Part shown: one piece after another, positions 1-54,756 of the stretch
Position numbering within the stretch: position 1 is the stretch's first letter
Layout of the letters: each line of letters begins with the position of its first letter
IMG/VR virus record: IMGVR_UViG_3300046716_000023
Coordinates: 1-54,756 of that record
Source: a virus
Taxonomy: Duplodnaviria; Caudoviricetes
DNA length: 54,756 nt
Reading direction: 5' to 3' (one strand)
The notes under the pieces: generated by a model
What the model saw: the letters and a program-made list of their open reading frames with translations, nothing else
What the model was told of the DNA's origin: nothing
The model's database searches: none
Made by a program: the position numbers and the translations under genes

Positions 1-24
1 ATCGTTGAAGAACGGCAGGGCATG
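1..24. repeat. 24-bp terminal direct repeat (circular assembly overlap), left copy
   Basis: ATCGTTGAAGAACGGCAGGGCATG is identical to 54733-54756, and the reading frame of 53887.. continues into the ORF at 22..975. Confidence 0.97.
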
Positions 25-975
25 AATGGCTACTACCCACACCATGTCCAATGGAAGGACGGGACCGAGTGCCTCGCCTGTAAGGAGAAGGCAGCACAAC
101 ACGCGGCGCAGCAAGCGGAACTTGGGAAGCTGGACGAAGACCCGAACAAGCAGGCGCTTCTCGAGTCGATCATGCTCAAGGAGTTCGATGCGGAGAACTG
201 CCCGCATTGCAAGGGCACCGGTCGCGTGGCAGATGAGGTCGGTCTATTCTCAAAGCGTCTAGACGGCCTCGTCCTGAAGGTCGAGAAGCCCGACCTCCCC
301 GCGAAGATCTACCGGAGGATACAGTGCGAGGTCCCACCAGATCTCCTGCGCGCTGCAGAGATGATCGCGATGACGAGCGAAAACGCGCTCGACGCGCTGA
401 ACCGACTCCGCCAGCTCAGCGACGGCTTCCTCTATGACAAGGAGACCCATGAGCCGAAGTACGCGGGCGGTGCGAAGGAGAAAGTCCTCCGTGACCTTCT
501 CGATGAGTACAGCGATCAAGGGCGTGTCATCATCTACGCCGCGTATACGGCTTCGATCAACCGCATCAAGGCGATCTGCGAAGAAGAAGGATGGCTCGTC
601 TGGAAGTATGACGGTAAGTCCCTCGAGACATGGGATGGTCGTGACTTTCAGTCTGCCTACAAAGCCTTCCAAGACCGTAAGGGCTTCCCTCCGAAGGTTG
701 CTTACGTTGCTCACCCCAAGAAAGGGGCGATGGCACTCACTCTTACTGCAGCGGTCTGCGCGATCTTCTTCAGTAACGATTTCGAGGGCGAGAGTCGCGA
801 GCAAGGGGAAGACCGTATTCATCGAATTGGAATGGACCTCGAGCGCGGCGCGACGATCATCGACATCATGAACCTCGGTACCGACCTGCTGATCTTGATG
901 CGGCTGCTCGAGAAGCGCAGCATGTCGGGTCTGACGATCGCGCACGTCACCAGTGCGCTGAAGCTGGCTGCATGA
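22..975 (+). CDS. SNF2-family helicase, C-terminal half (continues from 53887 across the join)
   Basis: Helicase-C motifs KVAYVAHPKKGAMALTLT and REQGEDRIHRIG; ATG 22-24 is the same codon as 54754-54756. Confidence 0.9.
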   Translation: MNGYYPHHVQWKDGTECLACKEKAAQHAAQQAELGKLDEDPNKQALLESIMLKEFDAENCPHCKGTGRVADEVGLFSKRLDGLVLKVEKPDLPAKIYRRIQCEVPPDLLRAAEMIAMTSENALDALNRLRQLSDGFLYDKETHEPKYAGGAKEKVLRDLLDEYSDQGRVIIYAAYTASINRIKAICEEEGWLVWKYDGKSLETWDGRDFQSAYKAFQDRKGFPPKVAYVAHPKKGAMALTLTAAVCAIFFSNDFEGESREQGEDRIHRIGMDLERGATIIDIMNLGTDLLILMRLLEKRSMSGLTIAHVTSALKLAA

Positions 976-1217
976 TGGTCACCAAGGTCGAACCACTCTT
1001 CCACGACGACGGCAAGACTCCGTGGCTCGCGGTCGGCTGTCTGTTCGCCGGCTGCAAGCACAAGTTCCAGGTCGTGTGGAAGGCTGAGGGATTGGTTTCC
1101 TTCCGACGCATGAACCTCGAGCTGCTTCGGATGATCAAGGAGCACGTGTTCAAAGAGCACTACAAGGGAAAGAAAGGCAAGGGTCCGCAGATCATCATCG
1201 ACGACCCAACCGCATGA
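972..1217 (+). CDS. hypothetical protein
   Basis: ATGA overlaps with both neighbours; CxxxxC and HxxxxH pattern. Confidence 0.65.
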   Translation: MMVTKVEPLFHDDGKTPWLAVGCLFAGCKHKFQVVWKAEGLVSFRRMNLELLRMIKEHVFKEHYKGKKGKGPQIIIDDPTA

Positions 1218-1726
1218 TCACCTTCCTCCCCTCACGGACGTTTACCGTTTGCGCGAAGGCGCTCGACGACCAGCGGCTTCTTGCCCAGGTCGGTGAGGCG
1301 CGCATCATCCTGGAGGCCATCCTCGAGGGGAAGCAGGTCGGGCAACCGGCCTTCGACATGTGGCGTCCGTATCCCGGTCACCTCGCGATCTACGGCAAGA
1401 TCATGAGTGACGAACGGCATGTTCGCTGGGGAACTCGGACCGAGACCTTCTTCATCCACCACATCCCGCAGTGGTTCTACGGACTAGGTCGAGGTGGTGA
1501 GTCAGAGGTTGAGATACGGCAGGAGGACTGGAACCGGTGGGATCCGGCAAAGACCAAGGATCCGCCGTGGCTCGGTGATCAGCGTCTCCACCTCTCACAT
1601 ATCCGGGCGTTGTACCACAAGAACCCGACGATCTACGCGAAGTGGCACGATATCACCACGCGACCGGCGACGTATTGTTGCGTCGGTTGTAACTACTGGT
1701 GGCCAACCCACGCGGGTGTCATGTGA
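1214..1726 (+). CDS. pyrimidine-dimer DNA glycosylase / endonuclease V-like protein (MSMEG_6728-type)
   Basis: TFLP, LDDQRL, PAFDMWRPY and PPWLGDQRLHLSH...KNP...Y motifs. Confidence 0.8.
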   Translation: MITFLPSRTFTVCAKALDDQRLLAQVGEARIILEAILEGKQVGQPAFDMWRPYPGHLAIYGKIMSDERHVRWGTRTETFFIHHIPQWFYGLGRGGESEVEIRQEDWNRWDPAKTKDPPWLGDQRLHLSHIRALYHKNPTIYAKWHDITTRPATYCCVGCNYWWPTHAGVM

Positions 1727-1905
1727 CGATCCGTGTGAAGATCTACATCGACGGCAAACTCAAGAAGGTCTTCACCGACGACATCGGTGACGACGAGCAC
1801 ATCAACCTCATGAACACCATGGTCATGAACGTCTGTGGCCGCGAGATGCGGGAAGCGGGCGGTTGGACCAGGGACGTGAAATGGGAAGTGGAGGTAATCC
1901 GGTGA
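1723..1905 (+). CDS. hypothetical protein
   Basis: GTGA overlaps at both ends; coding-like codon usage. Confidence 0.6.
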   Translation: MTIRVKIYIDGKLKKVFTDDIGDDEHINLMNTMVMNVCGREMREAGGWTRDVKWEVEVIR

Positions 1906-2465
1906 ACCTGCCCGAGCTGATGAAGAAGTACTGGGACGACAACACGAGCGGTCACGCGTGGCCGCCGAGGCACAACTACTACGAGCACTACGTGATCTGG
2001 TCGGCGCTCGTGAAGCCCGAGTCCTACCTCGAGATCGGCGTGATGTACGGCTGGTCGACGATGGCCGTGTTGCTCGGCAACAACATCACCCGCATCGCGC
2101 TGTTCGACAACGAGCTCTACCAGATCCCGCTGAGCGAGGCCGTGCGGCGGATCGAGGAGTTCTGCCGAGACCAGGGCATCCCGATGCCGATCATCGAGTA
2201 CAAGAAGATGGACACCACCGTGGTGGATAACCTCGGCGTGAGCCGGAGCTACGAGATGTCCCACGTCGACGGTTCGCACGGCGAGGCTGCGGTCTACCAC
2301 GACCTGTGTCTCGTCAGTCCGGTCACCACGAAGGTGATCATCGTCGACGACCTGTCGCTTCCCGGCATCAAGGAAGGCGCGGACCGGTTCCTCGCCGAAC
2401 ACCCGCAGTGGGAGGCGCTCGTCCACCCGGACCACCAGTCGCACTACGTGATGTGGCGCAAGTGA
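1902..2465 (+). CDS. class I SAM-dependent methyltransferase (Methyltransf_24-like, small-molecule or glycan type)
   Basis: YLEIGVMYGWST, HVDGSH...VYHDL and IIVDD motifs. Confidence 0.8.
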   Translation: MNLPELMKKYWDDNTSGHAWPPRHNYYEHYVIWSALVKPESYLEIGVMYGWSTMAVLLGNNITRIALFDNELYQIPLSEAVRRIEEFCRDQGIPMPIIEYKKMDTTVVDNLGVSRSYEMSHVDGSHGEAAVYHDLCLVSPVTTKVIIVDDLSLPGIKEGADRFLAEHPQWEALVHPDHQSHYVMWRK

Positions 2466-2758
2466 GCGGCTACATCGACGTCGAAGGGATGCGAGCCGCA
2501 GCATCTCGAATGTGCTCCGCCGCGGAGGACATGAAGAACGCTGCGGGCTGGCATCACGACTACATGCAACAGCATGTTGCCGGGTTGCGGGAGTTCTCGG
2601 AGAACATGCGGTCGATCCAGGACCGTGAGGTCCAACTGCTCGCCTGCCGAACCGAGCTCGAGATGATGATCGCCCACGATGCCGGTCTCGAGGGTCAGGC
2701 TGGTCGTTACGCCGAGTCCGCGTACCTCGAACTTCACAAGAGGATCGCAGCGCTATGA
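2462..2758 (+). CDS. hypothetical protein
   Basis: 4-bp overlaps with neighbours. Confidence 0.6.
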   Translation: MSGYIDVEGMRAAASRMCSAAEDMKNAAGWHHDYMQQHVAGLREFSENMRSIQDREVQLLACRTELEMMIAHDAGLEGQAGRYAESAYLELHKRIAAL

Positions 2759-3105
2759 ACAAGAAGAAGTACTTCTGGGTTTGCGACAAGTACCGGACCC
2801 TCTTGCTCAACTATGGCGCACACCCGATGGAGCCGCTTGTCAATCCGCAAGCGGTGGATCAGCAGACGCTGAAGACCCTTTCGCTCCACCATGCGTTGTA
2901 CATGGTCGAGAAGATGCCTCGCATGTACGACGAGGATCCCGAGAAGGCGATGCGTTGGCTGGGGTTCGTGCAGGGCGTCTTCTACATCACCGGCTACATG
3001 ACCATCGAGGAGATGAAGCTCGACAACAAGAACGAGGACCGGTGCAACCACGGTGGCACGTTCCGGGGCGAGAAGTGCACGATCTGCGGAGTGGATGTTC
3101 GATGA
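2755..3105 (+). CDS. hypothetical protein (KAMRWLGFVQG motif, C-terminal Cys/His cluster)
   Basis: ORF in the overlap chain; coding-like codon usage. Confidence 0.7.
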   Translation: MNKKKYFWVCDKYRTLLLNYGAHPMEPLVNPQAVDQQTLKTLSLHHALYMVEKMPRMYDEDPEKAMRWLGFVQGVFYITGYMTIEEMKLDNKNEDRCNHGGTFRGEKCTICGVDVR

Positions 3106-3347
3106 GTCGCGGCGAACCACTGGAGGGTTGTTGCTCCTGCCATTTGCACCCGCCCTGCTCGTACTGCGAGAAGGTCCGGTGGGTCATCGTTCGAGAGCAC
3201 AGCGAACTGGGAACCCAGTTCATGACTCCCGACAAGAAGGGCTGGACTACGGACTTCGAGAAGGCGATGCACTACGCACTCGAAGAGGAAGCCAACGCGG
3301 ATGTGCAGAAGGAGCTGGACGAGAGCGTTCAGCCGTACGAAGGATGA
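3102..3347 (+). CDS. hypothetical protein, Cys-rich N-terminus (CCSCHLHPPCSYC)
   Basis: ATGA overlaps. Confidence 0.6.
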   Translation: MSRGEPLEGCCSCHLHPPCSYCEKVRWVIVREHSELGTQFMTPDKKGWTTDFEKAMHYALEEEANADVQKELDESVQPYEG

Positions 3348-3640
3348 CCAGACGATCGGGGCGCACGACCCGCATGCTCGCTCACGCTGAGGCACTTGCC
3401 CGCGAGGGTAAGGCGGTCTACGTGGTCTTCGCCAACATGGCGAATGCGAGCGTGTACAAGACGCCGGAGCGCGAGGCGTTGGGTATCAAGTTCGAGTCGG
3501 TGGACTCGCTGCCCAACTTCGACTGGCGCAAGTGGAAGCTCCGTGGCGCGCACCCCAACGTCGAAGTTCTCGTCGATCACTTCGCGATCGAACACCACTG
3601 GATGACGCTCTTCGAGATGGCGCACAGGTGGGATAAGTGA
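3344..3640 (+). CDS. small hypothetical protein with degenerate P-loop-like RRSGRTT and VLVD
   Basis: ATGA/GTGA overlaps; motif resemblance only. Confidence 0.6.
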   Translation: MTRRSGRTTRMLAHAEALAREGKAVYVVFANMANASVYKTPEREALGIKFESVDSLPNFDWRKWKLRGAHPNVEVLVDHFAIEHHWMTLFEMAHRWDK

Positions 3641-5823
3641 GGTTCCTCGACTCTGAGACCGCTGGGTTCGTAGGACCCGCCGTTATCTGGCAGCACGCGA
3701 TCGACAACGATCCGATCCAGATCCACCACGTGTGGCGGCGACCGGTCCGTGAGACCCTACAGCTCTTGGAGGACTTCACCGGCGAGAACATCTGTGGGTT
3801 CAATCTGACGTTCGACTGGTTCATGGCGAACAAGGACTACAACGTCTTCCGCCACTTCCAGAACCTGTCCGATCCTCCTACCATCGCGGAGTGGAAAGCC
3901 AATGAGCTCAAGGGATCGCGAGAAGCCTTGTGTCTCAAGCCCGCCTCTGCCCTCGATCTGTATCTGCACGCGTTGCGAGGTCCGATGCAGGTCCTTATGG
4001 ACCGAGACCCAATTGTTATTCGCCGTGTCCCAAAGCTACTTGCCCCTCTTCTCTGCGAAGAACTTGCCCGACTTGTTCACCTCGACAAGATCCACTTCAA
4101 GTTCGGCAAGGACTGGTACGTGGATCCAGAGTCCAAGGATCCCGACTTCCCCGATATTGTCTTGGCATTCGGAGCTACGGCCGCGCTGAAGCCGATCATC
4201 CAGCACGTGTTCGGGATCGAGACCATCGACTTCCCTCTCCCAACCGAGCTGAAGACCACGGACGACAAGAGGACACAGTACTTCCCGTGGAGCGTGAAGC
4301 GCCAGTGGGTTGAGAAGCTTCCCGGCCTGATCGACTATTGGTACACCAACAAGAGGGCGATCGAATATGCCACAGAAGACGTCGAACACCTCCGGCGGTT
4401 GTGGTACCACTGGGGACGACCCGAGCCCGGAGACGATGACTCGATCCTTGCTTGCCAGGTTGCAGCAGTCCGGTGGAGAGGGTTTGCACTCGATCGCGAC
4501 CGAGCCCTCGCCCTCTACAAATCCCAACTGGACCTCGCCCGCTCAAGTGTCCGCTCTCCTACGGCAGTTCGATCCGGACTTCTGCCACTGCTGTCGGATG
4601 TCGAAAAGCTTGTCGTCCAAGACACGCGCGCTGAGACTCTTGAGCAGCTGGTTCACTGGAATGTCGACGGATCCCATACGGGAAGCTTGGATGACGGTAC
4701 TGCGGTCGTCGGAGACCATCCTGCTGCGAAATACTCTGCAGGAGTCATTGCTGCCCGGACTGCCGAGAAGCGTGCTAACCTTGCCGGTAAGCTCTGGCGA
4801 GTTGGAAGCTTTCATCCGGATTTCAAGATACTTGGGGCGAAGTCCGCTCGAATGTCTGGAGCTGGTGGTCTCAATGCACATGGCATTGATAACTGGGGAC
4901 CCATGCGCGCCGTGTTTCCTTTCGCATTCCCCGGCGAAGACTTTTCTGGAGGAGACTTCGACTCCTTCGAGCCGTTCATCGGAGACGCAGCGTACAACGA
5001 TCCCGCCCTTCGACGAGACCTGATGTCCGGTAAGAAGATCCACGGTCTCTTCGGTGAGCAGGCGTTTGAGCTGGACTACTCGATCGTGGTCGCCAACAAG
5101 AACGCAGGTTCGCTCTACGACCGTGCGAAGAAGGGTTACCTCGCGTGGTCGTACGGTGGTCAGGCGAAGAAGATCGCGACCGTGCTGGACAAGCAAGAGA
5201 AGGAGATCACCGCCTTCTTCACGCGAATGGGGTTGAAGTATCCCCAGATGCTGGCGTACCGGGAGAAGCGCGCCATGGAGTTCTGCTCCATGCGGCAGCC
5301 AGCTGGACTTGGTACGCGAGTCGTCTGGCACAAGCCTGCGGAGTACGTGAACTCTCTGCTCGGTGACAAGCGGTACTTCACGCTGGAGAACAAGATCTGC
5401 GAGGCGTTGTTCAATCTCGCGCAGGAGATGCCGCGGGAGTTCATGGATCTCGGGAGGTTCCAGGTCAAGCGTCGTGATCGCACGCAGACCGCGACCGGAG
5501 CTTGCCAGTCAGCGCTCTACGCTGCGGCATTCGGAATCCAAGGCTCGAACATGCGAGCCGCGCTGAACCACGAGATCCAGTCCACTGGCGCACGTATCAC
5601 GAAGGCGACTCAACGCCGTGTGTGGGATCTGCAACCGTGCGGGATCGGTCCATTCCTTGTCCGCATCATGCAGGTCCACGACGAACTCCTCGTCGTCCAT
5701 GTCAACCTCGCAGAGCAAGTCTACGCAGCGGTGATGGAAAGTATCCACCACTACAAGAAGACCGTCCCGCTCCTCGCCATAACCTGGCGCAAGAGCATGC
5801 AAGACTGGAGTGAGATGAAATGA
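3637..5823 (+). CDS. polA: family A DNA polymerase with 3'-5' exonuclease
   Basis: ExoI FLDSET, ExoII GFNLTFD, ExoIII YATED; motif A DFDSFE, motif B RAKKGYLAWSYG, motif C VHDE. Confidence 0.93.
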   Translation: MRFLDSETAGFVGPAVIWQHAIDNDPIQIHHVWRRPVRETLQLLEDFTGENICGFNLTFDWFMANKDYNVFRHFQNLSDPPTIAEWKANELKGSREALCLKPASALDLYLHALRGPMQVLMDRDPIVIRRVPKLLAPLLCEELARLVHLDKIHFKFGKDWYVDPESKDPDFPDIVLAFGATAALKPIIQHVFGIETIDFPLPTELKTTDDKRTQYFPWSVKRQWVEKLPGLIDYWYTNKRAIEYATEDVEHLRRLWYHWGRPEPGDDDSILACQVAAVRWRGFALDRDRALALYKSQLDLARSSVRSPTAVRSGLLPLLSDVEKLVVQDTRAETLEQLVHWNVDGSHTGSLDDGTAVVGDHPAAKYSAGVIAARTAEKRANLAGKLWRVGSFHPDFKILGAKSARMSGAGGLNAHGIDNWGPMRAVFPFAFPGEDFSGGDFDSFEPFIGDAAYNDPALRRDLMSGKKIHGLFGEQAFELDYSIVVANKNAGSLYDRAKKGYLAWSYGGQAKKIATVLDKQEKEITAFFTRMGLKYPQMLAYREKRAMEFCSMRQPAGLGTRVVWHKPAEYVNSLLGDKRYFTLENKICEALFNLAQEMPREFMDLGRFQVKRRDRTQTATGACQSALYAAAFGIQGSNMRAALNHEIQSTGARITKATQRRVWDLQPCGIGPFLVRIMQVHDELLVVHVNLAEQVYAAVMESIHHYKKTVPLLAITWRKSMQDWSEMK

Positions 5824-6128
5824 GCAAGCCCCTGATCCTGGTCAAGTCCGTGAACGCGGACGGCGTCTTCACGAGGATCTGCCTCGACTTCGACTCAATC
5901 TTCGGCATGTCGCCGCATCAGTCGAAGATCCGACTCGCCGAAGGACCGCAGGTCGTCAACGGCACGATCCTGATGTTCAAGAACGGGAAGGAGATGTTCG
6001 TCACTGACGACTTCGACGTCCTGCAGGACCAGTGGATCAACCTCACCCACGCCTGCGTCCTGAACGACGAGTTCGTCGGGACGTGCAAGTGCGGCGAGCA
6101 GTACGTGATCAAGAGCAGGAAGCCATGA
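5820..6128 (+). CDS. hypothetical protein
   Basis: ATGA overlaps. Confidence 0.65.
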   Translation: MSKPLILVKSVNADGVFTRICLDFDSIFGMSPHQSKIRLAEGPQVVNGTILMFKNGKEMFVTDDFDVLQDQWINLTHACVLNDEFVGTCKCGEQYVIKSRKP

Positions 6129-6409
6129 ACCGCTGGGCAGTGCTACTCGAGAAGCAGTCCAAGGACGGTGACACCAAGACGAGGTGGTGCATCGCCGGGG
6201 CTCGCAAGCACGACCTCAAGTACATCGAGGCCACGTGCAACATCAAGGGTGACCACTTCGGCGTCACGAAGAACGGCGGACCCGTGGCGTTCATCGCCCA
6301 GGCCATCGTGATCTGGGAGACCGCGGAGGACAAGCTCGACGCGGAGACCAGGGTCATCATCGAGAAGTGGGCCAACGGTGACTTCGTCATCGATGCGAGT
6401 ACCGCATGA
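6125..6409 (+). CDS. hypothetical protein
   Basis: ATGA overlaps. Confidence 0.6.
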   Translation: MNRWAVLLEKQSKDGDTKTRWCIAGARKHDLKYIEATCNIKGDHFGVTKNGGPVAFIAQAIVIWETAEDKLDAETRVIIEKWANGDFVIDASTA

Positions 6410-6585
6410 TCCTCGTCATCAGACCCTCTGACAAGTGGTGGGTTGGTCACCTTCGTACCCCGGGAGGTCAGACCATTGAGGCCTTCGGCGATTCGATCCA
6501 GGAGATCATCTCCAAGATCTGCGATCGGATGAAGGACAAGGGTGTGGTCGGCCAGTTCGAGGTCAAGTTCGAGGTGCGGGTATGA
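6406..6585 (+). CDS. hypothetical protein (59 aa, below the ORF-track cutoff)
   Basis: Translated by hand, MILVIRPSDKWW...EVRV; ATGA overlaps at both ends fill the gap exactly. Confidence 0.6.
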   Translation: MILVIRPSDKWWVGHLRTPGGQTIEAFGDSIQEIISKICDRMKDKGVVGQFEVKFEVRV

Positions 6586-7511
6586 ACATGGAACCGATGC
6601 TCGCCACCACGCTCGACTACGAGTACGACGAGGATCTGCAACCGAAGTTCACCGAGCAGCAGTTCCAGTGGGACGCTGAGGACAAGCTCGACGGGGTGAG
6701 ACTCCGCGTGAAGCTGGAGTACAACTGCAACGACTCCCTGGCTCTGACCCGCGTCAAGGGCAAGCACACCGGGGAGTACGCGAACAAGCTCGGGCATCTC
6801 GCGTGGGCGAGGACCGACGGACTCGTAGAGCGGACCACCATCCTCGACGGCGAGGGGAAGTGGGGCAAGAACTCGCGCTCGACGATGGAGATCCTCGGCT
6901 GTCATTCCAACGAGTCTCTCCTCCGTCAGGCACGAACCGAACCGCTGAAGTACACAGCGTTCGACATCCTCTTCTTCAACGGAGTCGACGTACGCTTCCA
7001 TACGTTCGAGCGTCGTCGGCTTCTTCTGACGGAGGTGATGACCGGGTTGGAGGCTCAGTTCCCCGGCGAGGTCAACCTAATCCGGACCGGTCCGGCGAGG
7101 TACCTCTGGAGACAGAATGCCGAAGGCATCATGCTCAAGGAGCCGGGACACTACTACCAAGACGGGAAGCGAAGCCCGTCCTGGTTGAAGGTCAAGCGCT
7201 TCAAGAAGTACATCGCGGTGGTGACCGGCTACACGGCCGGCAAGCAGGGGAAGACCGGCCAGATGGTGGGACTCATGGGGAGTCTCTGGCTCGGGATGCT
7301 GGACCACCGAGGCATCCTGATCCCGGTCGGTGCTGCCGGCACCGGCTTCGACATGAACGAACGATCTCCGTTGGCGTGGCCTGTCCGCACCGTTGTGGAA
7401 GTCGCCTCGTCCGACGTAACCGAGGATGGCAAGCTGTGGCATCCCAGGTTCCTGAAACGACGTCCCGATCTGAGGGTCGAAGACGCACAACTGTCACAGC
7501 TGGGGGTCTAG
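6582..7511 (+). CDS. ATP-dependent DNA ligase
   Basis: EDKLDGVR (KxDG), ILDGE, AFDIL, EGIMLK, WLKVK, HPRF. Confidence 0.95.
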   Translation: MNMEPMLATTLDYEYDEDLQPKFTEQQFQWDAEDKLDGVRLRVKLEYNCNDSLALTRVKGKHTGEYANKLGHLAWARTDGLVERTTILDGEGKWGKNSRSTMEILGCHSNESLLRQARTEPLKYTAFDILFFNGVDVRFHTFERRRLLLTEVMTGLEAQFPGEVNLIRTGPARYLWRQNAEGIMLKEPGHYYQDGKRSPSWLKVKRFKKYIAVVTGYTAGKQGKTGQMVGLMGSLWLGMLDHRGILIPVGAAGTGFDMNERSPLAWPVRTVVEVASSDVTEDGKLWHPRFLKRRPDLRVEDAQLSQLGV

Positions 7512-7512
7512 C

Positions 7513-7728
7513 ATGGCGAAGAAGAAGCCGGATCTCGCTTCGCTCGAGGTGGAGCTCCGGGACTCATTCCAGAAGTACAGGCGTCGTCTTGACATGCTCA
7601 CGCGTTTCCGAGCCCTGGGCAAGGTGTCGGAGGAGCAGGTCGACGAGTTCATCAAGGCGATGAACCAGGACGACGAGCTGACCGCCCGCAAGGTCATGAA
7701 GATCATCGAGGTGCAGCGTGGCAGCTGA
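7513..7728 (+). CDS. hypothetical protein
   Basis: ORF directly after ligase. Confidence 0.6.
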   Translation: MAKKKPDLASLEVELRDSFQKYRRRLDMLTRFRALGKVSEEQVDEFIKAMNQDDELTARKVMKIIEVQRGS

Positions 7729-7891
7729 CGAAGTCATGAAGCGAAACGCCAAGCTGGCGTACCGCTTCTTCGACCTCCCCGAAGCGGTGAGGACGGGACA
7801 GTACATGGAGTTCGCCCGACTGTGGGATTCCGGGCGGTATCACGAGGCGGAGCTGATGCTCGAACGTCTCGAGAAGGCAGCGAAGTCGTGA
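7718..7891 (+). CDS. hypothetical protein (57 aa)
   Basis: Translated by hand; fills the gap and overlaps the next gene by GTGA. Confidence 0.5.
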   Translation: MAADEVMKRNAKLAYRFFDLPEAVRTGQYMEFARLWDSGRYHEAELMLERLEKAAKS

Positions 7892-8190
7892 AGCGCAAGA
7901 AGCTGCTCGAACGATTCGAGGGATGCATCCCCGTCCTCGAGCGAAGCGGGGTCAAGGTCGAGAAGATCGGCCTGATGAAGGACGTGATCGACAAGCTCGA
8001 CGCTCTCGGCATCGCCAAGAAGGTCGGCTGGCTCCACCGCGTCGAGGTCGCGTGCAAGCACGAGTCGGAACACTACGCCGACCTCACCCCGACCGCGTGG
8101 CTCAATCTGGCCATGCTCTCGCCGGGAAGCGAGGACATCAAGAAGCTGAAGGCCTACCGCGCCGCGGTGAAGACGGCCTTCAAGAGCTGA
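7888..8190 (+). CDS. hypothetical protein, last gene of the rightward block
   Basis: GTG start; converges on the leftward operon. Confidence 0.6.
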   Translation: MKRKKLLERFEGCIPVLERSGVKVEKIGLMKDVIDKLDALGIAKKVGWLHRVEVACKHESEHYADLTPTAWLNLAMLSPGSEDIKKLKAYRAAVKTAFKS

Positions 8191-8959
8191 CTTGCTCGGT
8201 GGCCCGGGGTTTGGCGAGTCGCTGTTGACCCTCCAAGTTGCCGGCACTCCCGCCCCGGTGCCACCACACCAAGTTCAGATCGTGGATGAACGCGACGCGG
8301 TCGATGTTCTTGTTGACCGTGTTGTAGTTCCCCTCTGAACCAGGACGCGGCGGGATCCGCAGGCTTTCGGCGTAGTCGTCCTTGCCGGAGTCGTAGCCGT
8401 CGAACCCGACCATCACGAACGTCTTGATGCCGAAGACCCCGGCAGCGATCTCCAGAGCGACCGGTGCGGTCTCGTACCCCGGTGACGCATGCTGACCCCA
8501 CTCCCAGACCGCCATGTTCGGGAACGGCTGGTGGGACTGCTTCGGCTCGACACACGCGACCGACTCCACGCGTCCCTGCGCGAGCTTGATCAGCGGTCCG
8601 TCGTCCAGCGCGAAGACGTACTTGCAGGGATAGAGCAGTCCCGCCTCGTTGATCCCGATCGGGACGACGTGCCAGCGGTGACGCTTACCCTCGATGAGGA
8701 AGCGGTCGAGGCTCGGACCCTTCCCAAGCATGAGACCGACCATGCCCTCGTGGGCGTTCTTGTACTTCATGATGTCGAGCTTCTTGAACTCGCCGGGAGC
8801 CATCGGTCGCCAGCGCAAGTCCTGCGGCCGCGTCCGAAGCATGGTGCGATCGAGGTAAGCCTCGACCTGCTTGTTCGGCTTCGTGAGCCAGATGGTCCCG
8901 TCCTCGTCGCGACGAAGTCCGTCGCAGTTCCGACACCCCGGCAGATTGACCTGGCTCAT
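8180..8959 (-). CDS. Maf/DUF115 (MptE-like) family transferase, probable nucleotide-sugar transferase
   Basis: LMLGKGPSL, IGINE, FALDD and MVGFD motifs in the family order. Confidence 0.7.
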   Translation of the reverse strand: MSQVNLPGCRNCDGLRRDEDGTIWLTKPNKQVEAYLDRTMLRTRPQDLRWRPMAPGEFKKLDIMKYKNAHEGMVGLMLGKGPSLDRFLIEGKRHRWHVVPIGINEAGLLYPCKYVFALDDGPLIKLAQGRVESVACVEPKQSHQPFPNMAVWEWGQHASPGYETAPVALEIAAGVFGIKTFVMVGFDGYDSGKDDYAESLRIPPRPGSEGNYNTVNKNIDRVAFIHDLNLVWWHRGGSAGNLEGQQRLAKPRATEQVSS

Positions 8960-9150
8960 GGTAACGCGGCCTTCCATTTGGTAACGACGGCGGAATAGGT
9001 CTCCATGAGCTCCATCCGCTCGCCTGTGCTCTTGAGCACAACCCACGCCCAACCATTCTTACCTCGGCCTACCTGGGCGATATCGGTAGCGTCGAGAGAC
9101 ATCGGTCCATGAACTGTGCAGACGACCGTGATCACCTGGGTGTTGCTCAC
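8956..9150 (-). CDS. hypothetical protein
   Basis: 4-bp overlaps within the late operon. Confidence 0.6.
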   Translation of the reverse strand: MSNTQVITVVCTVHGPMSLDATDIAQVGRGKNGWAWVVLKSTGERMELMETYSAVVTKWKAALP

Positions 9151-9923
9151 AGGTCCTCCGGCGGATCAGGTGGGACATAACCTCCCTGACCGGTGTACGG
9201 GCACCCACCTAGCGCGATGACGTTCGGGGCATTTGCATAACCGTTGAAGCATGCCCAGTTCGGATTGTAACCGCGGTATCCCAGCAGATCGGTTCCGATC
9301 CCCGCTGTGAATGCCGGCCAGTTGAGGTTCGCGGCTGGATCGGCGGCCGCGTAGTTCGGGTCACCGTAGCCGACCTCGATCTGGAACTTGATCGGGAAGT
9401 AGATGTCCTGGTTGCCGCCGTTGAAGAAGTACTGGTTGCCGACACGAACGATCAGGTTCCCACCACCGAGCCCCAGCGCGAACCCATTGCCGATCCGCTG
9501 AAAGCCCTGATTACCCTGGATCATCGCGTTCATGGACGGTGTAAACCCAGGGTTCGGGATCGTCGCGTAGTACGCGAGGAGATACCCGCCACGCCACATC
9601 CCACGGACACGCCAGGAGTTGTAGACGGTCTCGTCACCGATGATCTGCGGCGTGGTGAAGTACTGGGTCAGATCAGCGTTGGCCATGTTGTCGACCCAGA
9701 GGTTCGACCACGTGAAGCCACCCAACACCGCGGGTCCCGAACCACTCGTCAGATTGAACGGCGTGTTCTCGAAGTAGTGGTAGTAGTCCTCCGCGATGAG
9801 CCTGCGTCCCGTCGCCTGGAAGAACTCCAACTCCGACGGGATGTGCAGCGGCTCGTCCTCGCGCATCGTCAGCAGATGCCCGGGTTCGTCGACGTACCGT
9901 TCGATCGTCGGGTGAACGCTCAT
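9147..9923 (-). CDS. probable tail-tip or virion protein
   Basis: Follows the tail hub gene; G/N/Y-rich. Confidence 0.55.
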   Translation of the reverse strand: MSVHPTIERYVDEPGHLLTMREDEPLHIPSELEFFQATGRRLIAEDYYHYFENTPFNLTSGSGPAVLGGFTWSNLWVDNMANADLTQYFTTPQIIGDETVYNSWRVRGMWRGGYLLAYYATIPNPGFTPSMNAMIQGNQGFQRIGNGFALGLGGGNLIVRVGNQYFFNGGNQDIYFPIKFQIEVGYGDPNYAAADPAANLNWPAFTAGIGTDLLGYRGYNPNWACFNGYANAPNVIALGGCPYTGQGGYVPPDPPEDL

Positions 9924-12900
9924 GCCGGGACTCGCGGACGGATGAGCGGGATGTAGAAGACCCAGGAGTTCCCGATCTTCGTGAGCATCACGATCGTGCC
10001 CGCTGTGATCTTCGCGGTCGACTGGAGTCGCGGCGTCTTGGCGGTCACGGTCTCCGCCGTAACCTCGCTGAAGTCATCGGTCTTGTAGCGCTTGATCTGG
10101 ACGCTGTCCTTGTTCGCCGAGTCCGTTGCGACGATGCCCATCGAGAACGGGTTGTCGATCGGGAGGACCCACGCAGTACCATCGTTGGCCACGTAGACCG
10201 GGAGAACCTGACCGTCGAATACGGAGTTCTCTCCCATCTTCCGACCGATACGGTTTCCAGCAGAGGTAGAGAATGCCGACCCGACTTCCGCCAGGGACAT
10301 GCTCACATAGTGGTCCTTGTTTCGATCCGGTGAGACGTAGACGTCGTGGTTCGTCCCGGTCCAGAAGCCGGCGTAGTGTGGCATGAGGTAGGCGTACTTC
10401 GACTCGTTCGAGAACGTCGGGTGGTTAGGCTTCTTGAAGGTGTCCGGCCAGTGACCGGTGTTCGGATCTGCCGTGACACCGGCCAGGAACGCGCCACGAT
10501 AGTCGTAGTCCGCGCCTGAGTCCAGTGGTGCGTTGGCTGCCTTCCATTCCTGGAACTTCGACTCCTGATCGACGGTCAGCGCGGTATTCCACCTGGTGTC
10601 GTTGGGATCCGGAGTCACGTCGAAGTCTGTCGGATCTCCATCCTCGTCGACCCGCATCGTTCCGACCATCGTCCCGCCGCGGGAACTCGTGGAAGAGCTG
10701 CTGCCACCCTTCGTGGCGTAGAACGTCCCGTCCTCCGCCTTGTGGACGACGACCTGGTCACCCTCCTGGATCGGAGTGCCGGAGATGTTCTGGACCTTGA
10801 CCTCGGTCTCGTACACCTCACCGTTCGCGTTGTTGCTCTTGTAGAGCTTCGCGTTGAACACCCCACCGATCGGTCCCGCCGGAGTCTCTGCGGTAGTTGC
10901 GACGCCCACGTGCGTCTGCTTCTCTGAGAGACCGAGGTCCAGTGCGGAGACCTCGATGATCTCCGCGATGTCGTCCCCAGCGGAAAGTGAGAGCGCGGCA
11001 GGTGCTGTGTCCCCGGTATCATCGAGGTAAGCGTAATTTGATTGAGTCGTGTTACCGACGACAACCGGGGTCCACAGCAGCGCCGTGATCTGGTTTTCCT
11101 CCGTGTCATGCTCCAACTGTTCGATCATCGCGTTCGTGACCAGTTCCGACAGCGTAGACTTCACGTCATCGTACACGGTCATCCCAATCGCGTCGAGGTC
11201 CCCGATCACCCGTAGCTTCCGCCACGCGTTCGACCATCGGTAGAACCAAAACTGCGCGGTCTTCTGGACGAGGGTCTTGTGACGGTAGACGTAGATCTCG
11301 AGGTCCCGCTTCTTCCTACCGTACGCGAGCACCGACGTGGCATCCTTGTAATGCAGGCGTTCCGGGTGCTGCTGACTCCCACGCCGATGCCACGTCACCC
11401 ACAGATCGTTGGTGATGTTCGTGGTCTCAGTGCTGGTGACCTGGACCGTTCCCTCGAGGACCGTGTCTTCGTTATACGTGAAGGGGATCGATGCCGGAGC
11501 TACGCTGAGGTACTTGAGGTATGCCGTGCTCCCGAGAACCGAAAGACCGCAGCGACCCTGGAAGGCGATGTCGCCGGCGACCTGCAGCGCGTCCTTCCGC
11601 GAGGTGAACGAGAAGTTCATCGGGTAGTTCGCGCACGCGGTCTTCACGGCGAGGAATGATGTCGGGTCGACCGTGATCCCCGCTTCGGTCATCAGGTCGG
11701 AGATGATGTCCGAAACGTTGGGTCCCACGGTGGTGACCAACGTGACGAAGATGTCGTCCTGCCAACCCGTTCCCCGGGCGGACAGCGGCTTCTCGAGGGT
11801 GATCGTCGTGCAGGCGCGTCCGGCGATCGTGTCGTTCAGGTCGACTGTGTAGAAGTCTGCGGGAACAACAACCAGCTCTCTTGCCCGACCGCCACGACTG
11901 TCCAGCTGAACCTCACGCCAAGCTCGGACCTGTAGCACAGAACTGCTCGGCACATCATTGGCCACGTACACCACGTCGGTGACCAGTCGAATTGGTGTCC
12001 CAGCGGGCCACAGTGTCTCATTGACGTCGAGAACGCCGCGAATATCTGCGCGTGCCCCGATCGTGATGTAGTAGAGTCCCGACGGTACGATCCAGGGGAA
12101 CTGGCCACGGGTCGCGTCGCCCTTCTGGTAGAGGATGTAGTTCTTGTTGCCCACGAACGATGGGACCGAGAACGTCCCATAGATGTGGGTGAAGCTCGGG
12201 CTATTCACATCGCTGACCGCGCCACCGTCCAACGTGTCGCTGCTGTCCAGCAGGAAAAGCCAGTTGCCAGCGATGATCTTGCCCTGCGTATCCCACGCAG
12301 CGTACCGCGGATCTGCCTCCCACGTGTTGTAGTTGTTCGGGTCCTGCTCGATCGAAGTCAGGGTAGACCGATCAATCGAGTAGATGATGCCCTTACTGTC
12401 GTTGCGGCTCTTGATGTGAAAGCGGAGGATCACAGTGGGATCTGTGGAGATCGACGTGAACGTCCCGGTCATGTACTCGTTCCCGATCTCGACCTGTACC
12501 TCCGTGTTCAGCGGGAACTCTACATCGTCCGCAACCTCGATGTCGACGTGATCGAAGGTGGGTTGGAGCTCGCGGATCAGCGTACCCTTCGGGGCATCCA
12601 CCACTAGGACCGCAGGTGCGTCGACCGGCGTTCCGTAGCACCGAGGCCACGGCTTGTTCCACGCGAACTCCTGCAGACCCGAACTCTCGTCCGGTGCGAA
12701 CGGAACCTCGGTGTCGCTGTTGCTTTCGTAGAACGCGACGATGTCCAACTCGAACGTGCGGCTGTCTTCACTCCAGACCACCGGGCTTCCGACCCGCCCT
12801 ACCATGAGCTCGACCGGATCCGAGACGTTGCCGTCGAAGATCTGGAGTACCCTGGCCCTTCGACCCTCGAGCCGCGTGTTCCCGATCAGGCTCAGGAAGT

Positions 12901-13129
12901 AGAAGTCCTCGTCGCTGAACTTGACGGAGATCGATCCCGCCGTGGCAGGAGCTCCCTCCGCGATCTGCATGTTCGCGTTGCCGAGCTCCATGATCCGACC
13001 ATCGGTACCGTCGAGGTCGCGATCGGCGAAGGTCAGGAGACCGGCACCGGTGTCGATCTCCACGAGGATGAGGGACTCGTGTCCGTCAGTCGTGGCAGCG
13101 ATCAGGTTAGCGGCTGAGACTGTCCTCAT
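9920..13129 (-). CDS. tail tip / baseplate hub (central tail) protein
   Basis: 1069 aa downstream of the tape measure; WPRCYG and DPTSF...YPMNFSF hub-like segments. Confidence 0.7.
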   Translation of the reverse strand: MRTVSAANLIAATTDGHESLILVEIDTGAGLLTFADRDLDGTDGRIMELGNANMQIAEGAPATAGSISVKFSDEDFYFLSLIGNTRLEGRRARVLQIFDGNVSDPVELMVGRVGSPVVWSEDSRTFELDIVAFYESNSDTEVPFAPDESSGLQEFAWNKPWPRCYGTPVDAPAVLVVDAPKGTLIRELQPTFDHVDIEVADDVEFPLNTEVQVEIGNEYMTGTFTSISTDPTVILRFHIKSRNDSKGIIYSIDRSTLTSIEQDPNNYNTWEADPRYAAWDTQGKIIAGNWLFLLDSSDTLDGGAVSDVNSPSFTHIYGTFSVPSFVGNKNYILYQKGDATRGQFPWIVPSGLYYITIGARADIRGVLDVNETLWPAGTPIRLVTDVVYVANDVPSSSVLQVRAWREVQLDSRGGRARELVVVPADFYTVDLNDTIAGRACTTITLEKPLSARGTGWQDDIFVTLVTTVGPNVSDIISDLMTEAGITVDPTSFLAVKTACANYPMNFSFTSRKDALQVAGDIAFQGRCGLSVLGSTAYLKYLSVAPASIPFTYNEDTVLEGTVQVTSTETTNITNDLWVTWHRRGSQQHPERLHYKDATSVLAYGRKKRDLEIYVYRHKTLVQKTAQFWFYRWSNAWRKLRVIGDLDAIGMTVYDDVKSTLSELVTNAMIEQLEHDTEENQITALLWTPVVVGNTTQSNYAYLDDTGDTAPAALSLSAGDDIAEIIEVSALDLGLSEKQTHVGVATTAETPAGPIGGVFNAKLYKSNNANGEVYETEVKVQNISGTPIQEGDQVVVHKAEDGTFYATKGGSSSSTSSRGGTMVGTMRVDEDGDPTDFDVTPDPNDTRWNTALTVDQESKFQEWKAANAPLDSGADYDYRGAFLAGVTADPNTGHWPDTFKKPNHPTFSNESKYAYLMPHYAGFWTGTNHDVYVSPDRNKDHYVSMSLAEVGSAFSTSAGNRIGRKMGENSVFDGQVLPVYVANDGTAWVLPIDNPFSMGIVATDSANKDSVQIKRYKTDDFSEVTAETVTAKTPRLQSTAKITAGTIVMLTKIGNSWVFYIPLIRPRVPA

Positions 13130-16100
13130 GACGCTAGCGTCCCTTCGAACTCCAGGGTGAACTGACCACCGCGGTCACGCGTCTCTTCGGAGAGATCGAT
13201 GTCGCTGCTGGTGATGTACCCGATCCACTTCCGGTTCTTCTCGTCCAGGTAGTAGATCTTCTTGCCCTTGCACACGCGCAGGAAGTTGCGAACCTGCTCG
13301 AGCTTCAGGTAGGAGAGGGACTCGAACGAGATCGACTGTGGCTCATAGGTAGGGGTTCGCGCATGCGGGCGGAGCTTGCCGCCACGGGTCCGGTTGACCT
13401 TCACCTGCAGCGCTTGGCGCCTGGAGTTCCCGTACTCCGGCCGCTTGAGCTGAACCGTGAGCGAGAGCGACGGGAGAGGTCCGATCAGATAGACCACGTT
13501 GACGTCGTCTTCCGAGGTCGGGAGCGGACGCTCAGGCGTGAATGAGGGTTGGCATCCCTCATCCGCCTTCATCGCGACGAGGCCAACGATGAAGTTCAGG
13601 ATGCTAGACATCGTCTTCTTGAGCGAGGCGTTGTACGTCACCCGGGAGACGAAGGCGATGGACTGGGAGATCGTCTGACGCTTGACGATGTTGACACCGA
13701 CGATCCCCGAGAACGCGATCGCGTTCGCCATCGCACCGGTGATCGTGCGGTTGAGTCGCGAGGTGAAGTTGATCGTGTGCGCCAGATCCTTGATTGGACT
13801 CTTGACGCCCGACAGAGTCGACGTGATGTTGATCGTCTGGTAGATGTCCTGTGAACCAGCGCGACCCTCGAGGTGCTGCTCGAAGTGGATCGTGCTGGCC
13901 ATGTCACGCTGACGAGCGAAATTCAGTCGCGACGTGAAGTTGATCGTCGAGAAGAGACCGATGCCGCGGATCGCGGAAAGTACACCGCTGAACGTGATGG
14001 TGTTGGAGAGGACGCGCTGCTGGGTCGACAGGATGCTGGTGAAGTTGATCGTGTTGAACATCACCGCGGCGCTGCCCTCGATGAGGTCCGACGAGTAGAA
14101 GAACTCCTCTGACCCACGCATCTGGCCGGCGACGCCACGCGAGAAGTTGTACGAGGTCCCGTAGCTCGGACCGTGGATCGTCTGCACCGAGTCACGTGTG
14201 TTGGACGTGATCTGCGTGTGGACCCAAACCGGCGTGCTACCACGTCGCGCAGACGTCACACCGAGTCCCAGACCGGCGGATGCCCAGCACGCGATCGGTT
14301 GACGACCGTTCAGCGAGAGCGACGGGAAGTCCTGGTCCGAGTCGATGTCGGAGTGTACGTACTCGACCGTGCTCCACGTGGTAGTCCGCTTGTAGTAGAC
14401 CACCTGCACGGAACCCGTGCTCGTTGCCCCGCGCTGACGGCAGAGTAGGTGGACGTAACCGAGATCGTCGACCGCGATCGAGAGACCGGACTGGTAGTCT
14501 TGGATGTTGTTGCCACCGTATCCAGTCGCGATCAGCTCCTCGGTACCCCATGCACCGCCGGAATACTTGCGGTAGTACAGATTGTGCGTCCCGCTCTTCC
14601 TGATCGAGTAGCAGCAATGGATGTTGCCGGATGCATCGAGGCAGGCCGCGACGCGGCGGAACTTCTGCGGACCGGTGCCCGATGCATCGCCGTCCTTGAG
14701 CAGAACAGACGTAGCCCACGTGACGAGGTCCGTGCTGGTCTTCGAGTACACCCGTCGATCCGAGGTCGACGTGATGTAGCCGAACACCAGCATGTACGTA
14801 GCACCGGTGTACAGGATCTGGAAGCTCTCGGACTGCGCGATCGGTTCGTTGAGCTGCTTCTTGAGAACCCAGACCGTGCCACTCCACTGGTACACGTAGA
14901 AGTCGTCGTTGCTCGGTCGGGTGACCACGAGCACGGGTCGATCCGAAGCCCCGACGCACATCGCGATGCCGGCCGGGATCCACGTGGGTCCGACCGATGT
15001 GACCGTCCACGTGACGCCGCGATCGGTGGTGTACGCGGCCTTGAGACTTCCGCCTTCGTAGTACGAGGTCCAGATCGCTCCCGCAGCGGTGCGGATCGTC
15101 TGGCGTCCACCACCGACGATGTTGGTCACCGTGGTCGCGACGATGCTCCTGGTGATGAAGCCCTGCGCGCTGAGAGTCTGGAAGAAGTTGATGATGTGCG
15201 AGAGCGTCTTGTTGTAGGTCTGAACGACATCGCTGTCCGAGATCGCGATGGAGAACGTGAGGCTCGTGGTGGAGGTCGCGCCGGAGGTCTCGGGACCACC
15301 GTGCATGTTGATCTGATCGCCTTGCGCGAACGTCTTGGAGTGCGTGATGTCGTTGTTCGTGTTGATGCCAGCGCCGGTTCCAGCTCCAGCCAATGTGCAG
15401 GTCAGCGAGCTATCGACGCCCGTTACGCGCAGCGTATACGGGCAGGTCTTGCTCGCACCGGGACCCGCATTCGCTTTGACGTAGAGCGCCTGCGCGTAGA
15501 ACACCCCGGGCAGCGTCGCGCGAGGCGCGGCATTGCTGCCGTCATTCGGGTCGGTCGTACCGATGGTGTTGTGGTTTACCGGTGCGCCGTTGCCGTGAAT
15601 GGGGTAGTACACATCCGCTACACCCGACTGGCGGGGATTGGAGTTGGACGAGTAGAAGAAGACTGGCTGACCGGTTCGCGATCCGCTAGGCGTGAAGCGC
15701 ATGCTGAGCGAGATCGTGTTGCTCGGGAAGGCGTCCGTGTGAACGCCGCGCCAGGAGATCGTGTCACCCGCGACGACCGAGACGGAGTTGGAGAGGTCGC
15801 TGGCCTCGGAGGCGAGTGCGGCGATCGTGCACGTGACCCCGGTCGAACTGCCGTTCTTGAACAGCGTGACCACGTAGGTCTTGCCGCTCGCCATCGCGGT
15901 CTTCGTCTTGACGTACAACCTGTCCAACGTGCCCGCGCAGGGCATCACCATCTCTACCGCAGCGCTGGTCGTCTGAGCTGCGCCGCCACCAGTGGTGGAA
16001 CTGAAGAACGTGGTCTGCGCGCTGAAGCTGACCGCACCCATCCAAACCATGCAGTCGCCGGTGGTCGTCGGAGTGAAGACCATCGAGACCGAATAACTGC

Positions 16101-16458
16101 GAAGCGTTCCACCGCTATTGTTGGTGATCTGCCAGCTGAGCTTGTCACCAGCTGCAATTGCGACGCTCAGACCCGTGACCGAGATCGAGGATCCGTTCGA
16201 CGCGATCGTACCGGTGACGGCCGTCGAAGAGCCGTTCTTGAAGAGGGTGATGACTGACGTGCCGGTGCCTACCACGGTCGTCTGACGAACGTAGAGTGCA
16301 GTGACGTTACCAGCTACCGCGATGATCGCCTTGGACTGCTCGTCCAATGACGTGCCTGCACCTGCGGCCTGCGACATACCGTCGCCAGACCAGTACTGGG
16401 TCGACGACGCGCCGCAGCGCATTTGAGGGCAGAGGATCGGGTAGGTAGCAATCGCCAT
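13126..16458 (-). CDS. modular tail protein: three beta-rich repeats, Asp-box propeller, repeat stalk and C-terminal distal-tail-like domain
   Basis: Repeats LYV...TLFKNGSST...AGD; Asp-boxes YTTDRGVTW and TSTDLVTW; TINFTS repeats. Confidence 0.7.
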   Translation of the reverse strand: MAIATYPILCPQMRCGASSTQYWSGDGMSQAAGAGTSLDEQSKAIIAVAGNVTALYVRQTTVVGTGTSVITLFKNGSSTAVTGTIASNGSSISVTGLSVAIAAGDKLSWQITNNSGGTLRSYSVSMVFTPTTTGDCMVWMGAVSFSAQTTFFSSTTGGGAAQTTSAAVEMVMPCAGTLDRLYVKTKTAMASGKTYVVTLFKNGSSTGVTCTIAALASEASDLSNSVSVVAGDTISWRGVHTDAFPSNTISLSMRFTPSGSRTGQPVFFYSSNSNPRQSGVADVYYPIHGNGAPVNHNTIGTTDPNDGSNAAPRATLPGVFYAQALYVKANAGPGASKTCPYTLRVTGVDSSLTCTLAGAGTGAGINTNNDITHSKTFAQGDQINMHGGPETSGATSTTSLTFSIAISDSDVVQTYNKTLSHIINFFQTLSAQGFITRSIVATTVTNIVGGGRQTIRTAAGAIWTSYYEGGSLKAAYTTDRGVTWTVTSVGPTWIPAGIAMCVGASDRPVLVVTRPSNDDFYVYQWSGTVWVLKKQLNEPIAQSESFQILYTGATYMLVFGYITSTSDRRVYSKTSTDLVTWATSVLLKDGDASGTGPQKFRRVAACLDASGNIHCCYSIRKSGTHNLYYRKYSGGAWGTEELIATGYGGNNIQDYQSGLSIAVDDLGYVHLLCRQRGATSTGSVQVVYYKRTTTWSTVEYVHSDIDSDQDFPSLSLNGRQPIACWASAGLGLGVTSARRGSTPVWVHTQITSNTRDSVQTIHGPSYGTSYNFSRGVAGQMRGSEEFFYSSDLIEGSAAVMFNTINFTSILSTQQRVLSNTITFSGVLSAIRGIGLFSTINFTSRLNFARQRDMASTIHFEQHLEGRAGSQDIYQTINITSTLSGVKSPIKDLAHTINFTSRLNRTITGAMANAIAFSGIVGVNIVKRQTISQSIAFVSRVTYNASLKKTMSSILNFIVGLVAMKADEGCQPSFTPERPLPTSEDDVNVVYLIGPLPSLSLTVQLKRPEYGNSRRQALQVKVNRTRGGKLRPHARTPTYEPQSISFESLSYLKLEQVRNFLRVCKGKKIYYLDEKNRKWIGYITSSDIDLSEETRDRGGQFTLEFEGTLAS

Positions 16459-16473
16459 TGTTCACCCCGAAAG

Positions 16474-16510
16474 CCGGTGGGGCGTCAGGCTTTCGCCGCT
16501 ACCCCACCGG
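16474..16510 (-). other. intergenic stem-loop without U-tract
   Basis: CCGGTGGGG (16474-82) pairs with CCCCACCGG (16502-10). Confidence 0.5.
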
Positions 16511-16556
16511 TGAAGAGAGGGAAGTCCCGCCGTGCCGGGACTGCTCGCCGCGAGGT

Positions 16557-17417
16557 CTAGCTCGCGGTCGTGCTCAGGGTGTACGTGAGCTTCAGCGTGT
16601 CGCCGTTGCTCACCGTCTGGTTGCCGCCGGAGAACGTGGCGGTCATGAACAGCGTGCCCGTGCTGCCCGACTTCGTCGACACGGACGTGAGGAACCCGCC
16701 GGCCACCGTGCCGGAACCGTTCATCGAGAAGTCCGAGGTCGTGTTGCTCGTGGTGCTTCCGGCCGCGGCCGCCGTCTCGTCCCACGCGACGCGGTTGGTC
16801 TGCGAGTACGTCGTGTACTCCGTCCAGCCGGCGTGCGAGGCCATCGTGTCCGCCGCGGCGAGCGTCGGCGTCGACGAACCGTTGATCAGGCCGAGGTACC
16901 ACGTGGTCACCTGCGTGCCCGCGTGGAACTCGGTGTCGAGGATGTGGTTCAGCCCGGCGGTCGTGACGCCGTTGATCTCTGCGGTCCGCTCGGAGACCAG
17001 CTTGCCGTCCTTGTCGTACTGCTGGCTGGTGAGCGTGCCACCGATGACGAGCAGCATCGCGACGCCGGTGCGGATCGCCCACCGCTTCGTCCAGTTCCAC
17101 GGCATGAAGCGCATCACGTAGGCGATGGCCGCCCGTGCCTTCTTCGCGAGTCCCTTGAACGACAGGACCAGCGACTCCCCGATCGTCTTCGCGCCACGCT
17201 CCGCCTCGATCCGCATCTGCAGCTTGTTGCGCAGATCGATGAGGTCGTCCGGCGGGAGGTTCTCGAACTCCGCCCGGAGCTGTTCGAACGAATGGAACCG
17301 ACGCAGACGGAGGTCGAACTCCCGCTGCGCCGTGCGCTTGGCGAGGTCCGCCACGCGCGCTGCCTCCTGCTCCGGCGTCAGCCGGACCTTCTCGACGTCG
17401 ATCCGTCCTGCGTCCAT
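16557..17417 (-). CDS. virion/tail protein with N-terminal helical extension
   Basis: C-terminal domain WYLGLI...AADTMASHAGWTE...GDTLKLTY, typical of phage structural proteins; strong GC3 bias. Confidence 0.65.
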   Translation of the reverse strand: MDAGRIDVEKVRLTPEQEAARVADLAKRTAQREFDLRLRRFHSFEQLRAEFENLPPDDLIDLRNKLQMRIEAERGAKTIGESLVLSFKGLAKKARAAIAYVMRFMPWNWTKRWAIRTGVAMLLVIGGTLTSQQYDKDGKLVSERTAEINGVTTAGLNHILDTEFHAGTQVTTWYLGLINGSSTPTLAAADTMASHAGWTEYTTYSQTNRVAWDETAAAAGSTTSNTTSDFSMNGSGTVAGGFLTSVSTKSGSTGTLFMTATFSGGNQTVSNGDTLKLTYTLSTTAS

Positions 17418-17418
17418 T

Positions 17419-20400
17419 TCACTTCCTCCTGGTGAGAGCGGGTGCTTCGCCACGCTCGATGTGCCTCTTCAGATCCCTTGCCAGCTTCCGAGCATCTGCC
17501 TTCTTCGGTCCACCACCCTCGGAGCCGGCATTGATGGTAGTGCCCCGCATGTCCACGTTCGTCGTGTTGCTCGTGTTGTTGCTCGTGCTTCGGGGTTCCG
17601 ACGGCGTGATCGCCGGGGTTCCCTGAAGCAGAAGGTTCTTCAGGTCCGCATCCTTCAGCTTCGCGAGCAGCTCGTCCGGTGCCGCCGTGAGCTCGAGATG
17701 CAGTTCCTTCGCCTTCTCGATCATCTTGTCCAGCGCGTTCAGCGCCGGGTCCGACTGGACGTTGATGAAGAACTGGCTGTCGGCCTCCAGCTTCATGATC
17801 TTCTCTTTGAGCGCCTTGAGCTTCTCATCGGTCGGAAGCTTGCCCAGGTCTTCGAGCGCGCGACCCACATCGACGATGCCCTGCTCGAACTTCTTGAAGT
17901 GAGCTTCGACGTTGTTGGCCGCCGCGGTGAACGCCTTCTCGGCCTTCTCCGCAGTCTTCATCCGGTCTTCGATCGCGGACTTCTCTGCCGCGTAGACCTT
18001 GTCCATCTCCCCACGCAAGCGCTCGAGGGCATCGACGATCTTGGCGCGGTTCTCCTTCGTGTTCGCGCCTTCGACGCTGAGGATGGACTCGTAGACCCCG
18101 GACGCCTCTTGCAGAAGCCGCTGGACCTCGTCTCGATCGCCGATCTTCGCTGCGCTGTTCGCTCGACCTTCGAGAAGCTGACCACGATCGATCCGCTGCT
18201 TGACCTGTTGCTCCGGCGTCCGGTCCGCGTCCTTGATCTTGTCGATCGTCTGCTGGACCGAATCGTCGTATTTCTCCTGGTCCTTGATCAGGTCCTTGAG
18301 TTGCAACCTCATCTTGTTGAAGAGCGTCTTCTGCTCTTCAGCGAGGTGGTGGTAGCCGGAGATGATGCCCTTGACCGTGTCGCGATTGTCCGTGAGCCAC
18401 TGCTTGAGCTGCTTGCCGCCGTCCTTGACCTGATCGGTCAGCGTGTCCGTGAAGAGACGCCTGATCATTGCGCCTTCATCACGCTTGGGGTTCAGTTCCT
18501 CTTGCGCCTTCTTCAGCTTCTCGATGTCGGCCGCGGTCTTCTTGGCGTGGTTGCCGTTGGCCTTGATGAACTCACCGAGCTGCTCTTGGTCTTCCGCCGC
18601 TTCACCCGAAACCTGGTCGAGGTCCGCGATGTCCTGCTGCAGCTTCTGCACCGCCTTGCGGTTCGCGGCCATGCCAGACTTCTCCCACGCGACTCCCCAG
18701 TCCGTGAAGATGTCAGTGAAGCTCTTGCCGGTGTCCTTAGCCGACTCCACCGTGAATTCCGTGAGACTCTTCAGCGCCTTCTTGACCTTCTCCTGTCGCT
18801 CGAGGATTGCTTCATCCCCGGTGTACTCGTACATCGCCTTGTTGTACTGCTCCATGATGAAGGCGATGCCGGTCGCGATCCCACCGATCAGGGTTTTGAA
18901 CCCGTTACCGATGGTCTTCAGGATGTCCCACACATCCATCAACACGCCTTCGATGATCATCAGGACAGCCTGGAACGGCGCAAGGAAGAGGCGAACCGCG
19001 AGCTCGATCCGCTTGAACGCGGACTCGATCTTCCGCATCGCGTTCTCGACGCCACCTGAGTCCTTGATCCACTCGTTGAAGGTCCCCATGACCGACTCGC
19101 CGAGCTCGATCATCGAGATCTTGAGCTGAGCGATCAACCGGTTCCACTTGACCTCGGTGGTGTCCATCATCTTGGACGTGGCTTCGTCGCCCACACCGAT
19201 CCGGTTGGTGAGATCCTCCATGATGGACTTCAGAGCTTCGAACTGGGCGCCGGTGATCTCACCCCACGCGCGGAGCTCACGGAAGTCGTCGGTGATCTTC
19301 TCGATGAGCTGCGGGTTCTTCTGCAACGCGTCGTGGATCTTCTCAATCTGCTTCAGCAGGCCTTGACCCTGGACGAACTCCGGACCCGTGGCGATGCCGA
19401 GGTCCTTCATGATCTTGACGGCTTCGGGACCCTGCTTCGAGATGAACTTGAAGAGGTTGATCACCATCGTACCGGCCTGCTCGGGACCCTTGGTACGGGA
19501 CAGCGCGGCGAACGTTGCGAGCATCTCCTGCACGCTGACGCCCGCGGTCCTCGCGACGGCGGCCATCTTGCCGATCTCACCCGCGAACTGATCCACCTCC
19601 ACGCGACCACGGTCGGTCATCACGAAGATCATGTCACGCAGCCGGCTGAACGATGCCGTGCTGAGGTTGAACGCGTTCTTCATCATGGCCAACATGTCAG
19701 CGGACTTCTCGATACTGACGTTCTGGGCGACGGACAGTTTGCCCGCCTCCTCCATGAACTTCATCGCCTCCTTCGGATCGACGTCGCTGGAGATCGCGAT
19801 CCGGAAGCCCTCAGCCGAGGCCATCGGCGAGAAGCCGAATTCCTTCGACAAACGCTTCACCTGCTCGGTCAGTTCGGGGAGCGTGGACTCTCCGTCCTTG
19901 ACGAGAGTCATGATCCTGGCCATCGAGTGTTCGAACTCGATCGCGCTCTTGGCTGCGAGTCCGATGACCGCGCCACCGAGCATCGCCAGGAGACCACCGA
20001 CCGAGGAGGTCATGAACGCAACCGCGTTGCCCGCTCCCTGAACCGCACGACCGAGAGCGAGGAAGCCCTTCGAGGCGAGAGACGTTCCCTTCTCCATCGC
20101 CTTGAAGACCTTACCAACTTGGGCCTCACCACCGACCCAGTCGCGCACATTGAAGAGATCACGAGTCCAGAGTCCCTTCGCGGAACCGATGTACTTCTTC
20201 GCATCCTTGTCCGGCATCCGGGCGTACATCTGGTCCATCTCGCGGTTCGCGAAGCGAGCGTGCCTACGCTCTGCCTCCATGTCCTGCTTCCGCTCCGCGG
20301 CGTGCATCTGCTCTCGCGCCCGAACCGCCTCGTCGAGGTTCCGCTTCATCAAGCGGAAATGGGCGAGCTCCGCCTTCTCACGATCCTTGAGCTGCGTAAG

Positions 20401-21150
20401 CGCGTCCTTGTCCGCGGCCTTCTGGATGCTGGCGATGCTCTTGACCTGCTCCTTGATCTGGTCGTGATACATCTGCAGGCGCGCCATGTTCAGGCGCACC
20501 TTCTCGTCACCCATGAGGATCGACGGGATGTTCAGCTGGTCTTCGGAGATCCCACCCTTGGCGGCGGTCTTCTTGATCTTCGAGATCGCGCGATGGTACG
20601 CGATGGACTCGAGGTCCTGATACTGCATCGGGTCGGTGGACTCGTACACGCTCGCGGAGCGGACTCGTCCACGGATCGGTTCACCCGTAGCTCCCAGAAC
20701 CTCGCCGCGCATCTCACTTGCGCGCTTGTTGGTCGCGGACTGAACCGCCTGAACGCGGGCCATCGCGACGGCGAGCTGATTGGCGTCGATCGTCGCCTTC
20801 TCCCACGCGGCACCCAGGTGCTCGTAGGAGACGATGGTGGTCTCGTTGCCCGCGAGGATCGCGCGGATCTGCGCGTTCATCTGGGACTCGGTGGAGCCTA
20901 GGACCGACTGAACCTCTTCCAGCGTGGTGCTACCCGCAGCGAGGAGTTCGATCTGCTCCTTCACTACGGCAGACGAGATGCCCATCGTCTGGATGGCGGA
21001 CGCAGCATCGAGCGACTTCTCTTGAACGGCCTTGAGCTTCGAGTTCAGTCGATCCATGAAGCCAATGAACTTCGCGGCCTGCTCTTGGGTCTTCTGGAAC
21101 CCATCGCCGCCCGCGGTAACATTGACTCCAAAGTTTACGTCGTCACTCAT
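17419..21150 (-). CDS. tape measure protein
   Basis: 1243 aa, helical, with a TP901-like core (AIEFEHSMARI...TDRGRV); follows the chaperone pair. Confidence 0.92.
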   Translation of the reverse strand: MSDDVNFGVNVTAGGDGFQKTQEQAAKFIGFMDRLNSKLKAVQEKSLDAASAIQTMGISSAVVKEQIELLAAGSTTLEEVQSVLGSTESQMNAQIRAILAGNETTIVSYEHLGAAWEKATIDANQLAVAMARVQAVQSATNKRASEMRGEVLGATGEPIRGRVRSASVYESTDPMQYQDLESIAYHRAISKIKKTAAKGGISEDQLNIPSILMGDEKVRLNMARLQMYHDQIKEQVKSIASIQKAADKDALTQLKDREKAELAHFRLMKRNLDEAVRAREQMHAAERKQDMEAERRHARFANREMDQMYARMPDKDAKKYIGSAKGLWTRDLFNVRDWVGGEAQVGKVFKAMEKGTSLASKGFLALGRAVQGAGNAVAFMTSSVGGLLAMLGGAVIGLAAKSAIEFEHSMARIMTLVKDGESTLPELTEQVKRLSKEFGFSPMASAEGFRIAISSDVDPKEAMKFMEEAGKLSVAQNVSIEKSADMLAMMKNAFNLSTASFSRLRDMIFVMTDRGRVEVDQFAGEIGKMAAVARTAGVSVQEMLATFAALSRTKGPEQAGTMVINLFKFISKQGPEAVKIMKDLGIATGPEFVQGQGLLKQIEKIHDALQKNPQLIEKITDDFRELRAWGEITGAQFEALKSIMEDLTNRIGVGDEATSKMMDTTEVKWNRLIAQLKISMIELGESVMGTFNEWIKDSGGVENAMRKIESAFKRIELAVRLFLAPFQAVLMIIEGVLMDVWDILKTIGNGFKTLIGGIATGIAFIMEQYNKAMYEYTGDEAILERQEKVKKALKSLTEFTVESAKDTGKSFTDIFTDWGVAWEKSGMAANRKAVQKLQQDIADLDQVSGEAAEDQEQLGEFIKANGNHAKKTAADIEKLKKAQEELNPKRDEGAMIRRLFTDTLTDQVKDGGKQLKQWLTDNRDTVKGIISGYHHLAEEQKTLFNKMRLQLKDLIKDQEKYDDSVQQTIDKIKDADRTPEQQVKQRIDRGQLLEGRANSAAKIGDRDEVQRLLQEASGVYESILSVEGANTKENRAKIVDALERLRGEMDKVYAAEKSAIEDRMKTAEKAEKAFTAAANNVEAHFKKFEQGIVDVGRALEDLGKLPTDEKLKALKEKIMKLEADSQFFINVQSDPALNALDKMIEKAKELHLELTAAPDELLAKLKDADLKNLLLQGTPAITPSEPRSTSNNTSNTTNVDMRGTTINAGSEGGGPKKADARKLARDLKRHIERGEAPALTRRK

Positions 21151-21370
21151 CGTCTTCCTCAGGCACCTTCTCCTCCATGCGGAGGATGCTGAAGGCCATC
21201 AGCTCAACTTGCTCCCGGTACGTCAGCTCATTCCACGGCCTGCCGTAGTAGCTGCGAGGATCGACCGTCTCTACTGCTCGCAACTGCCAGTACTCCAGCG
21301 ACCTCCCAGACCCCTTGGGGATCCGCTTCGGCTTCGCGGATCCCCTGGGCCTGGGAGTTACGAGTTTCCC
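21143..21370 (-). CDS. -1 frame extension of the tail assembly chaperone (gpGT-like)
   Basis: Slippery G GGA AAC at 21370-21364; the -1 frame (…LVTPRPRG...EEDDE) stays open to TGA at 21145-21143. Confidence 0.85.
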   Translation of the reverse strand, partial: GKLVTPRPRGSAKPKRIPKGSGRSLEYWQLRAVETVDPRSYYGRPWNELTYREQVELMAFSILRMEEKVPEEDDE

Positions 21371-21870
21371 TTCGCCACCTCGATGTCGTCGGCGATGTTC
21401 ATGAGGCTCGTGATCTCACCCATCAGGCGACCGAGGTCACCCATGGTGAAGCCGAACTCGATGAGCTTGTCCCAGATGCCCTGGTAGAACTCCGGCTTCG
21501 TCTTGTCTTGGTCGCCGACCTCGAAGTCGACGTTGGGGTCGTCGATCCCGTGGAAGATGATGTACGCCATCCGGAGCTGCGTCATCTTCCGGTTCGCCGT
21601 GACCCACTCCGGAGTCTCGACATCGATGATCGTCGTCTTCTTCGTGTCCGGATCCCGGATGATGACGCCGCTCGCGTTCTTCGCGTAGTCTTGCGGCTTG
21701 GGCGGTTCCGGGAAGAGCTCGAACATCTTCGAGTCGACTCCCACCGGAAGCGCCCTGACGCGGATCTGGAGCATCTCCTCTCCAGCCGCTCCCTCGTCCC
21801 CGGAGGTCGCACGCTTCAGCGTGACGACCTTCCGGGGCGTTTCGAACTTCATCTTGCCACGGACCTTCAT
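21358..21870 (-). CDS. tail assembly chaperone (gpG-like)
   Basis: Lies between major tail and tape measure; ends ...AKGNS at the slippery site. Confidence 0.85.
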   Translation of the reverse strand: MKVRGKMKFETPRKVVTLKRATSGDEGAAGEEMLQIRVRALPVGVDSKMFELFPEPPKPQDYAKNASGVIIRDPDTKKTTIIDVETPEWVTANRKMTQLRMAYIIFHGIDDPNVDFEVGDQDKTKPEFYQGIWDKLIEFGFTMGDLGRLMGEITSLMNIADDIEVAKGNS

Positions 21871-21898
21871 CGCAGTTCTCCCTCTCTTGAAAGGCGGC

Positions 21899-22411
21899 CT
21901 AGACGCCGCGGGTGCTGGTGGGCTCGAGCGTCGCGCAGATGCCCGAGTACGTCGTCATGTCGGCGTTGTCGCCCTCCTCGAACCCCACCTCGTCGCAGTG
22001 GAAGTCCGGGAGGACGATGCGTTCCGTCTGGTCGATCCCGCTCGCCTCGCACGGGTTCGTCAGGTCGAAGCGGATGTCGACGCAGTACGGACCGCAGTCG
22101 AGGGTCGAGACCCACGTGCTGGCGTTCCCCTTGCGACGCATCGCGTCCGGGACGGAGGGAATGGTCGCGAACGCCGTGAGCGTCCTGCCCGTCCACTCCT
22201 CGAACTTCGCCGAGAACGAGGCGTTCATCGGCTCCTCGTTGCCTTCGGCGAGGCCCGCGACCCTGCCGCGGTTCATGATGACCTTCGCCGGACGGCGGAC
22301 GTTGAACCGGAGGTTCCCGTCCTCGATCGGAACCACGAGGGTCTTCGGCGTCGTGCTGCCGTCGACCAGCGTGATCTGACCGTTCGTCAGATTTCGCGTC
22401 CTCTGAGACAT
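21899..22411 (-). CDS. major tail (tube) protein
   Basis: Gene position; beta-rich 170 aa; strong codon bias. Confidence 0.7.
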   Translation of the reverse strand: MSQRTRNLTNGQITLVDGSTTPKTLVVPIEDGNLRFNVRRPAKVIMNRGRVAGLAEGNEEPMNASFSAKFEEWTGRTLTAFATIPSVPDAMRRKGNASTWVSTLDCGPYCVDIRFDLTNPCEASGIDQTERIVLPDFHCDEVGFEEGDNADMTTYSGICATLEPTSTRGV

Positions 22412-22420
22412 GGCTCTCCT

Positions 22421-22912
22421 TCAGCTGGCGATGAGCACAGCCTGGAACGTGACAACCACGCTGTGGATGTTACCTTGCTCCACCGCGAAGTTGCCTTCTC
22501 CTTGGAACGTGATGTTGCGACGCGGCAGGTAACTTTGCCGCGCCTCCTTGATTTGGACTGCGCCGAGCACGGTCTCAGGAGGTACGCCGATCATGCTCAG
22601 AGGCACGTCAACCTTTTCGAGAGTCTTCCTGACCCGTGCCGCAAGTCGGAAGGGAGCGAGTGTGTCCTTGTCAGCGCGAGCTTCCTCGAGCCGAGAGTCA
22701 CAGACGATCTCGAAGAGGAGTAGACCTCCCCACACTCCCCGACGGGTTCGCATACGTGCGTCACCCATCGGGTTGAACGTCATCCATTCCTCTTTGCCCT
22801 CTGTGTTCGGCCTCATGCCGGGACCCATGAACTCCGTTGTGGGCATCGCTGCTCTCAGGAACGCCTGGACGGAGAGCCAAGCGTAGACCTCCAGCTCATC
22901 CGGAATGCTCAC
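22421..22912 (-). CDS. tail terminator / completion protein
   Basis: Position between the gp10-like gene and major tail. Confidence 0.55.
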   Translation of the reverse strand: MSIPDELEVYAWLSVQAFLRAAMPTTEFMGPGMRPNTEGKEEWMTFNPMGDARMRTRRGVWGGLLLFEIVCDSRLEEARADKDTLAPFRLAARVRKTLEKVDVPLSMIGVPPETVLGAVQIKEARQSYLPRRNITFQGEGNFAVEQGNIHSVVVTFQAVLIAS

Positions 22913-24159
22913 GGCTTCCTTCTCTCAGCCTTGGTGCGTTGCTTGAACTCCGGTTTGCCGAACTGACCCCACGCATGCTGCAGCTCTGCGGCCTGACGTT
23001 CGAGCTCCGACCTTGGACTTCTGACATGCTGAACCACGGTACGTGACTCGGTCCTCGTTCCGCTCGTGTGTCCCTCAAACGTCTCCGCGCTCCACTTGAC
23101 CTTGGAGATCGTCCGGACCATGCGGCTCTCAAACGTGTGCTGGGGTTCGCTGAACTCACCAGACGAGTGCCAGTCCTTGGGATCGTTGATCCGCATCGCG
23201 AGGAACGCGTCCGCGTTGAGGTGTGACACGTTCCTATCGAGCGGCAGACGACTCGCGAGCTCCGAATAGAGCCGGCGCCACGTGAGCGAGGGAAGCTTCG
23301 CCTCGAGCTCGTCGAGCCCGATCGGTTGACCGGTCTGACTTGCCTGATCCCACCTGAAGCCGCGGAGCCGATACTTCTCGTTCATCCACCACGTGGTCAT
23401 GGTGTCGAGGAGGTTCCGCAGCTCGGTCTTCAGCGCGAACATCGTGACGCGGACCATGCCCTGCGGCGCTTGCTTCGAGTGCCCGTGCTCCAGGAAGAGC
23501 ATATAGCCGACGTCCGTCCCGATCCGGAAGCCCACGCGGCCGAGCTTGAACTTGCCCTTGCCGCGGATCTGCGGGGAGAGACGCCAGCTCGCGGCCGCCC
23601 TGCCCGTCTCGTACGGGGTGAGGTAGACGACCTCCATGAACGCCCACCTGGCCGCGTGCCAGACCACGAAGCGTGCTCCGATGTGCGGGAGTCCTGCCAT
23701 CGCGACGATGCGACCGAGCTCCAGCTTGATCGCCTTGATGTCGACGAGGTCGTCCTTCTTGCCGAACTTGTCGTAGGGCGACATGCGGAACTGCGCACCG
23801 ACCGTGATGCTCGGCAGCAGTCCAAAGTCTCCGAACTGCTCGAACCCGTGGAACTCCTTCGTCTTGTCGCCGATGTTGCGCGGGGTCCCGAGCTGGTACT
23901 TCTTGCCGGAGTATCCGATCTGCGTGTAGGTGGACGGTTGACCAGGGATGAACGGCAGAACACCGGTCCGTCCGGGGATCGTGACCTCCTGCATCCGGCG
24001 GATCTGCGTGATGTTCGCTCGAAGCTTGACCGCACGCTGGTGGATGTGCTGACGAACGTCACGGGTCAGCGTGGACGCCTTGAGCGTGCCAGCGTTAGGG
24101 ATCAACCCACGTGAGGTCCCCGACCTCATGATGTTTCGAGGGAAGTAGGGCTTCGCCAT
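22909..24159 (-). CDS. HK97 gp10-like neck/tail-completion protein, enlarged (416 aa)
   Basis: TPYETGRAAASW and YMLFLEHGHSKQAPQGMVR motifs; TAATG coupling to the upstream gene. Confidence 0.75.
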   Translation of the reverse strand: MAKPYFPRNIMRSGTSRGLIPNAGTLKASTLTRDVRQHIHQRAVKLRANITQIRRMQEVTIPGRTGVLPFIPGQPSTYTQIGYSGKKYQLGTPRNIGDKTKEFHGFEQFGDFGLLPSITVGAQFRMSPYDKFGKKDDLVDIKAIKLELGRIVAMAGLPHIGARFVVWHAARWAFMEVVYLTPYETGRAAASWRLSPQIRGKGKFKLGRVGFRIGTDVGYMLFLEHGHSKQAPQGMVRVTMFALKTELRNLLDTMTTWWMNEKYRLRGFRWDQASQTGQPIGLDELEAKLPSLTWRRLYSELASRLPLDRNVSHLNADAFLAMRINDPKDWHSSGEFSEPQHTFESRMVRTISKVKWSAETFEGHTSGTRTESRTVVQHVRSPRSELERQAAELQHAWGQFGKPEFKQRTKAERRKP

Positions 24160-24581
24160 TACTTGCGGCACCACAGGATGTACATCCTGGTGAGTGAGTC
24201 GAAGTCCTGTCCCAGGACGTTGAAGCTCCCGTCGAACAGCGTGAGACGATCGCCGACCTTCGGGACGAGGTTGGCGAGCTCTTTGATCGAGACTTCGGCT
24301 CGGATGTCGCCGACCTTCAGGTGGGCGTTGCCTTCCTGAAGGAGATCGCGGGCGTTGATCACGTAGCGACCGACGTGACACAGGTGGACGTTGGTCTCCT
24401 GCGTGTTCATCTTTGCGTCGCGACCCAAACCCTTCGTGAACTGCGTGAACGTCCCTTCCTCCGGGTTGTCGAACATCAAGTAGTCGTCCGACACATCCAA
24501 CGTCATCACGGGCTCGCGGCAGACCGCGAGGTCCGAGAAGAAGCTGATCGTGTGGCCGAGTGGCTTGGTGTAATCGGACAT
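24159..24581 (-). CDS. head closure / head-tail joining protein
   Basis: Gene position; PKVGDRL motif; start codon uncertain. Confidence 0.6.
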   Translation of the reverse strand: MSDYTKPLGHTISFFSDLAVCREPVMTLDVSDDYLMFDNPEEGTFTQFTKGLGRDAKMNTQETNVHLCHVGRYVINARDLLQEGNAHLKVGDIRAEVSIKELANLVPKVGDRLTLFDGSFNVLGQDFDSLTRMYILWCRK

Positions 24582-24582
24582 G

Positions 24583-24816
24583 TCAGTAGATGGGATCGTC
24601 CGGGGTGACGAGTTGAGTCTCCGCGTACATCGGATCTTCCGCGACGAGGAGTGCGTTGATCGACTCGAGCTGCTGACGGAGCTCGCGCAGGTAACCGTTC
24701 CAGTCCACCTGCTGACCCGTGGCCGACTTGTAGCTGGCCTTCGGGGACGCGGTCACCTCCTTCAGCCTCGCAATGAGCTGGGACTTGATCGCGACGAGCT
24801 CCGTAGCGTCGCTCAC
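24583..24816 (-). CDS. head completion protein (gpW-like)
   Basis: PKASYKSATGQQVDWNGYL between two helices; GTG start. Confidence 0.6.
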   Translation of the reverse strand: MSDATELVAIKSQLIARLKEVTASPKASYKSATGQQVDWNGYLRELRQQLESINALLVAEDPMYAETQLVTPDDPIY

Positions 24817-24818
24817 GG

Positions 24819-25139
24819 CTACTGGGCCTTCGCCGGCTCGGCCAGCGAACCCTTCTCGCCCGTGAGGATGAACGTGCTGGCCGTGCGCTGGCCGGAGTGC
24901 GTGCCCGCCTTCTCCGACGTCATCTTGACCTCGACCTCGTGGTCGCTGCCCTTGATGCCGAAGAACTCGTGCCACTTCTGCCGCGCTTCGCCTTCGCTGG
25001 CCGCCTTGCAGACGCACCAGTCGTGCTTCGAGGCGACCTTGTAGTTGGTCGTCTTCGGCGCCGGCGGCGCCTTGGGATCGGGAGCTCCGGTCGGCTTCGG
25101 CGCGGTTGCCGGGCCTCCGGCGGGGTTCGGATCGGACAT
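24819..25139 (-). CDS. hypothetical protein after the major capsid gene
   Basis: AGAGG RBS; Pro/Ala-rich N-terminus. Confidence 0.65.
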   Translation of the reverse strand: MSDPNPAGGPATAPKPTGAPDPKAPPAPKTTNYKVASKHDWCVCKAASEGEARQKWHEFFGIKGSDHEVEVKMTSEKAGTHSGQRTASTFILTGEKGSLAEPAKAQ

Positions 25140-25186
25140 TGTGCACCTCTCTTGTACTTGGGACTCCAGTCCCGTCAACTACCCGA

Positions 25187-25212
25187 GCCGCCGGGACCTT
25201 CGTCCCGGCGGC
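25187..25212 (-). terminator. strong hairpin after the capsid gene (stabiliser or weak terminator, no U-tract)
   Basis: Perfect 11-bp stem GCCGCCGGGAC / GTCCCGGCGGC. Confidence 0.5.
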
Positions 25213-25236
25213 GTTGGGAGTCCAGCTGGCCTTGGG

Positions 25237-26418
25237 CTAGGCCTGCGGCTGGCTGAAGATCACGTAGCGCGGGTTGCCGACCGCGGCGACGCCCATCTCG
25301 GAGCAGCGCCACATCGCGACGACGTCCCTGGTGAACTCCTCCGGGTTGTTCGGCGGAGCCTGGATGACCTGGATCGGCCAGTTCTGCATGTACCAGAACG
25401 CCTGCTTGAAGTCGCCGCAGATCGCCGTTCCGCCGGCGTTCGCCGATGAGAACGACAGGAGCGACTGGAGCAGCTGGTACAGGAAGCGGGAGACGATCGG
25501 CTCGTTCCATCCCTGCAGCGGGTTCGGCGACTTGCTGACGGCCTTGGTGGCGTCCGTCGTGTCGCCGTAGTCGACCTCCGTGGCGTGGAGGATGCGACGG
25601 ATCGTGTGCTTCAGCGCCGGCGTGCAGAGCACGTCCAGCGACGCCGCGAGCTCGATCGGGTTGCCGGTGTCCGGGTCGAGCATGTCCGCCCACAGGAGCT
25701 CGAAGTCCTGGAAGTCGGTCCAGTCGACGATCGCGTGCGAGGCGATCTTGTTGATCCAGTTGCCGGAGGTGAGGTACGTGTTGTACGACGTACCGCGCCA
25801 CTTGTAGTTGTTGATCGAGCCGATGATCACCGCGAGGAGCCGCTTGAAGCGGCCCGTCGCCTGTCGGGCGCCGATCGTGGAGCAGTTGCGGAGGACCAGA
25901 CCCGTGCGGTCGAAGAAGACCGTCTCCTTCAGGATCTTGATCATCTCGCCACGCTTGGTCGTGGCCGGCGTCTCCTGGTAGTCCTCGCCGAACCCGGTCT
26001 CCGGGTACTCCTTGCCCGGGTGGACCTCGTACTCCTCGTCCTTGACCTTCTGGACGCCGGGGATCTTCTCACCCGAGAACTCCGTCGGGATGACGGTGCA
26101 GAGCCGGTCGAAGAGACCGCCGTCCGCCTCGTTGTACCCCTGGAGAACCTTCGAGTAGACGATCTGCCCGGTGATGTTCGAGAACGCGGTGACGTCGACC
26201 GCGTCTTCGCCGGCGGTGATCAGCTGATTGCCCGCGTAGCGCGGGTGCAGCTTCTTCACCCACTCGTGGCCGCAGAACGCCTCGGCGATCTCCCTGAAGG
26301 AGAAGTCGTCGGGCTTCAGCTCCTTGTCCGCGAGCGCCTGGCCCAGCTTGTCGCACGTGGCGACCGCGCCCTCGGACGCGTACAGCTGCTTGAGGTTGAC
26401 TCCGTGGTTGCGCAGCAT
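25237..26418 (-). CDS. major capsid protein
   Basis: 393 aa after scaffold and decoration genes; GDFKQAF and C-terminal GVAAVGNPRYV; extreme codon bias. Confidence 0.88.
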   Translation of the reverse strand: MLRNHGVNLKQLYASEGAVATCDKLGQALADKELKPDDFSFREIAEAFCGHEWVKKLHPRYAGNQLITAGEDAVDVTAFSNITGQIVYSKVLQGYNEADGGLFDRLCTVIPTEFSGEKIPGVQKVKDEEYEVHPGKEYPETGFGEDYQETPATTKRGEMIKILKETVFFDRTGLVLRNCSTIGARQATGRFKRLLAVIIGSINNYKWRGTSYNTYLTSGNWINKIASHAIVDWTDFQDFELLWADMLDPDTGNPIELAASLDVLCTPALKHTIRRILHATEVDYGDTTDATKAVSKSPNPLQGWNEPIVSRFLYQLLQSLLSFSSANAGGTAICGDFKQAFWYMQNWPIQVIQAPPNNPEEFTRDVVAMWRCSEMGVAAVGNPRYVIFSQPQA

Positions 26419-26446
26419 GTTCGTGTGCTGTTCCCTTCCGGCGCCG

Positions 26447-26911
26447 TTAGGCGTCCGCCATGACGGTGGAGCGGATCTTGACCATGACCTTCGTCAGGCC
26501 GGTTCCGCGCCCCGCGCACTTGCCGATGGAGCGCGTGGTCAGGCCCGCCCCGAAAGCCCCGAGTCGGACGACCTTCTGGTCTTCCAGCGCGAAGGCGCTG
26601 GACTCGGCGACGCCGACCTCGTCACCGATCTCCCAGTTCGTGCTGTCGCACGGGTACTCGTGGGTGCCGCCCGAGTCGAAGCGGATCGGGTCGGTGTCGC
26701 CGGAACGCGACCGCTGAGCGGCCACTCCCGCGAACTTCCCCTTGAACGTGGCCTGCGTGTTCGCGAGGGCCGAACCCGCCGCCTGGCTGGAGGCCGGACG
26801 CAGGTCGTCCGTCTCGAGGTAGAGCAGGTCACCGATCTCGATGACCGTGCCGGAGTCCACCGCGCCGACGAACGGCGCCGGATCTCCGTACTTGTGTCGC
26901 TGCGTGTCCAT
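26447..26911 (-). CDS. head decoration / cement protein
   Basis: IEIGDLLYL, FAGVA and IGDEVG motifs; directly upstream of the capsid gene. Confidence 0.7.
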   Translation of the reverse strand: MDTQRHKYGDPAPFVGAVDSGTVIEIGDLLYLETDDLRPASSQAAGSALANTQATFKGKFAGVAAQRSRSGDTDPIRFDSGGTHEYPCDSTNWEIGDEVGVAESSAFALEDQKVVRLGAFGAGLTTRSIGKCAGRGTGLTKVMVKIRSTVMADA

Positions 26912-26917
26912 GGAGGG

Positions 26918-27928
26918 CTAGCTCCCCTTCACTGCGGAGGCGAAGCCCTTGGAGGTCGACGTGTCCGGACCCTTGGAGGCGCCGGCGCTCTCGCCGACTC
27001 CCTTCGAGCTGGACGTCGGCTTCTGGACCTTGCCGGTGGTCTTGTCCGCCAGTTCCTTGCGCTCGGCGAGCAGGGCGGTGAACCGCTCGTCCGTCGTCCC
27101 CGACTCCATGCACATGGCCTGGAACGTGGGCGTGTTGAGATGCTCGGGCAGCTTGGCCTCCGCGATCTTCACCTTGCGGGCGTCGTCTCGGGTCGTCTTG
27201 GCGGTGACCGCCTTGTGACCGTCGATCTCGACCTTGAGCTTCCCGTTCTCGGCCTCGGCGGCCGTGACCTTCGTCTCGAGCTCCTTGAGACGGGTCTCCT
27301 GTGCGAGAGCTTCCGCGACGGTGAGGATCTTGAGATCCTGACGCGCCGCCTGGAGCTGGTCGCGAGTCATGGAGATGAGCTCCACTTTGCGTTCTCCTTC
27401 CTGCATGGCGGCGCTTTCGTAAAGGCCCGCCGTGGTCCCGCCATTGCTGACCACGTCGACCGAATGGACTTTCTCGATGTCGCTCGTCACGAACCAGCCG
27501 GACTCGTACGAGCCGACCAGGTCCGCGAGGTGCGAGAGGGCGTACTGCCCGGGGTCGTTCTCCGCGGCCCACTTGACGGCTTCCGCGAAGGGGTGACCGG
27601 GGTTGAAGTGGAGATCTCCGATGAGGCCGCGCGACTCGTCGACCCGCGGGTTGCGGATGCGACCGAACGGGGTCGACGCCGGGCGCGGGAGGTTCCGCTT
27701 GCTCGGGTCGTAGAGACCGGCCGGGTGATCGAAGTTCACCTGAGCGTTCTCGTACTTGTTGGCGCTCTTCCGCATCGCGTCGACGGGGTAGCGTCGCTTG
27801 TGGCTCGGCGACTCGAAGCCCAGGATCTTCACGCCAGGGATCACGTTGCCCGTGATCTTCGTCCCGGCTGCGGACCACTCCGCGACCGTCTCCTTGATCG
27901 GAGGAGCCTTCTCAGCGGTTGAAGACAT
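26918..27928 (-). CDS. prohead protease / scaffold
   Basis: RRYP, VNFDHP, ALSH and VHSVDVV, followed by a coiled-coil scaffold region. Confidence 0.8.
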   Translation of the reverse strand: MSSTAEKAPPIKETVAEWSAAGTKITGNVIPGVKILGFESPSHKRRYPVDAMRKSANKYENAQVNFDHPAGLYDPSKRNLPRPASTPFGRIRNPRVDESRGLIGDLHFNPGHPFAEAVKWAAENDPGQYALSHLADLVGSYESGWFVTSDIEKVHSVDVVSNGGTTAGLYESAAMQEGERKVELISMTRDQLQAARQDLKILTVAEALAQETRLKELETKVTAAEAENGKLKVEIDGHKAVTAKTTRDDARKVKIAEAKLPEHLNTPTFQAMCMESGTTDERFTALLAERKELADKTTGKVQKPTSSSKGVGESAGASKGPDTSTSKGFASAVKGS

Positions 27929-29408
27929 ACGTCATCACTCCTTCTCGACCGAGCTTGGCCTCGGTGTCGGTCTTGGTCTGCAGTCGGAACCCGTAGGTCT
28001 CCATGAACTTCACGAAGCCCTTCTCGGTCCAGTAGTGGAAGTGCTCGTCCGGACGGAAGTGCTTCGAACCGAGGACGTGGTTGCCGTCCTCGAAGATCGG
28101 CAGCGTGACCACCACGCCGCGGCGGATCTTGTGGAGCAGGGCGTCGAGCTCAAGGGAGGGGATGTGCTCGAGAGAGTCCCAGAACGTCGCGACGTCGACT
28201 TCCTCGATCTTCTCTGCGAGACGCCCGAGATAGCGAAGCTTCTCGATCGTCGCGGGATTGATGTCGATGCCGAGGGCCTTGGTGGACTTCACGAACTGAC
28301 AACTGCCGGGACCCACGTCGAGCAGGATCCCTTCGATGCCGGGGAAGTGACGGTGCAGGATGTCCACGCGGAAGTTGTTGAGCTTCTTGCCGAGCTCCGT
28401 CCCCTCGTAGTTCTCGTACTTGTGGAAGTACTCCTTGTTGTACTGGCCGTTCACGTGGACCGGGTAGTAACCGTACTCCCCTTCCCACTTGAGCAGCTGG
28501 CGACAGGCGACATCGCGGAACGCGGCTTCGACTTCTCTCGGATCGAGCTTCTTGTTGCAGGGTGGGTTGTCACCCGTGTGGCGCGAGGTGACGCCGCACT
28601 CGCACATCGGCTTCGGCTCGACAGCGCGGTACGGGGATCCTCCGCTACCTTCGACCATCCAAGGTTCCACCAGCAAACGGTCAGGGACGTCGCCACCGTA
28701 GAGACAGACGGTTGGGGTCCTCAGAGCGATCCCGAGCGGGAGCATGAAGCCCACGCTGGTGACGATGACGTCGGCGACAGCCATCAGTCCGATGAGCTGC
28801 TCCGTGGTGAACTGACCGTGCATCATGGAACGGGTGACGCCCGTGAGGGGAGCGCCATACCGAACCTCGTGAGGCTCCGCGAGCCATCCGAGCTCCCACC
28901 ACTCGAACTCCTGGTGCTGGTCCACGAGCTGCTGCATGTACAACGGCTCGTTGCCCCGTGCTGCGTTCGGCCACTCGGTCCGGACCGTCGGCGGATGAAC
29001 GAGAGCGAGCGGACGATCCTTCGGCTTGACGGAGTTCGCCCACTCGATCCATTCGGGCTTGGCGATGTACGTGAAGTCCACGGGTCCGGGAGTGAAGCCC
29101 GCGTTGTCCATGAGGGCGGACGTGATCGGCATGCCTCTGCTGAAGTCCGCCGTTCCGTAGCGCAGATGCCGGCGCTCGTACGGGGACTCCGGATTGGCGT
29201 CGTACGTTCCCTCCCACTTGGAGATGTTCGCTGCCTGCGTCCGGAGTCCGGTCTCCGTCCTCAGGATCTTGACCGGGAGATCCCACCAGAGTTGGGGCCA
29301 CGAGGTGCGGACCCAGACCTCCCAGCCCTGGAGGAGACAAGCCCGCGCGACCACGCGCTGATACGCGTTGTCTCCGAGTCCGTGCATGCACTCCAGGATC
29401 AGTCGCAT
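27912..29408 (-). CDS. GT9/heptosyltransferase-like glycosyltransferase fused to a class I methyltransferase
   Basis: HGLGD, LMAVADVIVT...ALRTPTVCLYG; C-terminal LLDVGPG and TFWDSLEHI. Confidence 0.8.
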   Translation of the reverse strand: MRLILECMHGLGDNAYQRVVARACLLQGWEVWVRTSWPQLWWDLPVKILRTETGLRTQAANISKWEGTYDANPESPYERRHLRYGTADFSRGMPITSALMDNAGFTPGPVDFTYIAKPEWIEWANSVKPKDRPLALVHPPTVRTEWPNAARGNEPLYMQQLVDQHQEFEWWELGWLAEPHEVRYGAPLTGVTRSMMHGQFTTEQLIGLMAVADVIVTSVGFMLPLGIALRTPTVCLYGGDVPDRLLVEPWMVEGSGGSPYRAVEPKPMCECGVTSRHTGDNPPCNKKLDPREVEAAFRDVACRQLLKWEGEYGYYPVHVNGQYNKEYFHKYENYEGTELGKKLNNFRVDILHRHFPGIEGILLDVGPGSCQFVKSTKALGIDINPATIEKLRYLGRLAEKIEEVDVATFWDSLEHIPSLELDALLHKIRRGVVVTLPIFEDGNHVLGSKHFRPDEHFHYWTEKGFVKFMETYGFRLQTKTDTEAKLGREGVMTYVFNR

Positions 29409-29566
29409 CCGAACACCTTCTTGAACTTGGCCCACTCTTCTGGGGTCGCGACCTTCTTGTACTCATTCGCGTACAGCATGAAGATGTGCCAGATACGCGG
29501 ATAGAGGAATAGGGAGCGCAGCAGGCTCTTGCCGAACTTCTTCCAGAGCGCTCCCTTGTATGTCAC
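29399..29566 (-). CDS. hypothetical protein (55 aa)
   Basis: Translated by hand, VTYKGALWKKFGKSLLRSLFLYPRIW...; fills the gap. Confidence 0.5.
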   Translation of the reverse strand: MTYKGALWKKFGKSLLRSLFLYPRIWHIFMLYANEYKKVATPEEWAKFKKVFGCD

Positions 29567-29567
29567 G

Positions 29568-30122
29568 TTAGGTCGCGATGTCGCCCGGCAGCGGTGCCGG
29601 CTTCGGCGGGATCTTCTTGCCCGGCGTGTTCCACCAGTTGCGCACGTGCTTCTGACCGCGGGTTGCGCCGTACGCGACGCCGATCAGTGAGCCGATGCCC
29701 GTCAGGATGGCCATCACGTCGTCTGCGTACGGGAGTCCCTTGCCGGCGGCCACGTACTGCTGTTGCTGGTGGACCTTGTCCTTCAACTTGTCGGCGTTCG
29801 ACTTGGCGTTCTCGATGCCCATCTTGATCTTGGGCTTGTCGGCGTCCGGGAGGACGACGAGGGACAGGTTGTCGACGTGCTTCGAGTTCTTGTCGATCAG
29901 TTCCGACGGGATGCCCAGGTGGGTGATCTGGGTCAGCGGCGCCGTGGCCTCGACGATCTCGGCCGCGTTCTCCGCGGCGGCGGTGGCCTCGGGTTCCGCG
30001 GTCGGATCCTTGTCGATCGCCATCTGACCGAGCGCCTGGACGGAGTCGAGGTTGGACTTCGCCAGGGCACCGCTCACGCAGGCGCACAGGAGCAACGGGA
30101 AGAGCATCAGCAGGTGTCGCAT
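29568..30122 (-). CDS. lipoprotein with C-terminal TM segment, possible unimolecular spanin
   Basis: MRHLLMLFPLLLCAC lipobox-like signal; VMAILTGIGSLIGVAYGA followed by basic residues. Confidence 0.5.
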   Translation of the reverse strand: MRHLLMLFPLLLCACVSGALAKSNLDSVQALGQMAIDKDPTAEPEATAAAENAAEIVEATAPLTQITHLGIPSELIDKNSKHVDNLSLVVLPDADKPKIKMGIENAKSNADKLKDKVHQQQQYVAAGKGLPYADDVMAILTGIGSLIGVAYGATRGQKHVRNWWNTPGKKIPPKPAPLPGDIAT

Positions 30123-30252
30123 CGTTTCTTTCCTCTCTTTCCTCTCAGGTCCCTCGGCGCAGTTCGTCTTTTACAGATCGAGCATTTGCGCCACGGCACT
30201 CGATCTTGAAGTAGGTACAGCACGATGATCAACGCGCCGTAGGTCTCAGAGC

Positions 30253-30570
30253 TCAATTGACCTTCAGCAACCGCAGGACCTCCACGATCGTGATGATCGC
30301 GGCCGGGATGGCGATGACCACCGTGATCGCCCCACCCCACTTGGACAACTTCTTCTCGATCGTTTCCAGCGCGTTGTCCTGACGCGCCAGATGCTTGTTG
30401 ATGCCCTCGAGCGACTCCTTCATCGCCTTTTCCGTCTGTTGGTGGAGGAGTCGAAAGTCTTCCAAAGCCCTGATCCGCTGTGCATGCACGTTCAGTCGTC
30501 TCTCGTGTGAAGAAACGATACCGAGCTTCGCGTCTACTTCGCGGCTATCCTCGTCGCTCACGTCGGTCAT
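30253..30570 (-). CDS. coiled-coil protein with C-terminal TM helix (holin/XhlA-like)
   Basis: WGGAITVVIAIPAAIITIVEVL hydrophobic helix; GGAAGGA RBS. Confidence 0.55.
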   Translation of the reverse strand: MTDVSDEDSREVDAKLGIVSSHERRLNVHAQRIRALEDFRLLHQQTEKAMKESLEGINKHLARQDNALETIEKKLSKWGGAITVVIAIPAAIITIVEVLRLLKVN

Positions 30571-30580
30571 GGTCCTTCCC

Positions 30581-32053
30581 TTACTTGGGAGCTGCGCCGA
30601 CGCGTTCGCCGACCACCTTGTTGGGATCCTTCGGCGGGACGAGCGCTTCGTCGTCCCCATCCTCTTCCCTGTTCAACTGCTCACGATCGAAGTCCAGGCC
30701 TTCCTCTTCCGCGACCGTGCGACGCGACTTGATCTTGCCCTTCACCATGAGGTCATTCGAGCGGACGATGGAGAACCGGTCGCGGGACTGGACGGCGGGT
30801 CCGGTGACCTTGTACTTCAACGTCGGGTCGAGGAGCTTCGTGGACAGACGTCCGGAGATGATGCCGATGAAGATGATCCGCTTGTAGAGGTCGCGGAGAC
30901 GGGAAGCGTACCACTTCTGCGTCTTCTGGAACATCTTCATGCCAGGCTGCTCGGCCGCGACGAGGGACGCGTAGTTGGAGGAGCTGGCGTTCGCCGAGAA
31001 CAGGAACTCCGGCTGTGAGACGCGGCACGCGCAGGCGCGCAGCAGTGTGTCAATCACCGTGGCGAGCTTGTCCGCGGACTGCGCCGCGATGGGGAAGTGG
31101 TACTTCTGACCAGGCGGGACGTCAAGGATGCTGCCAGCCTGGATCACGCGCTGCCGGATCGACTCACCTGAGGTGGAGTCGCGCGGCGTACGCTGCGCCA
31201 TGTTGTCCGCGAGCTGGGCGATCTTCGAGCCGGTTGTGCCATCGGGGTGCTCGCGAACCACCGCGATGGCGGCCTGGATCTCCGCCATCTTGCGGATCAC
31301 GCGGAGCATCTTCTTCGCACCCTCCAGGGGTTCGACCACGGGGAGGAAGGTCGGGATCCCACGGAGCACGTTGCGGTCGGTGTTCTTCTTGAAGAACGTG
31401 ATCTCTTCGGCCGGGATGATGACTTCCTGACCGGTGCCACCCTGCTTGTAGACGTACCCGATCACCTTCTGCTTGTCGCCGGCGCGGGTCACCATGCCGT
31501 ACTCGAACGCCGGATCGGAGGAGTCGATCTCCTCCGGCTCGATGAAGCGGACGGTGGCGAGGCCGTCCATCTCCATGAAGGTCCGGACGAACGCCTCACC
31601 CTCGCGGTCCGACCGGAGGATGACCTCGTGCTCGACCTCGTCCCACTTCTCCGTCTCGTGGAACTCCTCCCAGTAGTCGTCCGCGGCGGCGATCGCCTTG
31701 GCGAACGTGGAGCGCTGGCGCTTGTCCTGGATCTTGTAGGCGAACCCCGTACCGGCGACGAAGTTCTGGATGTTCTGGTGACCGTTGATCGCGTAGGGGT
31801 TCGTGAACGCGAGCTTCCTGCCGAGCTGACGCCAGTTCGTCAGGGCCGACATGTTGTTGATCGTGCCCGGGATCCCGAGCGGGGAGACGTCCATCCAACC
31901 TTCGAAGCGTTCGGTGGGGTTCACCCACCGATCCATGTACCACTCCCAAGACTCGTAGGCCTTGAGGAGGATCTCCTGCCGCTTGATGAGCGCGGCCTCG
32001 CTGGCCTGCGCGAGACGGTTCACAGCGACGGGGTCGATGGCGATGTCGGTCAC
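30581..32053 (-). CDS. portal protein
   Basis: Follows terL by GTGA; RSDREGEAF, RGIP and SSSNYAS motifs. Confidence 0.9.
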   Translation of the reverse strand: MTDIAIDPVAVNRLAQASEAALIKRQEILLKAYESWEWYMDRWVNPTERFEGWMDVSPLGIPGTINNMSALTNWRQLGRKLAFTNPYAINGHQNIQNFVAGTGFAYKIQDKRQRSTFAKAIAAADDYWEEFHETEKWDEVEHEVILRSDREGEAFVRTFMEMDGLATVRFIEPEEIDSSDPAFEYGMVTRAGDKQKVIGYVYKQGGTGQEVIIPAEEITFFKKNTDRNVLRGIPTFLPVVEPLEGAKKMLRVIRKMAEIQAAIAVVREHPDGTTGSKIAQLADNMAQRTPRDSTSGESIRQRVIQAGSILDVPPGQKYHFPIAAQSADKLATVIDTLLRACACRVSQPEFLFSANASSSNYASLVAAEQPGMKMFQKTQKWYASRLRDLYKRIIFIGIISGRLSTKLLDPTLKYKVTGPAVQSRDRFSIVRSNDLMVKGKIKSRRTVAEEEGLDFDREQLNREEDGDDEALVPPKDPNKVVGERVGAAPK

Positions 32054-33639
32054 GCGACCTCCAGGATCGTGGCGGGGCTTTCGCGGGATCGGTCGTAGTA
32101 GTGGGTCACCCACTCGAAGATGCAGGTCTGCAACATCTCGAGGGCGTCGGGGCCGTCGTCGTGGTCACCGTACCCAGTCTCCATGATCTGCTTCACGAGG
32201 GTCTTCATGTCGCGGGTCTGACGTGCGAACTTGAAGGTTCCCTTGGAGAGCGGGGATCCGAGACGCTCGATGCGCGTGGGCTTCGGGCACGAGTGCTGGA
32301 TCTCGAGGACGGGGAGGGAGATGCCGCGAGCGGTGGACTCGGACTGAAGCTGCTGCGCCATCGTGATCTGGAAGGCGTTCGACTCGAAGGCGCAGAAGAC
32401 GTAGTTCCGACGTGCGTGCATGTTCAGGATGCGCGGGATGATCTCCGCATGCGGGATACGCTGGACGATCCCGTCGATGTAGTAGTGCCGATTGCCCGGC
32501 TTCCAGAAGCCCTCGAGGATTGCAACGAAGTCACCCTTCTTCGCGTCGTTGCCTGTGCTCGGGTCGACAGCGAGGAACGGGTAGGCGCCATGCGGGATGG
32601 TGTCGTACCAGATGTCGTAGGCGTCGGTAAACCACATCTCGTCGAACACCGCGTGCGCGGGGTTCATCGGCGAGTTCTGCTTCTCCGCCATGAAGGCGCC
32701 GTGACCACCTTCGGCGCGCATCACCATCAGGTCGTAGAGGGACTCACGCTCGGGCCACAGGACGACTGCGCCCTCGTTGAGCTCTTCCTCGTACTTCTCG
32801 TAGTACGACCTAGCGACGCTCGGGTCGTCGAAGTAGAACTTTTCCCATTCCTCCCAGCTCGGTTGGTAAGGTTGACCCTCGCCTGTTGCGACCATGCGGA
32901 GCGGCCACACGACGATCGACTGGAACCGACGGTGTTCCCAACCCGGTCGTTCCAGTAGTCCCGCCATAAGGCAAGCAGAGTTGATCAGGGTGCCGTTCAC
33001 GAAGAAGTTCGTTCCCGGCTGGCCCGCCTTGAGAACACCAGCATCCAGCCACTGGCGAATCCTCTCTCGGACGATCGGAGAGCGAGCACCCTCGTCGTTC
33101 TCGGGGTCGTCGATCATCACCACGGTGGGGCGTGACTCTTCGTGGCGACGACCGCGGACCTTCTTGCCGGCACCCAGGGCATCGATGCGGACGTTGTTCC
33201 GCGTGATGATGCTCTCTTTGCTCCACAGTGAGGAACCCTTGCCAACGACGTGCGGGTAGTCCTCGGCGAGCAGCTCGTTGGTCTCGAGCTCTTCCTTGAC
33301 GTGAGAGAGGTGCTGGGCGGACTGGGAGAACGTGTCAGCGCCCGTGACGATGTACCGCTCTAGACCTTCGCAGGTCCACCAGAGCGGAGCGGCGAAGGAG
33401 CAGATCGTGGACTTGGCGCTGCCTCGGGGACCGGCGATCGCGGATTTGACGTTCCGCGTGAAGGTCGCGACTTGGAGGTGCTGGATCAATTCCTTGTGGA
33501 ACATCGAGGGCGGAGCGGTGAAGTAGTGGCCGAGGTACTTCTTGATGAAGGTCTCGAGGGTGATGTTCCCTCCGCGCAGACCCCGAGCCATCGCCTTGAA
33601 GAAGTGCTGCTGGACCTGCTGGCTGGTGGCGAGTCTCAC
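32050..33639 (-). CDS. terL: terminase large subunit
   Basis: GPRGSAKST Walker A, VMIDDPE Walker B, nuclease motifs AVDPS and HDDGPDAL. Confidence 0.95.
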   Translation of the reverse strand: MRLATSQQVQQHFFKAMARGLRGGNITLETFIKKYLGHYFTAPPSMFHKELIQHLQVATFTRNVKSAIAGPRGSAKSTICSFAAPLWWTCEGLERYIVTGADTFSQSAQHLSHVKEELETNELLAEDYPHVVGKGSSLWSKESIITRNNVRIDALGAGKKVRGRRHEESRPTVVMIDDPENDEGARSPIVRERIRQWLDAGVLKAGQPGTNFFVNGTLINSACLMAGLLERPGWEHRRFQSIVVWPLRMVATGEGQPYQPSWEEWEKFYFDDPSVARSYYEKYEEELNEGAVVLWPERESLYDLMVMRAEGGHGAFMAEKQNSPMNPAHAVFDEMWFTDAYDIWYDTIPHGAYPFLAVDPSTGNDAKKGDFVAILEGFWKPGNRHYYIDGIVQRIPHAEIIPRILNMHARRNYVFCAFESNAFQITMAQQLQSESTARGISLPVLEIQHSCPKPTRIERLGSPLSKGTFKFARQTRDMKTLVKQIMETGYGDHDDGPDALEMLQTCIFEWVTHYYDRSRESPATILEVA

Positions 33640-34286
33640 TTCGAGGTCACCGCATCGACTTGCGCACGGAGCGGTTCACCGGTCAGGCGGGCCGCGATCC
33701 GGTCGACGATCATCTTGCCGTCGGGGTGGTCGTGCAGTTCCTCCCGGACCACGTTGATGAAGCGCTCCGCGATGGCGGCCATCTCCTCGAAGGTGATGGA
33801 CTGATCCTTGGCGTCGATCCAACCAGCGCGAGCCTTGAGCCCGAAGATGACGAGGGCGGGGTGGATCCCGGCTTCCTGGGTCATCGCCTCGTCTTCGAAG
33901 AACGAGGCCTGGTAGTCCTTGACGAGCTGGTCGATCTCCGCGTCCCGGCGCCGCAGCTTGAAGAGCGTGGCGGTCGAGATGTTGATCACCTCGCACAGGG
34001 CTGGGAGCGAGAGCTTCGACTGGGCTGAGAGGAGGAAGCAGAGCTCCCCGCGGACGTTGTGGCTCGTGGCGTTCCCGGAACCCCGACCGTGGGAGGTGTT
34101 CTCCATGATCGCGAGCAGGTCCGCGGCTTGAAGCTTTTTCGGATCTTTGCGGTAATCCGAAAGGAGCTGCTGAGCCTCGCGCTTGAGTTCCGCCAGACGA
34201 GTCTTCCGTCCCTCGAGAAGCGCAAGCTTCGCGTTGGAGTTCGCGCTCTGGATCACAGGACTCGCCGCGCCGCCTTGTCCAGCCAT
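33636..34286 (-). CDS. terS: terminase small subunit
   Basis: Upstream of terL; HTH (LCEVINISTATLFKLR) and ALVIFGLKARAGW. Confidence 0.8.
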   Translation of the reverse strand: MAGQGGAASPVIQSANSNAKLALLEGRKTRLAELKREAQQLLSDYRKDPKKLQAADLLAIMENTSHGRGSGNATSHNVRGELCFLLSAQSKLSLPALCEVINISTATLFKLRRRDAEIDQLVKDYQASFFEDEAMTQEAGIHPALVIFGLKARAGWIDAKDQSITFEEMAAIAERFINVVREELHDHPDGKMIVDRIAARLTGEPLRAQVDAVTSK

Positions 34287-34307
34287 TTGTCCCTTCCGAA
34301 GCCCAGT

Positions 34308-34594
34308 CGTAGCGAGCTCGTAGCGAGTTCGCTACGAGCCTCTCTACTACTACTACTCTACCCCGAAACACTCGCTACGTGATCGAACGAAGTTTCTGGG
34401 CGAGCTCGCTACGAGTTCGCTACGAGTTCGCTGCGTAACGTACCGTACACGGTACGAAGAAGTCAAGAGTGACTTTTCCCTCTCTCTCTATTAGAGACAA
34501 TTCTACTTATAAACTATGGGAAATAAAGGACAAGAAAACATATCTCTCTTCTTCTTTCTATCTTCCGGCGCGAACTCGCTACGAGCTCGCTACG
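34308..34594. repeat. cluster of TCGCTACG repeats (8 exact, 1 with one mismatch), tandem copies at 11-bp period
   Basis: Reverse at 34308 and 34319; forward at 34329, 34372, 34406, 34417, 34576, 34587; TCGCTGCG at 34428. Confidence 0.9.
34481..34555 (-). promoter_or_regulatory. probable leftward promoter, copy A of a duplicated element
   Basis: Shares TCTCTCTCTAT, TTCTACT and TGGGAAATAAAGGACA at identical spacing with 48439-48490; TAGAAT on the minus strand. Confidence 0.55.
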
Positions 34595-34639
34595 CGGAGC
34601 TCGGGCCTCAAACCTCTGAAATTTCCTATAAAATTTTGA

Positions 34640-34721
34640 CACCGAGCACCCCGACCAACTCATCAAATTTACACCCTTTGTCTGTCCACGCACACCGACC
34701 ACCGCGCACCGAGCACCCCGA
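34640..34721. repeat. 15-bp direct repeat CACCGAGCACCCCGA
   Basis: Copies at 34640-34654 and 34707-34721. Confidence 0.85.
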
Positions 34722-34851
34722 TGTACCCGCCAATACCGAGACGGTCAAAGGGCATTCTAGAGGCTATATGTCACATCTATCTTTTAGGTACCATATGTCT
34801 CCTAATGATGGCTCTTCGAATGAGATCCATCATGAGGAGTTGGAGGCTACA

Positions 34852-35028
34852 ATGGGTGAGCTGCTGAGTATGGTCATGACTAGCTGGTATGCAGTAGTGT
34901 GCTGCATGTGTCATAAGACCTTGGAGCTGAAGACTACAGAGGAGGAGCACATGAGGATGAACACCTCTCACACCTACTGTGAGGGGTGCCAGGAGATCAT
35001 GCTGGAACAGATCAAGGAGATGAAGTAA
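34852..35028 (+). CDS. small Zn-finger protein (CCMC...SHTYCEGC)
   Basis: GGAGG RBS; first gene of the rightward block. Confidence 0.65.
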   Translation: MGELLSMVMTSWYAVVCCMCHKTLELKTTEEEHMRMNTSHTYCEGCQEIMLEQIKEMK

Positions 35029-35029
35029 G

Positions 35030-35311
35030 ATGCTACCAGGCAAGCACAACAAGTGTACTAAGACATGGTACATGATCCTCATGTGGGACAAGGACAGGAA
35101 CATCTACATGTGGTGTTCCAATGAGAGATGGAAGGATGTAGACTGGTCCAAGCCTAGTGTATGGACCAAGGGTGAGGTAGCTCGAGAGTGGAGCAGGGTC
35201 AATCGTAGTCTGGACAGATATGGAGATCATGAGTTCAGGCTCATCAATCTCCATGAGTGTGGTGAGCCAGAGCTGATCATACAGATGGTGATCAATAGAC
35301 ATGGGGACTAA
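35030..35311 (+). CDS. hypothetical early protein
   Basis: Abuts the previous gene; Trp-rich. Confidence 0.6.
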   Translation: MLPGKHNKCTKTWYMILMWDKDRNIYMWCSNERWKDVDWSKPSVWTKGEVAREWSRVNRSLDRYGDHEFRLINLHECGEPELIIQMVINRHGD

Positions 35312-35373
35312 CAACAGTCCTACCATGCATCTCAAGAGGGGAGCTTGGCTCCCAGAGGAAGGAGGTGATATAC

Positions 35374-35565
35374 ATGTACAGAGTAAAGTGTCAGTCCAGT
35401 GATGGAACTGATCTCTACTACCTGGACTTCGTGCTTGGTAAGCCCATAGCGCTCAAGCTTGAAGCGAAGGACCAGATCAAGCCTATGTGCGAAGAGTACG
35501 CTGATGAGTACATCAGCATGCTCGTCGGCCCAGAAGGCATGGTCCTGGTGAAGGAAGAAGCGTAG
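35374..35565 (+). CDS. hypothetical early protein
   Basis: AAGGAGGTGA RBS. Confidence 0.7.
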   Translation: MYRVKCQSSDGTDLYYLDFVLGKPIALKLEAKDQIKPMCEEYADEYISMLVGPEGMVLVKEEA

Positions 35566-35876
35566 TGGGTCTGCTCACCCACACGTGGAGTAGCGGAGAT
35601 ACTGTCGTACCACAACCGGAGAAGCAGCGCGCCGACCAACCAATAGACGCTGCGCAACTAGTACGTTCTGCACACAGTGCAGAAAGGATGAGAATGGCCA
35701 AGGTGTATCAGTTCAGGGAACTCGATAAGGACGGAGTCGTGCTCCGCTTCGTGTTCGACCTGGATCGCCGCGAGGCGGTCAAACGCTACTGGGAGTCCAC
35801 CGCATTCACGGTCCAGATGCTCGCCCACAGGCGGGTCATCGCGGAGCGCTCGTGGAAAGGAGTGATGTCATACTGA
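35565..35876 (+). CDS. hypothetical protein (true start may be a downstream ATG)
   Basis: ORF in the chain. Confidence 0.5.
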   Translation: MGLLTHTWSSGDTVVPQPEKQRADQPIDAAQLVRSAHSAERMRMAKVYQFRELDKDGVVLRFVFDLDRREAVKRYWESTAFTVQMLAHRRVIAERSWKGVMSY

Positions 35877-36082
35877 CGATCTTCTGCTACGCGAACGAGA
35901 TCGAGTTCCGAGAGGAGCTCGATCTCATCGCTGCGAACAAGGACCATCACATGTGGTTCAACCCGGAGGAACTCGAGGAGAACTGGGTTGAAGCACTGGA
36001 AGCTGCGGACTTGGTCTACAGCTACTTCGTGGCGCTGGACATGAACATGAACGTGGTGCGAGAGCACACAAGGAGGGACTAG
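35852..36082 (+). CDS. acidic hypothetical protein
   Basis: ORF in the chain; E/D-rich. Confidence 0.55.
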   Translation: MERSDVILTIFCYANEIEFREELDLIAANKDHHMWFNPEELEENWVEALEAADLVYSYFVALDMNMNVVREHTRRD

Positions 36083-36083
36083 C

Positions 36084-36404
36084 ATGCTGCTCTGGCTCAA
36101 GAAGCTCCTCAAGCCCAAGTGGCTTCTCGAGGAGGTGTGCGATGAGTGCTACGAGCGCCACTATTGTGGTGGCTGCGGACGTGGCATCGACTGCTTCGCT
36201 GGCTACTTCTACACGTACGCGGGAGCTGAGAAGGCTGCGCGTGAGTGGGTCGAACAGCAGCGTGGTGAGGACACGGACACCGAATACGAGGTGATCGTGA
36301 CCAAGCGTCCCGAGAACATCATCGTGTCGTTGCGATACGACACCAAGACCAAGAGCGGTGAGTGCACGATGTCCGCTCTCATCAGCGAAAGGAGATACTG
36401 GTAA
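36084..36404 (+). CDS. hypothetical protein (CxxC...CxxC)
   Basis: AGGAG RBS. Confidence 0.65.
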   Translation: MLLWLKKLLKPKWLLEEVCDECYERHYCGGCGRGIDCFAGYFYTYAGAEKAAREWVEQQRGEDTDTEYEVIVTKRPENIIVSLRYDTKTKSGECTMSALISERRYW

Positions 36405-36799
36405 TGTTCGTACACTTCCAGACCCATCACTGGGGTCTCGGATGCTGGACCAGCGGCTGGAGATGCGAGACTGAGGAAGAAGCGATGCGTCGCTTCGATC
36501 TCGTGACTCGACACCCGAGCGGCTGGTATCAGTACGACTGCTACGAGCTGAAGAAGTCCGGCAAGGACGACATCAGTCTCGCGGGTGAGATCTACGTGGT
36601 GAAGTGGTATCAGCGGAGACTGCCGCAGTACTGCACACCGCCCGAGAAGCTGTGGACCCACTTCGCAACCCACGTTCCGCGTGGAGCGAGGTGGAACAGG
36701 CACTACCGAGCGTGGGTGGACCACGACGGACACTACTACTGGCCGGTCAAGCTGACGATCGTCAGGCACTTGGCCTCAACGTGGAAGGAGCGTGAATGA
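36404..36799 (+). CDS. hypothetical protein, aromatic-rich
   Basis: TAATG coupling and AAGGAG RBS. Confidence 0.65.
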   Translation: MFVHFQTHHWGLGCWTSGWRCETEEEAMRRFDLVTRHPSGWYQYDCYELKKSGKDDISLAGEIYVVKWYQRRLPQYCTPPEKLWTHFATHVPRGARWNRHYRAWVDHDGHYYWPVKLTIVRHLASTWKERE

Positions 36800-37173
36800 G
36801 CATCAAGCACAGCTGGCCCGAGCGTCTCATCGAGACGATCGTGGACGGCAAGGTGGTCGAGAGCCACGTGGCTCCCGCAGAAGAGAAGTGGTCGAACTAC
36901 GATCTCGAATTCGTGGTCGACCAGACAAAGTGGGACGAGAACCGACAGGCGGACTCGGACACCGATGCTGACGAAGAGTTCGACTTCCCCACGACCGTCG
37001 AGGTCAAGGAAGACGGCTTCAATCAGCAGATCCCGTGGGGTGCGAGTGGCACTCAGATGGAGATCTACGAGAAGGTCGAGGACATGCTGAAGGAATGGCT
37101 GAACCTCGTCCTCAACAACGACTGCAAGGACCGCAAGGTGCGGTTCATCATCTCCGTCACTGAGGCGGAGTAG
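36796..37173 (+). CDS. acidic hypothetical protein
   Basis: ATGA coupling and AAGGAG RBS. Confidence 0.7.
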   Translation: MSIKHSWPERLIETIVDGKVVESHVAPAEEKWSNYDLEFVVDQTKWDENRQADSDTDADEEFDFPTTVEVKEDGFNQQIPWGASGTQMEIYEKVEDMLKEWLNLVLNNDCKDRKVRFIISVTEAE

Positions 37174-37185
37174 TCCCTTTCTCTC

Positions 37186-37214
37186 CGACCTGAGCATGTC
37201 AATAAACTGCTCAG
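37186..37214 (+). ncRNA. intergenic 29-nt repeat, copy 1 (predicted H-type pseudoknot)
   Basis: CGACCTGAGCATGTCAATAAACTGCTCAG. Confidence 0.65.
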
Positions 37215-37227
37215 AAAGACTCTAGCT

Positions 37228-37521
37228 ATGGGCGACACTCAGAAGAACACCGAGGGCAATCTCCCGGGCGTGATCGACACGCACGAGGTGACCCTTAAGA
37301 TCCGGGTCCCGAACAAGCCGAACATGACGGCGGACGGACTCACGGAGTTCCCCTGCACCGCGGTGTTGGTCTACTCGAACGGGACGCGCGTCGTGCTGCC
37401 GATCAGGCAGGCGAAGCCGTCCAAGGCGTCGGGCAAGCTCAACGCGTGGGGCGGTGGGAAGATGGCTCTCGAGGACAACACGCAGGTGATCGTCGGGATC
37501 AACCTGACGGTCATGGAGTAG
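37228..37521 (+). CDS. small beta-rich protein, paralog 1 of 38610-38963
   Basis: 64/80 identical residues over the shared C-terminal domain. Confidence 0.85.
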   Translation: MGDTQKNTEGNLPGVIDTHEVTLKIRVPNKPNMTADGLTEFPCTAVLVYSNGTRVVLPIRQAKPSKASGKLNAWGGGKMALEDNTQVIVGINLTVME

Positions 37522-37548
37522 TAGCTGCTCGCTCGGTTCTCAACTCTT

Positions 37549-37577
37549 CGACCTGGGCATGTCAATAAACTGCCCAA
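37549..37577 (+). ncRNA. intergenic repeat, copy 2
   Basis: CGACCTGGGCATGTCAATAAACTGCCCAA; compensatory A-U to G-C change relative to copy 1. Confidence 0.65.
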
Positions 37578-37587
37578 GGAGTTTCTC

Positions 37588-37791
37588 ATGTTGCAGATCA
37601 AGCTCGCCGCGAAGGTCATCAAAGCGTCCGACCCGTTCGCCAAGGGTCCGGAGTACGTCATCCTCGAGATCGCGTCGAGGGATCTCACGGCGGAAGAGGG
37701 AATGTTCCTCGAGACGATCTTCCCGAACACGAACAAGATCATCGAGCAGGCGCTGAACACCGAAGCGGTGATCAGCGCGATCCGTCAGTAG
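37588..37791 (+). CDS. hypothetical protein
   Basis: AAGGAG RBS directly after the repeat. Confidence 0.7.
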   Translation: MLQIKLAAKVIKASDPFAKGPEYVILEIASRDLTAEEGMFLETIFPNTNKIIEQALNTEAVISAIRQ

Positions 37792-37802
37792 TCTGAACCC
37801 TT

Positions 37803-37831
37803 CGACCTGGGCATGTCAATAAACTGCCCAG
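37803..37831 (+). ncRNA. intergenic repeat, copy 3
   Basis: CGACCTGGGCATGTCAATAAACTGCCCAG. Confidence 0.65.
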
Positions 37832-37841
37832 AAAGGTGCGC

Positions 37842-38147
37842 ATGCCGCACATCAAGGAGAAGAACGTCAACGCCGCCCAGAAGAAGGCGGACAAGTTGGA
37901 CGTGGACGAGCTGAAGAAGCTCACCATCGAGCAGGTCGCCGGACTGGCGCTGCAGGTCGACGCGACCGAGAAGGCTCTGAAGGAGCAGGCGCGGATCGTG
38001 AAGCAGCACGTGCACAAGGTCTACGGACCGCTGTGCGCGAAGAAGAAGGAGCTGGAGATCGAGTACGCCTTCCTCGTGGCCAAGCTCGAGAAGGTCAAGG
38101 AGATCAACCCGGCCATCGCCGCGATCTCCAAGCTCGCGGGTCTCTAG
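37842..38147 (+). CDS. basic coiled-coil hypothetical protein
   Basis: AAAGGT RBS after the repeat; strong codon bias. Confidence 0.7.
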   Translation: MPHIKEKNVNAAQKKADKLDVDELKKLTIEQVAGLALQVDATEKALKEQARIVKQHVHKVYGPLCAKKKELEIEYAFLVAKLEKVKEINPAIAAISKLAGL

Positions 38148-38154
38148 ACTTCTA

Positions 38155-38440
38155 GCGACATCCGGAGATAAACCGCAACAATGTGGTACGAAGCTCGCGC
38201 TCCGCCTAACATAGCGGAATAAGTCGCAACATCGCTCCCGCCTGGGTGGGGAGACTCTAATTATTAGACGTTAGGGGCAGCCCCGAACTTTGAGCCCCGG
38301 GGTATGGCGGGGAATGTGGCGCCGAACACTGCGGAGAGGCTATAGCCTTCGGGGTGCGATCCATGGCTTTGCCGCCTACACCACGATACGGCCGGGAGAT
38401 GTCGTATCGCCGGGTACTGCACACTCGGCCCAAGCCCTAA
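38155..38440 (+). ncRNA. putative structured non-coding RNA (~290 nt), family not recognised; strand inferred from context and G-U pairs
   Basis: No ORF; at least 8 complementary segment pairs, including nested long-range helices. Confidence 0.55.
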
Positions 38441-38441
38441 A

Positions 38442-38497
38442 ACAAAATTTTATTTTGTAGGCTCCTATTTGATTTTGAATGCTGTAGTATGTATGCT
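38442..38497 (+). promoter_or_regulatory. sigma70-type promoter with AT-rich upstream palindrome
   Basis: TTGATT (38469-74), 17-bp spacer, TATGCT (38492-97); ACAAAAT-ttt-ATTTTGT at 38442-58. Confidence 0.65.
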
Positions 38498-38609
38498 ATG
38501 TCGATGAGAGGTGCAGTCAGTAGGGCCGGCGCTGAGTATGTGCTCTGCCCACCCGACCGATGCAGCCCGACACGGCATGCACAGGAGCCGGTAGAACCGG
38601 TAGCGTATC

Positions 38610-38963
38610 ATGGGTGAAGTGAACAAGCAGTCCGAGGGCGCGGTCGGTGGCGGAAGCCCGGTGAAGGGACCCAACACGCCGTTCGCCACGAAGAAGGGGA
38701 ACGAGGTCGTGATCCCCGAGACCCACGAGGTGACCGTCAAGGCGCGCATCGCCAAGGCGCCGAACCTCTCGGTCGACGGGCTCACCGAGTTCCCCTGCGC
38801 CGCCATCCTCGTCTACGCCAACGGCACCCGCGTGGTGCTCCCCATCCGCCAGCCGAAGCCGTCGTCGGCCTCGGGCAAGATCAACGCGTGGGGCGGCGGC
38901 AAGATGGCGCTCGAGGACAACACGCAGGTGCAGGTGGGCATCAACCTCACCGTGATGGAGTAG
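38610..38963 (+). CDS. small beta-rich protein, paralog 2
   Basis: Paralog of 37228-37521; almost all third positions are G/C. Confidence 0.85.
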   Translation: MGEVNKQSEGAVGGGSPVKGPNTPFATKKGNEVVIPETHEVTVKARIAKAPNLSVDGLTEFPCAAILVYANGTRVVLPIRQPKPSSASGKINAWGGGKMALEDNTQVQVGINLTVME

Positions 38964-38990
38964 TCCTCCAAGCGACCCAGCAGTACACGA

Positions 38991-39023
38991 CCCACCCACC
39001 CGGCGGAAGCCGGGTGCGGTGGG
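38991..39023 (+). terminator. GNRA-capped hairpin without U-tract
   Basis: CCCACC-CACCCGGC-GGAA-GCCGGGTG-C-GGTGGG. Confidence 0.5.
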
Positions 39024-39091
39024 CTGTGCCATTTCCCGGCTAGCGGCCGGCCTACGGTGGCAGGTAGTCACCATCACGGAGGGTAGAACCC

Positions 39092-39343
39092 TTGGCCAAG
39101 AAGGACGAAGTCGACCCCGCTCTGAAGCGCTGGGTCACTGCACACATGCCAGACAAAGCTGGCCCTCCGCCCGAGAAGGCGGACACCTCGTACACCATCT
39201 ATGTCTCCAAGTCGGAGGCAGAGCGCATCGCGAAGTGCCAGCGTGAGTTCGGCACGACGCGTCAAGAGGTCCTCCGCCGACTCGTTCAAGCGGGTCTGAA
39301 GCAGCTCGGCATCGCCACTGGATGGTGGACCGATGGCGAGTAG
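39092..39343 (+). CDS. ribbon-helix-helix-like DNA-binding protein
   Basis: YTIYVSKSEAERIAKCQREFGTTRQEVLRRLV pattern; TTG start with GGAGG. Confidence 0.6.
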   Translation: MAKKDEVDPALKRWVTAHMPDKAGPPPEKADTSYTIYVSKSEAERIAKCQREFGTTRQEVLRRLVQAGLKQLGIATGWWTDGE

Positions 39344-39584
39344 AACCATCCACGTCCGTGCGTACGACCGGACCATGGGCACTGCGTACCCGAAGTGGAT
39401 CCTCATCAACATGCCGGGTCACGGACTCGGTCGAGCGCTGGTCGACATCCGTAAGGCTCGCTGGACCGATGACCTCGGGCAAGCGAAGCTGTACTTCCGG
39501 AACCGACTCAAGAGGTTCTGCAAGGAGCAGTATGGTGAGGACTGGGAAGACAACCCGAACCTCATCCTGCTGGCGGTGAGGTAG
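39333..39584 (+). CDS. hypothetical protein
   Basis: ORF chain. Confidence 0.6.
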   Translation: MASRTIHVRAYDRTMGTAYPKWILINMPGHGLGRALVDIRKARWTDDLGQAKLYFRNRLKRFCKEQYGEDWEDNPNLILLAVR

Positions 39585-39805
39585 TGTGGATCCTCATCCT
39601 CTACTCCAACGGTGAGATCGTCCAGATCCACCTGTTCGAGGAGATCCACAAGGCCAGCCGCATGGCTCGAGACTGGGTCGGTGAGTCCGCATGGAACTCC
39701 GACTGGGTTCTCCTGCCTGAGGTCGAAGAGTCCGCCTCGTACTACTGCGAGGACGGGAACTCGAAGATGGCTGTGTGGGCACGACGGGAGGTAACCCCGC
39801 GATGA
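39584..39805 (+). CDS. hypothetical protein
   Basis: ORF chain. Confidence 0.6.
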   Translation: MWILILYSNGEIVQIHLFEEIHKASRMARDWVGESAWNSDWVLLPEVEESASYYCEDGNSKMAVWARREVTPR

Positions 39806-40026
39806 CCCACTGCCAGATCTCGAGATGCGATGCATGCCTCGCGCTCTCAGCCATCTGCATGAGGATCCGGACTCTCAAGAAGATGACCGGACCCCAGCGT
39901 CTCCTCGACATCGTCCGCTTCCCCAACGCCTACCCGTACGACGACCTCGTCGCGCACGCTAGGCGGATGACTGCGGCGGGTCACCGCGTGAAGTACAGCC
40001 GGTGGAAGGGAAGGCGAGAGATATGA
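39802..40026 (+). CDS. hypothetical protein
   Basis: GGAGG RBS and ATGA overlaps. Confidence 0.6.
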   Translation: MTHCQISRCDACLALSAICMRIRTLKKMTGPQRLLDIVRFPNAYPYDDLVAHARRMTAAGHRVKYSRWKGRREI

Positions 40027-40262
40027 GCTTGCGATCCCAGCTGCGAAGGGTGGATCAGCTCACCCACGTCTACATCGCGACCTTCTGGTCCGATAGGAAG
40101 ACAGGCTTCACGGAGATCTTCCGATCCCTCGAGTCCGCTCAGCGCTTCTGCAAGCGGAAGAAGTGGAAGTCCTTCGGCACGACCTCGGGTACCACGTGGG
40201 TTTGTGAGACCACGCTCGGGATCTACAAGATCCGGAGGAGGAAGATCCGTGGCCGCGCGTAA
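40023..40262 (+). CDS. basic hypothetical protein
   Basis: ATGA overlap. Confidence 0.55.
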   Translation: MSLRSQLRRVDQLTHVYIATFWSDRKTGFTEIFRSLESAQRFCKRKKWKSFGTTSGTTWVCETTLGIYKIRRRKIRGRA

Positions 40263-40446
40263 CCAGTGCTCGCAGTGCAAAGAGCGGGCGAAGCTCTGCC
40301 GCAAATGCAGAACCTTCCTCTGCCATCACCACTACGTGAACCACTCGTGCATGATCGACCGTGGGGATCTCGATGATCCCAGCGAAGCGGTCATGGCGTA
40401 CCAGATCCGTCGCGACGAGGAGTTGCGGCGAGAGGAGGACCTGTGA
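40249..40446 (+). CDS. small Cys/His-rich (AN1/B-box-like) Zn-finger protein
   Basis: CSQC...CRKC...LCHHH...HSC. Confidence 0.55.
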   Translation: MAARNQCSQCKERAKLCRKCRTFLCHHHYVNHSCMIDRGDLDDPSEAVMAYQIRRDEELRREEDL

Positions 40447-40754
40447 TCCCCGGAGATTTCAAGGCTGAGTTGGACCGCATCTGCGCTCTCTTTGCGCAGA
40501 CGGAGCGGAAGCTCAACGAGGAGCTCATCATCAAGAAGCGCTTCTCGTGGAAGCACGACGCGCTCGAATACCCGATGCACTTCGAACCCCTGAAGGGTCG
40601 GTGGCGCATCTTCTACGGCGACAAGCCGATCAACGACTGTTCCGCGGTCGAGAAGGTCGACGTGGCGGAGGTCCTGGACAAGTTCGAGGAGGCGTACATC
40701 GCCGACCTCAACATGCTGGCCGAGAGGGCCAAGAAAGCGGGGAGGAAGGAATGA
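40443..40754 (+). CDS. hypothetical protein
   Basis: GAGGAG RBS and overlaps. Confidence 0.65.
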   Translation: MIPGDFKAELDRICALFAQTERKLNEELIIKKRFSWKHDALEYPMHFEPLKGRWRIFYGDKPINDCSAVEKVDVAEVLDKFEEAYIADLNMLAERAKKAGRKE

Positions 40755-40987
40755 GCACGCTCCAGATCAAGGTTCGAGCCAAGAACCTCGGCGGGGAGCA
40801 CATCCACATCGACTTCTGGGAGCGCAAGCTCCCGTCGGAGACGTGGCAGAAGAACGGGACCATCATCATGAGTCCCGTCCTCGCCGTCCTGTTCCTGTGC
40901 AGGATCTCTCCTAGCACCAAAGAGAACCCCGACATCGTCGGGGACAAAGAGATCGAGTTCACCGTCAACTGGGAGGTCCCGTCATGA
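40751..40987 (+). CDS. hypothetical protein
   Basis: ATGA overlaps. Confidence 0.6.
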   Translation: MSTLQIKVRAKNLGGEHIHIDFWERKLPSETWQKNGTIIMSPVLAVLFLCRISPSTKENPDIVGDKEIEFTVNWEVPS

Positions 40988-41775
40988 GCCAGGTCTATTG
41001 CGGCAACTGCGGTCACCCGTGTGACTCGCAGTGCCAGAAGGTTCGAGGCTTCCAGGTCTGCCAGACGTCCTGTGGCGACCGCGTAGAGGAGATGTTCCGC
41101 GAAGGCGAGCTCGCTGCTCGCGAAGGGCGGATGACCAAATACCAGATCGCTGGTGCCGCGCTCAACGGGGTTCCGTGGCGCGACACCGAGTCCGCCGCCC
41201 GCAATGTGGCTGAGTGGGCGGCTCGCAACCTGTACAAGAAGCCGCGCGATCTCCTGCGCATCAACCCGAAGATGGTGCTCGACGAGGCCATCGGTGGGAA
41301 CTGGGAGGCGGAGATCCGGAAGGGTAAGGGTCTCCGACTCAAGATCCGAGCGATCGCGGATTGGGCGTGTGACCACATGGTCATCGACCCCAAGAAGTGC
41401 TGGGCATGCAGCAAGCCCAGCGTGTCGTTCTACCGCGATCTCCCGGTCTGCGGCGACTGCCTGCGCAAGTGCGGTCAGCCGAATCCCGAAGAGCTGAGCA
41501 TGAACGTGAAGCGGGTCATGGAGACCATCGACGGGGTCTACGCCAAAGCGGCGAAGAAGCCGGTGATCCACAACCATCGCGAGATGTGCACGCAACGCAA
41601 CATCCGCCACTCATACTACGTCAAGACTCCCGCTGGCTTCCTGATCCACGATCTCGGGCTGACGCCTAACCAGCGTGACTGCCAGATGTGGACCCGCGAC
41701 GAGCTGGAGTTCTTCGTGAAGCCGCAGTTCAAAGACATCGGCACGCCGCTCGAGATCTTCCGGGTGGTCAAGTGA
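40984..41775 (+). CDS. Cys-rich multi-module hypothetical protein
   Basis: GGAGG RBS; several CxxC pairs. Confidence 0.65.
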   Translation: MSQVYCGNCGHPCDSQCQKVRGFQVCQTSCGDRVEEMFREGELAAREGRMTKYQIAGAALNGVPWRDTESAARNVAEWAARNLYKKPRDLLRINPKMVLDEAIGGNWEAEIRKGKGLRLKIRAIADWACDHMVIDPKKCWACSKPSVSFYRDLPVCGDCLRKCGQPNPEELSMNVKRVMETIDGVYAKAAKKPVIHNHREMCTQRNIRHSYYVKTPAGFLIHDLGLTPNQRDCQMWTRDELEFFVKPQFKDIGTPLEIFRVVK

Positions 41776-42029
41776 GACACCTCGTCATCATCCGCAACCA
41801 CATGACCCCGCTCGAGATCGACGTCCCACCGGTCGTCAAGTCGTTCAGGGAGGTCGAGCAGTACATCCAGAACCTCCTCGGTGGCGTGATCCTCGTGGGG
41901 TTCGTGGAGGTCCACGATCCCGAGATCCGGACCTGCCACGCGTGCAAGGGGTCCGGGATCTATCGATCGGTCAACAAGCTCGTCGAGGTCTGCACGTGCC
42001 TCAAGGCGATCGGGATCACACGCCAATGA
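41772..42029 (+). CDS. hypothetical protein with CxxCxGxG motif
   Basis: GTGA/ATGA overlaps. Confidence 0.6.
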   Translation: MRHLVIIRNHMTPLEIDVPPVVKSFREVEQYIQNLLGGVILVGFVEVHDPEIRTCHACKGSGIYRSVNKLVEVCTCLKAIGITRQ

Positions 42030-42436
42030 GCCTCGTACCGACGTACGTCCGCCTCGCGGACGGGAAGTGGTACAAGGATCCCGTGTTCCGCGTGTGGGAC
42101 GACGGGTCCTTCATCTGCATGGATGACGATGACCCACCTGAGCTGGTGAGCTTCAACATCCTGCGAGGTCATCACGCCGTGTCCCTCGAGTTGACCAGAC
42201 TTGGGTTCTCCAACGCGGACATCCGTTCAGGCACGATGGCCTGCATGCGTCAGCCGCTCGACAAGCGTTCGCGCTTCAAGCAGGCGGCTACGTGGTGGAT
42301 CCACAACGAGACCGGTGTCATCTCACCGGAGCACGTGGTGGAGAACGACGGGGTCTACGTGAAGACGCCCAACAGACAGGGTGTCTACTACGACTGGTCG
42401 ACCCACAACCCGCCACACTTGCGAGGTCCCAGATGA
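42026..42436 (+). CDS. hypothetical protein
   Basis: ATGA overlaps. Confidence 0.6.
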   Translation: MSLVPTYVRLADGKWYKDPVFRVWDDGSFICMDDDDPPELVSFNILRGHHAVSLELTRLGFSNADIRSGTMACMRQPLDKRSRFKQAATWWIHNETGVISPEHVVENDGVYVKTPNRQGVYYDWSTHNPPHLRGPR

Positions 42437-42714
42437 TCATGGTGTGGGTCGCTGAGGGAACTCCCGAACCCGTCCCGGATGAGTTCTTCCGGGACGGCGG
42501 GGTGAAGATCCCGGAATACCGAGTCAGCTACGACTCGGAGCGTCGGCGACCCTGGATGTGCGAGTGCCCGCACAACACGTACCGCAAGGTCACGTGTAAG
42601 CACATCGTCAAGTACTACCCCGAACTGAAGCGCCACCAGGAGCTCATCTCCTGGTGGCACGTTCAGATCGGCAGATCGCTCACGCCGGAAGACCGGCTTG
42701 AGCTCTTGTCCTAA
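42433..42714 (+). CDS. SWIM Zn-finger protein
   Basis: WMCECP...TCKHI (CxC...CxH). Confidence 0.75.
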   Translation: MIMVWVAEGTPEPVPDEFFRDGGVKIPEYRVSYDSERRRPWMCECPHNTYRKVTCKHIVKYYPELKRHQELISWWHVQIGRSLTPEDRLELLS

Positions 42715-43640
42715 GGGTCCACCATCGCCATCAGCAGCTCAGGCGGCGCACCCCGAAGTTCGGGCGGAAGGATCTCGTCGGCCATGATCTTGGACCACAT
42801 CAGCTGCAGCTCCGACAGGAGCCGCAACTGGAAGTCCCGACCCACGTGACACCGGTACACGTAGATCTCCACGGTGTCCGAGTCCACGAGCAGGATCTTG
42901 TCAATCCGCCCGGTGATCTCCGACCCCGGTCCGTCGCCCATCATCCAGGCGTACATGGCGATCTGGATCGCCCAACGCTCGGACAGGATCTCGAGCGGCT
43001 CGATCGCTCGAGCGTGAGGACCTTCGTCGATCCACACCGACTTCCCTTCCTCCATCCGCTGGACGTAGCGGTAGGAGTACCCCGGTTCCGGCGTCGCCCG
43101 ATTGGTGCTGAACGCCCCGGAGGTCTTCCAGTCTGTCACGATCCGCCGGCCGTTGGCGAACAGTTCCAGGTCCAGCTTGCCCCAGATCGGCACGCCGTTG
43201 ACCATGTGGACTTTGTCCGCCGGCGTGATCTCGATGTTGGTGAGGTTCTGCAAGAGTGTCCGCATGGCCGGACTCTCCTTGTAGGCGTGGTACGCCCGCA
43301 GTCCCTCCCACAACACGAGCTGCTCGAACTTGTCGAGCGATCCCTTGCGCCCGAGCATCCTGGCCTCGATCCCGTCCTCGAGCATGGAGGGCGAGAGATC
43401 CCTCCGTCCGACGGTCGACGCCAGGTGGTACTTGATGTGGGTGTCGAAGACGTTGCCCACCGCCATCTGCGGCGTCTGGGCAGGTCTCGGCGGTTTGATC
43501 TCGGGCGGTGCGAGGTATCGCATCCAATACCCCACGGGGTTCTCGCGCCACAGCATGAAGCTGGTGGGCGAGATGTAGGACGGTTTCCCGTCCGCCTGTC
43601 TCGGCGGACCATGGGAGGGAATAGATGGACTGTTGCTCAT
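42711..43640 (-). CDS. PD-(D/E)XK exonuclease (Cas4/RecB-like)
   Basis: ISPTS, GKLD, DWKT and QIAMY motifs. Confidence 0.85.
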   Translation of the reverse strand: MSNSPSIPSHGPPRQADGKPSYISPTSFMLWRENPVGYWMRYLAPPEIKPPRPAQTPQMAVGNVFDTHIKYHLASTVGRRDLSPSMLEDGIEARMLGRKGSLDKFEQLVLWEGLRAYHAYKESPAMRTLLQNLTNIEITPADKVHMVNGVPIWGKLDLELFANGRRIVTDWKTSGAFSTNRATPEPGYSYRYVQRMEEGKSVWIDEGPHARAIEPLEILSERWAIQIAMYAWMMGDGPGSEITGRIDKILLVDSDTVEIYVYRCHVGRDFQLRLLSELQLMWSKIMADEILPPELRGAPPELLMAMVDP

Positions 43641-43685
43641 GTGGTCTTGCCTTCCTTGCGGTGGTTCTCTTCTGTCGCCTGTGGA

Positions 43686-44501
43686 CTAGCCGCGCAGATC
43701 GAGCGCGGGGCAGAGCTTCCGGACTTCGTCGACGAAGATGAGTTCCTTGTAGCCCTCCTGCCCGACCATCCCGCAGAACTCCTGCGAGAGCTTGAGGATG
43801 GCGTTCATCCGCTCGTTGGCCCACCACGACGCCTTCGCGTCGCACTTCGAGAGGTGCGGGTCGTACAGGATCCCGAGCACCTGGCAGACGTTCGTCAGCG
43901 ACCACTTGCCGAAGTGGAGGATCCCGGCCTTCTGCAGCGCGTACGCGAGCGTGGCCGTGTCCTGGTAGTGGTAGTCAAACATCATCGACCACGGAAGGTC
44001 GACGCCGACGTACGTCAGCTGCTTGAGGAACGGCACGTCGAACGGGCCGACGTTGTGGCCGACGAGGTGGAACTGCGGCGAGCCGATCGACTTCCACCAC
44101 GTGAGCAGGCGCTTCGCGCACTCCTCGATCGGGATCCCTTCCTCCGGGTTCAGGCCGTTGGCCTGCAGCGCACGCGGGTGGATCGTGAGATCCTGACCGA
44201 AGCGTCCCTTGCGACCGGTCGCCTTGATGCGCTCCGAGAAACACGGACCCGTGGGATGCCACAGATCCACCGACATGATCGGTGCCAGTTCGGCCTCCAA
44301 CCCTCCGGTCTCGGTGTCCAATGCGATGTCCATGGTAGCAACCTCCTCGAAGCTCAACGTCCGTCCAGGCATCCCGACGCCCTCCTCGGTGAGGAGTTCA
44401 TGCAATCGTTCCAGACTGGAGGGACAGTCGGGTGCGTGCCGCTCTTCGCGGTTACGACCCCAACCCAACAGTACTCCCGAACAGCAATCCAAAGGCTTCA
44501 C
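43686..44501 (-). CDS. DEDDh 3'-5' exonuclease (start may be 44372)
   Basis: LDTETGGL, VGHNVGPFD and HLSKCDA. Confidence 0.85.
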   Translation of the reverse strand: MKPLDCCSGVLLGWGRNREERHAPDCPSSLERLHELLTEEGVGMPGRTLSFEEVATMDIALDTETGGLEAELAPIMSVDLWHPTGPCFSERIKATGRKGRFGQDLTIHPRALQANGLNPEEGIPIEECAKRLLTWWKSIGSPQFHLVGHNVGPFDVPFLKQLTYVGVDLPWSMMFDYHYQDTATLAYALQKAGILHFGKWSLTNVCQVLGILYDPHLSKCDAKASWWANERMNAILKLSQEFCGMVGQEGYKELIFVDEVRKLCPALDLRG

Positions 44502-44857
44502 GGCCTCATCTCCTTGACTGTGTACTTCCACCAGTTCGGCTTCTCGAACAGGAGGGGATAGTCGTGCATCGTCTCAAGGATCCAGATCCCAACGCCATGC
44601 GTCTGGAAGTCGATGAACACCGTGTACTGGTCCGGAGTCAACCGACCGGTCTTCGGGCGCTTCGTCTCGATGAACCGCGTCCCGTGTGTCGGGTGCGCCG
44701 CGAAAACGTCTGGCCAACCCGTCATCGAGTCATGCATGACGGTGATCTTGCGCACCATCCAACCCCGAGCGATCATGAATGCCCGGAGCTCTTGGTAGTG
44801 ATCCTTCTCGAGCATCGCGCCATCTTTGCCCGATCCGGCGAGCTTCTGGACCGGCAT
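44498..44857 (-). CDS. VRR-NUC nuclease (resolvase-like)
   Basis: GWPD, FIETK and GRLTPDQ. Confidence 0.85.
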   Translation of the reverse strand: MPVQKLAGSGKDGAMLEKDHYQELRAFMIARGWMVRKITVMHDSMTGWPDVFAAHPTHGTRFIETKRPKTGRLTPDQYTVFIDFQTHGVGIWILETMHDYPLLFEKPNWWKYTVKEMRP

Positions 44858-44890
44858 CTTGCGCGATCCTTTGCGGCTCCACGGGTTCAT

Positions 44891-45391
44891 CTATCCCTCC
44901 ACCGGTCCGATGGCATATGCCACCGCACCCATGTACTCCACGATGAAGTGCCTTCCAGCCTTCACCGCCTCGACGATGTCGAGCTGATGCTTCAGCACCC
45001 AGTTCGAGGACACCGTGGCAACTCCGTCCAAACCGAAGTCTGCCACGCAGTCCTTGACCTCGCGCTGATAGTCATCCCGCATCCTCTTGGTCTCGACGGG
45101 ATGCTTCTCACGCCAGGCGATGTTGGAGAGCAGCTTGCACTTCATGCAGTAGGACGTCTCGTAGTACTTCTTCCGACGTCCGTCCCAGTGCATCACCGTC
45201 TTGAACAACGTCCTCCCGTGGGGATGCTGCTTGTTCTTGCAGACCTTGTACCTGCTCGGGACCGCGGGTTTCGGTTGCGGCTTCCCAGCACGGACCATCG
45301 CTTTCTCATGACCGTTCCGAGGTCCGCGAGTCCACCCCAACTTCTCCCAATCCTTCAGCTCTTGGGCAGACTCCCTTATTCGTCGCTGCAT
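44891..45391 (-). CDS. basic hypothetical protein with Zn-ribbon-like motif
   Basis: CKNKQH...CMKC. Confidence 0.55.
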   Translation of the reverse strand: MQRRIRESAQELKDWEKLGWTRGPRNGHEKAMVRAGKPQPKPAVPSRYKVCKNKQHPHGRTLFKTVMHWDGRRKKYYETSYCMKCKLLSNIAWREKHPVETKRMRDDYQREVKDCVADFGLDGVATVSSNWVLKHQLDIVEAVKAGRHFIVEYMGAVAYAIGPVEG

Positions 45392-45540
45392 CGTTTGACC
45401 CCGCAGTTCGGGCACTTCATATCCCGCATCGCTGCCAACGTCCGGTCCATCTCGGCCAACTGCTTGGCGACGGACTTCTCCATGCGCCTGATCTCCGCCT
45501 CCAAGCGCTTCAGCGCGAACCAGCGGACGAGGAACTTCAT
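45376..45540 (-). CDS. hypothetical protein (54 aa)
   Basis: Translated by hand, MKFLVRWF...CPNC...; ATGA overlap and GGAGG. Confidence 0.5.
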   Translation of the reverse strand: MKFLVRWFALKRLEAEIRRMEKSVAKQLAEMDRTLAAMRDMKCPNCGVKRCSDE

Positions 45541-45731
45541 ACCTCCTCCAGCGTCAGGTACGCCTCACCGATCTCGGTCCGCATCACCATCTGCGGGGCG
45601 TAGATCATGACGAGCCCCTGCTTCTCCGCTGCGGAGATCGTGCGGCGATCGTGGGTCTCCACCAACGACACCATGCTCTTGGGGTCGTCGAGATCCCGCA
45701 GGAGTGCAACCATCCTAGCCCTGGTCGACAT
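45537..45731 (-). CDS. hypothetical protein
   Basis: ORF chain after primase. Confidence 0.55.
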   Translation of the reverse strand: MSTRARMVALLRDLDDPKSMVSLVETHDRRTISAAEKQGLVMIYAPQMVMRTEIGEAYLTLEEV

Positions 45732-48366
45732 GACAGAGTCGATCTCCTCTACGCTCCAAGCGGGCGTGACGCTTCTCGATGGGGACCAGCGAGATGTTGC
45801 CGATATGGATCTGACCCTCGCCGGTGTAACGTCCGGTCGGGTGCTTCGCAGGCAGCTTGCCCTTGACGGTGCGCTGGTTCCAGTACTGATGACGCTCCAG
45901 GGGCAACCAGTTGAAGAACGCCTCGTAGAACTTGGAGATCTGGATCACCTCGCCATCGACCGGCGTGCAGACGTCCTCGAGGAACTCGGTCAACTCATCG
46001 CGGTTCGCCCTCGCCTGATCTTCCTTGAGGCCGGTCTCGACGACCGGGATCCGCAGACGCTCGTTGGTCGGCGGGATCTCGAGCTTCAAGATCGTGTGCA
46101 GGAAGTGCGGAGCCTCCTCGACCAACCGCTCCATGAGCAGGTGCTTCGGGATCTCCTCCGTCGGCGGATCCACGTAGATCATCACGATCCTCGTATCGCC
46201 CACTTCCACCGGACAGTAGTCCGGCGAGTTGGCGCACTGGATGAAGTGGAGGGTGTTGTTCACGTCGTAGATGGTCTTGCCCTTGAAGTGGATGGCGATC
46301 GTCTCACCGGTGACGAGGTCCTTGATCCGGTTGTACGCCTCCTTGTTCTTCTTGAGCGAGACCTCCTCGATGATCGCGAGTACACGACCCACCAACTCGC
46401 CATTGAAGGCATCGCGCGATCGCAGTGCCTGGTCCGCCTTGGCAACACCCTTCATGGGGTCCGCAAACAACCGCCGCAAGGCCTCGTGAAAGGTCGACTT
46501 GCCAGACTTCTGCGGCCCGACGAAGAAGAGATAGGGCAAGGGTCTGGTCGGCTCCTGAAAGAGTGCAGCGGTCCAGCACTTCCCATAGTCCGCCCCGCTT
46601 GCGATACCGTATCGCTTGCACCACGGATTCTCCATGACCGCCGGGGTCAAGGTGGAGAACACATGCGCCAACAGCATGTCCCACGTCGGATGCGGACCCT
46701 CCTTCGGGGTGAACCCAAGCTGCGCCGCTCCCCGGTTCCATCGCCGACCTCCTGGATACTCGTCCTTGAACGGGATGCTCACCATCACCCACGGGTTGGT
46801 GATCGACAACCCGAGCAGCTTGTCGATGTCCGTGAAGCCTTGCGACTTGAGCACGGTGTTCACGTTGACGCGCGGCTCCCACATCCAACCTTCGTGCGAG
46901 TTGATGAACCAACCTGCGTCCTCCGAGGCCGAGACCACGTGTCGGACCACTTGATCGGGAGGCTCGGGTTCCTCTCGTGCTCCCTCGATCGTGACGACCC
47001 GCTGCCAGTATGCACCCTTCGGCCGAGCGCTCTGCAGCCAGCCGCTCTCGTGGTTGTCGCTCTCCTCACGCAGGACGCGCAGCAGGACCTTGCCAGGCTG
47101 ACCCTTGACCCCGGAGATCGCGGTCTGTCTCGCGTGGAAGAGCTGTGGCATTTCGAACTTCGGGGCACCGAGGTCCTTCAAGCAGAGCATCGCCTTGAGC
47201 GCGGACTTGAACACGAACGCACCCTTCTCGTCCTCCACACCCTCATGCGCAGCGGCAGCCGCCGCCAGCTCTGCGGGGTGGTTGAACAAGCAGCGCGTCC
47301 AACCGTTCGCGTCCTTCTGCCAGGCAGAATGCTCCCTCGCGTTCTGCGAGAAGCGTCGCACCACCCACGCGCCACCTCTGATGGGGAACATGTAGCAGTT
47401 CTTGTCGCCGCTTCCACCCTTCCCCTCGGAGATCGTGTAGAAGATGCCCTTCAGCTTCAGTTGCTCGTGCGCTCTCTTGAGCGCTACCGTGTGGGTGGTC
47501 AACATGTTGCGATCTGAGTCCCACGAGGTGAAGCAGTTCTGGGTCCGCAGGAAGTCGATCACCCTCAGGTGCTCGGCATCCAGGACCGTGTACTTCACCC
47601 GCGAGACGACCTCCTCGAAGTTAGCTTCGAGTCCGTCCATCTCGGGAGGCTTGACCTTGTGATGCTTCCCTTCGACAACGTCCGAGTGATCCTTCCAGTT
47701 CTCCGGGACCTTCGTCAACGCGGTGCCAGCCTTCACCAACGCGAAGCCTTGCGGCTTCGTGTCGCGATGCCACACCCACAGGTTCCCGCCGAGCTTGTCG
47801 ACCTGCGAGGCGAGGTTGTGTCCCACCACGCCGCTGAGCTCCGAGAGAATCGCTCTGGCCAGCGCCGCGTGGACGTTATGGTTCTCAGTGGGGATCGGCG
47901 GATCCAGGAAGACGTACAGGTGCAGACCCAGTCCTCCCTTCGAGCGGCGCACGGTCACCCAATCCACGGTGGACACTCGGTCCTTGATCTCATCGAGCTC
48001 CGTTGCGGAAAGACCCTGCACGTGGCCGATCACCGCGTCGAAGTCGAACCCCACCCAGCGCGAGCACCGAGCCTTCCAATCCCACCCCGTCATCCCGACG
48101 GCTTCGAAGTGCTTGGTGGAGAACTTCAATGGGCGATCGGTGTACTCCGGCGTGCTGTTCGCTTTCCACGGGATCCGGAACGACTTCCACGTCTCACCGT
48201 CGGCCTTCCAACCGGTCCAGTGATGACCCTGCCATTCTCCCTCAACCCGCTCTCCGCCGTCCTGCGCCACGTTGACCTGGCACTCCATGTCAGCGTTGTA
48301 CAGGTGCGCAAGTTCGGGATTGGCGTTCGTCGCCAGGAAGCCACGGATCACGTCGGTACGGAGCAT
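45715..48366 (-). CDS. primase-polymerase (AEP-type) fused to an SF3/D5-like helicase
   Basis: GFDFD and RSKGGLGLHLY; GPQKSGKST, IIEE and DTRI. Confidence 0.88.
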   Translation of the reverse strand: MLRTDVIRGFLATNANPELAHLYNADMECQVNVAQDGGERVEGEWQGHHWTGWKADGETWKSFRIPWKANSTPEYTDRPLKFSTKHFEAVGMTGWDWKARCSRWVGFDFDAVIGHVQGLSATELDEIKDRVSTVDWVTVRRSKGGLGLHLYVFLDPPIPTENHNVHAALARAILSELSGVVGHNLASQVDKLGGNLWVWHRDTKPQGFALVKAGTALTKVPENWKDHSDVVEGKHHKVKPPEMDGLEANFEEVVSRVKYTVLDAEHLRVIDFLRTQNCFTSWDSDRNMLTTHTVALKRAHEQLKLKGIFYTISEGKGGSGDKNCYMFPIRGGAWVVRRFSQNAREHSAWQKDANGWTRCLFNHPAELAAAAAAHEGVEDEKGAFVFKSALKAMLCLKDLGAPKFEMPQLFHARQTAISGVKGQPGKVLLRVLREESDNHESGWLQSARPKGAYWQRVVTIEGAREEPEPPDQVVRHVVSASEDAGWFINSHEGWMWEPRVNVNTVLKSQGFTDIDKLLGLSITNPWVMVSIPFKDEYPGGRRWNRGAAQLGFTPKEGPHPTWDMLLAHVFSTLTPAVMENPWCKRYGIASGADYGKCWTAALFQEPTRPLPYLFFVGPQKSGKSTFHEALRRLFADPMKGVAKADQALRSRDAFNGELVGRVLAIIEEVSLKKNKEAYNRIKDLVTGETIAIHFKGKTIYDVNNTLHFIQCANSPDYCPVEVGDTRIVMIYVDPPTEEIPKHLLMERLVEEAPHFLHTILKLEIPPTNERLRIPVVETGLKEDQARANRDELTEFLEDVCTPVDGEVIQISKFYEAFFNWLPLERHQYWNQRTVKGKLPAKHPTGRYTGEGQIHIGNISLVPIEKRHARLERRGDRLCHVDQG

Positions 48367-48369
48367 ACT

Positions 48370-48406
48370 TTCCTTTACTTTCCTTTAGTTTCCTTTAGGT
48401 TCCTTT
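48370..48406. repeat. four TTCCTTT units at exact 10-bp period over the primase RBS
   Basis: TTCCT at 48370, 48380, 48390 and 48400. Confidence 0.9.
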
Positions 48407-48438
48407 TCTCGAGGAAGAGGAAAAGAACGACCTCTCCT

Positions 48439-48515
48439 TCTCTCTCTATCGACCACACTTCTACTCACCACCTCTGGGAAATAAAGGACAGAGAATACAG
48501 TCACTTCTCTTCTTC
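48439..48515 (-). promoter_or_regulatory. probable leftward promoter, copy B of the duplicated element
   Basis: Matches 34481-34555 block for block. Confidence 0.55.
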
Positions 48516-48545
48516 ATTACTTACTACTCTACCCGGAGAAGAACG

Positions 48546-48618
48546 AGGAACATAGAGGATAGTTTCCTTATTTTTCCTTTTTATTCCTTTGTGTTCCTCG
48601 AGTTTCCTCCGGTAGAAT
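48546..48618 (+). promoter_or_regulatory. phased-pentamer promoter 1
   Basis: AGGAA/AGGAT at 48546 and 48556; TTCCT at 48564, 48574, 48584, 48594, 48604; TAGAAT at 48613. Confidence 0.75.
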
Positions 48619-48653
48619 GTCTCTAGTGAATGTAGGCACCGAGGGCTAGCAGC

Positions 48654-49478
48654 ATGCAGGGCTTCGATCAGTTGTACCCCGCTCTCGTGAAGCGAGCCTG
48701 GGATCACGGAGCACATCGCACGGCACGGGGAAAGCCTCATCGTGCGTTGTTCAACGTGGTGATCGACACCCTCGCCGTGGAGAACCTGATCGTCGGTGGC
48801 GGCTTCCAGAAGAAGTTCGCGATCGCCGAGCTGATGGCGTACGCTGCGGGTTGGGACGACGTCGCGTGGCTGGCGCGGTTCAACAAGAACATCGCCCAGT
48901 TCTCCGATAACGGCGTCTCGTTCTACGGCGCGTATGGTCCCCGGATGACGTGGGCAATGGGAGCTCTTGTCACACTGCTCACGGAAGACCCGGAAACCAG
49001 GCAGGCGATCTGCCAGATCTACGCACCGGAGGATCTGACTGCCGAGTCGAAGGACAAGCCATGCAACACGATGTTCCAGCTCCAGTCCTCCAAGACCGTG
49101 AACGGAACCGTGGAACTCCACATGACGATCTACCAGAGGTCCTGCGACCTGGTGTGGGGTTTGCCCTACGATCACTTCAGCTTCTCCACGCTCCTGATCC
49201 TGTTCGCGTATCAGCTTCGTATGCAGCCTGGTCGCGTGACGCGAGTGATCGCGAACGCGCATGTCTACGAGCCCGAAGCTGGTTTCGCTAACGAGGGTCG
49301 TCTCGCGAGAGCGATGCAGCCCATCGAGACCATGTTCTGGGAACCGCCGAGTGGCGGACTGTTCGCATTCCGCGAGACATGTCAGATCGCCCGTTACCAG
49401 ATCGAGGGCAAGCACGATCCTCTGACCGAAGAGGAGTTCACGGCTGACGCCCGCTTCCTTGTGGAGATCCTGAAATGA
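48654..49478 (+). CDS. thymidylate-synthase-fold enzyme, probable dCMP (hydroxy)methyltransferase
   Basis: GAYGPR, TRQA, KDKPC (catalytic Cys), QRSCDLVWGLPYD and AHVYE; Asp at the substrate-specificity site. Confidence 0.85.
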   Translation: MQGFDQLYPALVKRAWDHGAHRTARGKPHRALFNVVIDTLAVENLIVGGGFQKKFAIAELMAYAAGWDDVAWLARFNKNIAQFSDNGVSFYGAYGPRMTWAMGALVTLLTEDPETRQAICQIYAPEDLTAESKDKPCNTMFQLQSSKTVNGTVELHMTIYQRSCDLVWGLPYDHFSFSTLLILFAYQLRMQPGRVTRVIANAHVYEPEAGFANEGRLARAMQPIETMFWEPPSGGLFAFRETCQIARYQIEGKHDPLTEEEFTADARFLVEILK

Positions 49479-50398
49479 GACTGATCCTCGAAGGCATCGA
49501 TGGGGTGGGCAAGTCCTCCATCCTCGAGAAGATCGAGAAGTCGCATCGCGTGAAGTCGATCCACCTCGTGAAGCCGCCGAAAGGTGTGACGCCTCACAAG
49601 TGGTCCGACTACTTCCGCGAGGCGTACGACAACAACGAACTTCTTTCGCGGTCCCACATCTCCGAGCGGGTCTACGGGACTCTGATCCGGAACCGCTCCC
49701 TCATCGACGACTGGCAGAACTGGCTGCTCAACCTGCAGCTGGAGGTTCGCGGCTTCCGGATCGCGTACATCGTCCGGAGCCTGAGCCACGTCGAAGAGCA
49801 GATCATGAAGCGCGGCGCCGCAGCCAGCGACTACGATCTGTGGGTCGTGAAGAACTGGTTCGCGATGGGGCAGGCGTATGAGAAGTTCCTTCCCCGTCAC
49901 CTGACCCACATGATCCACAACGAGGGTCAGCTGCAACAGGCGGTCGAGCAGGCGGTCACCGTGGGCGTCAGTCCGCTCTGGACGAACCACACCGACCTCC
50001 GTGGGATCGGTTCGCTCACCCCGAAGGTGGTGCTCGTCGGGGACGAGTTCACGCTCCGTCGCCGAGATTTCGCTCACGCGAAGCCCTTCGACTTCGGCGA
50101 AGCCTCCAAGATGCTCTTCGAGGCCTTGAACCAACTGCGTCACATCTACATCACCAACTCCCGCTACGACGACCTGGGTGACATCCGCTCCCAGTTCCAG
50201 CTCCGTGACGAACTCACTCGCTTCGCGGGTGCGAAGATCATCGCGCTTGGAGCCGACGCTGCCAAGCGTCTCAAGATGCTCGGCTTCGAACCCCACCAGA
50301 TCATGCCACATCCGCAGTATTGGCGACGCTTCAAGTACGCCGACCGTGGATCGTACGTCAACGACCTGAAGCAGGTGGCGGAGAACTTCCATGGATAA
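49475..50398 (+). CDS. dNMP kinase fused to a uracil-DNA-glycosylase-fold domain
   Basis: LEGIDGVGKS and RSHISERVYG; then VVLVGDE, KPF, YITN, IIALG and PHPQY. Confidence 0.75.
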   Translation: MRLILEGIDGVGKSSILEKIEKSHRVKSIHLVKPPKGVTPHKWSDYFREAYDNNELLSRSHISERVYGTLIRNRSLIDDWQNWLLNLQLEVRGFRIAYIVRSLSHVEEQIMKRGAAASDYDLWVVKNWFAMGQAYEKFLPRHLTHMIHNEGQLQQAVEQAVTVGVSPLWTNHTDLRGIGSLTPKVVLVGDEFTLRRRDFAHAKPFDFGEASKMLFEALNQLRHIYITNSRYDDLGDIRSQFQLRDELTRFAGAKIIALGADAAKRLKMLGFEPHQIMPHPQYWRRFKYADRGSYVNDLKQVAENFHG

Positions 50399-50873
50399 GA
50401 CGCAACTCATCGCCGTCCTGTCCTCGTTCGGTGAAGCCGAGGCGATCGCGGAAGTGATCCATGCCTCGCTCCCGCTCCGTGAACCGCTTCCCTCGAAGCG
50501 TCGCACCGAGCGCAAGACCGTGCTGGTCAACGAGATCGTGGTCGAGGTAGAGGTAGGCTTCTACCCCGACGATCGTCCCGGCGAGGTGTTCCTGAAGGCC
50601 TCCAAGTACGGGACGATGATCCGCGACATCTACGACGGTCTCGCGATCACGCTCTCCATCGCGCTGCAACATGGCATCCCGCTCTCCAGCTTTCCGGTTC
50701 GAGGTCGTGGTAACGAACTCACCGGCGAGGGGAACGAGTTGCTGGACACGATCTTCGAGACCGTGGAGGAACTGTGCACCACTCCGAAGCCGACTACTTC
50801 ACCGACCGCGTCCGCGAGTTCCACGTCAAGCACGGAGCTCCCGTCAACGTCGGAGTCACCCTCGCAGCACTGA
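50391..50873 (+). CDS. stand-alone class II RNR C-terminal (TSCPD-like) domain
   Basis: GFYPDDRPGEVF and AITLSIALQHGIPL. Confidence 0.7.
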   Translation: MDKTQLIAVLSSFGEAEAIAEVIHASLPLREPLPSKRRTERKTVLVNEIVVEVEVGFYPDDRPGEVFLKASKYGTMIRDIYDGLAITLSIALQHGIPLSSFPVRGRGNELTGEGNELLDTIFETVEELCTTPKPTTSPTASASSTSSTELPSTSESPSQH

Positions 50874-51322
50874 CGCTGCGCAAGAGTCTGGTCTACGAGG
50901 AGGCTTCCGAAATTCTCCTCGCGGTCCACGACAGGGACGAGGTGGAGTTCGTCGACGGCATGGCGGACCTCATCTACGTCGCCGCGGGCACGTGGGTGTC
51001 GGTCTCCACGATGAAGCACCCCAGGCGGTTCAACCTGAACCCGCTGAAGGGAGTCCACGAACTGTGGGATCCCAAGTTCATCAGCGTGATCCATCACCGG
51101 ATCGACAAGGTCCTCGAGAGCGTGATGAAGCACCGCTACTCTGAGGCGATCTACCACGCGGTCGCGCTCCCACACGAGCTGGGGTACGACCCGAAGGCGA
51201 TCTTCGACGAGATCCACGCCAGCAACATGACCAAGACGCCCACGAAGGGCGACATCAGGGTGCGCGTCAAGGGTCCCGACTACCGGGCCCCGGACGTCAC
51301 CCGTTTCTTGAGAGGGAGGTAG
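50774..51322 (+). CDS. MazG-like / PRA-PH-family dNTP pyrophosphatase
   Basis: VREFH, EEASE, DGMADLIYV, FDEIHASNMTK and KGPDY. Confidence 0.85.
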   Translation: MHHSEADYFTDRVREFHVKHGAPVNVGVTLAALTLRKSLVYEEASEILLAVHDRDEVEFVDGMADLIYVAAGTWVSVSTMKHPRRFNLNPLKGVHELWDPKFISVIHHRIDKVLESVMKHRYSEAIYHAVALPHELGYDPKAIFDEIHASNMTKTPTKGDIRVRVKGPDYRAPDVTRFLRGR

Positions 51323-51325
51323 TCC

Positions 51326-51472
51326 GTGGAGGAGTTCCTGCAGCAGATCAAGATGACCCTCGAGACGCACATGAACTGCGAGGTCGAGGTCGTCGGCGAG
51401 AGCGAGCTCTCCATCTCCACCGAGGAGAACGGCGAGACGAAGACGTACACGATGACGGTCCGCGAGGACTGA
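51326..51472 (+). CDS. acidic hypothetical protein (48 aa)
   Basis: Translated by hand; GGAGG RBS. Confidence 0.55.
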   Translation: MEEFLQQIKMTLETHMNCEVEVVGESELSISTEENGETKTYTMTVRED

Positions 51473-51473
51473 C

Positions 51474-51872
51474 GTGAAGGACAAGCTCCTCCGTCTGCAC
51501 GCAGACTTCGCCACGCGAGTGGCGGAGCTGTCGCACTGCGTTCGTCAACAGAACGCGTGCGTGCTGACGTCCCTCGACGGGGAGCGGGTCCTGGCATTCG
51601 GTTACAATGGGACGTGGAGGGGTGGACCCAACACGTGCACAGGTCCCAACGAACCGGGGCGCTGCGAGTGCATCCACGCCGAGGTGAATGCCCTCATCAA
51701 GTCGCGAGCTCAAGAGGACTTCGCCGCCTTCGTCACCACGAGCCCTTGCGTGAACTGCGCACGGTGCCTCGTCAACTCGGGGTGCAAGATGGTGATTTGC
51801 GGACAGGCGTACAGGGTCACCGATGGTGTGACGCTACTTCAGGGCGCTGGAGTGGAGGTTTCCTTTGTCTGA
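51474..51872 (+). CDS. dCMP deaminase-family protein
   Basis: GYNG, HAE and SPCVNC. Confidence 0.9.
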   Translation: MKDKLLRLHADFATRVAELSHCVRQQNACVLTSLDGERVLAFGYNGTWRGGPNTCTGPNEPGRCECIHAEVNALIKSRAQEDFAAFVTTSPCVNCARCLVNSGCKMVICGQAYRVTDGVTLLQGAGVEVSFV

Positions 51873-51944
51873 GGAAACTCGAGGAAAACTTCCTTTTTAT
51901 TCCTCGACATTCCTTCCCACTCCTCGTGGTTCCTCTGGTAGTAT
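51872..51944 (+). promoter_or_regulatory. phased-pentamer promoter 2
   Basis: AGGAA at 51872 and 51882; TTCCT at 51890, 51900, 51910, CTCCT at 51920, TTCCT at 51930; TGG-TAGTAT at 51936-44. Confidence 0.75.
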
Positions 51945-52024
51945 ATGGGAGTGAAGAATGAACTTCGGGTGGTGTCGAGGGGCACGGTGCCCCGAGAAGA
52001 AACCCGAGCAGTGAGGAGAACGAC

Positions 52025-52951
52025 ATGACGATCCGCGTTGCCGTGTTGGCGCTCAGCGCCATCGTCCCGCCGAAGGTCGCCCTTCGGACCGTGGACAAGG
52101 AGAAGGAGGACTACCAGGGTCTGGTGGCCTCGATCAAGGAGTCGGGCGTCCTGAACTCGATCGCCGTCAAGGAGGCGAAGATCAAGGACGAGCAGACCGG
52201 GGTCGAGCGCGACATGTACCAGATCATCGACGGCCTGCAGCGCTACTGCGCGAGCGTCGACGCCGGGCTCACGGAGATCCCGGTCCAGATCCTCGACGCC
52301 GACGAGGCCGAGGCGCTGGAGCTGCAGATCGAGGGCAACGTCCACAAGGTCGAGACGAAGCCGATCCAGTACTCGAAGCAGCTGCTCAAGATCCTCGCCG
52401 CGCACCCCGAGCGCACCGTCAAGGTGCAGGCGGCCCGCCTCTCGAAGAGCGAGGGCTGGCTCAAGGACAAGCTGCGCCTGCAGAAGCTGATCCCCGAGGC
52501 GCAGACGCTCGTCGACGACGGCAAGATCCCGCTCAGCTCGGCGTACATCCTCGCCAAGCTCGACGACGAGGAGCAGGACGAGTGGCTGGAGAAGGCGCAG
52601 ACGCTGCCGCCCGACCAGTTCATGCCGCAGGTCGCGAACCGCATCAACGAGCTGAAGAAGCTCCACAAGGACGACCCGAAGCCGGAGCGCAAGCCGACGC
52701 CGCTGATCCGGAAGAAGGGCGAGATCCTGGAGATGTTCTCCACGCTCCCCGACACCCCGAAGAGCGACAAGGAGTCCGGCTTCAAGGCGGCGCTCGAGTG
52801 GGTCGTCCAGATGGACGAGGCCAGCATCGCCGCCTGGCACGCGAAGGAGGCCGAGGAGGCCGCCAAGCGCGAAGCGCGCAAGGCCGAGAAGGCGAAGGAG
52901 AAGGCGAACAAGAAGTCCGAGCTCCCGAGCATCGACGACCTCCTGAAGTAG
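52025..52951 (+). CDS. ParB/RepB/Spo0J-family protein with HTH
   Basis: LVASIKESGVLNSI and YQIIDGLQRYCA; HTH AARLSKSEGWLKDKLRL; GKIPLSSA. Confidence 0.88.
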   Translation: MTIRVAVLALSAIVPPKVALRTVDKEKEDYQGLVASIKESGVLNSIAVKEAKIKDEQTGVERDMYQIIDGLQRYCASVDAGLTEIPVQILDADEAEALELQIEGNVHKVETKPIQYSKQLLKILAAHPERTVKVQAARLSKSEGWLKDKLRLQKLIPEAQTLVDDGKIPLSSAYILAKLDDEEQDEWLEKAQTLPPDQFMPQVANRINELKKLHKDDPKPERKPTPLIRKKGEILEMFSTLPDTPKSDKESGFKAALEWVVQMDEASIAAWHAKEAEEAAKREARKAEKAKEKANKKSELPSIDDLLK

Positions 52952-52964
52952 CCGAGGCGTCGAG

Positions 52965-53045
52965 CCTCGCTACGCTTGTGCCGTCCTCCACGAAATGAGG
53001 ATAGCCGTCCGGACCTCGGTCCGGACGGCTTGCGTAGTTAGAGGG
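52965..53045 (+). other. structured intergenic element upstream of the SSB-like gene
   Basis: Perfect 12-bp stem at 53003-53030, enclosed by GCTACGC/GCGTAGT. Confidence 0.55.
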
Positions 53046-53097
53046 ACGAGTGTTCCTCACTGACCGGCGCAGTCTCGCCGAGACGAAAGGTGATGAC

Positions 53098-53781
53098 ATG
53101 ACGGATCCGAAACCCGCCACCGACCTCGTGGTCGTGGGCAGCCAGCTCGACGCCGAGGCGGCGCTGAAGCTGGTGAACGAGATGTCGGAGGGCAACTACG
53201 TCCCCCGCATCGATCTCCTCCAGGCCGGCAGCGGCGCCCGCCGTTCGGGCGTCGGCAACGACGGCGAGTTCGTGCACAACGGCAGCACGAACCTCGGCAA
53301 GACGTTCGTCGGCATCTTCGCCGACTGGCGTGCGCACGCCATCATGTTCGACGAGGACGGCAACGTGATCGCGGAGTCGTTCGACCCCGCGAGCGAGACG
53401 TTCAAGTCGATCAAGGCCAAGGAGGCCGGTCCGAAGATCAAGGGCGAACGGCCCGGATCCGGCGCCGACTTCCTCGTGTGGGTGCCCGAACACGGCGTGT
53501 TCGGCATCCTGCCGCTCCTCAAGACGGCGCGCCGGCACATCAAGCCGGCGTACACGTTGCTGCTGCAGAAGAAGGCCGCGGTCATCACGAGCCAGCTCGT
53601 CGAGGCTCGCGGCTACGCGTGGATGTCGCCGAACATCAGCGCGTTCCAGGGCACGATCGACGCCGCCAAGGGACCGATGCCGGAGCTGACGGAGAAGGCG
53701 ACCCGCCTCTTCCGTTCGGGCGGCGGGACCGCGGAGGCCGAGGCCGCGCCGAAGACCGAAGGCGACGCGCGTCCCAGGTAG
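53098..53781 (+). CDS. probable ssDNA-binding protein
   Basis: YVPRIDLLQAGS N-terminal motif; sits between ParB-like and helicase genes; extreme codon bias. Confidence 0.55.
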   Translation: MTDPKPATDLVVVGSQLDAEAALKLVNEMSEGNYVPRIDLLQAGSGARRSGVGNDGEFVHNGSTNLGKTFVGIFADWRAHAIMFDEDGNVIAESFDPASETFKSIKAKEAGPKIKGERPGSGADFLVWVPEHGVFGILPLLKTARRHIKPAYTLLLQKKAAVITSQLVEARGYAWMSPNISAFQGTIDAAKGPMPELTEKATRLFRSGGGTAEAEAAPKTEGDARPR

Positions 53782-53820
53782 TTCTGAGCAGAAGGCTCGG
53801 TAGCTCGTTGCCTTCGTCCA

Positions 53821-53881
53821 CCTCAAAGCTACACGCTGCCGCTGGATCCGCAAGGGTCCAGCGGCTCGCGTAGTTGGAGGG
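53821..53881 (+). other. long GNRA-capped hairpin covering the helicase RBS
   Basis: GCCGCTGGATCC-GCAA-GGGTCCAGCGGC, extended by CCTC/GAGG. Confidence 0.55.
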
Positions 53882-53886
53882 TCACT

Positions 53887-54756
53887 ATGCCGGCAGTCAA
53901 GCTCAAGGCAGGCGGATATCTAGTCCCCTGTGAGCTGACGGAAGTTGGAGAGAACTGGGAACTAGCGTTCCCTTACAACCGTGCACTTCTGGACGAAGTC
54001 AAGTCCATGGAAGGAGCACGGTGGAACCCGTCACGTAAGACGTGGACGGTGAAGCGCTCCGCGCGCAACAAGTTCTCCATCGGGTTCCTGCTCGGGAAAC
54101 CGGTGTTCGCCGCGTACGACGCGCCACTGCAGTACGTGAAGCCGAACCGCCCCGAACCCTGCGGCCACAAGATGCACCCGAACGGCCCGTGCCCGGAGTG
54201 CGGTTGCGCGTTCTGCTTGGGTAAGCACCAGATGGTGATGCTCAGCCACGTGATGACTCGCAAGCGATGCATCCTCGCTGGCAAGCCGGGAACCGGCAAG
54301 ACGCTGGTCGCGATGGAGTTCATGGAGTTGACCAACGAGCACCACGACGTGCCGTGGTATATCGCTCCTGACTCCGGTCTGCAAGCGGTGATCGCAGATT
54401 TCCGCAAGCATCGCCTCGCGGTCCAACCGCGATTGATGACCTACGACAAGCTCAAGCAGGTTCTCGCGACGTGGAAGGAAGGCACCGCACCTCCGCGACG
54501 CGTGATCATGGATGAGTCCTCTCGCGTGAAGGGTCACAAGACCCAACGATCAGAGGCCGCGCTCTTCCTCTCGCAGAACATGGATGCCTACTGGAAAGGC
54601 CAAGAGTATCTGCTCGAGATGTCCGGAACCCCGGACCCCAACGAGCCTGTGGACTGGTGGATGCAGTGTGAGATCGCGCGTCCCGGTTACCTCAAGGAAC
54701 CCTCGTGGTACGCTGAGCGGAAGCGCTTAGCGATCGTTGAAGAACGGCAGGGCATG
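53887..54756 (+). CDS. SNF2-family helicase, N-terminal half (missing from the ORF track; about 606 aa when joined)
   Basis: GGAGGG RBS; GKPGTGKT, IMDESS and MSGTP; in frame with ATG at 54754. Confidence 0.9.
   Translation, partial: MPAVKLKAGGYLVPCELTEVGENWELAFPYNRALLDEVKSMEGARWNPSRKTWTVKRSARNKFSIGFLLGKPVFAAYDAPLQYVKPNRPEPCGHKMHPNGPCPECGCAFCLGKHQMVMLSHVMTRKRCILAGKPGTGKTLVAMEFMELTNEHHDVPWYIAPDSGLQAVIADFRKHRLAVQPRLMTYDKLKQVLATWKEGTAPPRRVIMDESSRVKGHKTQRSEAALFLSQNMDAYWKGQEYLLEMSGTPDPNEPVDWWMQCEIARPGYLKEPSWYAERKRLAIVEERQGM
54733..54756. repeat. 24-bp terminal direct repeat, right copy
   Basis: Identical to 1-24. Confidence 0.97.

What the first reader, a model, noticed from the sequence alone, without database searches (positions are those of the whole stretch)
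34744..35429. Almost CpG-free island at the probable first-ejected end
Seen: by eye only three CG dinucleotides in ~686 bp (34817, 35183, 35204, all in TCG), although the segment holds normal genes and keeps GpC. Sixty-base lines I counted elsewhere held 5 and 10. CG returns gradually after 35430. Inference: if packaging starts near terS and runs leftward, this DNA is packaged last and enters the cell first. It could be purged of CG-containing targets, such as modified-CpG-dependent type IV restriction sites if C is modified, or tuned physically for passage through the tail. A recent import would be expected to shift composition broadly rather than remove one dinucleotide.
Basis: partly seen in the sequence, partly recalled or inferred. 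Interest (0 to 1): 0.72.

Follow-up and report, generated by a model that had tools for sequence, protein, structure and literature searches.

The report
CpG-free leader of phage early operon
A soil phage and its relatives keep the first 650-700 bases of their early operon almost free of the two-letter word CG, whatever genes sit there, which points to a CG-directed hazard for the first DNA the host reads.

Summary
Window 34744-35429 holds exactly 3 CG (observed/expected 0.08) in a 61% GC phage genome whose genome-wide CG O/E is 1.17.

- Amino-acid use does not explain it: genes 1 and 2 hold 0 and 2 CG against 9 and 22 expected. All three codon-position classes are depleted.
- Only CG is affected. 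Other palindromes occur at expected numbers.
- Four further lineages, with TerL 71-91% identical, show the same island. It starts about 40 bp before a unique conserved motif (TTAGGTACCAT, a likely -10 element) and ends 650-720 bp after it.
- Only the first gene, a small Zn-ribbon protein, is shared. The other island genes are unrelated orphans.
- The right edge lies inside a segment that is non-homologous between genomes. A gene family is CG-free only where it sits inside the zone. The depletion is therefore imposed in place and was not imported.

The phage encodes a T4-like cytosine-replacement set, including a thymidylate-synthase-fold enzyme with Asp in place of Asn.

My best reading (about 0.4) is selection against modified CpG in the DNA that is exposed and expressed first, as in the T5 first-step-transfer region. 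The genome ends could not be mapped, so "first-ejected end" remains untested. Notes from this scan describe similar purged early cassettes in other phages.

The parts
34743..35429 (.). CpG-poor island: 3 CG in 687 bp. It covers the putative early promoter, the leader, genes 1 and 2, and the first 56 nt of gene 3.
   Evidence: a maximum-scoring segment search gives 34743-35429. Relatives have islands of 642-741 bp holding 8-13 CG.
34738..34753 (+). Conserved motif GAGACGGTCAAAGGGC, which holds the last CG before the island and marks its left edge.
   Evidence: Unique in the genome without mismatches. Conserved in WIN, L002, L003 and L004. In a relative from run X2, homology resumes at 34740 after 127 unrelated letters.
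34784..34794 (+). Anchor motif TTAGGTACCAT, invariant in all six loci. I read it as GG + TACCAT, a -10-like element of the early promoter. This is an inference.
   Evidence: Single exact copy in the window. It is the invariant block of alignment A3. CG is scarce from about -40 to +650 of this motif in all six loci. The consensus sigma-70 scan found no promoter here.
34799..34839 (+). Leader stem-loop of about 16 pairs between the anchor motif and the Shine-Dalgarno sequence of gene 1.
   Evidence: Inverted repeat I8. Fold energy -19.8 kcal/mol, z -1.4. L006 has its own leader hairpin (z -2.2); the other loci fold weakly.
34852..35028 (+). Gene 1: a 58-aa protein with CxxC...CxxC (Zn-ribbon-like). 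It is the only island gene shared by all lineages. It holds 0 CG.
   Evidence: Only 5 clusters match it among 5.8 billion proteins. No Pfam or PHROG family above threshold. AlphaFold pLDDT 77.7; no significant PDB fold match, the best being E 0.5 to Fur-family Zn domains.
35030..35311 (+). Gene 2: a 93-aa orphan with 2 CG. Each lineage has an unrelated gene in this slot.
   Evidence: No relative in viral contigs. No family hit. All-against-all blastp finds no similarity among the six non-gene-1 island genes of the five lineages.
35339..35353 (+). Short hairpin GGGAGC-TTG-GCTCCC, followed by a strong Shine-Dalgarno sequence before gene 3. WIN and L004 share this linker although their gene 3 differs.
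35374..35565 (+). Gene 3: 63 aa. It has no CG in its first 56 nt and 8 CG after that, so the right edge of the island lies inside this gene.
   Evidence: 8 observed vs 15.7 expected, z -3.5.
34287..34742 (.). Divergent, CG-rich control region between terS and the island. It holds 11-mer repeats (CTCGCTACGAG type, both orientations), three CACCGAGCACCCCGA-type repeats, and a 111-bp CG-free AT-rich tract (34455-34566) that resembles the promoter region near 48.4-48.6 kb.
   Evidence: and 53 (34456-34557 matches G001 10110-10214 at 76% identity).
33636..34286 (-). Putative small terminase gene by position, upstream of TerL (32050-33639) and the lambda-family portal gene (30581-32113).
   Evidence: TerL: phrog_38, E 3e-76. 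Portal: PF05136. terS itself has no family hit.
48654..51872 (+). Context: predicted cytosine-replacement module. It comprises a TS-fold enzyme with Asp for Asn (48654-49478), a P-loop kinase-like gene (49475-50398), a MazG-like NTP pyrophosphatase (50774-51322) and a dCMP deaminase (51474-51872).
   Evidence: The TS-like gene is also present in G001 (73% identity) and G002 (70%).

Best explanation
The island is the promoter-proximal 650-720 bp of the phage's early (host-read) operon. Selection acting in place keeps it free of the dinucleotide CG.

Shown:
- The depletion is specific to CG.
- It acts at the nucleic-acid level, across codon boundaries as well as within codons.
- It is tied to position and not to particular genes.
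- It decays with distance from the promoter.
- It is maintained across lineages whose TerL is only 71% identical.

Inferred:
- The virion DNA carries a modified cytosine (5-hydroxymethyl- or 5-methyl-C) in place of C. Every CG is then a symmetric pair of modified bases.
- Such a pair is the kind of target read by modification-dependent (type IV) nucleases such as EcoKMcrA, or by some other CG-directed host factor.
- The DNA that is exposed and must be expressed before the phage's counter-measures exist is kept target-free. This is the logic of the T5 first-step-transfer region and of the early-injected region of T7-like phages.
- Genes 1 and 2, a conserved Zn-ribbon protein plus a fast-changing orphan, would be those counter-measures.
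- The hazard falls as their products accumulate, which would give the gradient across genes 3 and 4.

Whether exposure is first because of stepwise DNA entry or only because of early expression is open.
For: 1. Specificity.
- CG O/E is 0.08 here and 0.21 pooled over five lineages, against 1.11 just downstream.
- GC, CC and GG dinucleotides are not depleted.
- Six-base palindromes without CG: 42 observed against 45.4 expected. GATC stays enriched.
- All NCGN flank classes are depleted 5.6- to 11.5-fold.

2. Nucleic-acid level.
- Pyrimidine-ending codons end in C 19% of the time (24 of 128) before G, but 69% (213 of 310) before other bases (Fisher p 3e-22).
- In the rest of the genome the figures are 78-80% in both cases.
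- Arg codons in the island are AGR 24 times and CGN 9 times. Genome-wide AGR makes up 13% of Arg codons.

3. Position, not gene.
- Six loci representing five lineages all have the island, from about -40 to +650..720 of the anchor motif.
- Only gene 1 is shared.
- WIN and G001 lose homology at 35022 and regain it at 35592, while the CG edge is at 35430, inside that segment.
- The family of L006 gene 3 and WIN gene 5 (43% identity, E 4e-16) has 0 CG in its first 90 nt where it starts at +559, and 4 CG where it starts at +1300. A conserved Arg is AGA in the first case and CGT in the second.

4. Gradient. z-scores are -5 to -8 for the island genes, -2.6 to -3.5 for the next gene in four of five lineages (+0.6 in L003), -0.8 and -2.4 for WIN and L002 gene 4, and about 0 beyond that.

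5. Rarity. Each complete genome has only one such window. Among the loci outside the clade, out of 97 loci examined in all, none with GC above 0.5 had a minimum/median ratio below 0.5.

6. Modified C is plausible.

7. Published precedents.
- T5-like phages are restricted only if sites lie in the FST region (PMC10644984, passages).
- Murciaviruses escape a type I system when the motif is absent from the first-injected region, which is variable and rich in anti-defence genes (PMC12455610, abstract).
- EcoKMcrA restricts methylated and hydroxymethylated CpG, with a 230-fold preference for full over hemi-modification (PMC7145662, passages).
Against: - No physical end or stepwise entry is shown. 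Assemblies are circular and contigs run through the region.
- TerL is nearest to Mu-like headful enzymes.
- If an end lay left of the promoter, the CG-rich 34566-34742 segment would enter first.
- Xp12, a 68% GC phage with all C replaced by 5mC, has no island; its minimum window O/E is 0.72. Cytosine replacement alone therefore does not produce one.
- The surviving CG show no bias against the Y-CG-R flanks that EcoKMcrA prefers: 11 of 46 are YCGR.
- Genes 1 and 2 match no anti-defence or other family.
- The kinase match is below Pfam's cut-off.
- The modification itself is unverified.
- Static composition cannot separate selection from a local CG-specific mutation bias.
Confidence: 0.4

Rival explanations
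1. The island dodges the phage's own DNA mark. A bulky secondary modification would be placed on modified C in the CG context, or paired modified CG would slow the unmodified host RNA polymerase. The promoter and the first genes would then have to be CG-free so the host enzyme can read them before a phage factor (possibly the Zn-ribbon protein) adapts transcription.
For: The island starts at the putative promoter and not at a gene. It covers only the first genes, and the depletion decays downstream. Several ORFs in the replication and nucleotide-metabolism part of the genome have no family match. Notes from this scan propose the same logic for a GG-free cassette in a phage with a guanine-modifying enzyme (e1-5882397, unchecked).
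Against: No DNA-modifying enzyme with CG specificity was found among the ORFs scanned; the methyltransferase domains found are generic (PF13578, PF13489). The rest of the early operon (35.4-38.2 kb) has normal CG and is presumably read by the same polymerase. From memory, host polymerase transcribes fully glucosyl-hmC T4 DNA.
Confidence: 0.2
2. A local mutational bias rather than selection. Something raises CG-to-TG/CA transitions only in this 700 bp, for example repeated single-strandedness of a terminal repeat or of a very heavily transcribed leader, combined with deamination of modified C.
For: TG (1.51) and CA (1.39) are in excess. Protein composition has shifted as deamination would predict: Met 3.1x, Cys 4.4x, Tyr 2.4x, Arg 0.49x. 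Both edges are sharp, as for a discrete repeat unit.
Against: If every C is modified, deamination has no reason to prefer CG, yet GC, CC and TC are not depleted. Away from G, C-ending codons remain preferred (69%). No CpG methyltransferase was found. AGR Arg codons and selective retention of NTC|G fit avoidance with protein function kept. No mechanism is known that is both CG-specific and confined to 700 bp.
Confidence: 0.08
3. RNA-level constraint. The first 650 nt of the early transcript would avoid CG to escape an RNA-cleaving or RNA-sensing factor, or to stay weakly structured for fast translation.
For: The island begins about where transcription should begin, and its extent is on the scale of a transcript. 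The surviving CG are strand-asymmetric: 33 of 46 are TCG on the coding strand.
Against: The roughly 40 bp upstream of the -10-like motif are also CG-free. The edge lies inside gene 3, so whole messages are not protected. The strand asymmetry is explained by codon structure: NTC|G is retained because TT is avoided, and CGY Arg is two steps from AGR. I know of no bacterial CG-specific RNase (recalled). GC and GG stacks, which stabilise RNA structure equally well, are not depleted.
Confidence: 0.08
4. Physical explanation. The island would be a short exact terminal repeat, or the stretch of DNA that lies in the tail or neck, and CG steps carrying two modified bases would be mechanically unfavourable there.
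For: Island lengths are similar, 642-741 bp, despite different genes. Both edges are sharp. A circular assembly is what a collapsed terminal repeat would give. The tape-measure protein has 1243 aa; by the recalled rule of about 0.15 nm per residue this gives a tail roughly 550 bp long, which is the same order as the island.
Against: No conserved motif sits at the right edge apart from a Shine-Dalgarno sequence. L003, which has an extra gene, has a longer island ending at a gene end. Coverage or end data are not available. From memory, the tape-measure protein fills the tail tube in the virion.
Confidence: 0.05
5. Recent import of a cassette from a low-CpG donor.
For: GC is lower here (48% vs 61%) and the genes are orphans.
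Against: The same island occurs with unrelated genes in five lineages. The edge lies inside the non-homologous segment. Codon dialect is native apart from CG. The non-coding leader and the conserved gene 1 are equally CG-free. No donor match was found.
Confidence: 0.02

Closest known systems
First-step-transfer (pre-early) region of phage T5 and BF23 (PMC10644984, passages read)
   Same: A block holding the first-expressed small genes. Restriction works only if recognition sites lie inside it, so sites there are selected against. The block lies next to a repeat-rich non-coding region.
   Different: The T5 block is about 8-10 kb, lies in a proven terminal repeat and enters in a proven two-step injection. 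What is avoided there are particular restriction-modification motifs, not one dinucleotide. Here the block is 0.7 kb, the ends and entry mode are unknown, and the whole word CG is purged.
Early-injected leading region of Autographiviridae (Murciavirus vs the type I system Mme2I; PMC12455610, abstract read)
   Same: Absence of a motif from the leading region alone gives escape. The leading region is highly variable in gene content and is thought to carry anti-defence genes.
   Different: Those are podoviruses with known polar, transcription-coupled entry, and the avoided element is a single bipartite motif. Here the phage is long-tailed, its portal is of the lambda family, and a dinucleotide is avoided.
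EcoKMcrA, a modification-dependent nuclease reading 5mCpG and 5hmCpG (PMC7145662, passages read)
   Same: It is a known agent whose target is exactly the symmetric modified CG pair that a C-replaced phage would carry at every CG.
   Different: It prefers Y-CG-R flanks, and no such flank bias is seen among the surviving CG. The host of this phage and its nucleases are unknown. The SRA-HNH enzymes of GC-rich actinobacteria bind 5mC in all contexts (PMC4333417, passages read), which would not single out CG.
Vertebrate-type CpG depletion by methylation and deamination
   Same: CG is lost while TG and CA are in excess. AGR is preferred for Arg.
   Different: That process is genome-wide and mutational. 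Here the depletion is confined to 0.7 kb in a genome with CG O/E 1.17, and no CpG methyltransferase was found.
Dinucleotide-purged early cassettes noted earlier by this scan (CA/TG-free blocks in terminal repeats of E. coli phages; CG-free early arrays in lake T4-like phages; GG- or CC/GG-free cassettes)
   Same: Each is a short block of first-expressed small genes cleared of one short word. The clearing is conserved by position while the genes change.
   Different: They occur in other phages and involve other words. Those are unchecked AI notes and I did not re-examine them. I found no paper describing such blocks in four searches.

Membership tests
First-entering (FST-like or leading) region with target-site avoidance | Lacks a recognition word that is common in the rest of the genome | tested here: met
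   CG O/E is 0.08 here against 1.17 genome-wide, and the depletion is conserved in five lineages.
First-entering (FST-like or leading) region with target-site avoidance | Lies at the physical end of virion DNA, or in a terminal repeat, that enters the cell first | not testable with these tools
   Only assembled contigs of public runs were available. The record is a circular assembly with a 24-bp overlap.
First-entering (FST-like or leading) region with target-site avoidance | Holds the first-expressed genes behind host-type promoters | tested here: inconclusive
   It is the start of the rightward small-gene operon and has a unique, invariant -10-like motif. The sigma-70 consensus scan found no promoter, and no RNA run was available.
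First-entering (FST-like or leading) region with target-site avoidance | Encodes functions that protect the rest of the genome | tested here: inconclusive
   Genes 1 and 2 have no family, fold or named relative.
Horizontally acquired compositional island | Edges coincide with breaks in homology, and the whole codon dialect is foreign | tested here: not met
   The CG edge at 35430 lies inside the non-homologous segment 35023-35591. C-ending codons remain preferred except before G.
Methylation-deamination CpG decay | A CpG-specific cytosine methyltransferase and a genome-wide effect | tested here: not met
   Genome-wide CG O/E is 1.17. No C5 DNA methyltransferase domain appeared among the ORFs scanned. 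Not every ORF was scanned.
T4-type cytosine replacement pathway | A TS-fold enzyme with Asp at the base-selecting position (Asn in ThyA) | tested here: met
   Alignment to solved ThyA reads query ...GLPYDHFS... against ...GVPFNIAS.... PF00303 matches at E 5e-22. The roles of the Asn and Asp residues are recalled, not tested.
T4-type cytosine replacement pathway | A dNMP kinase, an NTP pyrophosphatase that removes dCTP, and a dCMP deaminase | tested here: inconclusive
   MazG-like PF01503 scores 44.6 bits and the dCMP deaminase PF00383 scores 43.4 bits, both above cut-off. The kinase scores only 16.7 bits against a cut-off of 27. Substrates are unknown.
T4-type cytosine replacement pathway | A modified base actually present in virion DNA | not testable with these tools
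   This needs LC-MS or single-molecule sequencing of virion DNA.
PeSL-type swappable early cassettes of T4-like phages | Each ORFan is flanked by an early promoter and a stem-loop | tested here: inconclusive
   WIN and L004 share a hairpin plus Shine-Dalgarno linker before different gene 3s. No repeated promoter was found.

The most novel reading that the evidence does not exclude
This long-tailed soil phage with fully replaced cytosine has a miniature first-step-transfer leader. Roughly 0.7 kb enters or is exposed alone and expresses a Zn-ribbon protein plus a swappable partner that disarm a nuclease reading modified CpG. This stretch is therefore the only part of the genome kept free of CG. 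More generally, a position-locked purge of one short word in the first early genes would be a readable signature. It would reveal both which DNA a phage exposes first and which word its hosts' dominant defence, or its own DNA mark, reads.
Probability: 0.25. Interest if true: 0.85.

Novelty: new variant of a known kind. Interest (0 to 1): 0.74.

Why it matters
Avoidance of restriction sites in first-entering DNA is known for T5-like and T7-like phages, but only for particular motifs. Here a whole dinucleotide is removed, about 5- to 12-fold, from a fixed 0.7-kb zone. The removal is strong enough to recode Arg and to change protein composition, while the genes inside the zone turn over.

If the cause is a host reader of modified CpG, the island points to an unrecognised class of early anti-defence genes: the clade-restricted Zn-ribbon protein and its changing partners. 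It would also indicate the specificity of the defence they counter.

If the cause is the phage's own mark, the island reveals a context-specific cytosine hypermodification.

In either case the signature can be computed from sequence alone. It could be used to locate leading regions and candidate counter-defence genes in uncultured phages.

Tried and rejected
Terminus mapping. The look-up of sequencing runs listed three DNA holders, all kept as contigs, and no RNA holder. Read laying showed one X1 contig spanning 31000-37575 and an X2 relative covering the island. It showed no begin/end pile-ups, which contigs cannot show in any case. This gives no evidence either way on ends or expression.

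More relatives.
- The metagenome scan returned only duplicates of three loci plus two distant ones.
- The GTDB genome scan found nothing.
- blastn against 50,697 phage records found nothing.
- TerL homologues at 39-87% identity exist on long contigs (P0003, P0005, P0008, P0011-P0017, P0023, P0029).

Function of island genes. Pfam and PHROGs gave no hit, apart from one sub-threshold PHROG of unknown function. The gene 1 model had no significant PDB match. Acidic 'DNA-mimic' character was not convincing, with pI 4.1-7.8.

Promoter. The sigma-70 consensus scan found none in 34000-36000.

Right-edge motif. None is shared apart from the Shine-Dalgarno sequence.

General restriction-site avoidance is rejected, because non-CG palindromes occur at expectation.

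EcoKMcrA-like flank specificity is not seen.

The idea that every C-replaced GC-rich phage has such an island is rejected by Xp12.

My first codon table included some wrong-strand ORFs from 38.5-48.4 kb, as one search showed. I repeated the null with a clean set of 23 genes and the result was the same.

Literature. Four full-text searches turned up no description of a dinucleotide-free early block in a phage. Supplementary files were not consulted.
Full report
OBSERVATION

The window is a complete 54,756-bp virus record assembled as a circle (the 'terminal repeat' is a 24-bp overlap). Its GC content is 61.2% and its genome-wide CG observed/expected ratio is 1.17.

Base composition predicts 37, so O/E is 0.08. 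GpC is kept, and TG and CA are in excess.

Among all 600-bp windows the island scores 0.09. The 5th percentile is 1.00, and the lowest window elsewhere in the genome scores 0.93. The two longest CG-free gaps of the genome both lie inside the island.

LAYOUT

- Portal (lambda family), TerL and a putative terS run leftward from 34286.
- A CG-rich control region full of repeats follows, at 34287-34742.
- Small genes then run rightward to about 38.2 kb.
- Beyond that lie a leftward replication block (primase-helicase, PD-(D/E)XK nuclease) and a rightward nucleotide-metabolism and polymerase block.

The island is therefore the first fifth of a 3.4-kb operon of small genes.

IS IT COMPOSITION OR AMINO-ACID USE?

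It is neither. I kept each protein fixed and drew codons from 23 well-supported genes.

| Gene | CG observed | CG expected | Note |
|---|---|---|---|
| 1 | 0 | 9.3 | lowest draw 3 |
| 2 | 2 | 22.4 | lowest draw 13 |
| 3 | 8 | 15.7 | all 8 CG lie after 35430 |
| 4 | 19 | 20.9 | fits the null |
| 5 | 29 | 33.2 | fits the null |

All three positional classes are depleted, including CG across codon boundaries.

The clearest result comes from pooling the island genes of five lineages. Pyrimidine-ending codons end in C in 19% of cases before G and in 69% before any other base (p 3e-22). In the rest of the genome the figure is 78-80% in both cases. The codon dialect is thus the native one with CG removed.

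Arg is written AGR 24 times and CGN 9 times in the island. Arg, Gly and Pro are roughly halved in frequency, and Met, Cys and Tyr are raised 2.4- to 4.4-fold.

IS IT CG ONLY?

Yes.
- GC, CC and GG dinucleotides are not depleted.
- Six-base palindromes lacking CG occur 42 times against 45.4 expected, and GATC remains enriched as it is elsewhere. General restriction-site avoidance is therefore not the explanation.
- All flank classes of CG are depleted 5.6- to 11.5-fold.
- The surviving CG are mostly TCG or CGT. Codon structure explains this. NTC|G is kept because TT is avoided (TT O/E 0.43), and CGY Arg is two mutational steps from AGR.

RELATIVES

TerL picked up six loci in IMG/VR at 71-91% identity. 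L004 and L005 are identical here, and L006 and L007 nearly so, which leaves four lineages besides the window.

All have one CG-poor stretch of 642-741 bp with 8-13 CG at the same place. When aligned on an 11-base motif that is invariant in all six loci and unique in the window (34784-34794), CG density behaves as follows:
- 0.3-1.2 per 50 bp from 0 to +650;
- 3.2 per 50 bp at +650;
- 4.5 per 50 bp at +700.

The last upstream CG sits about 40 bp before the motif.

Only gene 1, a 56-74-aa CxxC...CxxC protein, is shared. The six other genes inside the islands show no similarity to one another.

The second complete genome (G001, 54,248 bp, about 80% nucleotide identity) also has exactly one island. 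Its homology to the window stops at 35022 and resumes at 35592, so the CG edge at 35430 falls inside a replaced segment.

There is also a natural experiment. L006 gene 3 and window gene 5 are homologues (43% identity). The copy that starts at +559 has no CG in its first 90 nt and writes a conserved Arg as AGA. The copy that starts at +1300 has four CG there and writes the same Arg as CGT.

Controls:
- I examined 97 loci in all. Among those outside the clade, none with GC above 0.5 has a window below half its median.
- Phage Xp12, with all C replaced by 5mC and 68% GC, has no island; its minimum is 0.72.

WHAT THE ANCHOR MOTIF IS

The motif reads GG-TACCAT. A leader hairpin and a strong Shine-Dalgarno sequence follow it.

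I read it as the -10 element of the early promoter. The consensus scan does not call a promoter here, and no RNA data exist, so this is an inference.

The AT-rich CG-free tract at 34455-34566 resembles the promoter region near 48.5 kb. It probably drives terS leftward.

CYTOSINE MODIFICATION

- The thymidylate-synthase-fold protein at 48654-49478 aligns to solved ThyA with Asp where ThyA has the base-selecting Asn. The meaning of that residue is recalled, not tested.
- Its nearest phage homologues, at no more than 32% identity, are pyrimidine hydroxymethylases.
- A MazG-like pyrophosphatase, a dCMP deaminase and a weak kinase match follow it.
- The gene is present in the two relatives whose contigs reach that far (2 of 5 records; the other three are 16-41% fragments).

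Replacement of C by 5-hydroxymethyl- or 5-methyl-C is therefore likely but unproven.

INTERPRETATION

The data establish a CG-specific constraint that is locked to position, decays with distance, and acts on the promoter-proximal 0.7 kb of the early operon.

The most economical cause is selection against a target that contains CG, in DNA that must function before protection exists. Published cases show the principle:
- T5-like phages are restricted only through sites in the first-step-transfer region (PMC10644984).
- T7-like murciaviruses escape a type I system when the motif is missing from the first-injected region, which is variable and rich in anti-defence genes (PMC12455610).
- A CpG-specific reader of modified cytosine exists in EcoKMcrA (PMC7145662).

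Several points weigh against a simple transfer of that model:
- The ends of this genome are unknown.
- TerL is nearest to headful enzymes.
- A CG-rich stretch lies just upstream of the promoter.
- No McrA-like flank bias is seen.
- Xp12 lacks an island.
- The island proteins have no recognisable function.

The alternatives are given with odds in the Rival explanations section: avoidance of the phage's own context-specific mark, a local mutational bias, an RNA-level constraint, or a physical or terminal-repeat effect. Import from a low-CpG donor is effectively excluded.

RELATION TO EARLIER NOTES OF THIS SCAN

Notes on other genomes describe blocks of first-expressed small genes cleared of a single short word. 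These include CA/TG-free blocks in terminal repeats of E. coli phages, CG-free blocks in lake T4-like phages and in another terS-adjacent early region, and GG- or CC/GG-free blocks elsewhere.

I did not re-examine them, and they are not independent evidence. They do suggest that this island is one instance of a wider pattern. I found no description of that pattern in four literature searches.

VERDICT

'First-ejected end' is untested. I class this as a new variant of the known target-free leading region.

Noticed in passing
window 34305-34339, 34370-34385, 34393-34435, 34563-34594: At least eight copies of an 11-base unit (CTCGCTACGAG type), in both orientations and partly in tandem at 11-bp spacing. 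They flank the AT-rich tract between terS and the island and are conserved in the relatives. They could be operators, terminase-binding sites or iterons.
   Followed up: partly
window 34743-35429 and early operon to about 38.2 kb: TT (O/E 0.43) and AA (0.61) are also scarce in the island. They are moderately scarce just downstream (0.61 and 0.79) against 0.88 and 0.89 genome-wide. AATT, TTAA and TATA are rare. This may reflect avoidance of AT-tracts, which nucleoid silencers bind, or of pyrimidine-dimer sites.
   Followed up: no
whole window: GATC is over-represented 1.6- to 1.8-fold over a first-order Markov expectation, and GTAC 1.4- to 2-fold, both inside and outside the island.
   Followed up: no
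window 38500-48400: This block is read leftward: primase-helicase at 45715-48366 (DUF5906/VapE-like) and PD-(D/E)XK nuclease at 42711-43640. The long plus-strand ORFs there (for example 45607-47517) are probably spurious.
   Followed up: partly
window 35339-35373 and L004 (its gene 3 leader): WIN and L004 share a hairpin plus AAGGAGGTGATATACATG linker in front of unrelated genes. This looks like a joint used for cassette exchange.
   Followed up: partly
window 34599-34740: A close relative in run X2 replaces these 140 bp, which hold the CACCGAGCACCCCGA-type repeats, by 127 unrelated letters. Homology resumes exactly at the left edge of the island.
   Followed up: no
G001 (record of L002) ends vs window 37171-37218 and 37798-37876: The two ends of the G001 record match repeated elements that occur twice inside the window's early operon. 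Its 'terminal repeat' may therefore be an internal repeat, and the record may lack the piece between the two copies.
   Followed up: no
window 27912-29435 (-): A 507-aa protein with a generic SAM-methyltransferase domain (PF13489, just below cut-off) sits among the head genes. Its substrate is unknown.
   Followed up: no

Follow-up and report, generated by a model that had tools for sequence, protein, structure and literature searches.

Covariation supports a 27-nucleotide RNA pseudoknot, repeated between early genes of a tailed phage, as a member of a large uncatalogued family

Three successive genes in the early operon of a tailed phage are each preceded by a nearly identical short repeat, which raises the question of whether these repeats encode a common RNA structure and what purpose such a structure might serve. 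The stretch of DNA analysed here, referred to as the window, comprises 54,756 nucleotides and constitutes a complete tailed-phage genome (54.8 kb). A preliminary description, based on the letters of the window, had reported three copies of the repeat located 10-13 nt ahead of a start codon, whose internal differences would be confined to one compensatory pair and which would fold into an H-type pseudoknot with a crossing GAC/GTC stem and an A-rich third loop. When allowing up to three mismatches, the 28-nt motif CGACCTG(A/G)GCATGTCAATAAACTGC(T/C)CA is found exactly three times, as claimed, at positions 37186-37213, 37549-37576 and 37803-37830, always on the plus strand, compared to a mean of 0.00 in 100 dinucleotide-preserving shuffles. 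The whole virus record contains the same three repeats, with no copy on the reverse strand and none in a backwards control. Variation within the motif is limited to one base pair, formed by position 8 (A/G) and its partner at position 26 (T/C), and the compensatory nature of the only internal difference is thus borne out. The spacing to the start codon had been described nearly correctly, although the distances measured from the end of the motif are 14, 11 and 11 nt, with ATGs at 37228, 37588 and 37842. The three copies are organized as follows:

37187-37213, plus strand: pseudoknot copy 1, carrying the A:T version of the compensatory pair in its second stem (S2)
37187-37189, plus strand: copy 1, 5' strand of the first stem (S1), GAC
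37190, plus strand: copy 1, loop 1, C
37191-37196, plus strand: copy 1, 5' strand of S2, TGAGCA
37197, plus strand: copy 1, loop 2, T
37198-37200, plus strand: copy 1, 3' strand of S1, GTC
37201-37207, plus strand: copy 1, loop 3, AATAAAC
37208-37213, plus strand: copy 1, 3' strand of S2, TGCTCA
37550-37576, plus strand: pseudoknot copy 2, GAC-C-TGGGCA-T-GTC-AATAAAC-TGCCCA
37804-37830, plus strand: pseudoknot copy 3, of the same sequence as copy 2

A scan of the 54,756-nt window for geometry only, defined by AAAC, a first stem of 3 bp, a second stem of at least 5 bp and fixed loop lengths, retrieved precisely the three repeat sites, whereas 200 shuffled windows yielded 0.225 hits on average and never more than 2. 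That each repeat encodes a 27-nt H-type RNA pseudoknot within an early polycistronic mRNA is well supported, as is its architecture, which consists of an S1 of 3-4 bp (GAC:GUC), a one-base loop (C), an S2 of 6-7 bp closed by CA:UG, a second loop of one base (U) and a third loop of 7 nt with AAAC at its end. Since GAC/GTC is invariant among the copies in the window, its pairing was judged from homologues.

The repeats start 12-28 nt past a stop codon and end 11-14 nt ahead of the next ATG, in an early operon with the following features:

36796-37173, plus strand: ORF of 125 aa (family d), with a TAG stop 13 nt 5' of knot 1
37214-37230, plus strand: purine-rich GAAAGA resembling a Shine-Dalgarno sequence (SD) and abutting knot 1, followed by ATG 37228 of the 97-aa ORF
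37228-37521, plus strand: ORF of 97 aa (family a), with TAG TAG stops 28 nt 5' of knot 2
37577-37590, plus strand: SD AGGAG abutting knot 2, followed by ATG 37588 of the 67-aa ORF
37588-37791, plus strand: ORF of 67 aa (family i), with a TAG stop 12 nt 5' of knot 3
37831-37844, plus strand: SD-like GAAAGG abutting knot 3, followed by ATG 37842 of the 101-aa ORF
37842-38147, plus strand: ORF of 101 aa (family c), located after the last knot in five of six related genomes

Scans of the small flanking ORFs against Pfam and PHROGs did not return any useful match, with no match at all for the 125-aa ORF, and neither a megablast comparison of the region with cultured phages nor a tRNA search of the window produced a hit. 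The 97-aa ORF has a paralogue at 38610-38963 and family i is restricted to the window among the six genomes compared. The stops 5' of all three knots are TAG, but the same codon ends the next three knot-less genes and its use is thus uninformative.

Homologues were identified by pattern scans of phage and metagenome DNA. Membership of the family, here named the AAAC-loop phage pseudoknot, is defined by an S1 of 3 bp, a 1-nt C loop, an S2 with CA:UG as closing pairs and a length of 5 bp or more, a 1-nt loop and a final loop of 7 nt that ends with AAAC, located in a spacer and encoded by the coding strand; all three copies of the window conform to this definition. At least 310 distinct copies were collected from DNA with a GC content of 27-61%, and they share the consensus NNN-C-U-[stem ..CA]-N-N'N'N'-NNN-AAAC-[UG.. 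stem]. Many exact 15-mer or pattern matches within long ORFs were set aside as false positives (such as those of the L005 type, L123/124/128/129/149, L142, L153-156, L158-162 and the GACCTCGTGCAA family), and L187 and L208 were excluded because they resemble eukaryotic tandem repeats. If the search pattern fixes S2 and TAAAC alone and leaves S1 free, all three pairs of S1 are of Watson-Crick type in 120 of 122 distinct listed matches, with 14 different triplets in use, whereas partner-shuffled controls average 21.8 such matches and never exceed 35 (1000 shuffles). Similarly, with the outer three pairs of S2 left free, 73 of 98 listed copies are fully paired compared to 38.9 after shuffling (maximum 50). 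An alignment of 148 sequences, which was fitted to the structure, shows 93.1% of its cells paired and 195 double changes, values that were reached by none of 500 shuffles. Conservation is pronounced in the loops: the three A's of loop 3 (NNN-AAAC) are invariant in 104-105 of 105 listed copies and its final C is found in 100 of them, and 305 of 310 listed copies have C in loop 1, or CT if a U-A pair is left out of the stem. No conserved base adjoins the motif. The structure was checked in seven cultured phages, and cultured carriers include the Lactobacillus phages KC5a and phig1e, Roseophage SIO1 and Cellulosimicrobium phage DS1. The covariation of both helices in a large family sustains the fold suggested in the preliminary description, including the crossing stem and the A-rich third loop. 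Judged from these comparisons of sequence, the predicted pseudoknot is real and part of a large uncatalogued family.

The search of Rfam that had been recommended as a check revealed no family matching the knot, neither at gathering score over the whole window nor at E-values up to 10 in the region 37100-38700, and the family is absent from Rfam 15. Models of known self-cleaving ribozymes (hammerhead, twister, twister-sister, pistol, hatchet, HDV and hairpin), which were scanned against the window and 25 other loci, did not overlap with any knot. A literature search with sequence strings and keywords found no description of the motif, which may be among the unnamed candidates of PMC10690425; it is not contained in six supplement files of that work.

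Carriers of the family are phages infecting Actinomycetota, Bacillota, Pseudomonadota and Cyanobacteriota and crAss-like phages. Bacterial genomes are nearly devoid of it, with one intergenic case among the 10 listed matches to the strict pattern in 185,579 species genomes, and the seven partial matches listed for plasmids all reside within annotated CDSs, none reaching 80% query coverage. The strong enrichment of the family in phage DNA, its orientation dependence and its location in untranslated spacers are well supported. Gene calling was crude and placed 74 of 310 listed copies within some called ORF of at least 50 aa. For the 236 listed copies outside ORFs, the upstream gene called within 60 nt is on the same strand in 150 cases, on the opposite strand in 15 and absent in 71, with the equivalent numbers for a downstream gene within 100 nt being 127, 25 and 84. 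Spacers between stop codon and knot have a minimum of 5 nt and a peak at 6-7 nt, which accounts for 57 of 193 listed copies, whose stops are TAA in 115, TAG in 58 and TGA in 20 cases. At free stem positions, G.U pairs are more frequent than A.C (20 vs 10). From the co-orientation with genes, the spacer of at least 5 nt after stops and the excess of G.U over A.C, we infer that the knot would act as RNA in the sense strand.

It is hardly credible that the knot is simply a promoter or an intrinsic terminator of the ordinary type. TAAACT resembles a -10 hexamer and a T-run is often found 3' of the hairpin in AT-rich carriers, whereas no sigma-70-like promoter or terminator was called at the three sites, the spacer from TGACC to TAAACT would be 12 bp, the copies of the window lack a T-run and the covarying helix that crosses the hairpin would be left unexplained.

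A relation to the exchange of genes is apparent from the comparison of six related genomes, in which the gene order anchored on knots (K) is mosaic, with families a, b, c, d, g, h and i located between knots:

Window: d-K-a-K-i-K-c
G005: e-K-a-K-b-K-d..f-K-?
G007 and G008: K-a-K-g..d-K-c
G009: K-b-K-h-K-c
G006: f-K-b-K-c

In this group of phages, a block of about 45 nt is repeated at every gene junction, and the comparison supports the view that these blocks coincide with the joints of an exchange of small early-gene cassettes. The genes between repeats do vary among relatives, as had been proposed for inspection, and the earlier suggestion of cassette boundaries therefore holds as a correlation. 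The knots thus mark swap points of early accessory genes in the group of the window phage, which bears on the origin of phage mosaicism. A precedent is offered by the PeSL and PmSL elements of T4-type phages, which are described as conserved intergenic regulatory repeats in plastic regions with small ORFans that mediate shuffling, namely the gain, loss and swap of cassettes (PMC2839356; PMC4122927). The present knots equally coincide with cassette differences between related phages. Conversely, PeSL combines a terminator hairpin with a sigma-70-type promoter and is lineage-specific, whereas the present fold is a pseudoknot with a core common to very different phages; no PeSL-type promoter was found at the three copies, where the gap of 11-14 nt between knot and ATG is occupied by the SD. 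We consider it improbable that the element functions primarily as a site in DNA, whether as a signal for recombination or cassette exchange, comparable to integron attC or PeSL, or as folded ssDNA targeted by a nuclease or recombinase. Breakpoints of the mosaic order at knots in the six genomes would agree with such a site, as would the presence of copies in plastic regions, where ORFans, tRNAs and HNH genes reside. In contrast, the spacing from stops, with its sharp cut-off below 5 nt and its peak at 6-7 nt, together with the co-orientation, points to RNA and a ribosome footprint, the bias towards G.U is at odds with a DNA site, the conserved AAAC has no paired partner, unlike in attC, and a non-exhaustive search of the larger ORFs of the window did not find a recombinase.

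We turn to the relationship between knots and their neighbours. The 433 flanking proteins fall into 265 clusters including 197 singletons, and no protein family common to the flanks of carriers was found; the largest clusters, named by eye from sequence, resemble Hsp20, an FmdB-type zinc ribbon and SNase. Among 203 evaluable listed copies, same-strand neighbours are present on both sides in 79, upstream alone in 56, downstream alone in 40 and on neither side in 28. Knots separate cistrons in some cases and reside in 5' leaders, ahead of terminators or 3-9 nt ahead of tRNAs in others, and one locus contains an array of five knots in about 400 noncoding nt. The diversity of flanking proteins, the varied settings and the five-copy array support the classification of the knot as a putatively autonomous module that is tied to no gene family.

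These properties weigh against the translational switch that had been envisaged earlier, and it appears quite unlikely that the knot is an operator or enhancer of the following gene, which would bind a repressor or the 30S subunit or toggle a helix between an anti-SD and the SD. Such a role would be compatible with the SD beginning 0-1 nt past S2 in the window and its relatives, with the same-strand ORF downstream of the mentioned 127 copies and with the pairing of an upstream CUCUU/CCUU tract with the SD, which the nested MFE predictions show for copies 2 and 3. However, this outer SD-masking helix was rejected for lack of covariation, with an observed value of 4.62 compared to 4.67 for swapped partners and 66% of swaps equalling or exceeding the observation. 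Moreover, the distance between knot and start codon is loose across the family (median 25 nt), the 56 copies with an upstream neighbour alone and the knots preceding tRNAs or terminators do not conform to an operator, and no phage protein is common to carriers.

Our preferred reading, to which we assign a probability of about 35%, is that of an autonomous RNA punctuation module for the processing, stability or insulation of mRNA. A compact knot of triple-helix type would retain its fold since it starts just past the reach of a ribosome that terminates upstream, and might serve as barrier or recognition point for the processing and decay machinery of the host. Knots would in this way delimit segments of stable mRNA and prevent long-range pairing of the Shine-Dalgarno sequence that abuts them. 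The nuclease-blocking or processing signal that had been considered before thus remains our leading guess. Against punctuation, a barrier can be built in many ways and yet phages of at least four host phyla use the same solution (C, U, CA:UG and AAAC), as would rather be expected if a specific partner or a specific chemistry were involved. The near-absence of the family from bacterial genomes is odd for a generic stabiliser, and the knot is bound to neither the preceding nor the following gene.

A tentative and somewhat doubtful alternative regards the 27-nt knot as a portable autonomous RNA carried by phages of many host phyla, either the smallest natural self-cleaving ribozyme or an RNA that binds, as aptamer or sponge, a universal host factor or a small molecule of signalling or nucleobase-like type. 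Its pocket would be formed by the invariant C of loop 1 and AAAC at the helix junction, as in preQ1-I. Helices that covary freely around about 10 fixed junction bases across at least four host phyla are a signature that preceded discoveries of riboswitches and ribozymes and, if this alternative were true, the knot would define a new functional class of RNA beyond a structural spacer.

The first of its two parts, in itself rather unlikely, holds that the knot is an aptamer or decoy for a small molecule or a conserved host factor such as the ribosome or its 30S subunit, RNA polymerase or an RNase, which phages would recruit, sequester or sense, thus covering both an RNA sponge and a riboswitch-like sensor. 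The conserved bases (C of loop 1, U of loop 2, CA:UG and AAAC) gather at the helix junction in the presence of freely varying helices, and such clustering is the pattern expected for a pocket or recognition surface. The same solution recurs in phages of Actinomycetota, Bacillota, Pseudomonadota and Cyanobacteriota and in crAss-like phages, and its enrichment in phages, independence of context and occurrence in arrays would suit a binding module. The type of fold is that of preQ1-I aptamers (RF00522), the smallest known riboswitch fold (PMC11625349). These aptamers are H-type pseudoknots that measure about 34 nt, and their last loop is rich in A and occupies the minor groove of helix 1. The ligand is bound between the stacked helices, whose junction contains the conserved bases, and the SD coincides with the 3' strand or adjoins it (PMC11625349). 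Compared to preQ1-I, the helix lengths are reversed, with 3-4 and 6-7 bp in the knot versus 5 and 3-4 bp, and loops 1 and 2 of the knot are single bases; the knots have no Rfam match to preQ1-I and the flanking clusters show no link to queuosine or preQ1 genes. A classical riboswitch is unlikely because no regulated gene family is shared; the expression platform would be inconsistent, with a varying distance to the SD and some knots before tRNAs or terminators, and the S2 hairpin is expected to form regardless of a ligand.

The second part, a new and very small self-cleaving ribozyme or a universal RNase cleavage signal at which polycistronic phage transcripts and pre-tRNAs would be cut at defined points, is unlikely. 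Hammerhead, twister and pistol ribozymes are enriched in phages, intergenic, co-oriented and independent of gene family, with several copies per genome and locations near tRNAs. The distribution of the knots is of the same type as that of these ribozymes and of hatchet, with a prevalence in phage and metagenome DNA and an occasional proximity to one another and to tRNAs, and the knots combine about 10 near-invariant bases with a covarying scaffold. A known ribozyme or intron adjoins the knot in three loci (L191, L351 and G002). On the other side, the knot, as a putative ribozyme, matches none of the Rfam models of the phage ribozymes and has about half their size, and 27 nt is far below the size of any natural self-cleaving class known to us; no conserved base is found beside the motif and a known ribozyme is close by in just 2 of 281 loci.

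Other structured RNAs offer further comparisons. The pseudoknot in the gene 32 mRNA of T2/T4 is an H-type fold located upstream of the SD, in which a one-base first loop crosses a helix of 6-7 bp and the last loop contains 7 nt. These dimensions are like those of the present knot, whereas the gene 32 knot has a first helix of 5 bp and a different loop sequence and is bound to one gene and its product gp32, unlike the present family, which is independent of genes and also found before tRNAs and terminators. Frameshift pseudoknots of the luteovirus type (BWYV) and exoribonuclease-resistant RNAs are compact mechanical barriers with a C in loop 1 and an A-rich loop engaged in minor-groove triples, located about 6-8 nt from the stopping point of a ribosome. 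The present knots share their compactness, the C of loop 1, the A-rich loop and the placement at about 6-8 nt, with a barrier role being putative, but they lack a slippery site and reside after stop codons (mostly UAA) in mRNAs of DNA phages. Readthrough and frameshifting were rejected: the reading frame continues into the next ORF at copy 1, but a double stop (TAGTAG) precedes copy 2 and the frames differ at copy 3. Nor does the family as a whole show such a signal, since in-frame extensions are mostly short or random and a slippery pattern was found in none of 60 spacers examined. In the early operon of T7, the polycistronic mRNA contains RNase III sites, conserved structures that recur from one early gene to the next. 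The present knots resemble them in their repetition between early genes, whereas the RNase III sites of T7-like phages are long irregular hairpins of about two helical turns and the knot is a 27-nt element with a continuous helix of 6-7 bp.

Type III antitoxins such as ToxI are short repeated pseudoknot RNAs, and phage-encoded pseudo-ToxI is known. As in ToxI, the unit of the present family folds as a pseudoknot, with covariation in both helices, and it has an A-rich single strand. The suggestion that the repeats are type III antitoxins or decoys, mimicking ToxI to neutralise a host RNase of the ToxN/AbiQ type, nevertheless appears very improbable. ToxI units are contiguous tandem repeats (34-45 nt, two or more) beside a toxin gene, whereas the copies of the window are dispersed at spacings of 363 and 254 nt with the 97-aa and 67-aa ORFs between them, and antitoxins that are specific for a cognate toxin would not be expected to share one invariant solution across at least four host phyla. 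The ToxN/AbiQ profile PF13958 had no match in the 54.8-kb genome and equally none in all 14 control genomes.

With respect to its wider relevance, the knot is a candidate for a general part of phage gene expression, which could explain the punctuation of dense phage operons and could serve as an insulator in synthetic operons. Since the element is short, abundant and present in cultured phages, its function is directly testable.

Among further candidates, boxA-like, sigma-70 promoter and attC-like elements were rejected by their spacing or the absence of a paired core, and mimicry of the tRNA-Asp codon/anticodon by GAC/GUC is ruled out by the use of 14 different triplets in S1. Finally, elements of processing type are neighbours of knots in individual loci, in keeping with the punctuation reading: in L191 a hammerhead-like motif follows the knot at 35 nt, in L351 the knot is preceded by a pistol ribozyme at 110 nt, and in G002 a group I intron with an HNH ORF is located just upstream.

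The motif CGACCTG(A/G)GCATGTCAATAAACTGC(T/C)CA is found at three sites on the + strand of the window, with no other site at up to three mismatches, a shuffled-sequence mean of 0.00 for the 28-nt motif and a 15-nt core that by itself matches the same three sites only. Its two variable positions (A/G and T/C) are pairing partners of each other, in line with the preliminary description of three copies that differ internally by a compensatory pair. A structure-only scanner, defined by AAAC, a longer second helix (S2) of at least 5 bp, a short first helix (S1) of 3 bp and fixed loop lengths, returned exactly these three copies, versus 0.225 per shuffled window. Each copy, here termed a knot, is abutted on its 3' side by a purine-rich Shine-Dalgarno (SD) sequence:

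37186, + strand: knot copy 1, starting 13 nt past a TAG stop and followed by the SD GAAAGA
37549, + strand: knot copy 2, starting 28 nt past a TAG stop and followed by the SD AGGAG
37803, + strand: knot copy 3, starting 12 nt past a TAG stop and followed by the SD GAAAGG

The motif ends 14, 11 and 11 nt ahead of the ATG codons at 37228, 37588 and 37842, so that the close placement before start codons described earlier stands, but not its exact range of 10–13 nt.

The virus record (54,756 bp) contains direct terminal repeats and has a completeness estimate of 100%. Terminase, portal and tape-measure genes are located on the - strand at about 9.1–34.3 kb. The + strand carries small ORFs from about 34.5 kb onward and, beyond them, genes for replication and nucleotide metabolism. 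From this layout, with structural genes on one strand and small ORFs on the other, it follows that the three repeats belong to an early operon of small ORFs, of which those around the knots have no family match. Between the two arms, a divergent control region (34289-34600) harbors several direct and inverted copies of the 11-nt unit CGCTACGAG(C/T)T, among them a perfect inverted pair of 25 nt separated by 237 nt, with an adjoining low-GC stretch; these repeats look like an operator set or iterons. At the three knots, no promoter-like or terminator-like sites were called. The copies are dispersed rather than tandem, which argues against the antitoxin decoy considered previously; a search of the genome for a ToxN gene gave no match, with its control equally silent. 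An antitoxin mimic, a promoter or terminator and a site acting at the level of DNA are, even taken jointly, very unlikely.

The proposed H-type pseudoknot with an A-rich third loop is supported by pairing in both helices. Its consensus reads 5'-[S1a NNN]-C-U-[S2a ..CA]-N-[S1b N'N'N']-NNN-AAAC-[S2b UG..]-A. In the key test of S1, which employed a search pattern fixing only S2 and TAAAC while leaving S1 free, three Watson-Crick pairs were present in 120 of the 122 distinct copies among the matches listed, compared to 21.8 on average and at most 35 after shuffling of partners, with triplets of 14 kinds (GAC 36, CAC 27, GUC 19, CUC 12, AUC 10 and others). When the outer three S2 pairs were freed, 73 of 98 copies among the matches listed were fully paired, versus 38.9 with shuffled partners. 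In an alignment of 148 sequences with the pseudoknot written in, 93.1% of the cells are paired, a value that is partly circular because the sequences were selected by the structural scanner, the unbiased numbers being the 120/122 and 73/98 counts. This alignment contains 195 double changes; none of 500 shuffles equalled the observed pairing and all slid registers fall to 23–43% paired. Both helices thus covary in homologues. A fourth S1 pair forms in 102 of the 148 sequences. Loop 1 is C in 305 of 310 copies, with CT included where the U-A pair is left out of the count, and loop 2 is predominantly U (252/310) or A (45/310). In loop 3, the three A's are kept in 104–105 of 105 copies, the final C in 100 and a U just before the A's in 65. 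The geometry is that of a classical compact H-type pseudoknot, in which a single base spans the deep groove of a 6–7-bp helix and the short helix has an A-rich strand in its minor groove, and together with the covariation it shows that the original structural proposal was correct. In contrast, an anti-SD:SD helix is suggested by MFE folding for copies 2 and 3 but does not covary, which speaks against the translational switch raised earlier and against a putative translational operator or enhancer, a reading that is improbable.

The Rfam search proposed in the preliminary description left the knots without a family: Rfam 15 gave no match in the window at gathering score and no match overlapping any knot in 25 other carrier loci. 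With the threshold relaxed to E of 10, region 37100-38700 yielded one antisense match of 15.7 bits, attributable to chance. Neither sequence strings, searched in 8.4 million papers and preprints, nor keywords retrieved a description of the motif. It may be among the roughly 10,000 unnamed phage RNA candidates of a published catalogue (PMC10690425), although it was not found in the searched part of the supplement.

The knot is not private to this phage and is enriched in phage DNA. When IMG/VR was scanned for exact copies of the 15-nt core, many chance or coding matches appeared, plus a recurrent set that retains GACC(T), the core and a complementary stem and varies in stem sequence. Tighter patterns yielded at least 31 viral and at least 64 metagenome loci, compared to 10 in 185,579 species genomes, where nine are inside long ORFs and the sole intergenic copy is from a Nostoc MAG; a plasmid search gave partial matches only, all within genes. 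Relaxed patterns, with different parts freed each time, each gave at least about 120 loci, and the structure-only scanner found at least 310 distinct copies in all fetched loci; the carrier loci span 27% to 61% GC. Because the collection scans used exact patterns and, for most of them, the matches listed are a subset, the census, the host range and frequencies at pattern-fixed positions (such as CA:UG and the U after the loop-1 C) are lower bounds or biased. Among cultured phages, sought by BLAST with 31–36-nt queries, the scanner confirmed the fold in Roseophage SIO1, Lactobacillus phages KC5a and phig1e, crAss-like phage cr7_1 (two copies), Cyanophage S-RIM4, Cellulosimicrobium phage DS1 and Pasteurella phage PMP-GADVASU-IND; Lentibacter, Celeribacter and Rhizobium phages are candidate carriers from BLAST matches. 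Two metagenome contigs (L187, L208) were set aside as probably unrelated tandem repeats in C-rich, eukaryote-looking DNA, with long arrays of about 40-nt hairpin-like units and AAACTG-type loops, one unit matching the search pattern exactly.

The genomic context was characterized by crude ORF calling in the flanks, after setting aside 74 of 310 copies that lie within a called ORF of 50 aa or more. For the remaining 236, a gene upstream within 60 nt is on the same strand in 150 cases, opposite in 15 and absent in 71, and downstream within 100 nt the numbers are 127, 25 and 84. In the 203 copies with enough flank, same-strand genes are found on both sides in 79, upstream only in 56, downstream only in 40 and on neither side in 28. 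The gap from the upstream stop has a minimum of 5 nt (193 cases); 37 of these have 6 nt, 20 have 7 nt, and longer gaps are progressively fewer; 6–7 nt would approximate the expected leading edge of a terminating ribosome. Spacing to the next start codon is looser (median 25 nt). Knots also reside ahead of terminators (third copy in G001, L221, last copy in L200), 3–9 nt 5' of tRNA genes (L229, L283, L337, L396) and, in the L499 group, in 5' leaders, downstream of a TATAAT box and two hairpins. A degenerate copy within a tRNA cluster of Lactobacillus phage Bacchae has S2 mismatches by eye and was not returned by the scanner. L200 (450-830) contains five knots within a noncoding stretch of about 400 nt that separates a gene end from an intrinsic terminator. 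Their loops differ (TGTCTATAAAG, CGTCTTTAAAC, TGTCGCTAAAC), and this array was the first sign of the loop not being invariant. The 433 flanking proteins form 265 clusters, 197 of them singletons, with no common family, and free stem positions contain 20 G.U versus 10 A.C. Orientation, stop spacing, G.U excess, varied settings and the lack of a shared family indicate that the knot acts as a sense-strand RNA, needs to remain folded and works autonomously, not as the regulator of one particular gene.

Five related contigs carry three or four copies each in the same early region, where in G006 two of three matches are one site duplicated through the terminal repeat. The orders of knots (K) and adjacent ORF families (a to i) are:

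Window: d-K-a-K-i-K-c
G005: e-K-a-K-b-K-d..f-K-?
G007 and G008: K-a-K-g..d-K-c
G009: K-b-K-h-K-c
G006: f-K-b-K-c

It follows from these orders that the genes between knots differ and change places, while a block composed of pyrimidine tract, knot and SD, about 45 nt in all, is constant; the suggestion of cassette boundaries is thus supported, as a correlation, by mosaic joints. PeSL cassettes of T4-type phages (PMC2839356, PMC4122927) form a parallel, with genes exchanged at conserved repeats, but PeSLs are terminator-plus-promoter units, which the window knots are not.

For an element of this fold, orientation and placement, which is independent of gene family, enriched in phage DNA and located at mosaic joints, we rank first a candidate RNA punctuation module (probability of roughly 0.35). 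The compact knot would resist or direct host RNases and insulate neighbouring cistrons, and cassette exchange would be a by-product. Against this reading, one exact solution is kept across host phyla and bacteria themselves hardly use the knot. A putative module that binds a small molecule or some universal host factor, ranked second, appears unlikely. A putative self-cleaving ribozyme of very small size, or a signal for a universal RNase, is quite unlikely.

Other RNA elements neighbour some copies. One knot has a pistol ribozyme (L351 327-391; 62.5 bits in Rfam) 110 nt upstream, and another has a hammerhead-like motif (L191, about 660-700) 35 nt downstream, which was detected by regular expression and lacks Rfam confirmation. 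In L165 (G002:16000-27000; 5340-6720, - strand), from a 66.5-kb phage unrelated to the window phage, a group I intron (58.2 bits in Rfam) lies at the end of a minor-head-protein-like ORF and is followed by an int-alpA RNA match (43.1 bits) and an HNH-like ORF, whose TGA stop forms the first bases of a knot, with a scaffold-like gene just downstream. The order is gene-knot-tRNA-Lys-HNH in L229 and tRNA-Lys-knot-HNH in the Pasteurella phage (L609); these tRNA/HNH neighbourhoods, with that of phage Bacchae (L610), are plastic, mobile-gene regions of phage genomes. In phage DS1 (L608 2528-2570), a T7-class promoter-like sequence (..CTACTCACTATGGAAAGGAGG..) is found within about 10 nt past the knot; if it is correctly read, the knot would close one transcription unit there and not lead the next gene.

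Back in the window, 37228-37521 and 38610-38963 are paralogous small genes of 97 and 117 aa (79% DNA identity over 248 nt), neither with a family match, and a knot precedes the first only. The last knot-led gene is followed by a 460-nt gap devoid of ORFs (38148-38610) and without Rfam match, whose DNA is conserved in G005 (79% over 441 nt), G006 (69% over 361 nt) and, in parts, G009. With several conserved blocks and hairpins, some showing compensatory changes, and an AT-rich, promoter-like 3' end, it may constitute a structured RNA or control region.

What the first reader, a model, noticed from the sequence alone, without database searches (positions are those of the whole stretch)
37228..38963. 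Candidate system: duplicated small protein bracketing RNA elements
Seen: two paralogs with 64/80 identity over the shared domain, many synonymous differences and similar N-termini (MGDTQKNTEG, MGEVNKQSEG). Between them lie two pseudoknot repeats, two small genes and a ~290-nt structured segment. Copy 1 follows a pseudoknot. Copy 2 has its own sigma70-type promoter, a structured leader and extreme codon bias. Inference: both are under purifying selection, which is rare in a 55-kb phage. They could be an RNA-binding protein expressed at two stages, or a heteromer acting with the RNAs in host takeover or anti-defence. The link between proteins and RNAs is positional only.
Basis: partly seen in the sequence, partly recalled or inferred. 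Interest (0 to 1): 0.75.

Follow-up and report, generated by a model that had tools for sequence, protein, structure and literature searches.

The report
Small-protein paralogs flanking universal phage pseudoknots
Two old copies of an unknown small phage protein lie in a strongly codon-biased gene block whose genes are separated by a 27-base knotted RNA signal that also occurs in well over a hundred unrelated phages, so the RNA and the protein are probably not a dedicated pair.

Summary
The features exist, but a dedicated protein-RNA system is not supported.

**Paralogs.** Copy 1 (37228-37521) and copy 2 (38610-38963) are real: 68 of 94 residues identical, dN/dS 0.16-0.25. The duplication is old. 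The family is an orphan, all-beta, with a confidently modelled intertwined homodimer.

- Copy 2's slot is present in all five relatives where it is visible. It has a conserved -10-like box, a structured leader and a terminator-like hairpin.
- Copy 1 is an optional cassette. One complete relative has a single copy.

**Pseudoknot.** The three repeats are a true H-type pseudoknot, and both stems covary.

- It occurs in at least 120 unrelated viral contigs (GC 25-58%) and in cultured phages of cyanobacteria, Firmicutes and Moraxella.
- It is absent from Rfam.
- 0 of 10 unrelated pseudoknot-bearing records encode the protein.

**"Structured segment".** It has no folding-energy signal (z -0.22). It does hold a conserved micro-ORF (38181-38222, MWYEARAPPNIAE) with a RAPP/RGPP ribosome-arrest-type core in 7 of 7 relatives.

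**Best reading.** This is a highly expressed early cassette array, punctuated by a universal cis-acting phage RNA element, next to an independently transcribed conserved gene.

The parts
36796..37173 (+). 125-aa gene upstream of pseudoknot 1. Its relatives are themselves pseudoknot-preceded cassettes in other phages.
   Evidence: No Pfam or PHROG family.
37187..37213 (+). Pseudoknot copy 1 (A:U variant of the covarying stem pair), 14 nt before the start of paralog copy 1.
37228..37521 (+). Paralog copy 1, 97 aa, GC3 0.94. An optional cassette, absent from relatives L007 and G001.
37550..37576 (+). Pseudoknot copy 2 (G:C variant). AAGGAG follows the stem directly.
37588..37791 (+). 67-aa cassette gene with no known family, GC3 0.90. 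This slot holds other genes in relatives.
37804..37830 (+). Pseudoknot copy 3 (G:C variant), before the 103-aa gene.
37836..38147 (+). 103-aa coiled-coil-like gene. The ORF is listed from GTG 37836; the likely start is ATG 37842 (MPHIKEK). It is conserved and pseudoknot-preceded in all relatives seen. GC3 0.96.
38181..38222 (+). Micro-ORF MWYEARAPPNIAE with a RAPP core (RGPP in 5 relatives): a candidate ribosome-arrest leader peptide.
   Evidence: conserved in 7 of 7, with synonymous changes and a shifted start in L009. Literature.
38223..38438 (+). Conserved non-coding blocks with a variable centre. Local hairpins show compensatory changes, but there is no folding-energy signal.
38439..38497 (+). 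This is the putative promoter of copy 2.
   Evidence: Not flagged by the consensus scan.
38498..38609 (+). Leader of copy 2. It has a long hairpin whose apical sequence differs between relatives, then CAGGAG, a small hairpin and the ATG.
38610..38963 (+). Paralog copy 2, 117 aa, GC3 0.96. It occupies the conserved slot of the family. Modelled as an intertwined beta homodimer.
38991..39036 (+). GC-rich terminator-like hairpin with a partial U tail after copy 2. The structure is kept with different inner sequences in 5 of 5 relatives.
39092..39343 (+). 83-aa gene with weak ribbon-helix-helix similarity, always directly downstream of the copy-2 slot.
   Evidence: RHH_1 E 0.026, below cut-off; phrog_876 E 0.0074.

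Best explanation
This is not one protein-RNA machine. It is a strongly codon-biased block in the small-gene (presumably early) arm of a complete 54.8-kb tailed phage, built from three separable parts.

1. **Orphan small protein.** The protein probably works as an intertwined beta dimer.
   - Its conserved gene (copy 2) is a self-contained unit with a conserved -10-like box, a ~110-nt structured leader and a terminator-like hairpin.
   - Some lineages carry a second, old paralog (copy 1) as an extra cassette in the upstream operon. The same function can then be made from two transcripts, and mixed dimers are possible.
2. **Cassette linker.** The operon's cassettes are joined by a 27-nt H-type pseudoknot placed about 10 nt after one gene's stop and just before the next gene's ribosome site.
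   - The element is shared by phages of very different hosts. It therefore most likely acts in cis on the messenger RNA, in coupling, processing or stability of the downstream cistron.
   - Its partner would be a universally conserved host machine, not the small protein.
3. **The supposed ncRNA.** This segment is a composite control region with a RAPP/RGPP arrest-type micro-ORF, conserved blocks, an AT-rich stretch and the copy-2 promoter and leader.

**Shown:** paralogy, purifying selection, synteny, pseudoknot covariation, wide distribution of the pseudoknot without the protein, and coding conservation of the micro-ORF.

**Inferred:** high expression, two-transcript expression, the dimer, the pseudoknot's mode of action, and ribosome arrest.
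For: **Genome and protein**

- The record is complete, with terminal repeats. It encodes tape measure, portal, terminase, DNA polymerase, primase, helicase and ligase.
- Paralogy. dN/dS is 0.16-0.25. In the tree, the window, L009 and P0007 copy-1 sequences form a clade at 98/97, and a second copy-1 lineage forms at 100/100.
- Synteny: the copy-2 slot is present in 5 of 5 loci where it is visible (window, L007, L008, L010, L011). Copy 1 occurs only in the window, L009, L011 and L013.
- The complete relative G001 has 1 copy, and G003 has 2. Run X2 holds both a copy-1-like and a copy-2-like contig.
- GC3 is 0.90-0.96 for the four block genes against 0.71-0.88 for ten long genes.
- The leader hairpins and the terminator-like hairpin are kept with changed sequence in 5 of 5 relatives.
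- The dimer model scores 0.78 against 0.00 for the best of 3 controls. The three runs agree in at least 98% of contacts and partner pLDDT is 86. In calibration the mark was reached by 20 of 30 solved homomers and 1 of 23 single chains.

**Pseudoknot**

- Stem 2 pairs: GC 34, AU 14, GU 4, UA 4, CG 3, with 0 of 59 unpaired; and AU 44, GC 14, GU 1, with 0 of 59 unpaired.
- Stem 1 pair: G:C 63, C:G 53, A:U 1, U:G 1, and 2 unpaired of 120.
GenBank phages give 68 records at E<=10, 38 of them covering at least 80%. All 4 of 4 inspected are intergenic.
- Context of 47 unrelated instances: 32 have a stop within 20 nt upstream, 24 have a start within 30 nt downstream, and 21 have an SD-like word within 16 nt.
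- In 4 of 6 folded examples an upstream pyrimidine run pairs with the SD around the motif.
- The protein is absent from 0 of 10 pseudoknot-bearing records, and no ORF family is common to all.

**Micro-ORF**

- It is conserved in 7 of 7 loci with synonymous substitutions.
- RAPP and RGPP are the strongest arrest cores and are typical of small upstream ORFs, notably in Actinomycetota (PMC12992588; abstract and passages).
Against: - No transcript data exist: no RNA run holds the stretch. Promoter, terminator, operon structure and expression level are therefore all inferred.
- The consensus promoter scan found nothing at 38470-38500.
- Every family member whose context I could see lies near pseudoknots, so co-occurrence within the family is complete. 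It is not independent, because all these loci are relatives. The contexts of 13 of the 21 homologs could not be fetched.
- Weak, non-significant fold hits to levivirus coat proteins recur. These are RNA-hairpin-binding beta dimers. The scores are E 0.05-0.5, TM 0.17-0.25 and Z 2.7-3.1. They do not exclude RNA binding.
- The micro-ORF has only five residues before the RAPP core. The paper states that the RAPP motif alone is insufficient and needs an N-terminal region.
- In 5 of 7 loci the SD of the micro-ORF is distant or weak.
- The strict conservation of the pseudoknot loop is not explained by a simple coupling or linker role.
Confidence: 0.55

Rival explanations
1. First reader's reading. 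The duplicated protein is an RNA-binding factor (homo- or heterodimer) that recognises the pseudoknot repeats and/or the conserved non-coding segment. Together they form a regulatory or anti-defence system, for example translational repression of the pseudoknot-preceded genes in the manner of the MS2 coat-operator pair.
For: - Copy 1 itself is preceded by a pseudoknot adjacent to its ribosome site.
- All family loci seen carry 2-4 pseudoknots.
- The protein is modelled as an intertwined beta dimer.
- Weak hits to levivirus coat proteins recur in three fold searches.
Against: - The pseudoknot occurs without the protein in 10 of 10 unrelated records, 4 of them at least 90% complete. The same profile hit 5 of 5 relatives as a positive control.
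- No ORF family is shared across all 5 complete pseudoknot-bearing genomes.
- The fold hits are far below significance: no Foldseek E<=0.001, and the best Z is 3.2.
- pI is 7.9-8.8, so the protein is not strongly basic.
- Copy 2, the conserved copy, has no pseudoknot in front of it.
Confidence: 0.08
2. The 27-nt element matters mainly at the DNA level. It would be a short homology patch or linker that promotes exchange of small gene cassettes, like the PeSL motifs of T4-type phages. Its RNA fold would be incidental.
For: - Cassette content between pseudoknots differs among relatives: 74/119/105 aa in L007, 97/79/100/103 aa in L009, 98/121/104 aa in L011 and 97/67/103 aa in the window.
- In run X2, a 6,283-nt contig replaces the window's 36407-37178 with 992 unlike nt just upstream of pseudoknot 1.
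- Flanking genes in unrelated phages are 60 singletons.
Against: - Both helices covary with compensatory changes, and G:U pairs are tolerated. This is not expected for a pure homology patch.
- Most unrelated complete genomes carry only 1-2 copies, too few for intragenomic shuffling.
- The element always lies on the coding strand, at a set distance after a stop and before an SD.
Confidence: 0.15
3. The conserved segment 38148-38460 is a stand-alone non-coding RNA (trans-acting or a decoy), and the micro-ORF is a by-product of RNA sequence conservation.
For: - Blocks of near-invariant sequence surround a variable centre.
- Local hairpins differ in sequence but keep pairing. GGGGC/GCCCC, GGAGG/CCTCC and GGGTCC/GGACCC can be read directly in the alignment.
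- No long conserved ORF is present.
Against: - Folding z-scores are -0.22 and +0.22.
- The alifold covariation term is +4.72, and only 4 of 54 pairs show double changes.
- No Rfam hit is relevant. The one match, Ms_AS-1 at E 5.6 on the minus strand at 37215-37313, lies elsewhere.
- The micro-ORF shows a codon-wise pattern: synonymous changes, RAPP/RGPP alternation and a start shifted in frame in L009.
Confidence: 0.15

Closest known systems
Start-associated sequences with extended inverted repeats (SAS/ESAS) of Cluster K mycobacteriophages (PMC3203893; passages read)
   Same: A short conserved repeat in one orientation, immediately upstream of the starts of several non-structural genes from different families. 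Function is unknown, and a role in translation initiation is suspected.
   Different: - The SAS core contains the SD itself and is confined to one phage cluster.
- Here the conserved core is a pseudoknot that precedes the SD. It occurs in phages with GC 25-61% and in hosts from several phyla, mostly at 1-2 copies per genome.
PeSL (promoter-early stem-loop) cassettes of T4-type phages (PMC2839356 seen in a listing; PMC4122927 abstract read)
   Same: A repeated short motif with a stem-loop flanks small variable ORFs, and cassette content differs between close relatives at these motifs.
   Different: - A PeSL is a composite terminator/promoter.
- Here no sigma70-type promoter is found in the repeat, and most copies have no U tract.
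- The fold is a pseudoknot with covarying stems.
Phage T4/T2 gene 32 leader pseudoknot (recalled from memory, not from a call)
   Same: A compact H-type pseudoknot in a phage mRNA upstream of a ribosome site, with a one-base first loop and a ~7-base A-rich last loop.
   Different: - The gene 32 pseudoknot nucleates binding of its own protein and occurs once, before gene 32.
- This motif precedes unrelated genes in unrelated phages, and no cognate protein was found.
RAPP/RGPP ribosome-arrest peptides (ApdA, ApdP and the Streptomyces lividans set; PMC12992588 abstract and passages; PMC10951233 and PMC7897499 in the listing)
   Same: A small upstream ORF with Arg-Ala-Pro-Pro or Arg-Gly-Pro-Pro near its C-terminus. 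The two cores alternate among relatives.
   Different: - The micro-ORF is only 12-20 codons, with five to seven residues before the core and no signal or membrane segment.
- It is phage-encoded, and its regulated target is unclear.
- Arrest has not been tested.
MS2/Qbeta coat protein with its operator hairpin (recalled; the PDB rows name such coats)
   Same: A small beta-rich dimer, and a hairpin next to a ribosome site.
   Different: - Fold similarity is not significant (TM at most 0.25, Z at most 3.1).
- The model has no C-terminal helices.
- The hairpin occurs without the protein in unrelated phages.

Membership tests
H-type RNA pseudoknot | Stem 2 (the hairpin stem) is kept by compensatory changes. 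| tested here: met
   the two variable pairs are never unpaired in 59 rows, with 5 and 3 pair types. 33 of the 59 rows came from a pattern that fixed one of these pairs, and 1 row is a CRISPR spacer; the inner pair is paired in 119 of 120.
H-type RNA pseudoknot | Stem 1 (5' tail with hairpin loop) is kept by compensatory changes. | tested here: met
   at a position the search pattern left free, G:C 63, C:G 53, A:U 1, U:G 1, and 2 unpaired of 120. The other two pairs of this stem were fixed by the pattern; phiCT19406B has CAC with GUG.
Any Rfam 15 family | A covariance-model match. | tested here: not met
   - gathering threshold on the whole window gave 0 matches.
- E<=10 on 37100-39150 gave one unrelated hit.
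- 20 loci gave only tRNAs and one hammerhead.
- E<=5 on 6 loci gave nothing at the motif.
SAS/ESAS start-associated repeats | The conserved repeat contains the SD and lies 3-7 bp from the start. | tested here: not met
   The SD lies outside the conserved core, and the distance to the start ranges from 5 to more than 40 nt in unrelated phages.
PeSL promoter/terminator cassettes | The repeat carries a sigma70-type early promoter and a terminator stem-loop. | tested here: not met
   One search finds no promoter-like site at the repeats. The bases in the -35 position differ in every unrelated copy. A U tract follows only a few copies, such as L062 and L092.
PeSL promoter/terminator cassettes | The repeats flank variable small ORFs that differ between close relatives. 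| tested here: met
RAPP/RGPP arrest peptides | A RAPP or RGPP core near the C-terminus of a small ORF. | tested here: met
   RAPP in 2 loci and RGPP in 5 of 7. In 6 of 7 loci 3-5 residues follow the core; in L013 11 follow.
RAPP/RGPP arrest peptides | An adjacent N-terminal region supports arrest, and ribosome stalling has been demonstrated. | not testable with these tools
   Only five to seven residues precede the core. The paper says the motif alone is insufficient. Toeprinting is needed.
Levivirus-coat-like RNA hairpin binder | Shared fold. | tested here: inconclusive
   - best E 0.053, TM 0.17.
- Z 2.7-3.1 over 47-68 residues.
- E 0.19-0.5.
- The monomer model has pLDDT 74.7.
Levivirus-coat-like RNA hairpin binder | Protein and operator hairpin occur together. 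| tested here: not met
   0 of 10 hairpin-bearing unrelated records have the protein. One search serves as the positive control.
Pfam / PHROG / solved-structure families (for the protein) | A profile match. | tested here: not met
   - no family.
- best PDB profile hit has E 0.73.
- only 10 representatives at E<=0.001 among 1.84 billion.
- only unnamed viral clusters.

The most novel reading that the evidence does not exclude
The 27-nt element ([G/C]ACCU-NN-GCA-N-GU[C/G]-NN-UAAAC-UGC-N'N') is a new and very widespread class of phage pseudoknot.

- It would engage a universally conserved host machine, such as the ribosome or RNase P, to set processing or translation of the next cistron. It would do this across phages of cyanobacteria, Firmicutes, Actinobacteria and Proteobacteria.
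- In this phage lineage it punctuates an operon that ends in the first phage-encoded RAPP/RGPP ribosome-arrest leader.
- A bolder variant holds that the small beta dimer has captured this universal pseudoknot as its operator in this lineage.
Probability: 0.3. Interest if true: 0.85.

Novelty: new variant of a known kind. Interest (0 to 1): 0.6.

Why it matters
- **Separating the parts.** A striking local arrangement was separated into parts that do not depend on each other. This prevents a false "system" call.
- **The pseudoknot.**
  - A 27-nt pseudoknot with strong covariation in both helices is missing from Rfam.
  - It is present in well over a hundred uncultured phage contigs and in cultured phages such as Microcystis phage Ma-LMM01, Lactobacillus prophage Lj965, Clostridium phage phiCT19406B and Moraxella phage Mcat1.
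  - An element this conserved across hosts of 25-61% GC must touch something universal. It can be tested directly in laboratory phages.
- **The micro-ORF.** If the RAPP/RGPP micro-ORF stalls ribosomes, arrest-peptide control would extend to phages.
- **The protein.** The family remains an orphan. Its predicted obligate dimer and two-copy state make it a tractable target for structure determination and pull-downs.

Tried and rejected
**Searches that gave nothing**
- Similarity of the 2.7-kb region and of copy 2 to GenBank phages gave no match.
- tRNA/tmRNA scan: none.
- Fold searches of the monomer model against PDB, a wide PDB set and BFVD gave nothing significant. Absence of a listed fold is not evidence that the fold is new. 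The model may be poor as a monomer if the protein is an intertwined dimer.
- The Atlas gave only unnamed viral clusters.
- A 16-mer from the non-coding segment, scanned to find more relatives, gave 22 stretches. Only 4 belong to the family.
- TerL comparison to name a host gave at most 35% identity, to phages of many phyla. The host is unknown.
- Sequencing runs: no RNA holder is listed. Laying contigs of 4 DNA runs shows no transcripts.
- Literature searches by sequence strings gave 1 irrelevant paper, and nothing relevant among the 15 listed of 536. "Not described" therefore rests only on these two searches plus Rfam.

**Ideas considered for the pseudoknot and dropped**
- A sigma70 promoter: there is no conserved -35.
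- A sigma54 promoter: the spacing is wrong.
- An IHF site: the TCAA is not kept in cultured-phage variants.
- A CRISPR-repeat mimic.
- A stop-codon readthrough signal: the frame and spacing are inconsistent, with 2 of 3 window copies in frame by chance level.
- A known ribozyme: no Rfam hit.
- All except the Rfam and promoter points rest on my own reading and recall, not on a dedicated test.

**Artefacts and failures**
- A cluster linking the 67-aa gene to the paralogs was an artefact of stop-to-stop ORFs that read through the repeat.
- The YN00 dN/dS estimate failed with a math error.
- Supplements of the papers were not opened.
Full report
**What the window is.** The 54,756-base window is a complete viral record with direct terminal repeats.
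- It encodes a tape-measure protein, portal, large terminase, DNA polymerase, primase, helicases, ligase, thymidylate synthase and a ParB-like protein. No RNA polymerase was seen among the 20 long ORFs tested.
- The finding lies in a run of small plus-strand genes between about 34.5 and 43 kb.
- The region has no counterpart in GenBank phages at DNA or protein level.
- The terminase is at most 35% identical to those of phages of many phyla, so the host is unknown.
- The best DNA holder is a soil metagenome run, which may be the source.

**The paralogs.** Copy 1 (37228-37521, 97 aa) and copy 2 (38610-38963, 117 aa) share 68 of 94 residues.
- Over the last 85 codons there are 42 identical codons, 22 synonymous and 21 non-synonymous differences. 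dN/dS is 0.25 (NG86) or 0.16 (LWL85); YN00 failed.
- The family is tiny. 21 proteins reach E<=0.01 among 5.8 billion clusters. 10 representatives reach E<=0.001 among 1.84 billion. Nearly all come from metagenomes.
- No Pfam, PHROG or PDB-sequence match exists.
- The monomer model is all-beta with pLDDT 74.7. It has no significant structural neighbour: no Foldseek E<=0.001, best VIA Z 3.2. Weak rows for levivirus coat proteins recur but are far below any threshold.
- A homodimer model of residues 30-117 scores 0.78, against 0.00 for the best of three controls. It has about 180 contacts, at least 98% agreement between runs and partner pLDDT 86. In calibration the mark was reached by 20 of 30 solved homomers and 1 of 23 single chains. 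The model supports dimerisation but does not show it.
- 40 of 52 interface residues are identical between the two copies, against 24 of 33 elsewhere. pI is 7.9-8.8. Mixed dimers are therefore plausible but untested.

**Which copy is the core gene.** Synteny in relatives shows a conserved order. It runs: 103-aa gene, 465-570-nt non-coding region, small protein, weak ribbon-helix-helix gene.
- This copy-2 slot is filled in all five loci where it can be seen (window, L007, L008, L010, L011).
- Copy 1, behind a pseudoknot, is present in the window, L009, L011 and L013. It is absent from L007, which has 8.6 kb of upstream sequence.
- The complete 54,248-nt relative G001 has one match. G003 has two.
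- A relative in run X2 has a copy-1-like part on a 6,283-nt contig and a copy-2-like part on a 2,047-nt contig (about 95% identical over 37807-39376).
- In the tree, the copy-1 sequences of the window, L009 and P0007 form a clade at 98/97. The L011/L013 copy-1 sequences with P0021 form another at 100/100. The extra copies are therefore old and retained, not recent.

**The repeats.** The three repeats are the only ones in the genome.
- *Hairpin stem.* They fold as a hairpin of 5-6 pairs with an 11-base loop.
  - A 27-mer pattern left an R and a Y free. All 35 of 35 distinct rows nevertheless had G with C or A with U.
  - On 59 distinct rows, the two variable stem pairs were never unpaired and showed 5 and 3 pair types, including G:U. 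33 of these rows came from the narrower pattern, and one row is a CRISPR spacer.
Among 120 distinct instances in 115 loci that pair was G:C 63, C:G 53, A:U 1, U:G 1 and unpaired 2. Clostridium phage phiCT19406B shows CAC with GUG.
- The element is thus a compact H-type pseudoknot with a one-base first loop and an A-rich last loop.

**The pseudoknot is not specific to this phage family.**
- Exact-pattern scans found it in 13 viral stretches, 24 metagenome stretches and 73 with a relaxed core. Contigs range from 25 to 61% GC.
- Only one contig among 185,579 species genomes carries it, a candidate-phylum MAG contig.
- In GenBank phages a 30-mer found 68 records at E<=10, 38 of them covering at least 80%. 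These include nine Microcystis phage records at E 1e-4.
- The four I inspected are all intergenic. They are phiCT19406B, Lactobacillus prophage Lj965, Moraxella phage Mcat1 and Ma-LMM01.
- Flanking genes of unrelated instances are 60 singletons.
- Of 47 unrelated instances, 37 have an ORF stop within 60 nt upstream (32 within 20 nt, median 10). 33 have an ORF start within 90 nt downstream (24 within 30 nt). 21 have an SD-like word within 16 nt of the stem.
- In 4 of 6 folded examples an upstream pyrimidine run pairs with the SD, with the motif at the tip.
- Complete unrelated genomes carry 0-2 pattern matches. G001 has three, of which two are the same element in the terminal repeat by my reading.
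- Rfam has no such family. Two literature searches by sequence string found nothing relevant.

**Does the protein go with the pseudoknot?** It does not outside the family.
- The family profile found nothing in 10 unrelated pseudoknot-bearing viral records, 4 of them at least 90% complete. It found 5 of 5 relatives.
- An all-against-all comparison of ORFs of at least 40 aa from five complete pseudoknot-bearing genomes found no family in all five. The widest were two families present in three of the five.
- The conserved copy 2 has no pseudoknot in front of it.
- The positional link is best explained by the pseudoknot being the general linker of this operon's cassettes.

**The "structured segment".**
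- Its folding energy is ordinary, and the alignment fold gives little covariation.
- It starts with a micro-ORF at 38181-38222, MWYEARAPPNIAE.
  - The ORF is conserved in 7 of 7 loci as MWY-x-x-R-[A/G]-P-P.
  - Ile, Arg, Gly, Pro and Ala codons carry synonymous changes.
  - In L009 the usual ATG is lost and the start is shifted in frame.
  - L011 and L013 have a strong SD.
- RAPP and RGPP are reported as the most robust ribosome-arrest cores. They are depleted from proteomes and enriched near the C-termini of small upstream ORFs, with seven examples in Streptomyces lividans. The same paper says the motif needs an adjacent N-terminal region (PMC12992588; abstract and passages). I therefore call it a candidate arrest leader only.
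- Conserved blocks follow, with local hairpins whose sequences differ but still pair (alignment).
- Next comes an AT-rich stretch and a TAG(T/G)AT box invariant in 7 of 7. The consensus promoter scan did not flag it.
- The leader then has hairpins of changed sequence, and a GC-rich terminator-like hairpin after copy 2 is kept in 5 of 5 relatives.

**Codon bias.** GC3 is 0.94, 0.90, 0.96 and 0.96 for copy 1, the 67-aa gene, the 103-aa gene and copy 2. The neighbouring small genes give 0.76-0.86, and ten long genes give 0.71-0.88. The bias marks the whole block, not copy 2 alone.

**Verdict.**
- Supported parts of the interpretation: purifying selection and two expression contexts.
- Plausible: oligomers.
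- Not supported: a protein-RNA system.
- The most likely mechanism, at about 0.55, has three parts.
  - An early, highly expressed cassette operon has cistrons joined by a universal cis-acting pseudoknot. Its action is unknown; it could be coupling, processing or stability.
  - The operon ends in a micro-ORF control region.
  - A self-contained gene for a dimeric orphan protein follows, and some lineages also carry an extra copy of that gene as a cassette.

**Comparison with known systems.** See Closest known systems and Membership tests.
- The arrangement works like SAS/ESAS or PeSL linkers, but it fails the defining features of both.
- The pseudoknot belongs to no Rfam family.
Another (e1-5452245) describes comparable hairpin linkers between cassettes in gut phages.

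Noticed in passing
L031:2082-2114 and L034:3941-3967 (metagenome contigs): The pseudoknot sequence, with six upstream bases, is a spacer in CRISPR arrays of 45 and 62 copies of a 32-nt repeat. Some host has therefore targeted this widely shared element.
   Followed up: partly
L038:1076-1172 (minus strand): A type III hammerhead ribozyme (49.8 bits, gathering score 48.5) lies 12 nt downstream of a pseudoknot copy in an unrelated 39% GC contig.
   Followed up: no
L015:8945-9018, L039:19-92, L054 and L059 downstream of the motif: tRNA genes, or tRNA-like sequence, lie close downstream of pseudoknot copies in several unrelated contigs.
   Followed up: no
L052:196-271, L051:2441-3095, L015:8550-8625: Some unrelated contigs carry 2-3 pseudoknot copies close together, including copies with a changed loop such as GTCGCTAAAC and GGTTCGAAAAC.
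   Followed up: no
window 34312-34596: Three copies of a 27-nt repeat (GCGAGCTCG.. / ..GTTCGCTACGAG) lie in the low-GC divergent gap between the structural arm and the small-gene arm. They could be operators or promoters.
   Followed up: no
window 37547-37575 and 37801-37829: In the probable source run, the assembler's contigs end and overlap exactly at pseudoknot copies 2 and 3, as expected for exact repeats.
   Followed up: no
window 37171-37230 and 37519-37590: The stop of the upstream gene and the start of the next gene are in the same frame across pseudoknots 1 and 2, with no further stop except a doubled TAG after copy 1. They are not in frame across pseudoknot 3. I read this as chance.
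   Followed up: partly

Follow-up and report, generated by a model that had tools for sequence, protein, structure and literature searches.

A conserved spacer in an uncultivated tailed phage carries a constrained 13-codon reading frame and may be an arrest-peptide leader

In this work, we analysed a 462-nt gap between two genes of a tailed phage (38148-38609) and find that the segment it holds is a genuine, unannotated and conserved spacer without a protein gene. The first invariant block of this spacer is a micro-ORF, which is conserved under protein-level constraint in all six copies of the element that we could gather. The spacer is best read as an untranslated stretch, with a translated leader, that extends from the last small gene of a rightward early block to the promoter of the next gene. 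Comparison of the copies further suggests a phage arrest-peptide leader of the RAPP/RGPP kind, equipped with a cis-acting RNA platform upstream of that promoter, a proposal that we regard as having about an even chance of being right.

The window, that is, the whole stretch of DNA analysed, is a complete phage genome of 54,756 bp with terminal repeats, deposited as an IMG/VR virus record and identified as a tailed phage by Pfam matches to a tape-measure protein, a lambda-type portal, a capsid protein and a family A DNA polymerase. The conserved element and the two genes that flank it share one strand (Table 1). The upstream protein, P0004, has seven homologues at 61-86% identity, the window's own protein not counted, and the downstream protein, P0001, is a paralogue of the product of 37228-37521 for which the AlphaFold model is poor (pLDDT 51.8). 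Across the ten neighbouring proteins scanned, there were no PHROG matches and none above the Pfam cut-off, none of their look-alikes in the Atlas carried a name, and the phage GenBank collection returned no DNA match and no protein match for P0010. The spacer belongs to an uncultivated phage group, and its neighbouring genes match no family.

Table 1. Coordinates of the spacer features and of the two flanking genes in the window
Feature	Position	Strand	Remarks
Upstream gene P0004	37842..38147	+	101 aa; coiled-coil-like; assigned to no family; directly precedes the spacer
Hairpin H1, ACCGCA/TGTGGT	38172..38187	+	UG of the micro-ORF's ATG falls in the 3' arm
Micro-ORF	38181..38222	+	13 codons and stop, peptide MWYEARAPPNIAE; conserved core of the element
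Candidate ribosome-arrest core, Arg-Ala-Pro-Pro codons	38196..38207	+	expected P site 38202-38204, A site 38205-38207
Hairpin H2, TCCGC/GCGGA	38201..38218	+	loop CTAACATA; adjoins the arrest core
Helix CTCCC/GGGAG	38235-38239 / 38249-38253	+	covers the Shine-Dalgarno-like GGGGAG
Invariant 23-nt block CTGGGTGGGGAGACTCTAATTAT	38242..38264	+	longest invariant run
Helix CTCTAAT/GTTAGGG	38255-38261 / 38270-38276	+	CTCTAA/TTAGGG paired in 5/6 copies
Hairpin CCCCG/CGGGG	38295..38312	+	kept in the window, L003 and L004
Hypervariable spacer	38346..38400		barely alignable among relatives
Conserved block CGTATCGCC-N4-ACTGCA	38403..38421		seen in the alignment
A/T-rich palindrome	38439..38456		lies about 36 nt ahead of the -10; in relatives it belongs to a longer, imperfect inverted repeat
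TG and TAGTAT, candidate -10 of the next gene's promoter	38483..38490	+	TAGTAT at 38485
Downstream gene P0001	38610..38963	+	117 aa, all-beta, no family

Protein and pattern searches located the spacer in five other metagenomic contigs (L003, L004, L008, L005 and L011), for six copies in total, among which there are two pairs of close kin. Over gene and spacer, identity is about 84% for L003, 73% for L004 and 77% for L008, and the remaining two, L005 and L011, pair together and have diverged further; the P0004 homologues P0006, P0007, P0010 and P0011 did not form part of this DNA comparison. Eight further genome-contig matches and the candidates L012 and L013 were attributable to chance. Close variants of the element occur in three DNA metagenome runs, one of which (X2) shows 33 differences per 1,094 nt, and none of the sequencing runs that hold the element is on record as RNA.

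The original prediction had described positions 38155-38440 as free of open reading frames. This stands for long frames, as ORFs of 52-58 aa exist on both strands and none of them keeps its frame in the relatives, but it overlooks the 13-codon ORF found in every copy, which is missing from the list of open reading frames because it is too short. The peptides of the relatives are MWYYIRGPPDIP (L004 and L008), MTNWYYIRGPPRIP (L003), MWYYIRGPPGYTYT (L005) and MWYYIRGPPGHTHTSLRSSV (L011). They share the core WYYIRGPP, against WYEARAPP in the window, where three of the eight core residues differ and the MWYYI that is invariant in the other five copies reads MWYEA. Among those five copies, the eight core codons contain five variable sites, all of them third-position and synonymous, and this pattern is unique to the micro-ORF among 223 ungapped 24-nt windows with both strands read; a stop interrupts the mirror reading of these columns on the minus strand. 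A variant shared by the metagenome runs X2 and X3 (38195 T>A) is also synonymous in the micro-ORF.

In L003 the usual ATG is gone and another, in the same frame, stands two codons further upstream, L005 and L011 place AAGGAG 6 nt ahead of the ATG, and no Shine-Dalgarno sequence is visible before the ATG of L004 and L008. Beyond Pro-Pro neither sequence nor length is kept, the tail having 3 to 11 residues in the relatives and 4 in the window, so that the whole ORF spans 12-20 codons across copies, with the motif starting at residue 6 (residue 8 in L003). That motif is Arg-Ala-Pro-Pro in the window and Arg-Gly-Pro-Pro in all five relatives, Ala versus Gly being the only between-lineage change inside it. 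On this evidence, the most constrained block of the element appears to follow a coding pattern and not a pairing pattern. Other frames fared differently: those of at least 25 aa in the spacer are not kept across copies, and a further mini-frame that follows GGGGAG (ATT ATT .. .. TAG) lacks conservation of its peptide and is missing from L005.

The motif is what connects the micro-ORF to known biology. In PMC12992588, RAPP and RGPP are presented as the most versatile and robust arrest cores, refractory to EF-P and strongly avoided in proteomes, with a typical place close to the C-terminus of a small upstream ORF; in the arrest of CruR, the two Pro codons occupy the P and A sites. The same paper holds that the motif alone is insufficient and that adjacent N-terminal residues are required, and PMC10951233 reports that the five residues ahead of RAPP set the arrest efficiency in ApdA and ApdP.

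Could the conservation nevertheless be that of a functionless spacer, with patches left by recent common ancestry and an R(A/G)PP frame that is coincidental? Spacer identity to the window (0.72, 0.65 and 0.62) is about that of the fourfold sites of the neighbouring gene (0.77, 0.65 and 0.62), and chance alone would yield R[AG]PP, in a genome this rich in G+C, in roughly one of every 10,000 six-frame codons (11 in 109,508), both of which are in line with such an origin. Against it, 136 of 314 columns are invariant and the longest run, of 23 nt, was equalled in none of 10,000 column permutations, the core blocks persist in the far more diverged L005/L011 lineage, and the micro-ORF confines its variable sites to one codon phase, compensates its start in frame and admits only Ala or Gly within the motif. 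We therefore hold a functionless spacer to be highly improbable. As a neutral-like mean identity is found together with a 23-nt invariant run, the spacer is better described as a mosaic of few constrained blocks in a near-neutral background. Among the kept sequences, GGGGAGACTCTAA is present in 6/6 copies, and no copies of the spacer blocks were found elsewhere in the genome.

A second explanation, that of the original prediction, is an undescribed stand-alone structured RNA or ribozyme of about 290 nt that would act in trans or cleave itself through its whole fold. All ten of the helices it listed are present at the positions it gave, with complementary arms, and its statement that tRNA and tmRNA are absent agrees with an empty tRNA/tmRNA scan. 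The nested fold itself, in contrast, is at chance level: over 38148-38445 the minimum free energy (MFE) is −105.2 kcal/mol, as against −105.87 ± 5.55 kcal/mol for dinucleotide shuffles (z +0.12), of which 104 in 200 match the stability of the window copy. Folding energy no better than that of shuffles is thus what the window copy gives, and it speaks against the prediction. On the minus strand the z-score is +0.85.

The relatives lend the structured-RNA explanation more support. Beyond the conservation of the spacer in five other contigs, L003 and L004 fold well, with z of about −2.8 (−2.8 and −2.7, respectively, on the + strand), whereas the window copy does not, and a few small + strand hairpins recur. 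Over five copies, the whole-element + strand MFE z-scores are +0.14, −2.82, −2.71, −1.11 and −0.89, with a mean of about −1.5, and the core gives −0.26, −2.75, −2.85, −1.37, −0.86 and −0.73 in the six copies. A consensus fold, however, does not emerge: RNAalifold on four copies yields −30.1 kcal/mol with an unfavourable covariation term, and the structure conservation index (SCI) is 0.28 for four sequences and 0.16 for six, with + strand column-shuffle z-scores of −0.30 and −0.58. The 60 pairs of the original prediction form in 69.6% of cells of a four-sequence alignment, to which the window itself contributes a quarter of the cells, and 66 of 500 shuffles equal that fraction, with 123 of 500 equalling the covariation score.

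Individual helices fared unevenly. Three of them recur among the relatives, namely CTCCC/GGGAG (95% of cells), ACCGCA/TGTGGT and the locus of TCCGC/GCGGA. Most others do not, with GCGAC/GTCGC, GCCCCGAA/TTCGGGGT, CCGGGT/ACTCGG and TCTAA/TTAGA being largely specific to the window. The proposed partner CGATACGGC of the conserved CGTATCGCC block is not conserved (helix 9 is paired in 66.7% of cells), and the suggested GGCGG/CCGCC pseudoknot is not kept among relatives. A search of the whole 54,756 nt against Rfam 15 gave no matches at the gathering score, hence no known family, and at E-values up to 10 over 38000-38700 it returned a single chance lncRNA match (E 1.9) that lies inside the upstream gene and outside the segment. 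Neither a canonical sigma-70 promoter nor an intrinsic terminator that could serve as a boundary was found in the segment, or in the homologous segments of L004, L005 and L008.

To describe the local structure that does recur, we used a model of six small hairpins that was derived from the relatives and, accordingly, from the sequences in which it scores best. On an unfitted alignment, 75.5% of cells are paired under this model, and the shuffles that equal it number 20 of 500 for cells paired, 86 of 500 for pair changes on both sides and 10 of 500 for the covariation score; sliding the model by −1 gives the same covariation score as observed, and the covariation on this alignment is borderline. 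An alignment fitted to the model pairs 77.8% of cells, with 1 of 500 shuffles reaching the observed paired fraction, 9 of 500 the pair changes and 2 of 500 the covariation score, figures that favour a structured RNA but come from an alignment biased towards the hairpin model because it was built by fitting to it. The model fits best in L003, L004 and L008 (87-97%), followed by the window (69%) and by L005 and L011 (58%). The local structure in the spacer is therefore suggestive and does not amount to a proven fold.

Taken together, a chance-level fold in the window, the lack of a consensus, the loss of helices, the missing bounds and the presence of an R(A/G)PP micro-ORF inside make a stand-alone non-coding RNA or ribozyme very unlikely, the more so as mean divergence equals that of fourfold sites and the most constrained block is coding-like. 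A cis-acting leader RNA that is read by a stalling ribosome fits better.

For such a leader, the arrangement of RNA features around the micro-ORF is of particular interest. H1 is kept in three of the four window-type copies and is absent from L005 and L011, in which AAGGAG precedes the ATG. At the H2 locus the relatives carry TATTCCG/CGGAATA or T(T/C)ACACG/CGTGTGA, so that three different stems are found at one locus. In five of the six copies (L003, L004, L008, L005 and L011) the 5' arm nevertheless keeps its distance to the first Pro codon, +8..+14, even though the arm sequences differ. The window is the exception, with a 10-nt deletion and a shorter, rebuilt hairpin that lies wholly within +16 and hence inside the expected footprint of the ribosome. 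The stop codon falls within the H2 loop, or within the 3' arm in L011.

A further helix, P1, is offered by the Pro codons (38202-38207), which are complementary to GGGTGG at 38244-38249 in the invariant block 36-49 nt downstream. All six pairs can form in the window, L004 and L008, five in L003 and four in L005 and L011, and a synonymous CCA in L008 changes a G.U pair of P1 to A-U. P1, H2 and a hairpin H2b together give a three-way fold in L003, L004 and L008, at −23 to −26 kcal/mol and shuffle fractions of 0.006-0.042, and this fold is not the best structure in the window, L005 and L011. Further downstream, the X2 variant 38298 C>T retains the pairing of CCCCG/CGGGG as G.U. When the ribosome footprint was forced open in folds of the six copies, the accessibility of GGGGAG was not consistently changed and no consistent switch appeared, and neither a sequestered start site nor a terminator was found in the element as a target of stalling.

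The downstream half of the gap carries features of a different type. TAGTAT or TAGGAT is present in every copy that reaches the -10 site, and the same type of -10 occurs at the intergenic positions 51939 and 48612; given the conserved TG-TAGTAT and these two further sites, the downstream gene, about 390 nt away, is probably served by a promoter of its own. Immediately upstream of the -10 are two 17-nt A/T-rich direct repeats and the A/T-rich palindrome. The palindrome, which in L005 belongs to an inverted repeat with 20-nt arms at 85%, looks like an operator or UP element, and its spacing to TAGTAT is 36 nt in the window and 37 nt in L005.

These features raise a third explanation, a DNA-level control region, in which the conserved blocks would bind phage or host proteins that act at the 38485 promoter, or would form an origin of replication that unwinds at an A/T-rich stretch, the micro-ORF being incidental or encoding a peptide with another role. 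The repeats and the palindrome, with its kept spacing, would suit such a region, as would blocks that are conserved in sequence with little covariation, including CGTATCGCC...ACTGCA, which is invariant when its possible partner is not. Set against this are the position of the core, 220-300 nt upstream of the -10, and the nature of the blocks, which save for the A/T-rich one are neither repeated nor palindromic and have no copies in the genome. GC skew gives no origin signal, and the synonymous-only pattern, the moved start codon and AAGGAG all indicate translation. On balance, we consider control at the DNA level unlikely.

Several other candidate features of the spacer were considered and set aside. 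An attachment-site core is unlikely because the 20-nt core of the invariant block was seen in a single metagenome contig, which is that of a related phage. There is no enrichment of CsrB-type GGA motifs. AACA, with 4 occurrences in the window where 0.43 are expected, is enriched there and in L008, and is not a general feature because it is absent from L005 and L011. A pairing of the invariant block with the 5' untranslated region of the next gene (38544-38554) is lost in L004.

Returning to the arrest-peptide leader, we can put forward a concrete course of events. Ribosomes leaving the early genes would translate the mini-gene and stall once Arg-(Ala/Gly)-Pro is made, the A site being occupied by Pro-tRNA. 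In 5/6 copies, the position of the stalled ribosome would span the H2 5' arm as well as the Pro codons that are able to pair with the G-rich block, and the ribosome would in this way keep hairpin H2 and helix P1 open. This opening may alter the action of the conserved RNA blocks downstream, including the Shine-Dalgarno-like GGGGAG, and the outcome would be altered read-through, processing or stability of the transcript running towards 38610, which is the likeliest output of the element that we infer.

A more specific and more doubtful version, which we advance only tentatively, takes fMet-Trp-Tyr-Tyr-Ile-Arg-Gly-Pro as a minimal phage arrest peptide that would operate a ribosome-driven RNA switch. 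In it, a three-way junction formed by the pairing of GGGUGG with the Pro codons and by two hairpins would be melted and the 23-nt block freed, which might set when early transcription gives way to later transcription, or switch on an RNA located downstream, with no secretion signal or ligand involved.

If the phage version stalls, it would mean that a few residues ahead of the stall module are enough for it to work, that phages use an arrest module in their own gene-expression programme and that very short frames hide in 'non-coding' spacers that resemble structured RNA. The locus also holds a practical lesson: micro-ORFs with period-3 variation should be sought before a conserved spacer is named a non-coding RNA.

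Compared with the families in Rfam 15, self-cleaving ribozymes included, the element shares an intergenic location, a conserved spacer and some hairpins, without a match or a consensus fold. It has more in common with short regulatory leaders. Stalling on tnaC, ermCL and ermBL depends on a ligand, tryptophan or a macrolide. Like the phage locus, tnaC, which acts through Rho-dependent termination, and ermCL and ermBL have a very short ORF in an untranslated stretch with RNA structure over the end of the ORF, and in tna a long untranslated spacer follows the leader, as it does here. As to the output of attenuators of the tnaC and ermCL kind, a terminator or a sequestered ribosome-binding site, the phage locus showed no terminator (window, L004, L005 and L008) and no consistent unmasking.

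SecM-secA offers a second parallel. The SecM core, RAGP, is a relative of the phage motif, and according to PMC12992588 the RGPP variant of SecM is an even stronger arrest sequence. A ribosome stalled on SecM keeps an RNA helix from forming (PMC10951233), and at the phage locus the candidate stall site is likewise followed by a hairpin and can pair with a downstream block. The two differ in that SecM is a secreted protein of 170 aa, whereas the phage candidate is short, and in that the SecM helix masks the secA start site, whereas no masked start site was found at the phage locus.

The closest comparison is with the RAPP/RGPP peptides themselves. Those described are bacterial, reside in small secreted or membrane proteins and serve as sensors; the candidate is phage-encoded. 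No phage RAPP/RGPP arrest peptide was found in the literature searched, which lay outside the supplementary upstream-ORF lists of PMC12992588 and PMC10987492 that may hold prophage or phage cases, and the motif strings of the element were not found in print in the same literature. In the sources cited, the arrest motifs lie within larger proteins, most of which have localisation signals, whereas the nascent chain of the phage candidate would have only 8 residues; as such a chain contains neither a signal peptide nor a membrane segment, it cannot act as a 'monitoring substrate' that senses force. A same-strand downstream gene is present in both settings, although in the phage it lies ~390 nt off behind its own -10. 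ApdA, ApdP, CruR and seven upstream ORFs of Streptomyces lividans have the same four-residue core, with alternation only between Ala and Gly (PMC12992588 and PMC10951233), and their motif likewise closely precedes the stop codon of a small ORF located upstream, the stop here being 3-11 residues past the motif. The residue before the core is shared in one case, as ApdP reads ..CI-RAPP (PMC10951233) and the relatives of the phage ..YI-RGPP, with Ile before Arg in both.

The spacer (38148–38609) lies within a locus bounded by two paralogous small all-beta proteins, encoded at 37228–37521 and 38610–38963 (P0001, the gene directly downstream of the spacer), which also contains the hairpin repeats and two small genes between these proteins. 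The two proteins align with 72% identity and the underlying DNA repeat is 79% identical over 248 nt. Their family is restricted to the phage group of the window, with no relative in Pfam or PHROG and no named one in Atlas.

Upstream of P0001, two A/T-rich 17-nt direct repeats (38447–38483; 82% alike, 20 nt apart) lie between the A/T-rich palindrome (38439–38456) and the candidate −10 at 38485, and are identical in the related contig L003 and weaker in L004. The same type of −10 is found at two promoter-like sites elsewhere in the genome (see table).

At the divergent junction of the structural genes, read leftward, and the small genes, read rightward, 34289–34594 is dense with direct and inverted repeats of CGTAGCGAGCTCGTAGCGAGTTCGC, including one 25-nt pair with 100% complementarity, and looks like an operator array. 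Across 42000–50000, the GC and AT skews have the negative sign also seen in the leftward structural block, and both strands carry long ORFs (for example, 45607–47517 on the plus strand versus 45715–48366 on the minus strand).

Promoter-like sites and copies of the hairpin motif
Feature	Sequence	Coordinates
Promoter-like site, TTCCT pentamer array then GG-TAG(A/T)AT	window	48546–48618
Promoter-like site, TTCCT pentamer array then GG-TAG(A/T)AT	window	51872–51944
Hairpin motif	window	37175–37239
Hairpin motif	window	37538–37602
Hairpin motif	window	37792–37856
Hairpin motif	contig L008	4258–4328

The hairpin motif, of about 35 nt (CTGGGCA, loop GTCAATAAAC, TGCCCAG), lies directly 5′ of the start codon in each of three consecutive small genes, and several copies occur in the sequence L006. 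One window copy and the copy in the related contig L008 carry the compensatory pair CTGAGCA/TGCTCAG. In a 6.3-kb related-phage contig (record 1 of the DNA metagenome run X2), the motif is joined to a P0001-like gene (window 37835/38775), with 114 other letters separating them; this junction represents either the paralogue locus or the genome of a relative without the spacer and P0004, the gene preceding it. The motif may serve in processing or translation control, or as a promoter element; it is similar to start-associated sequences of some actinophages and to T7 RNase III sites.
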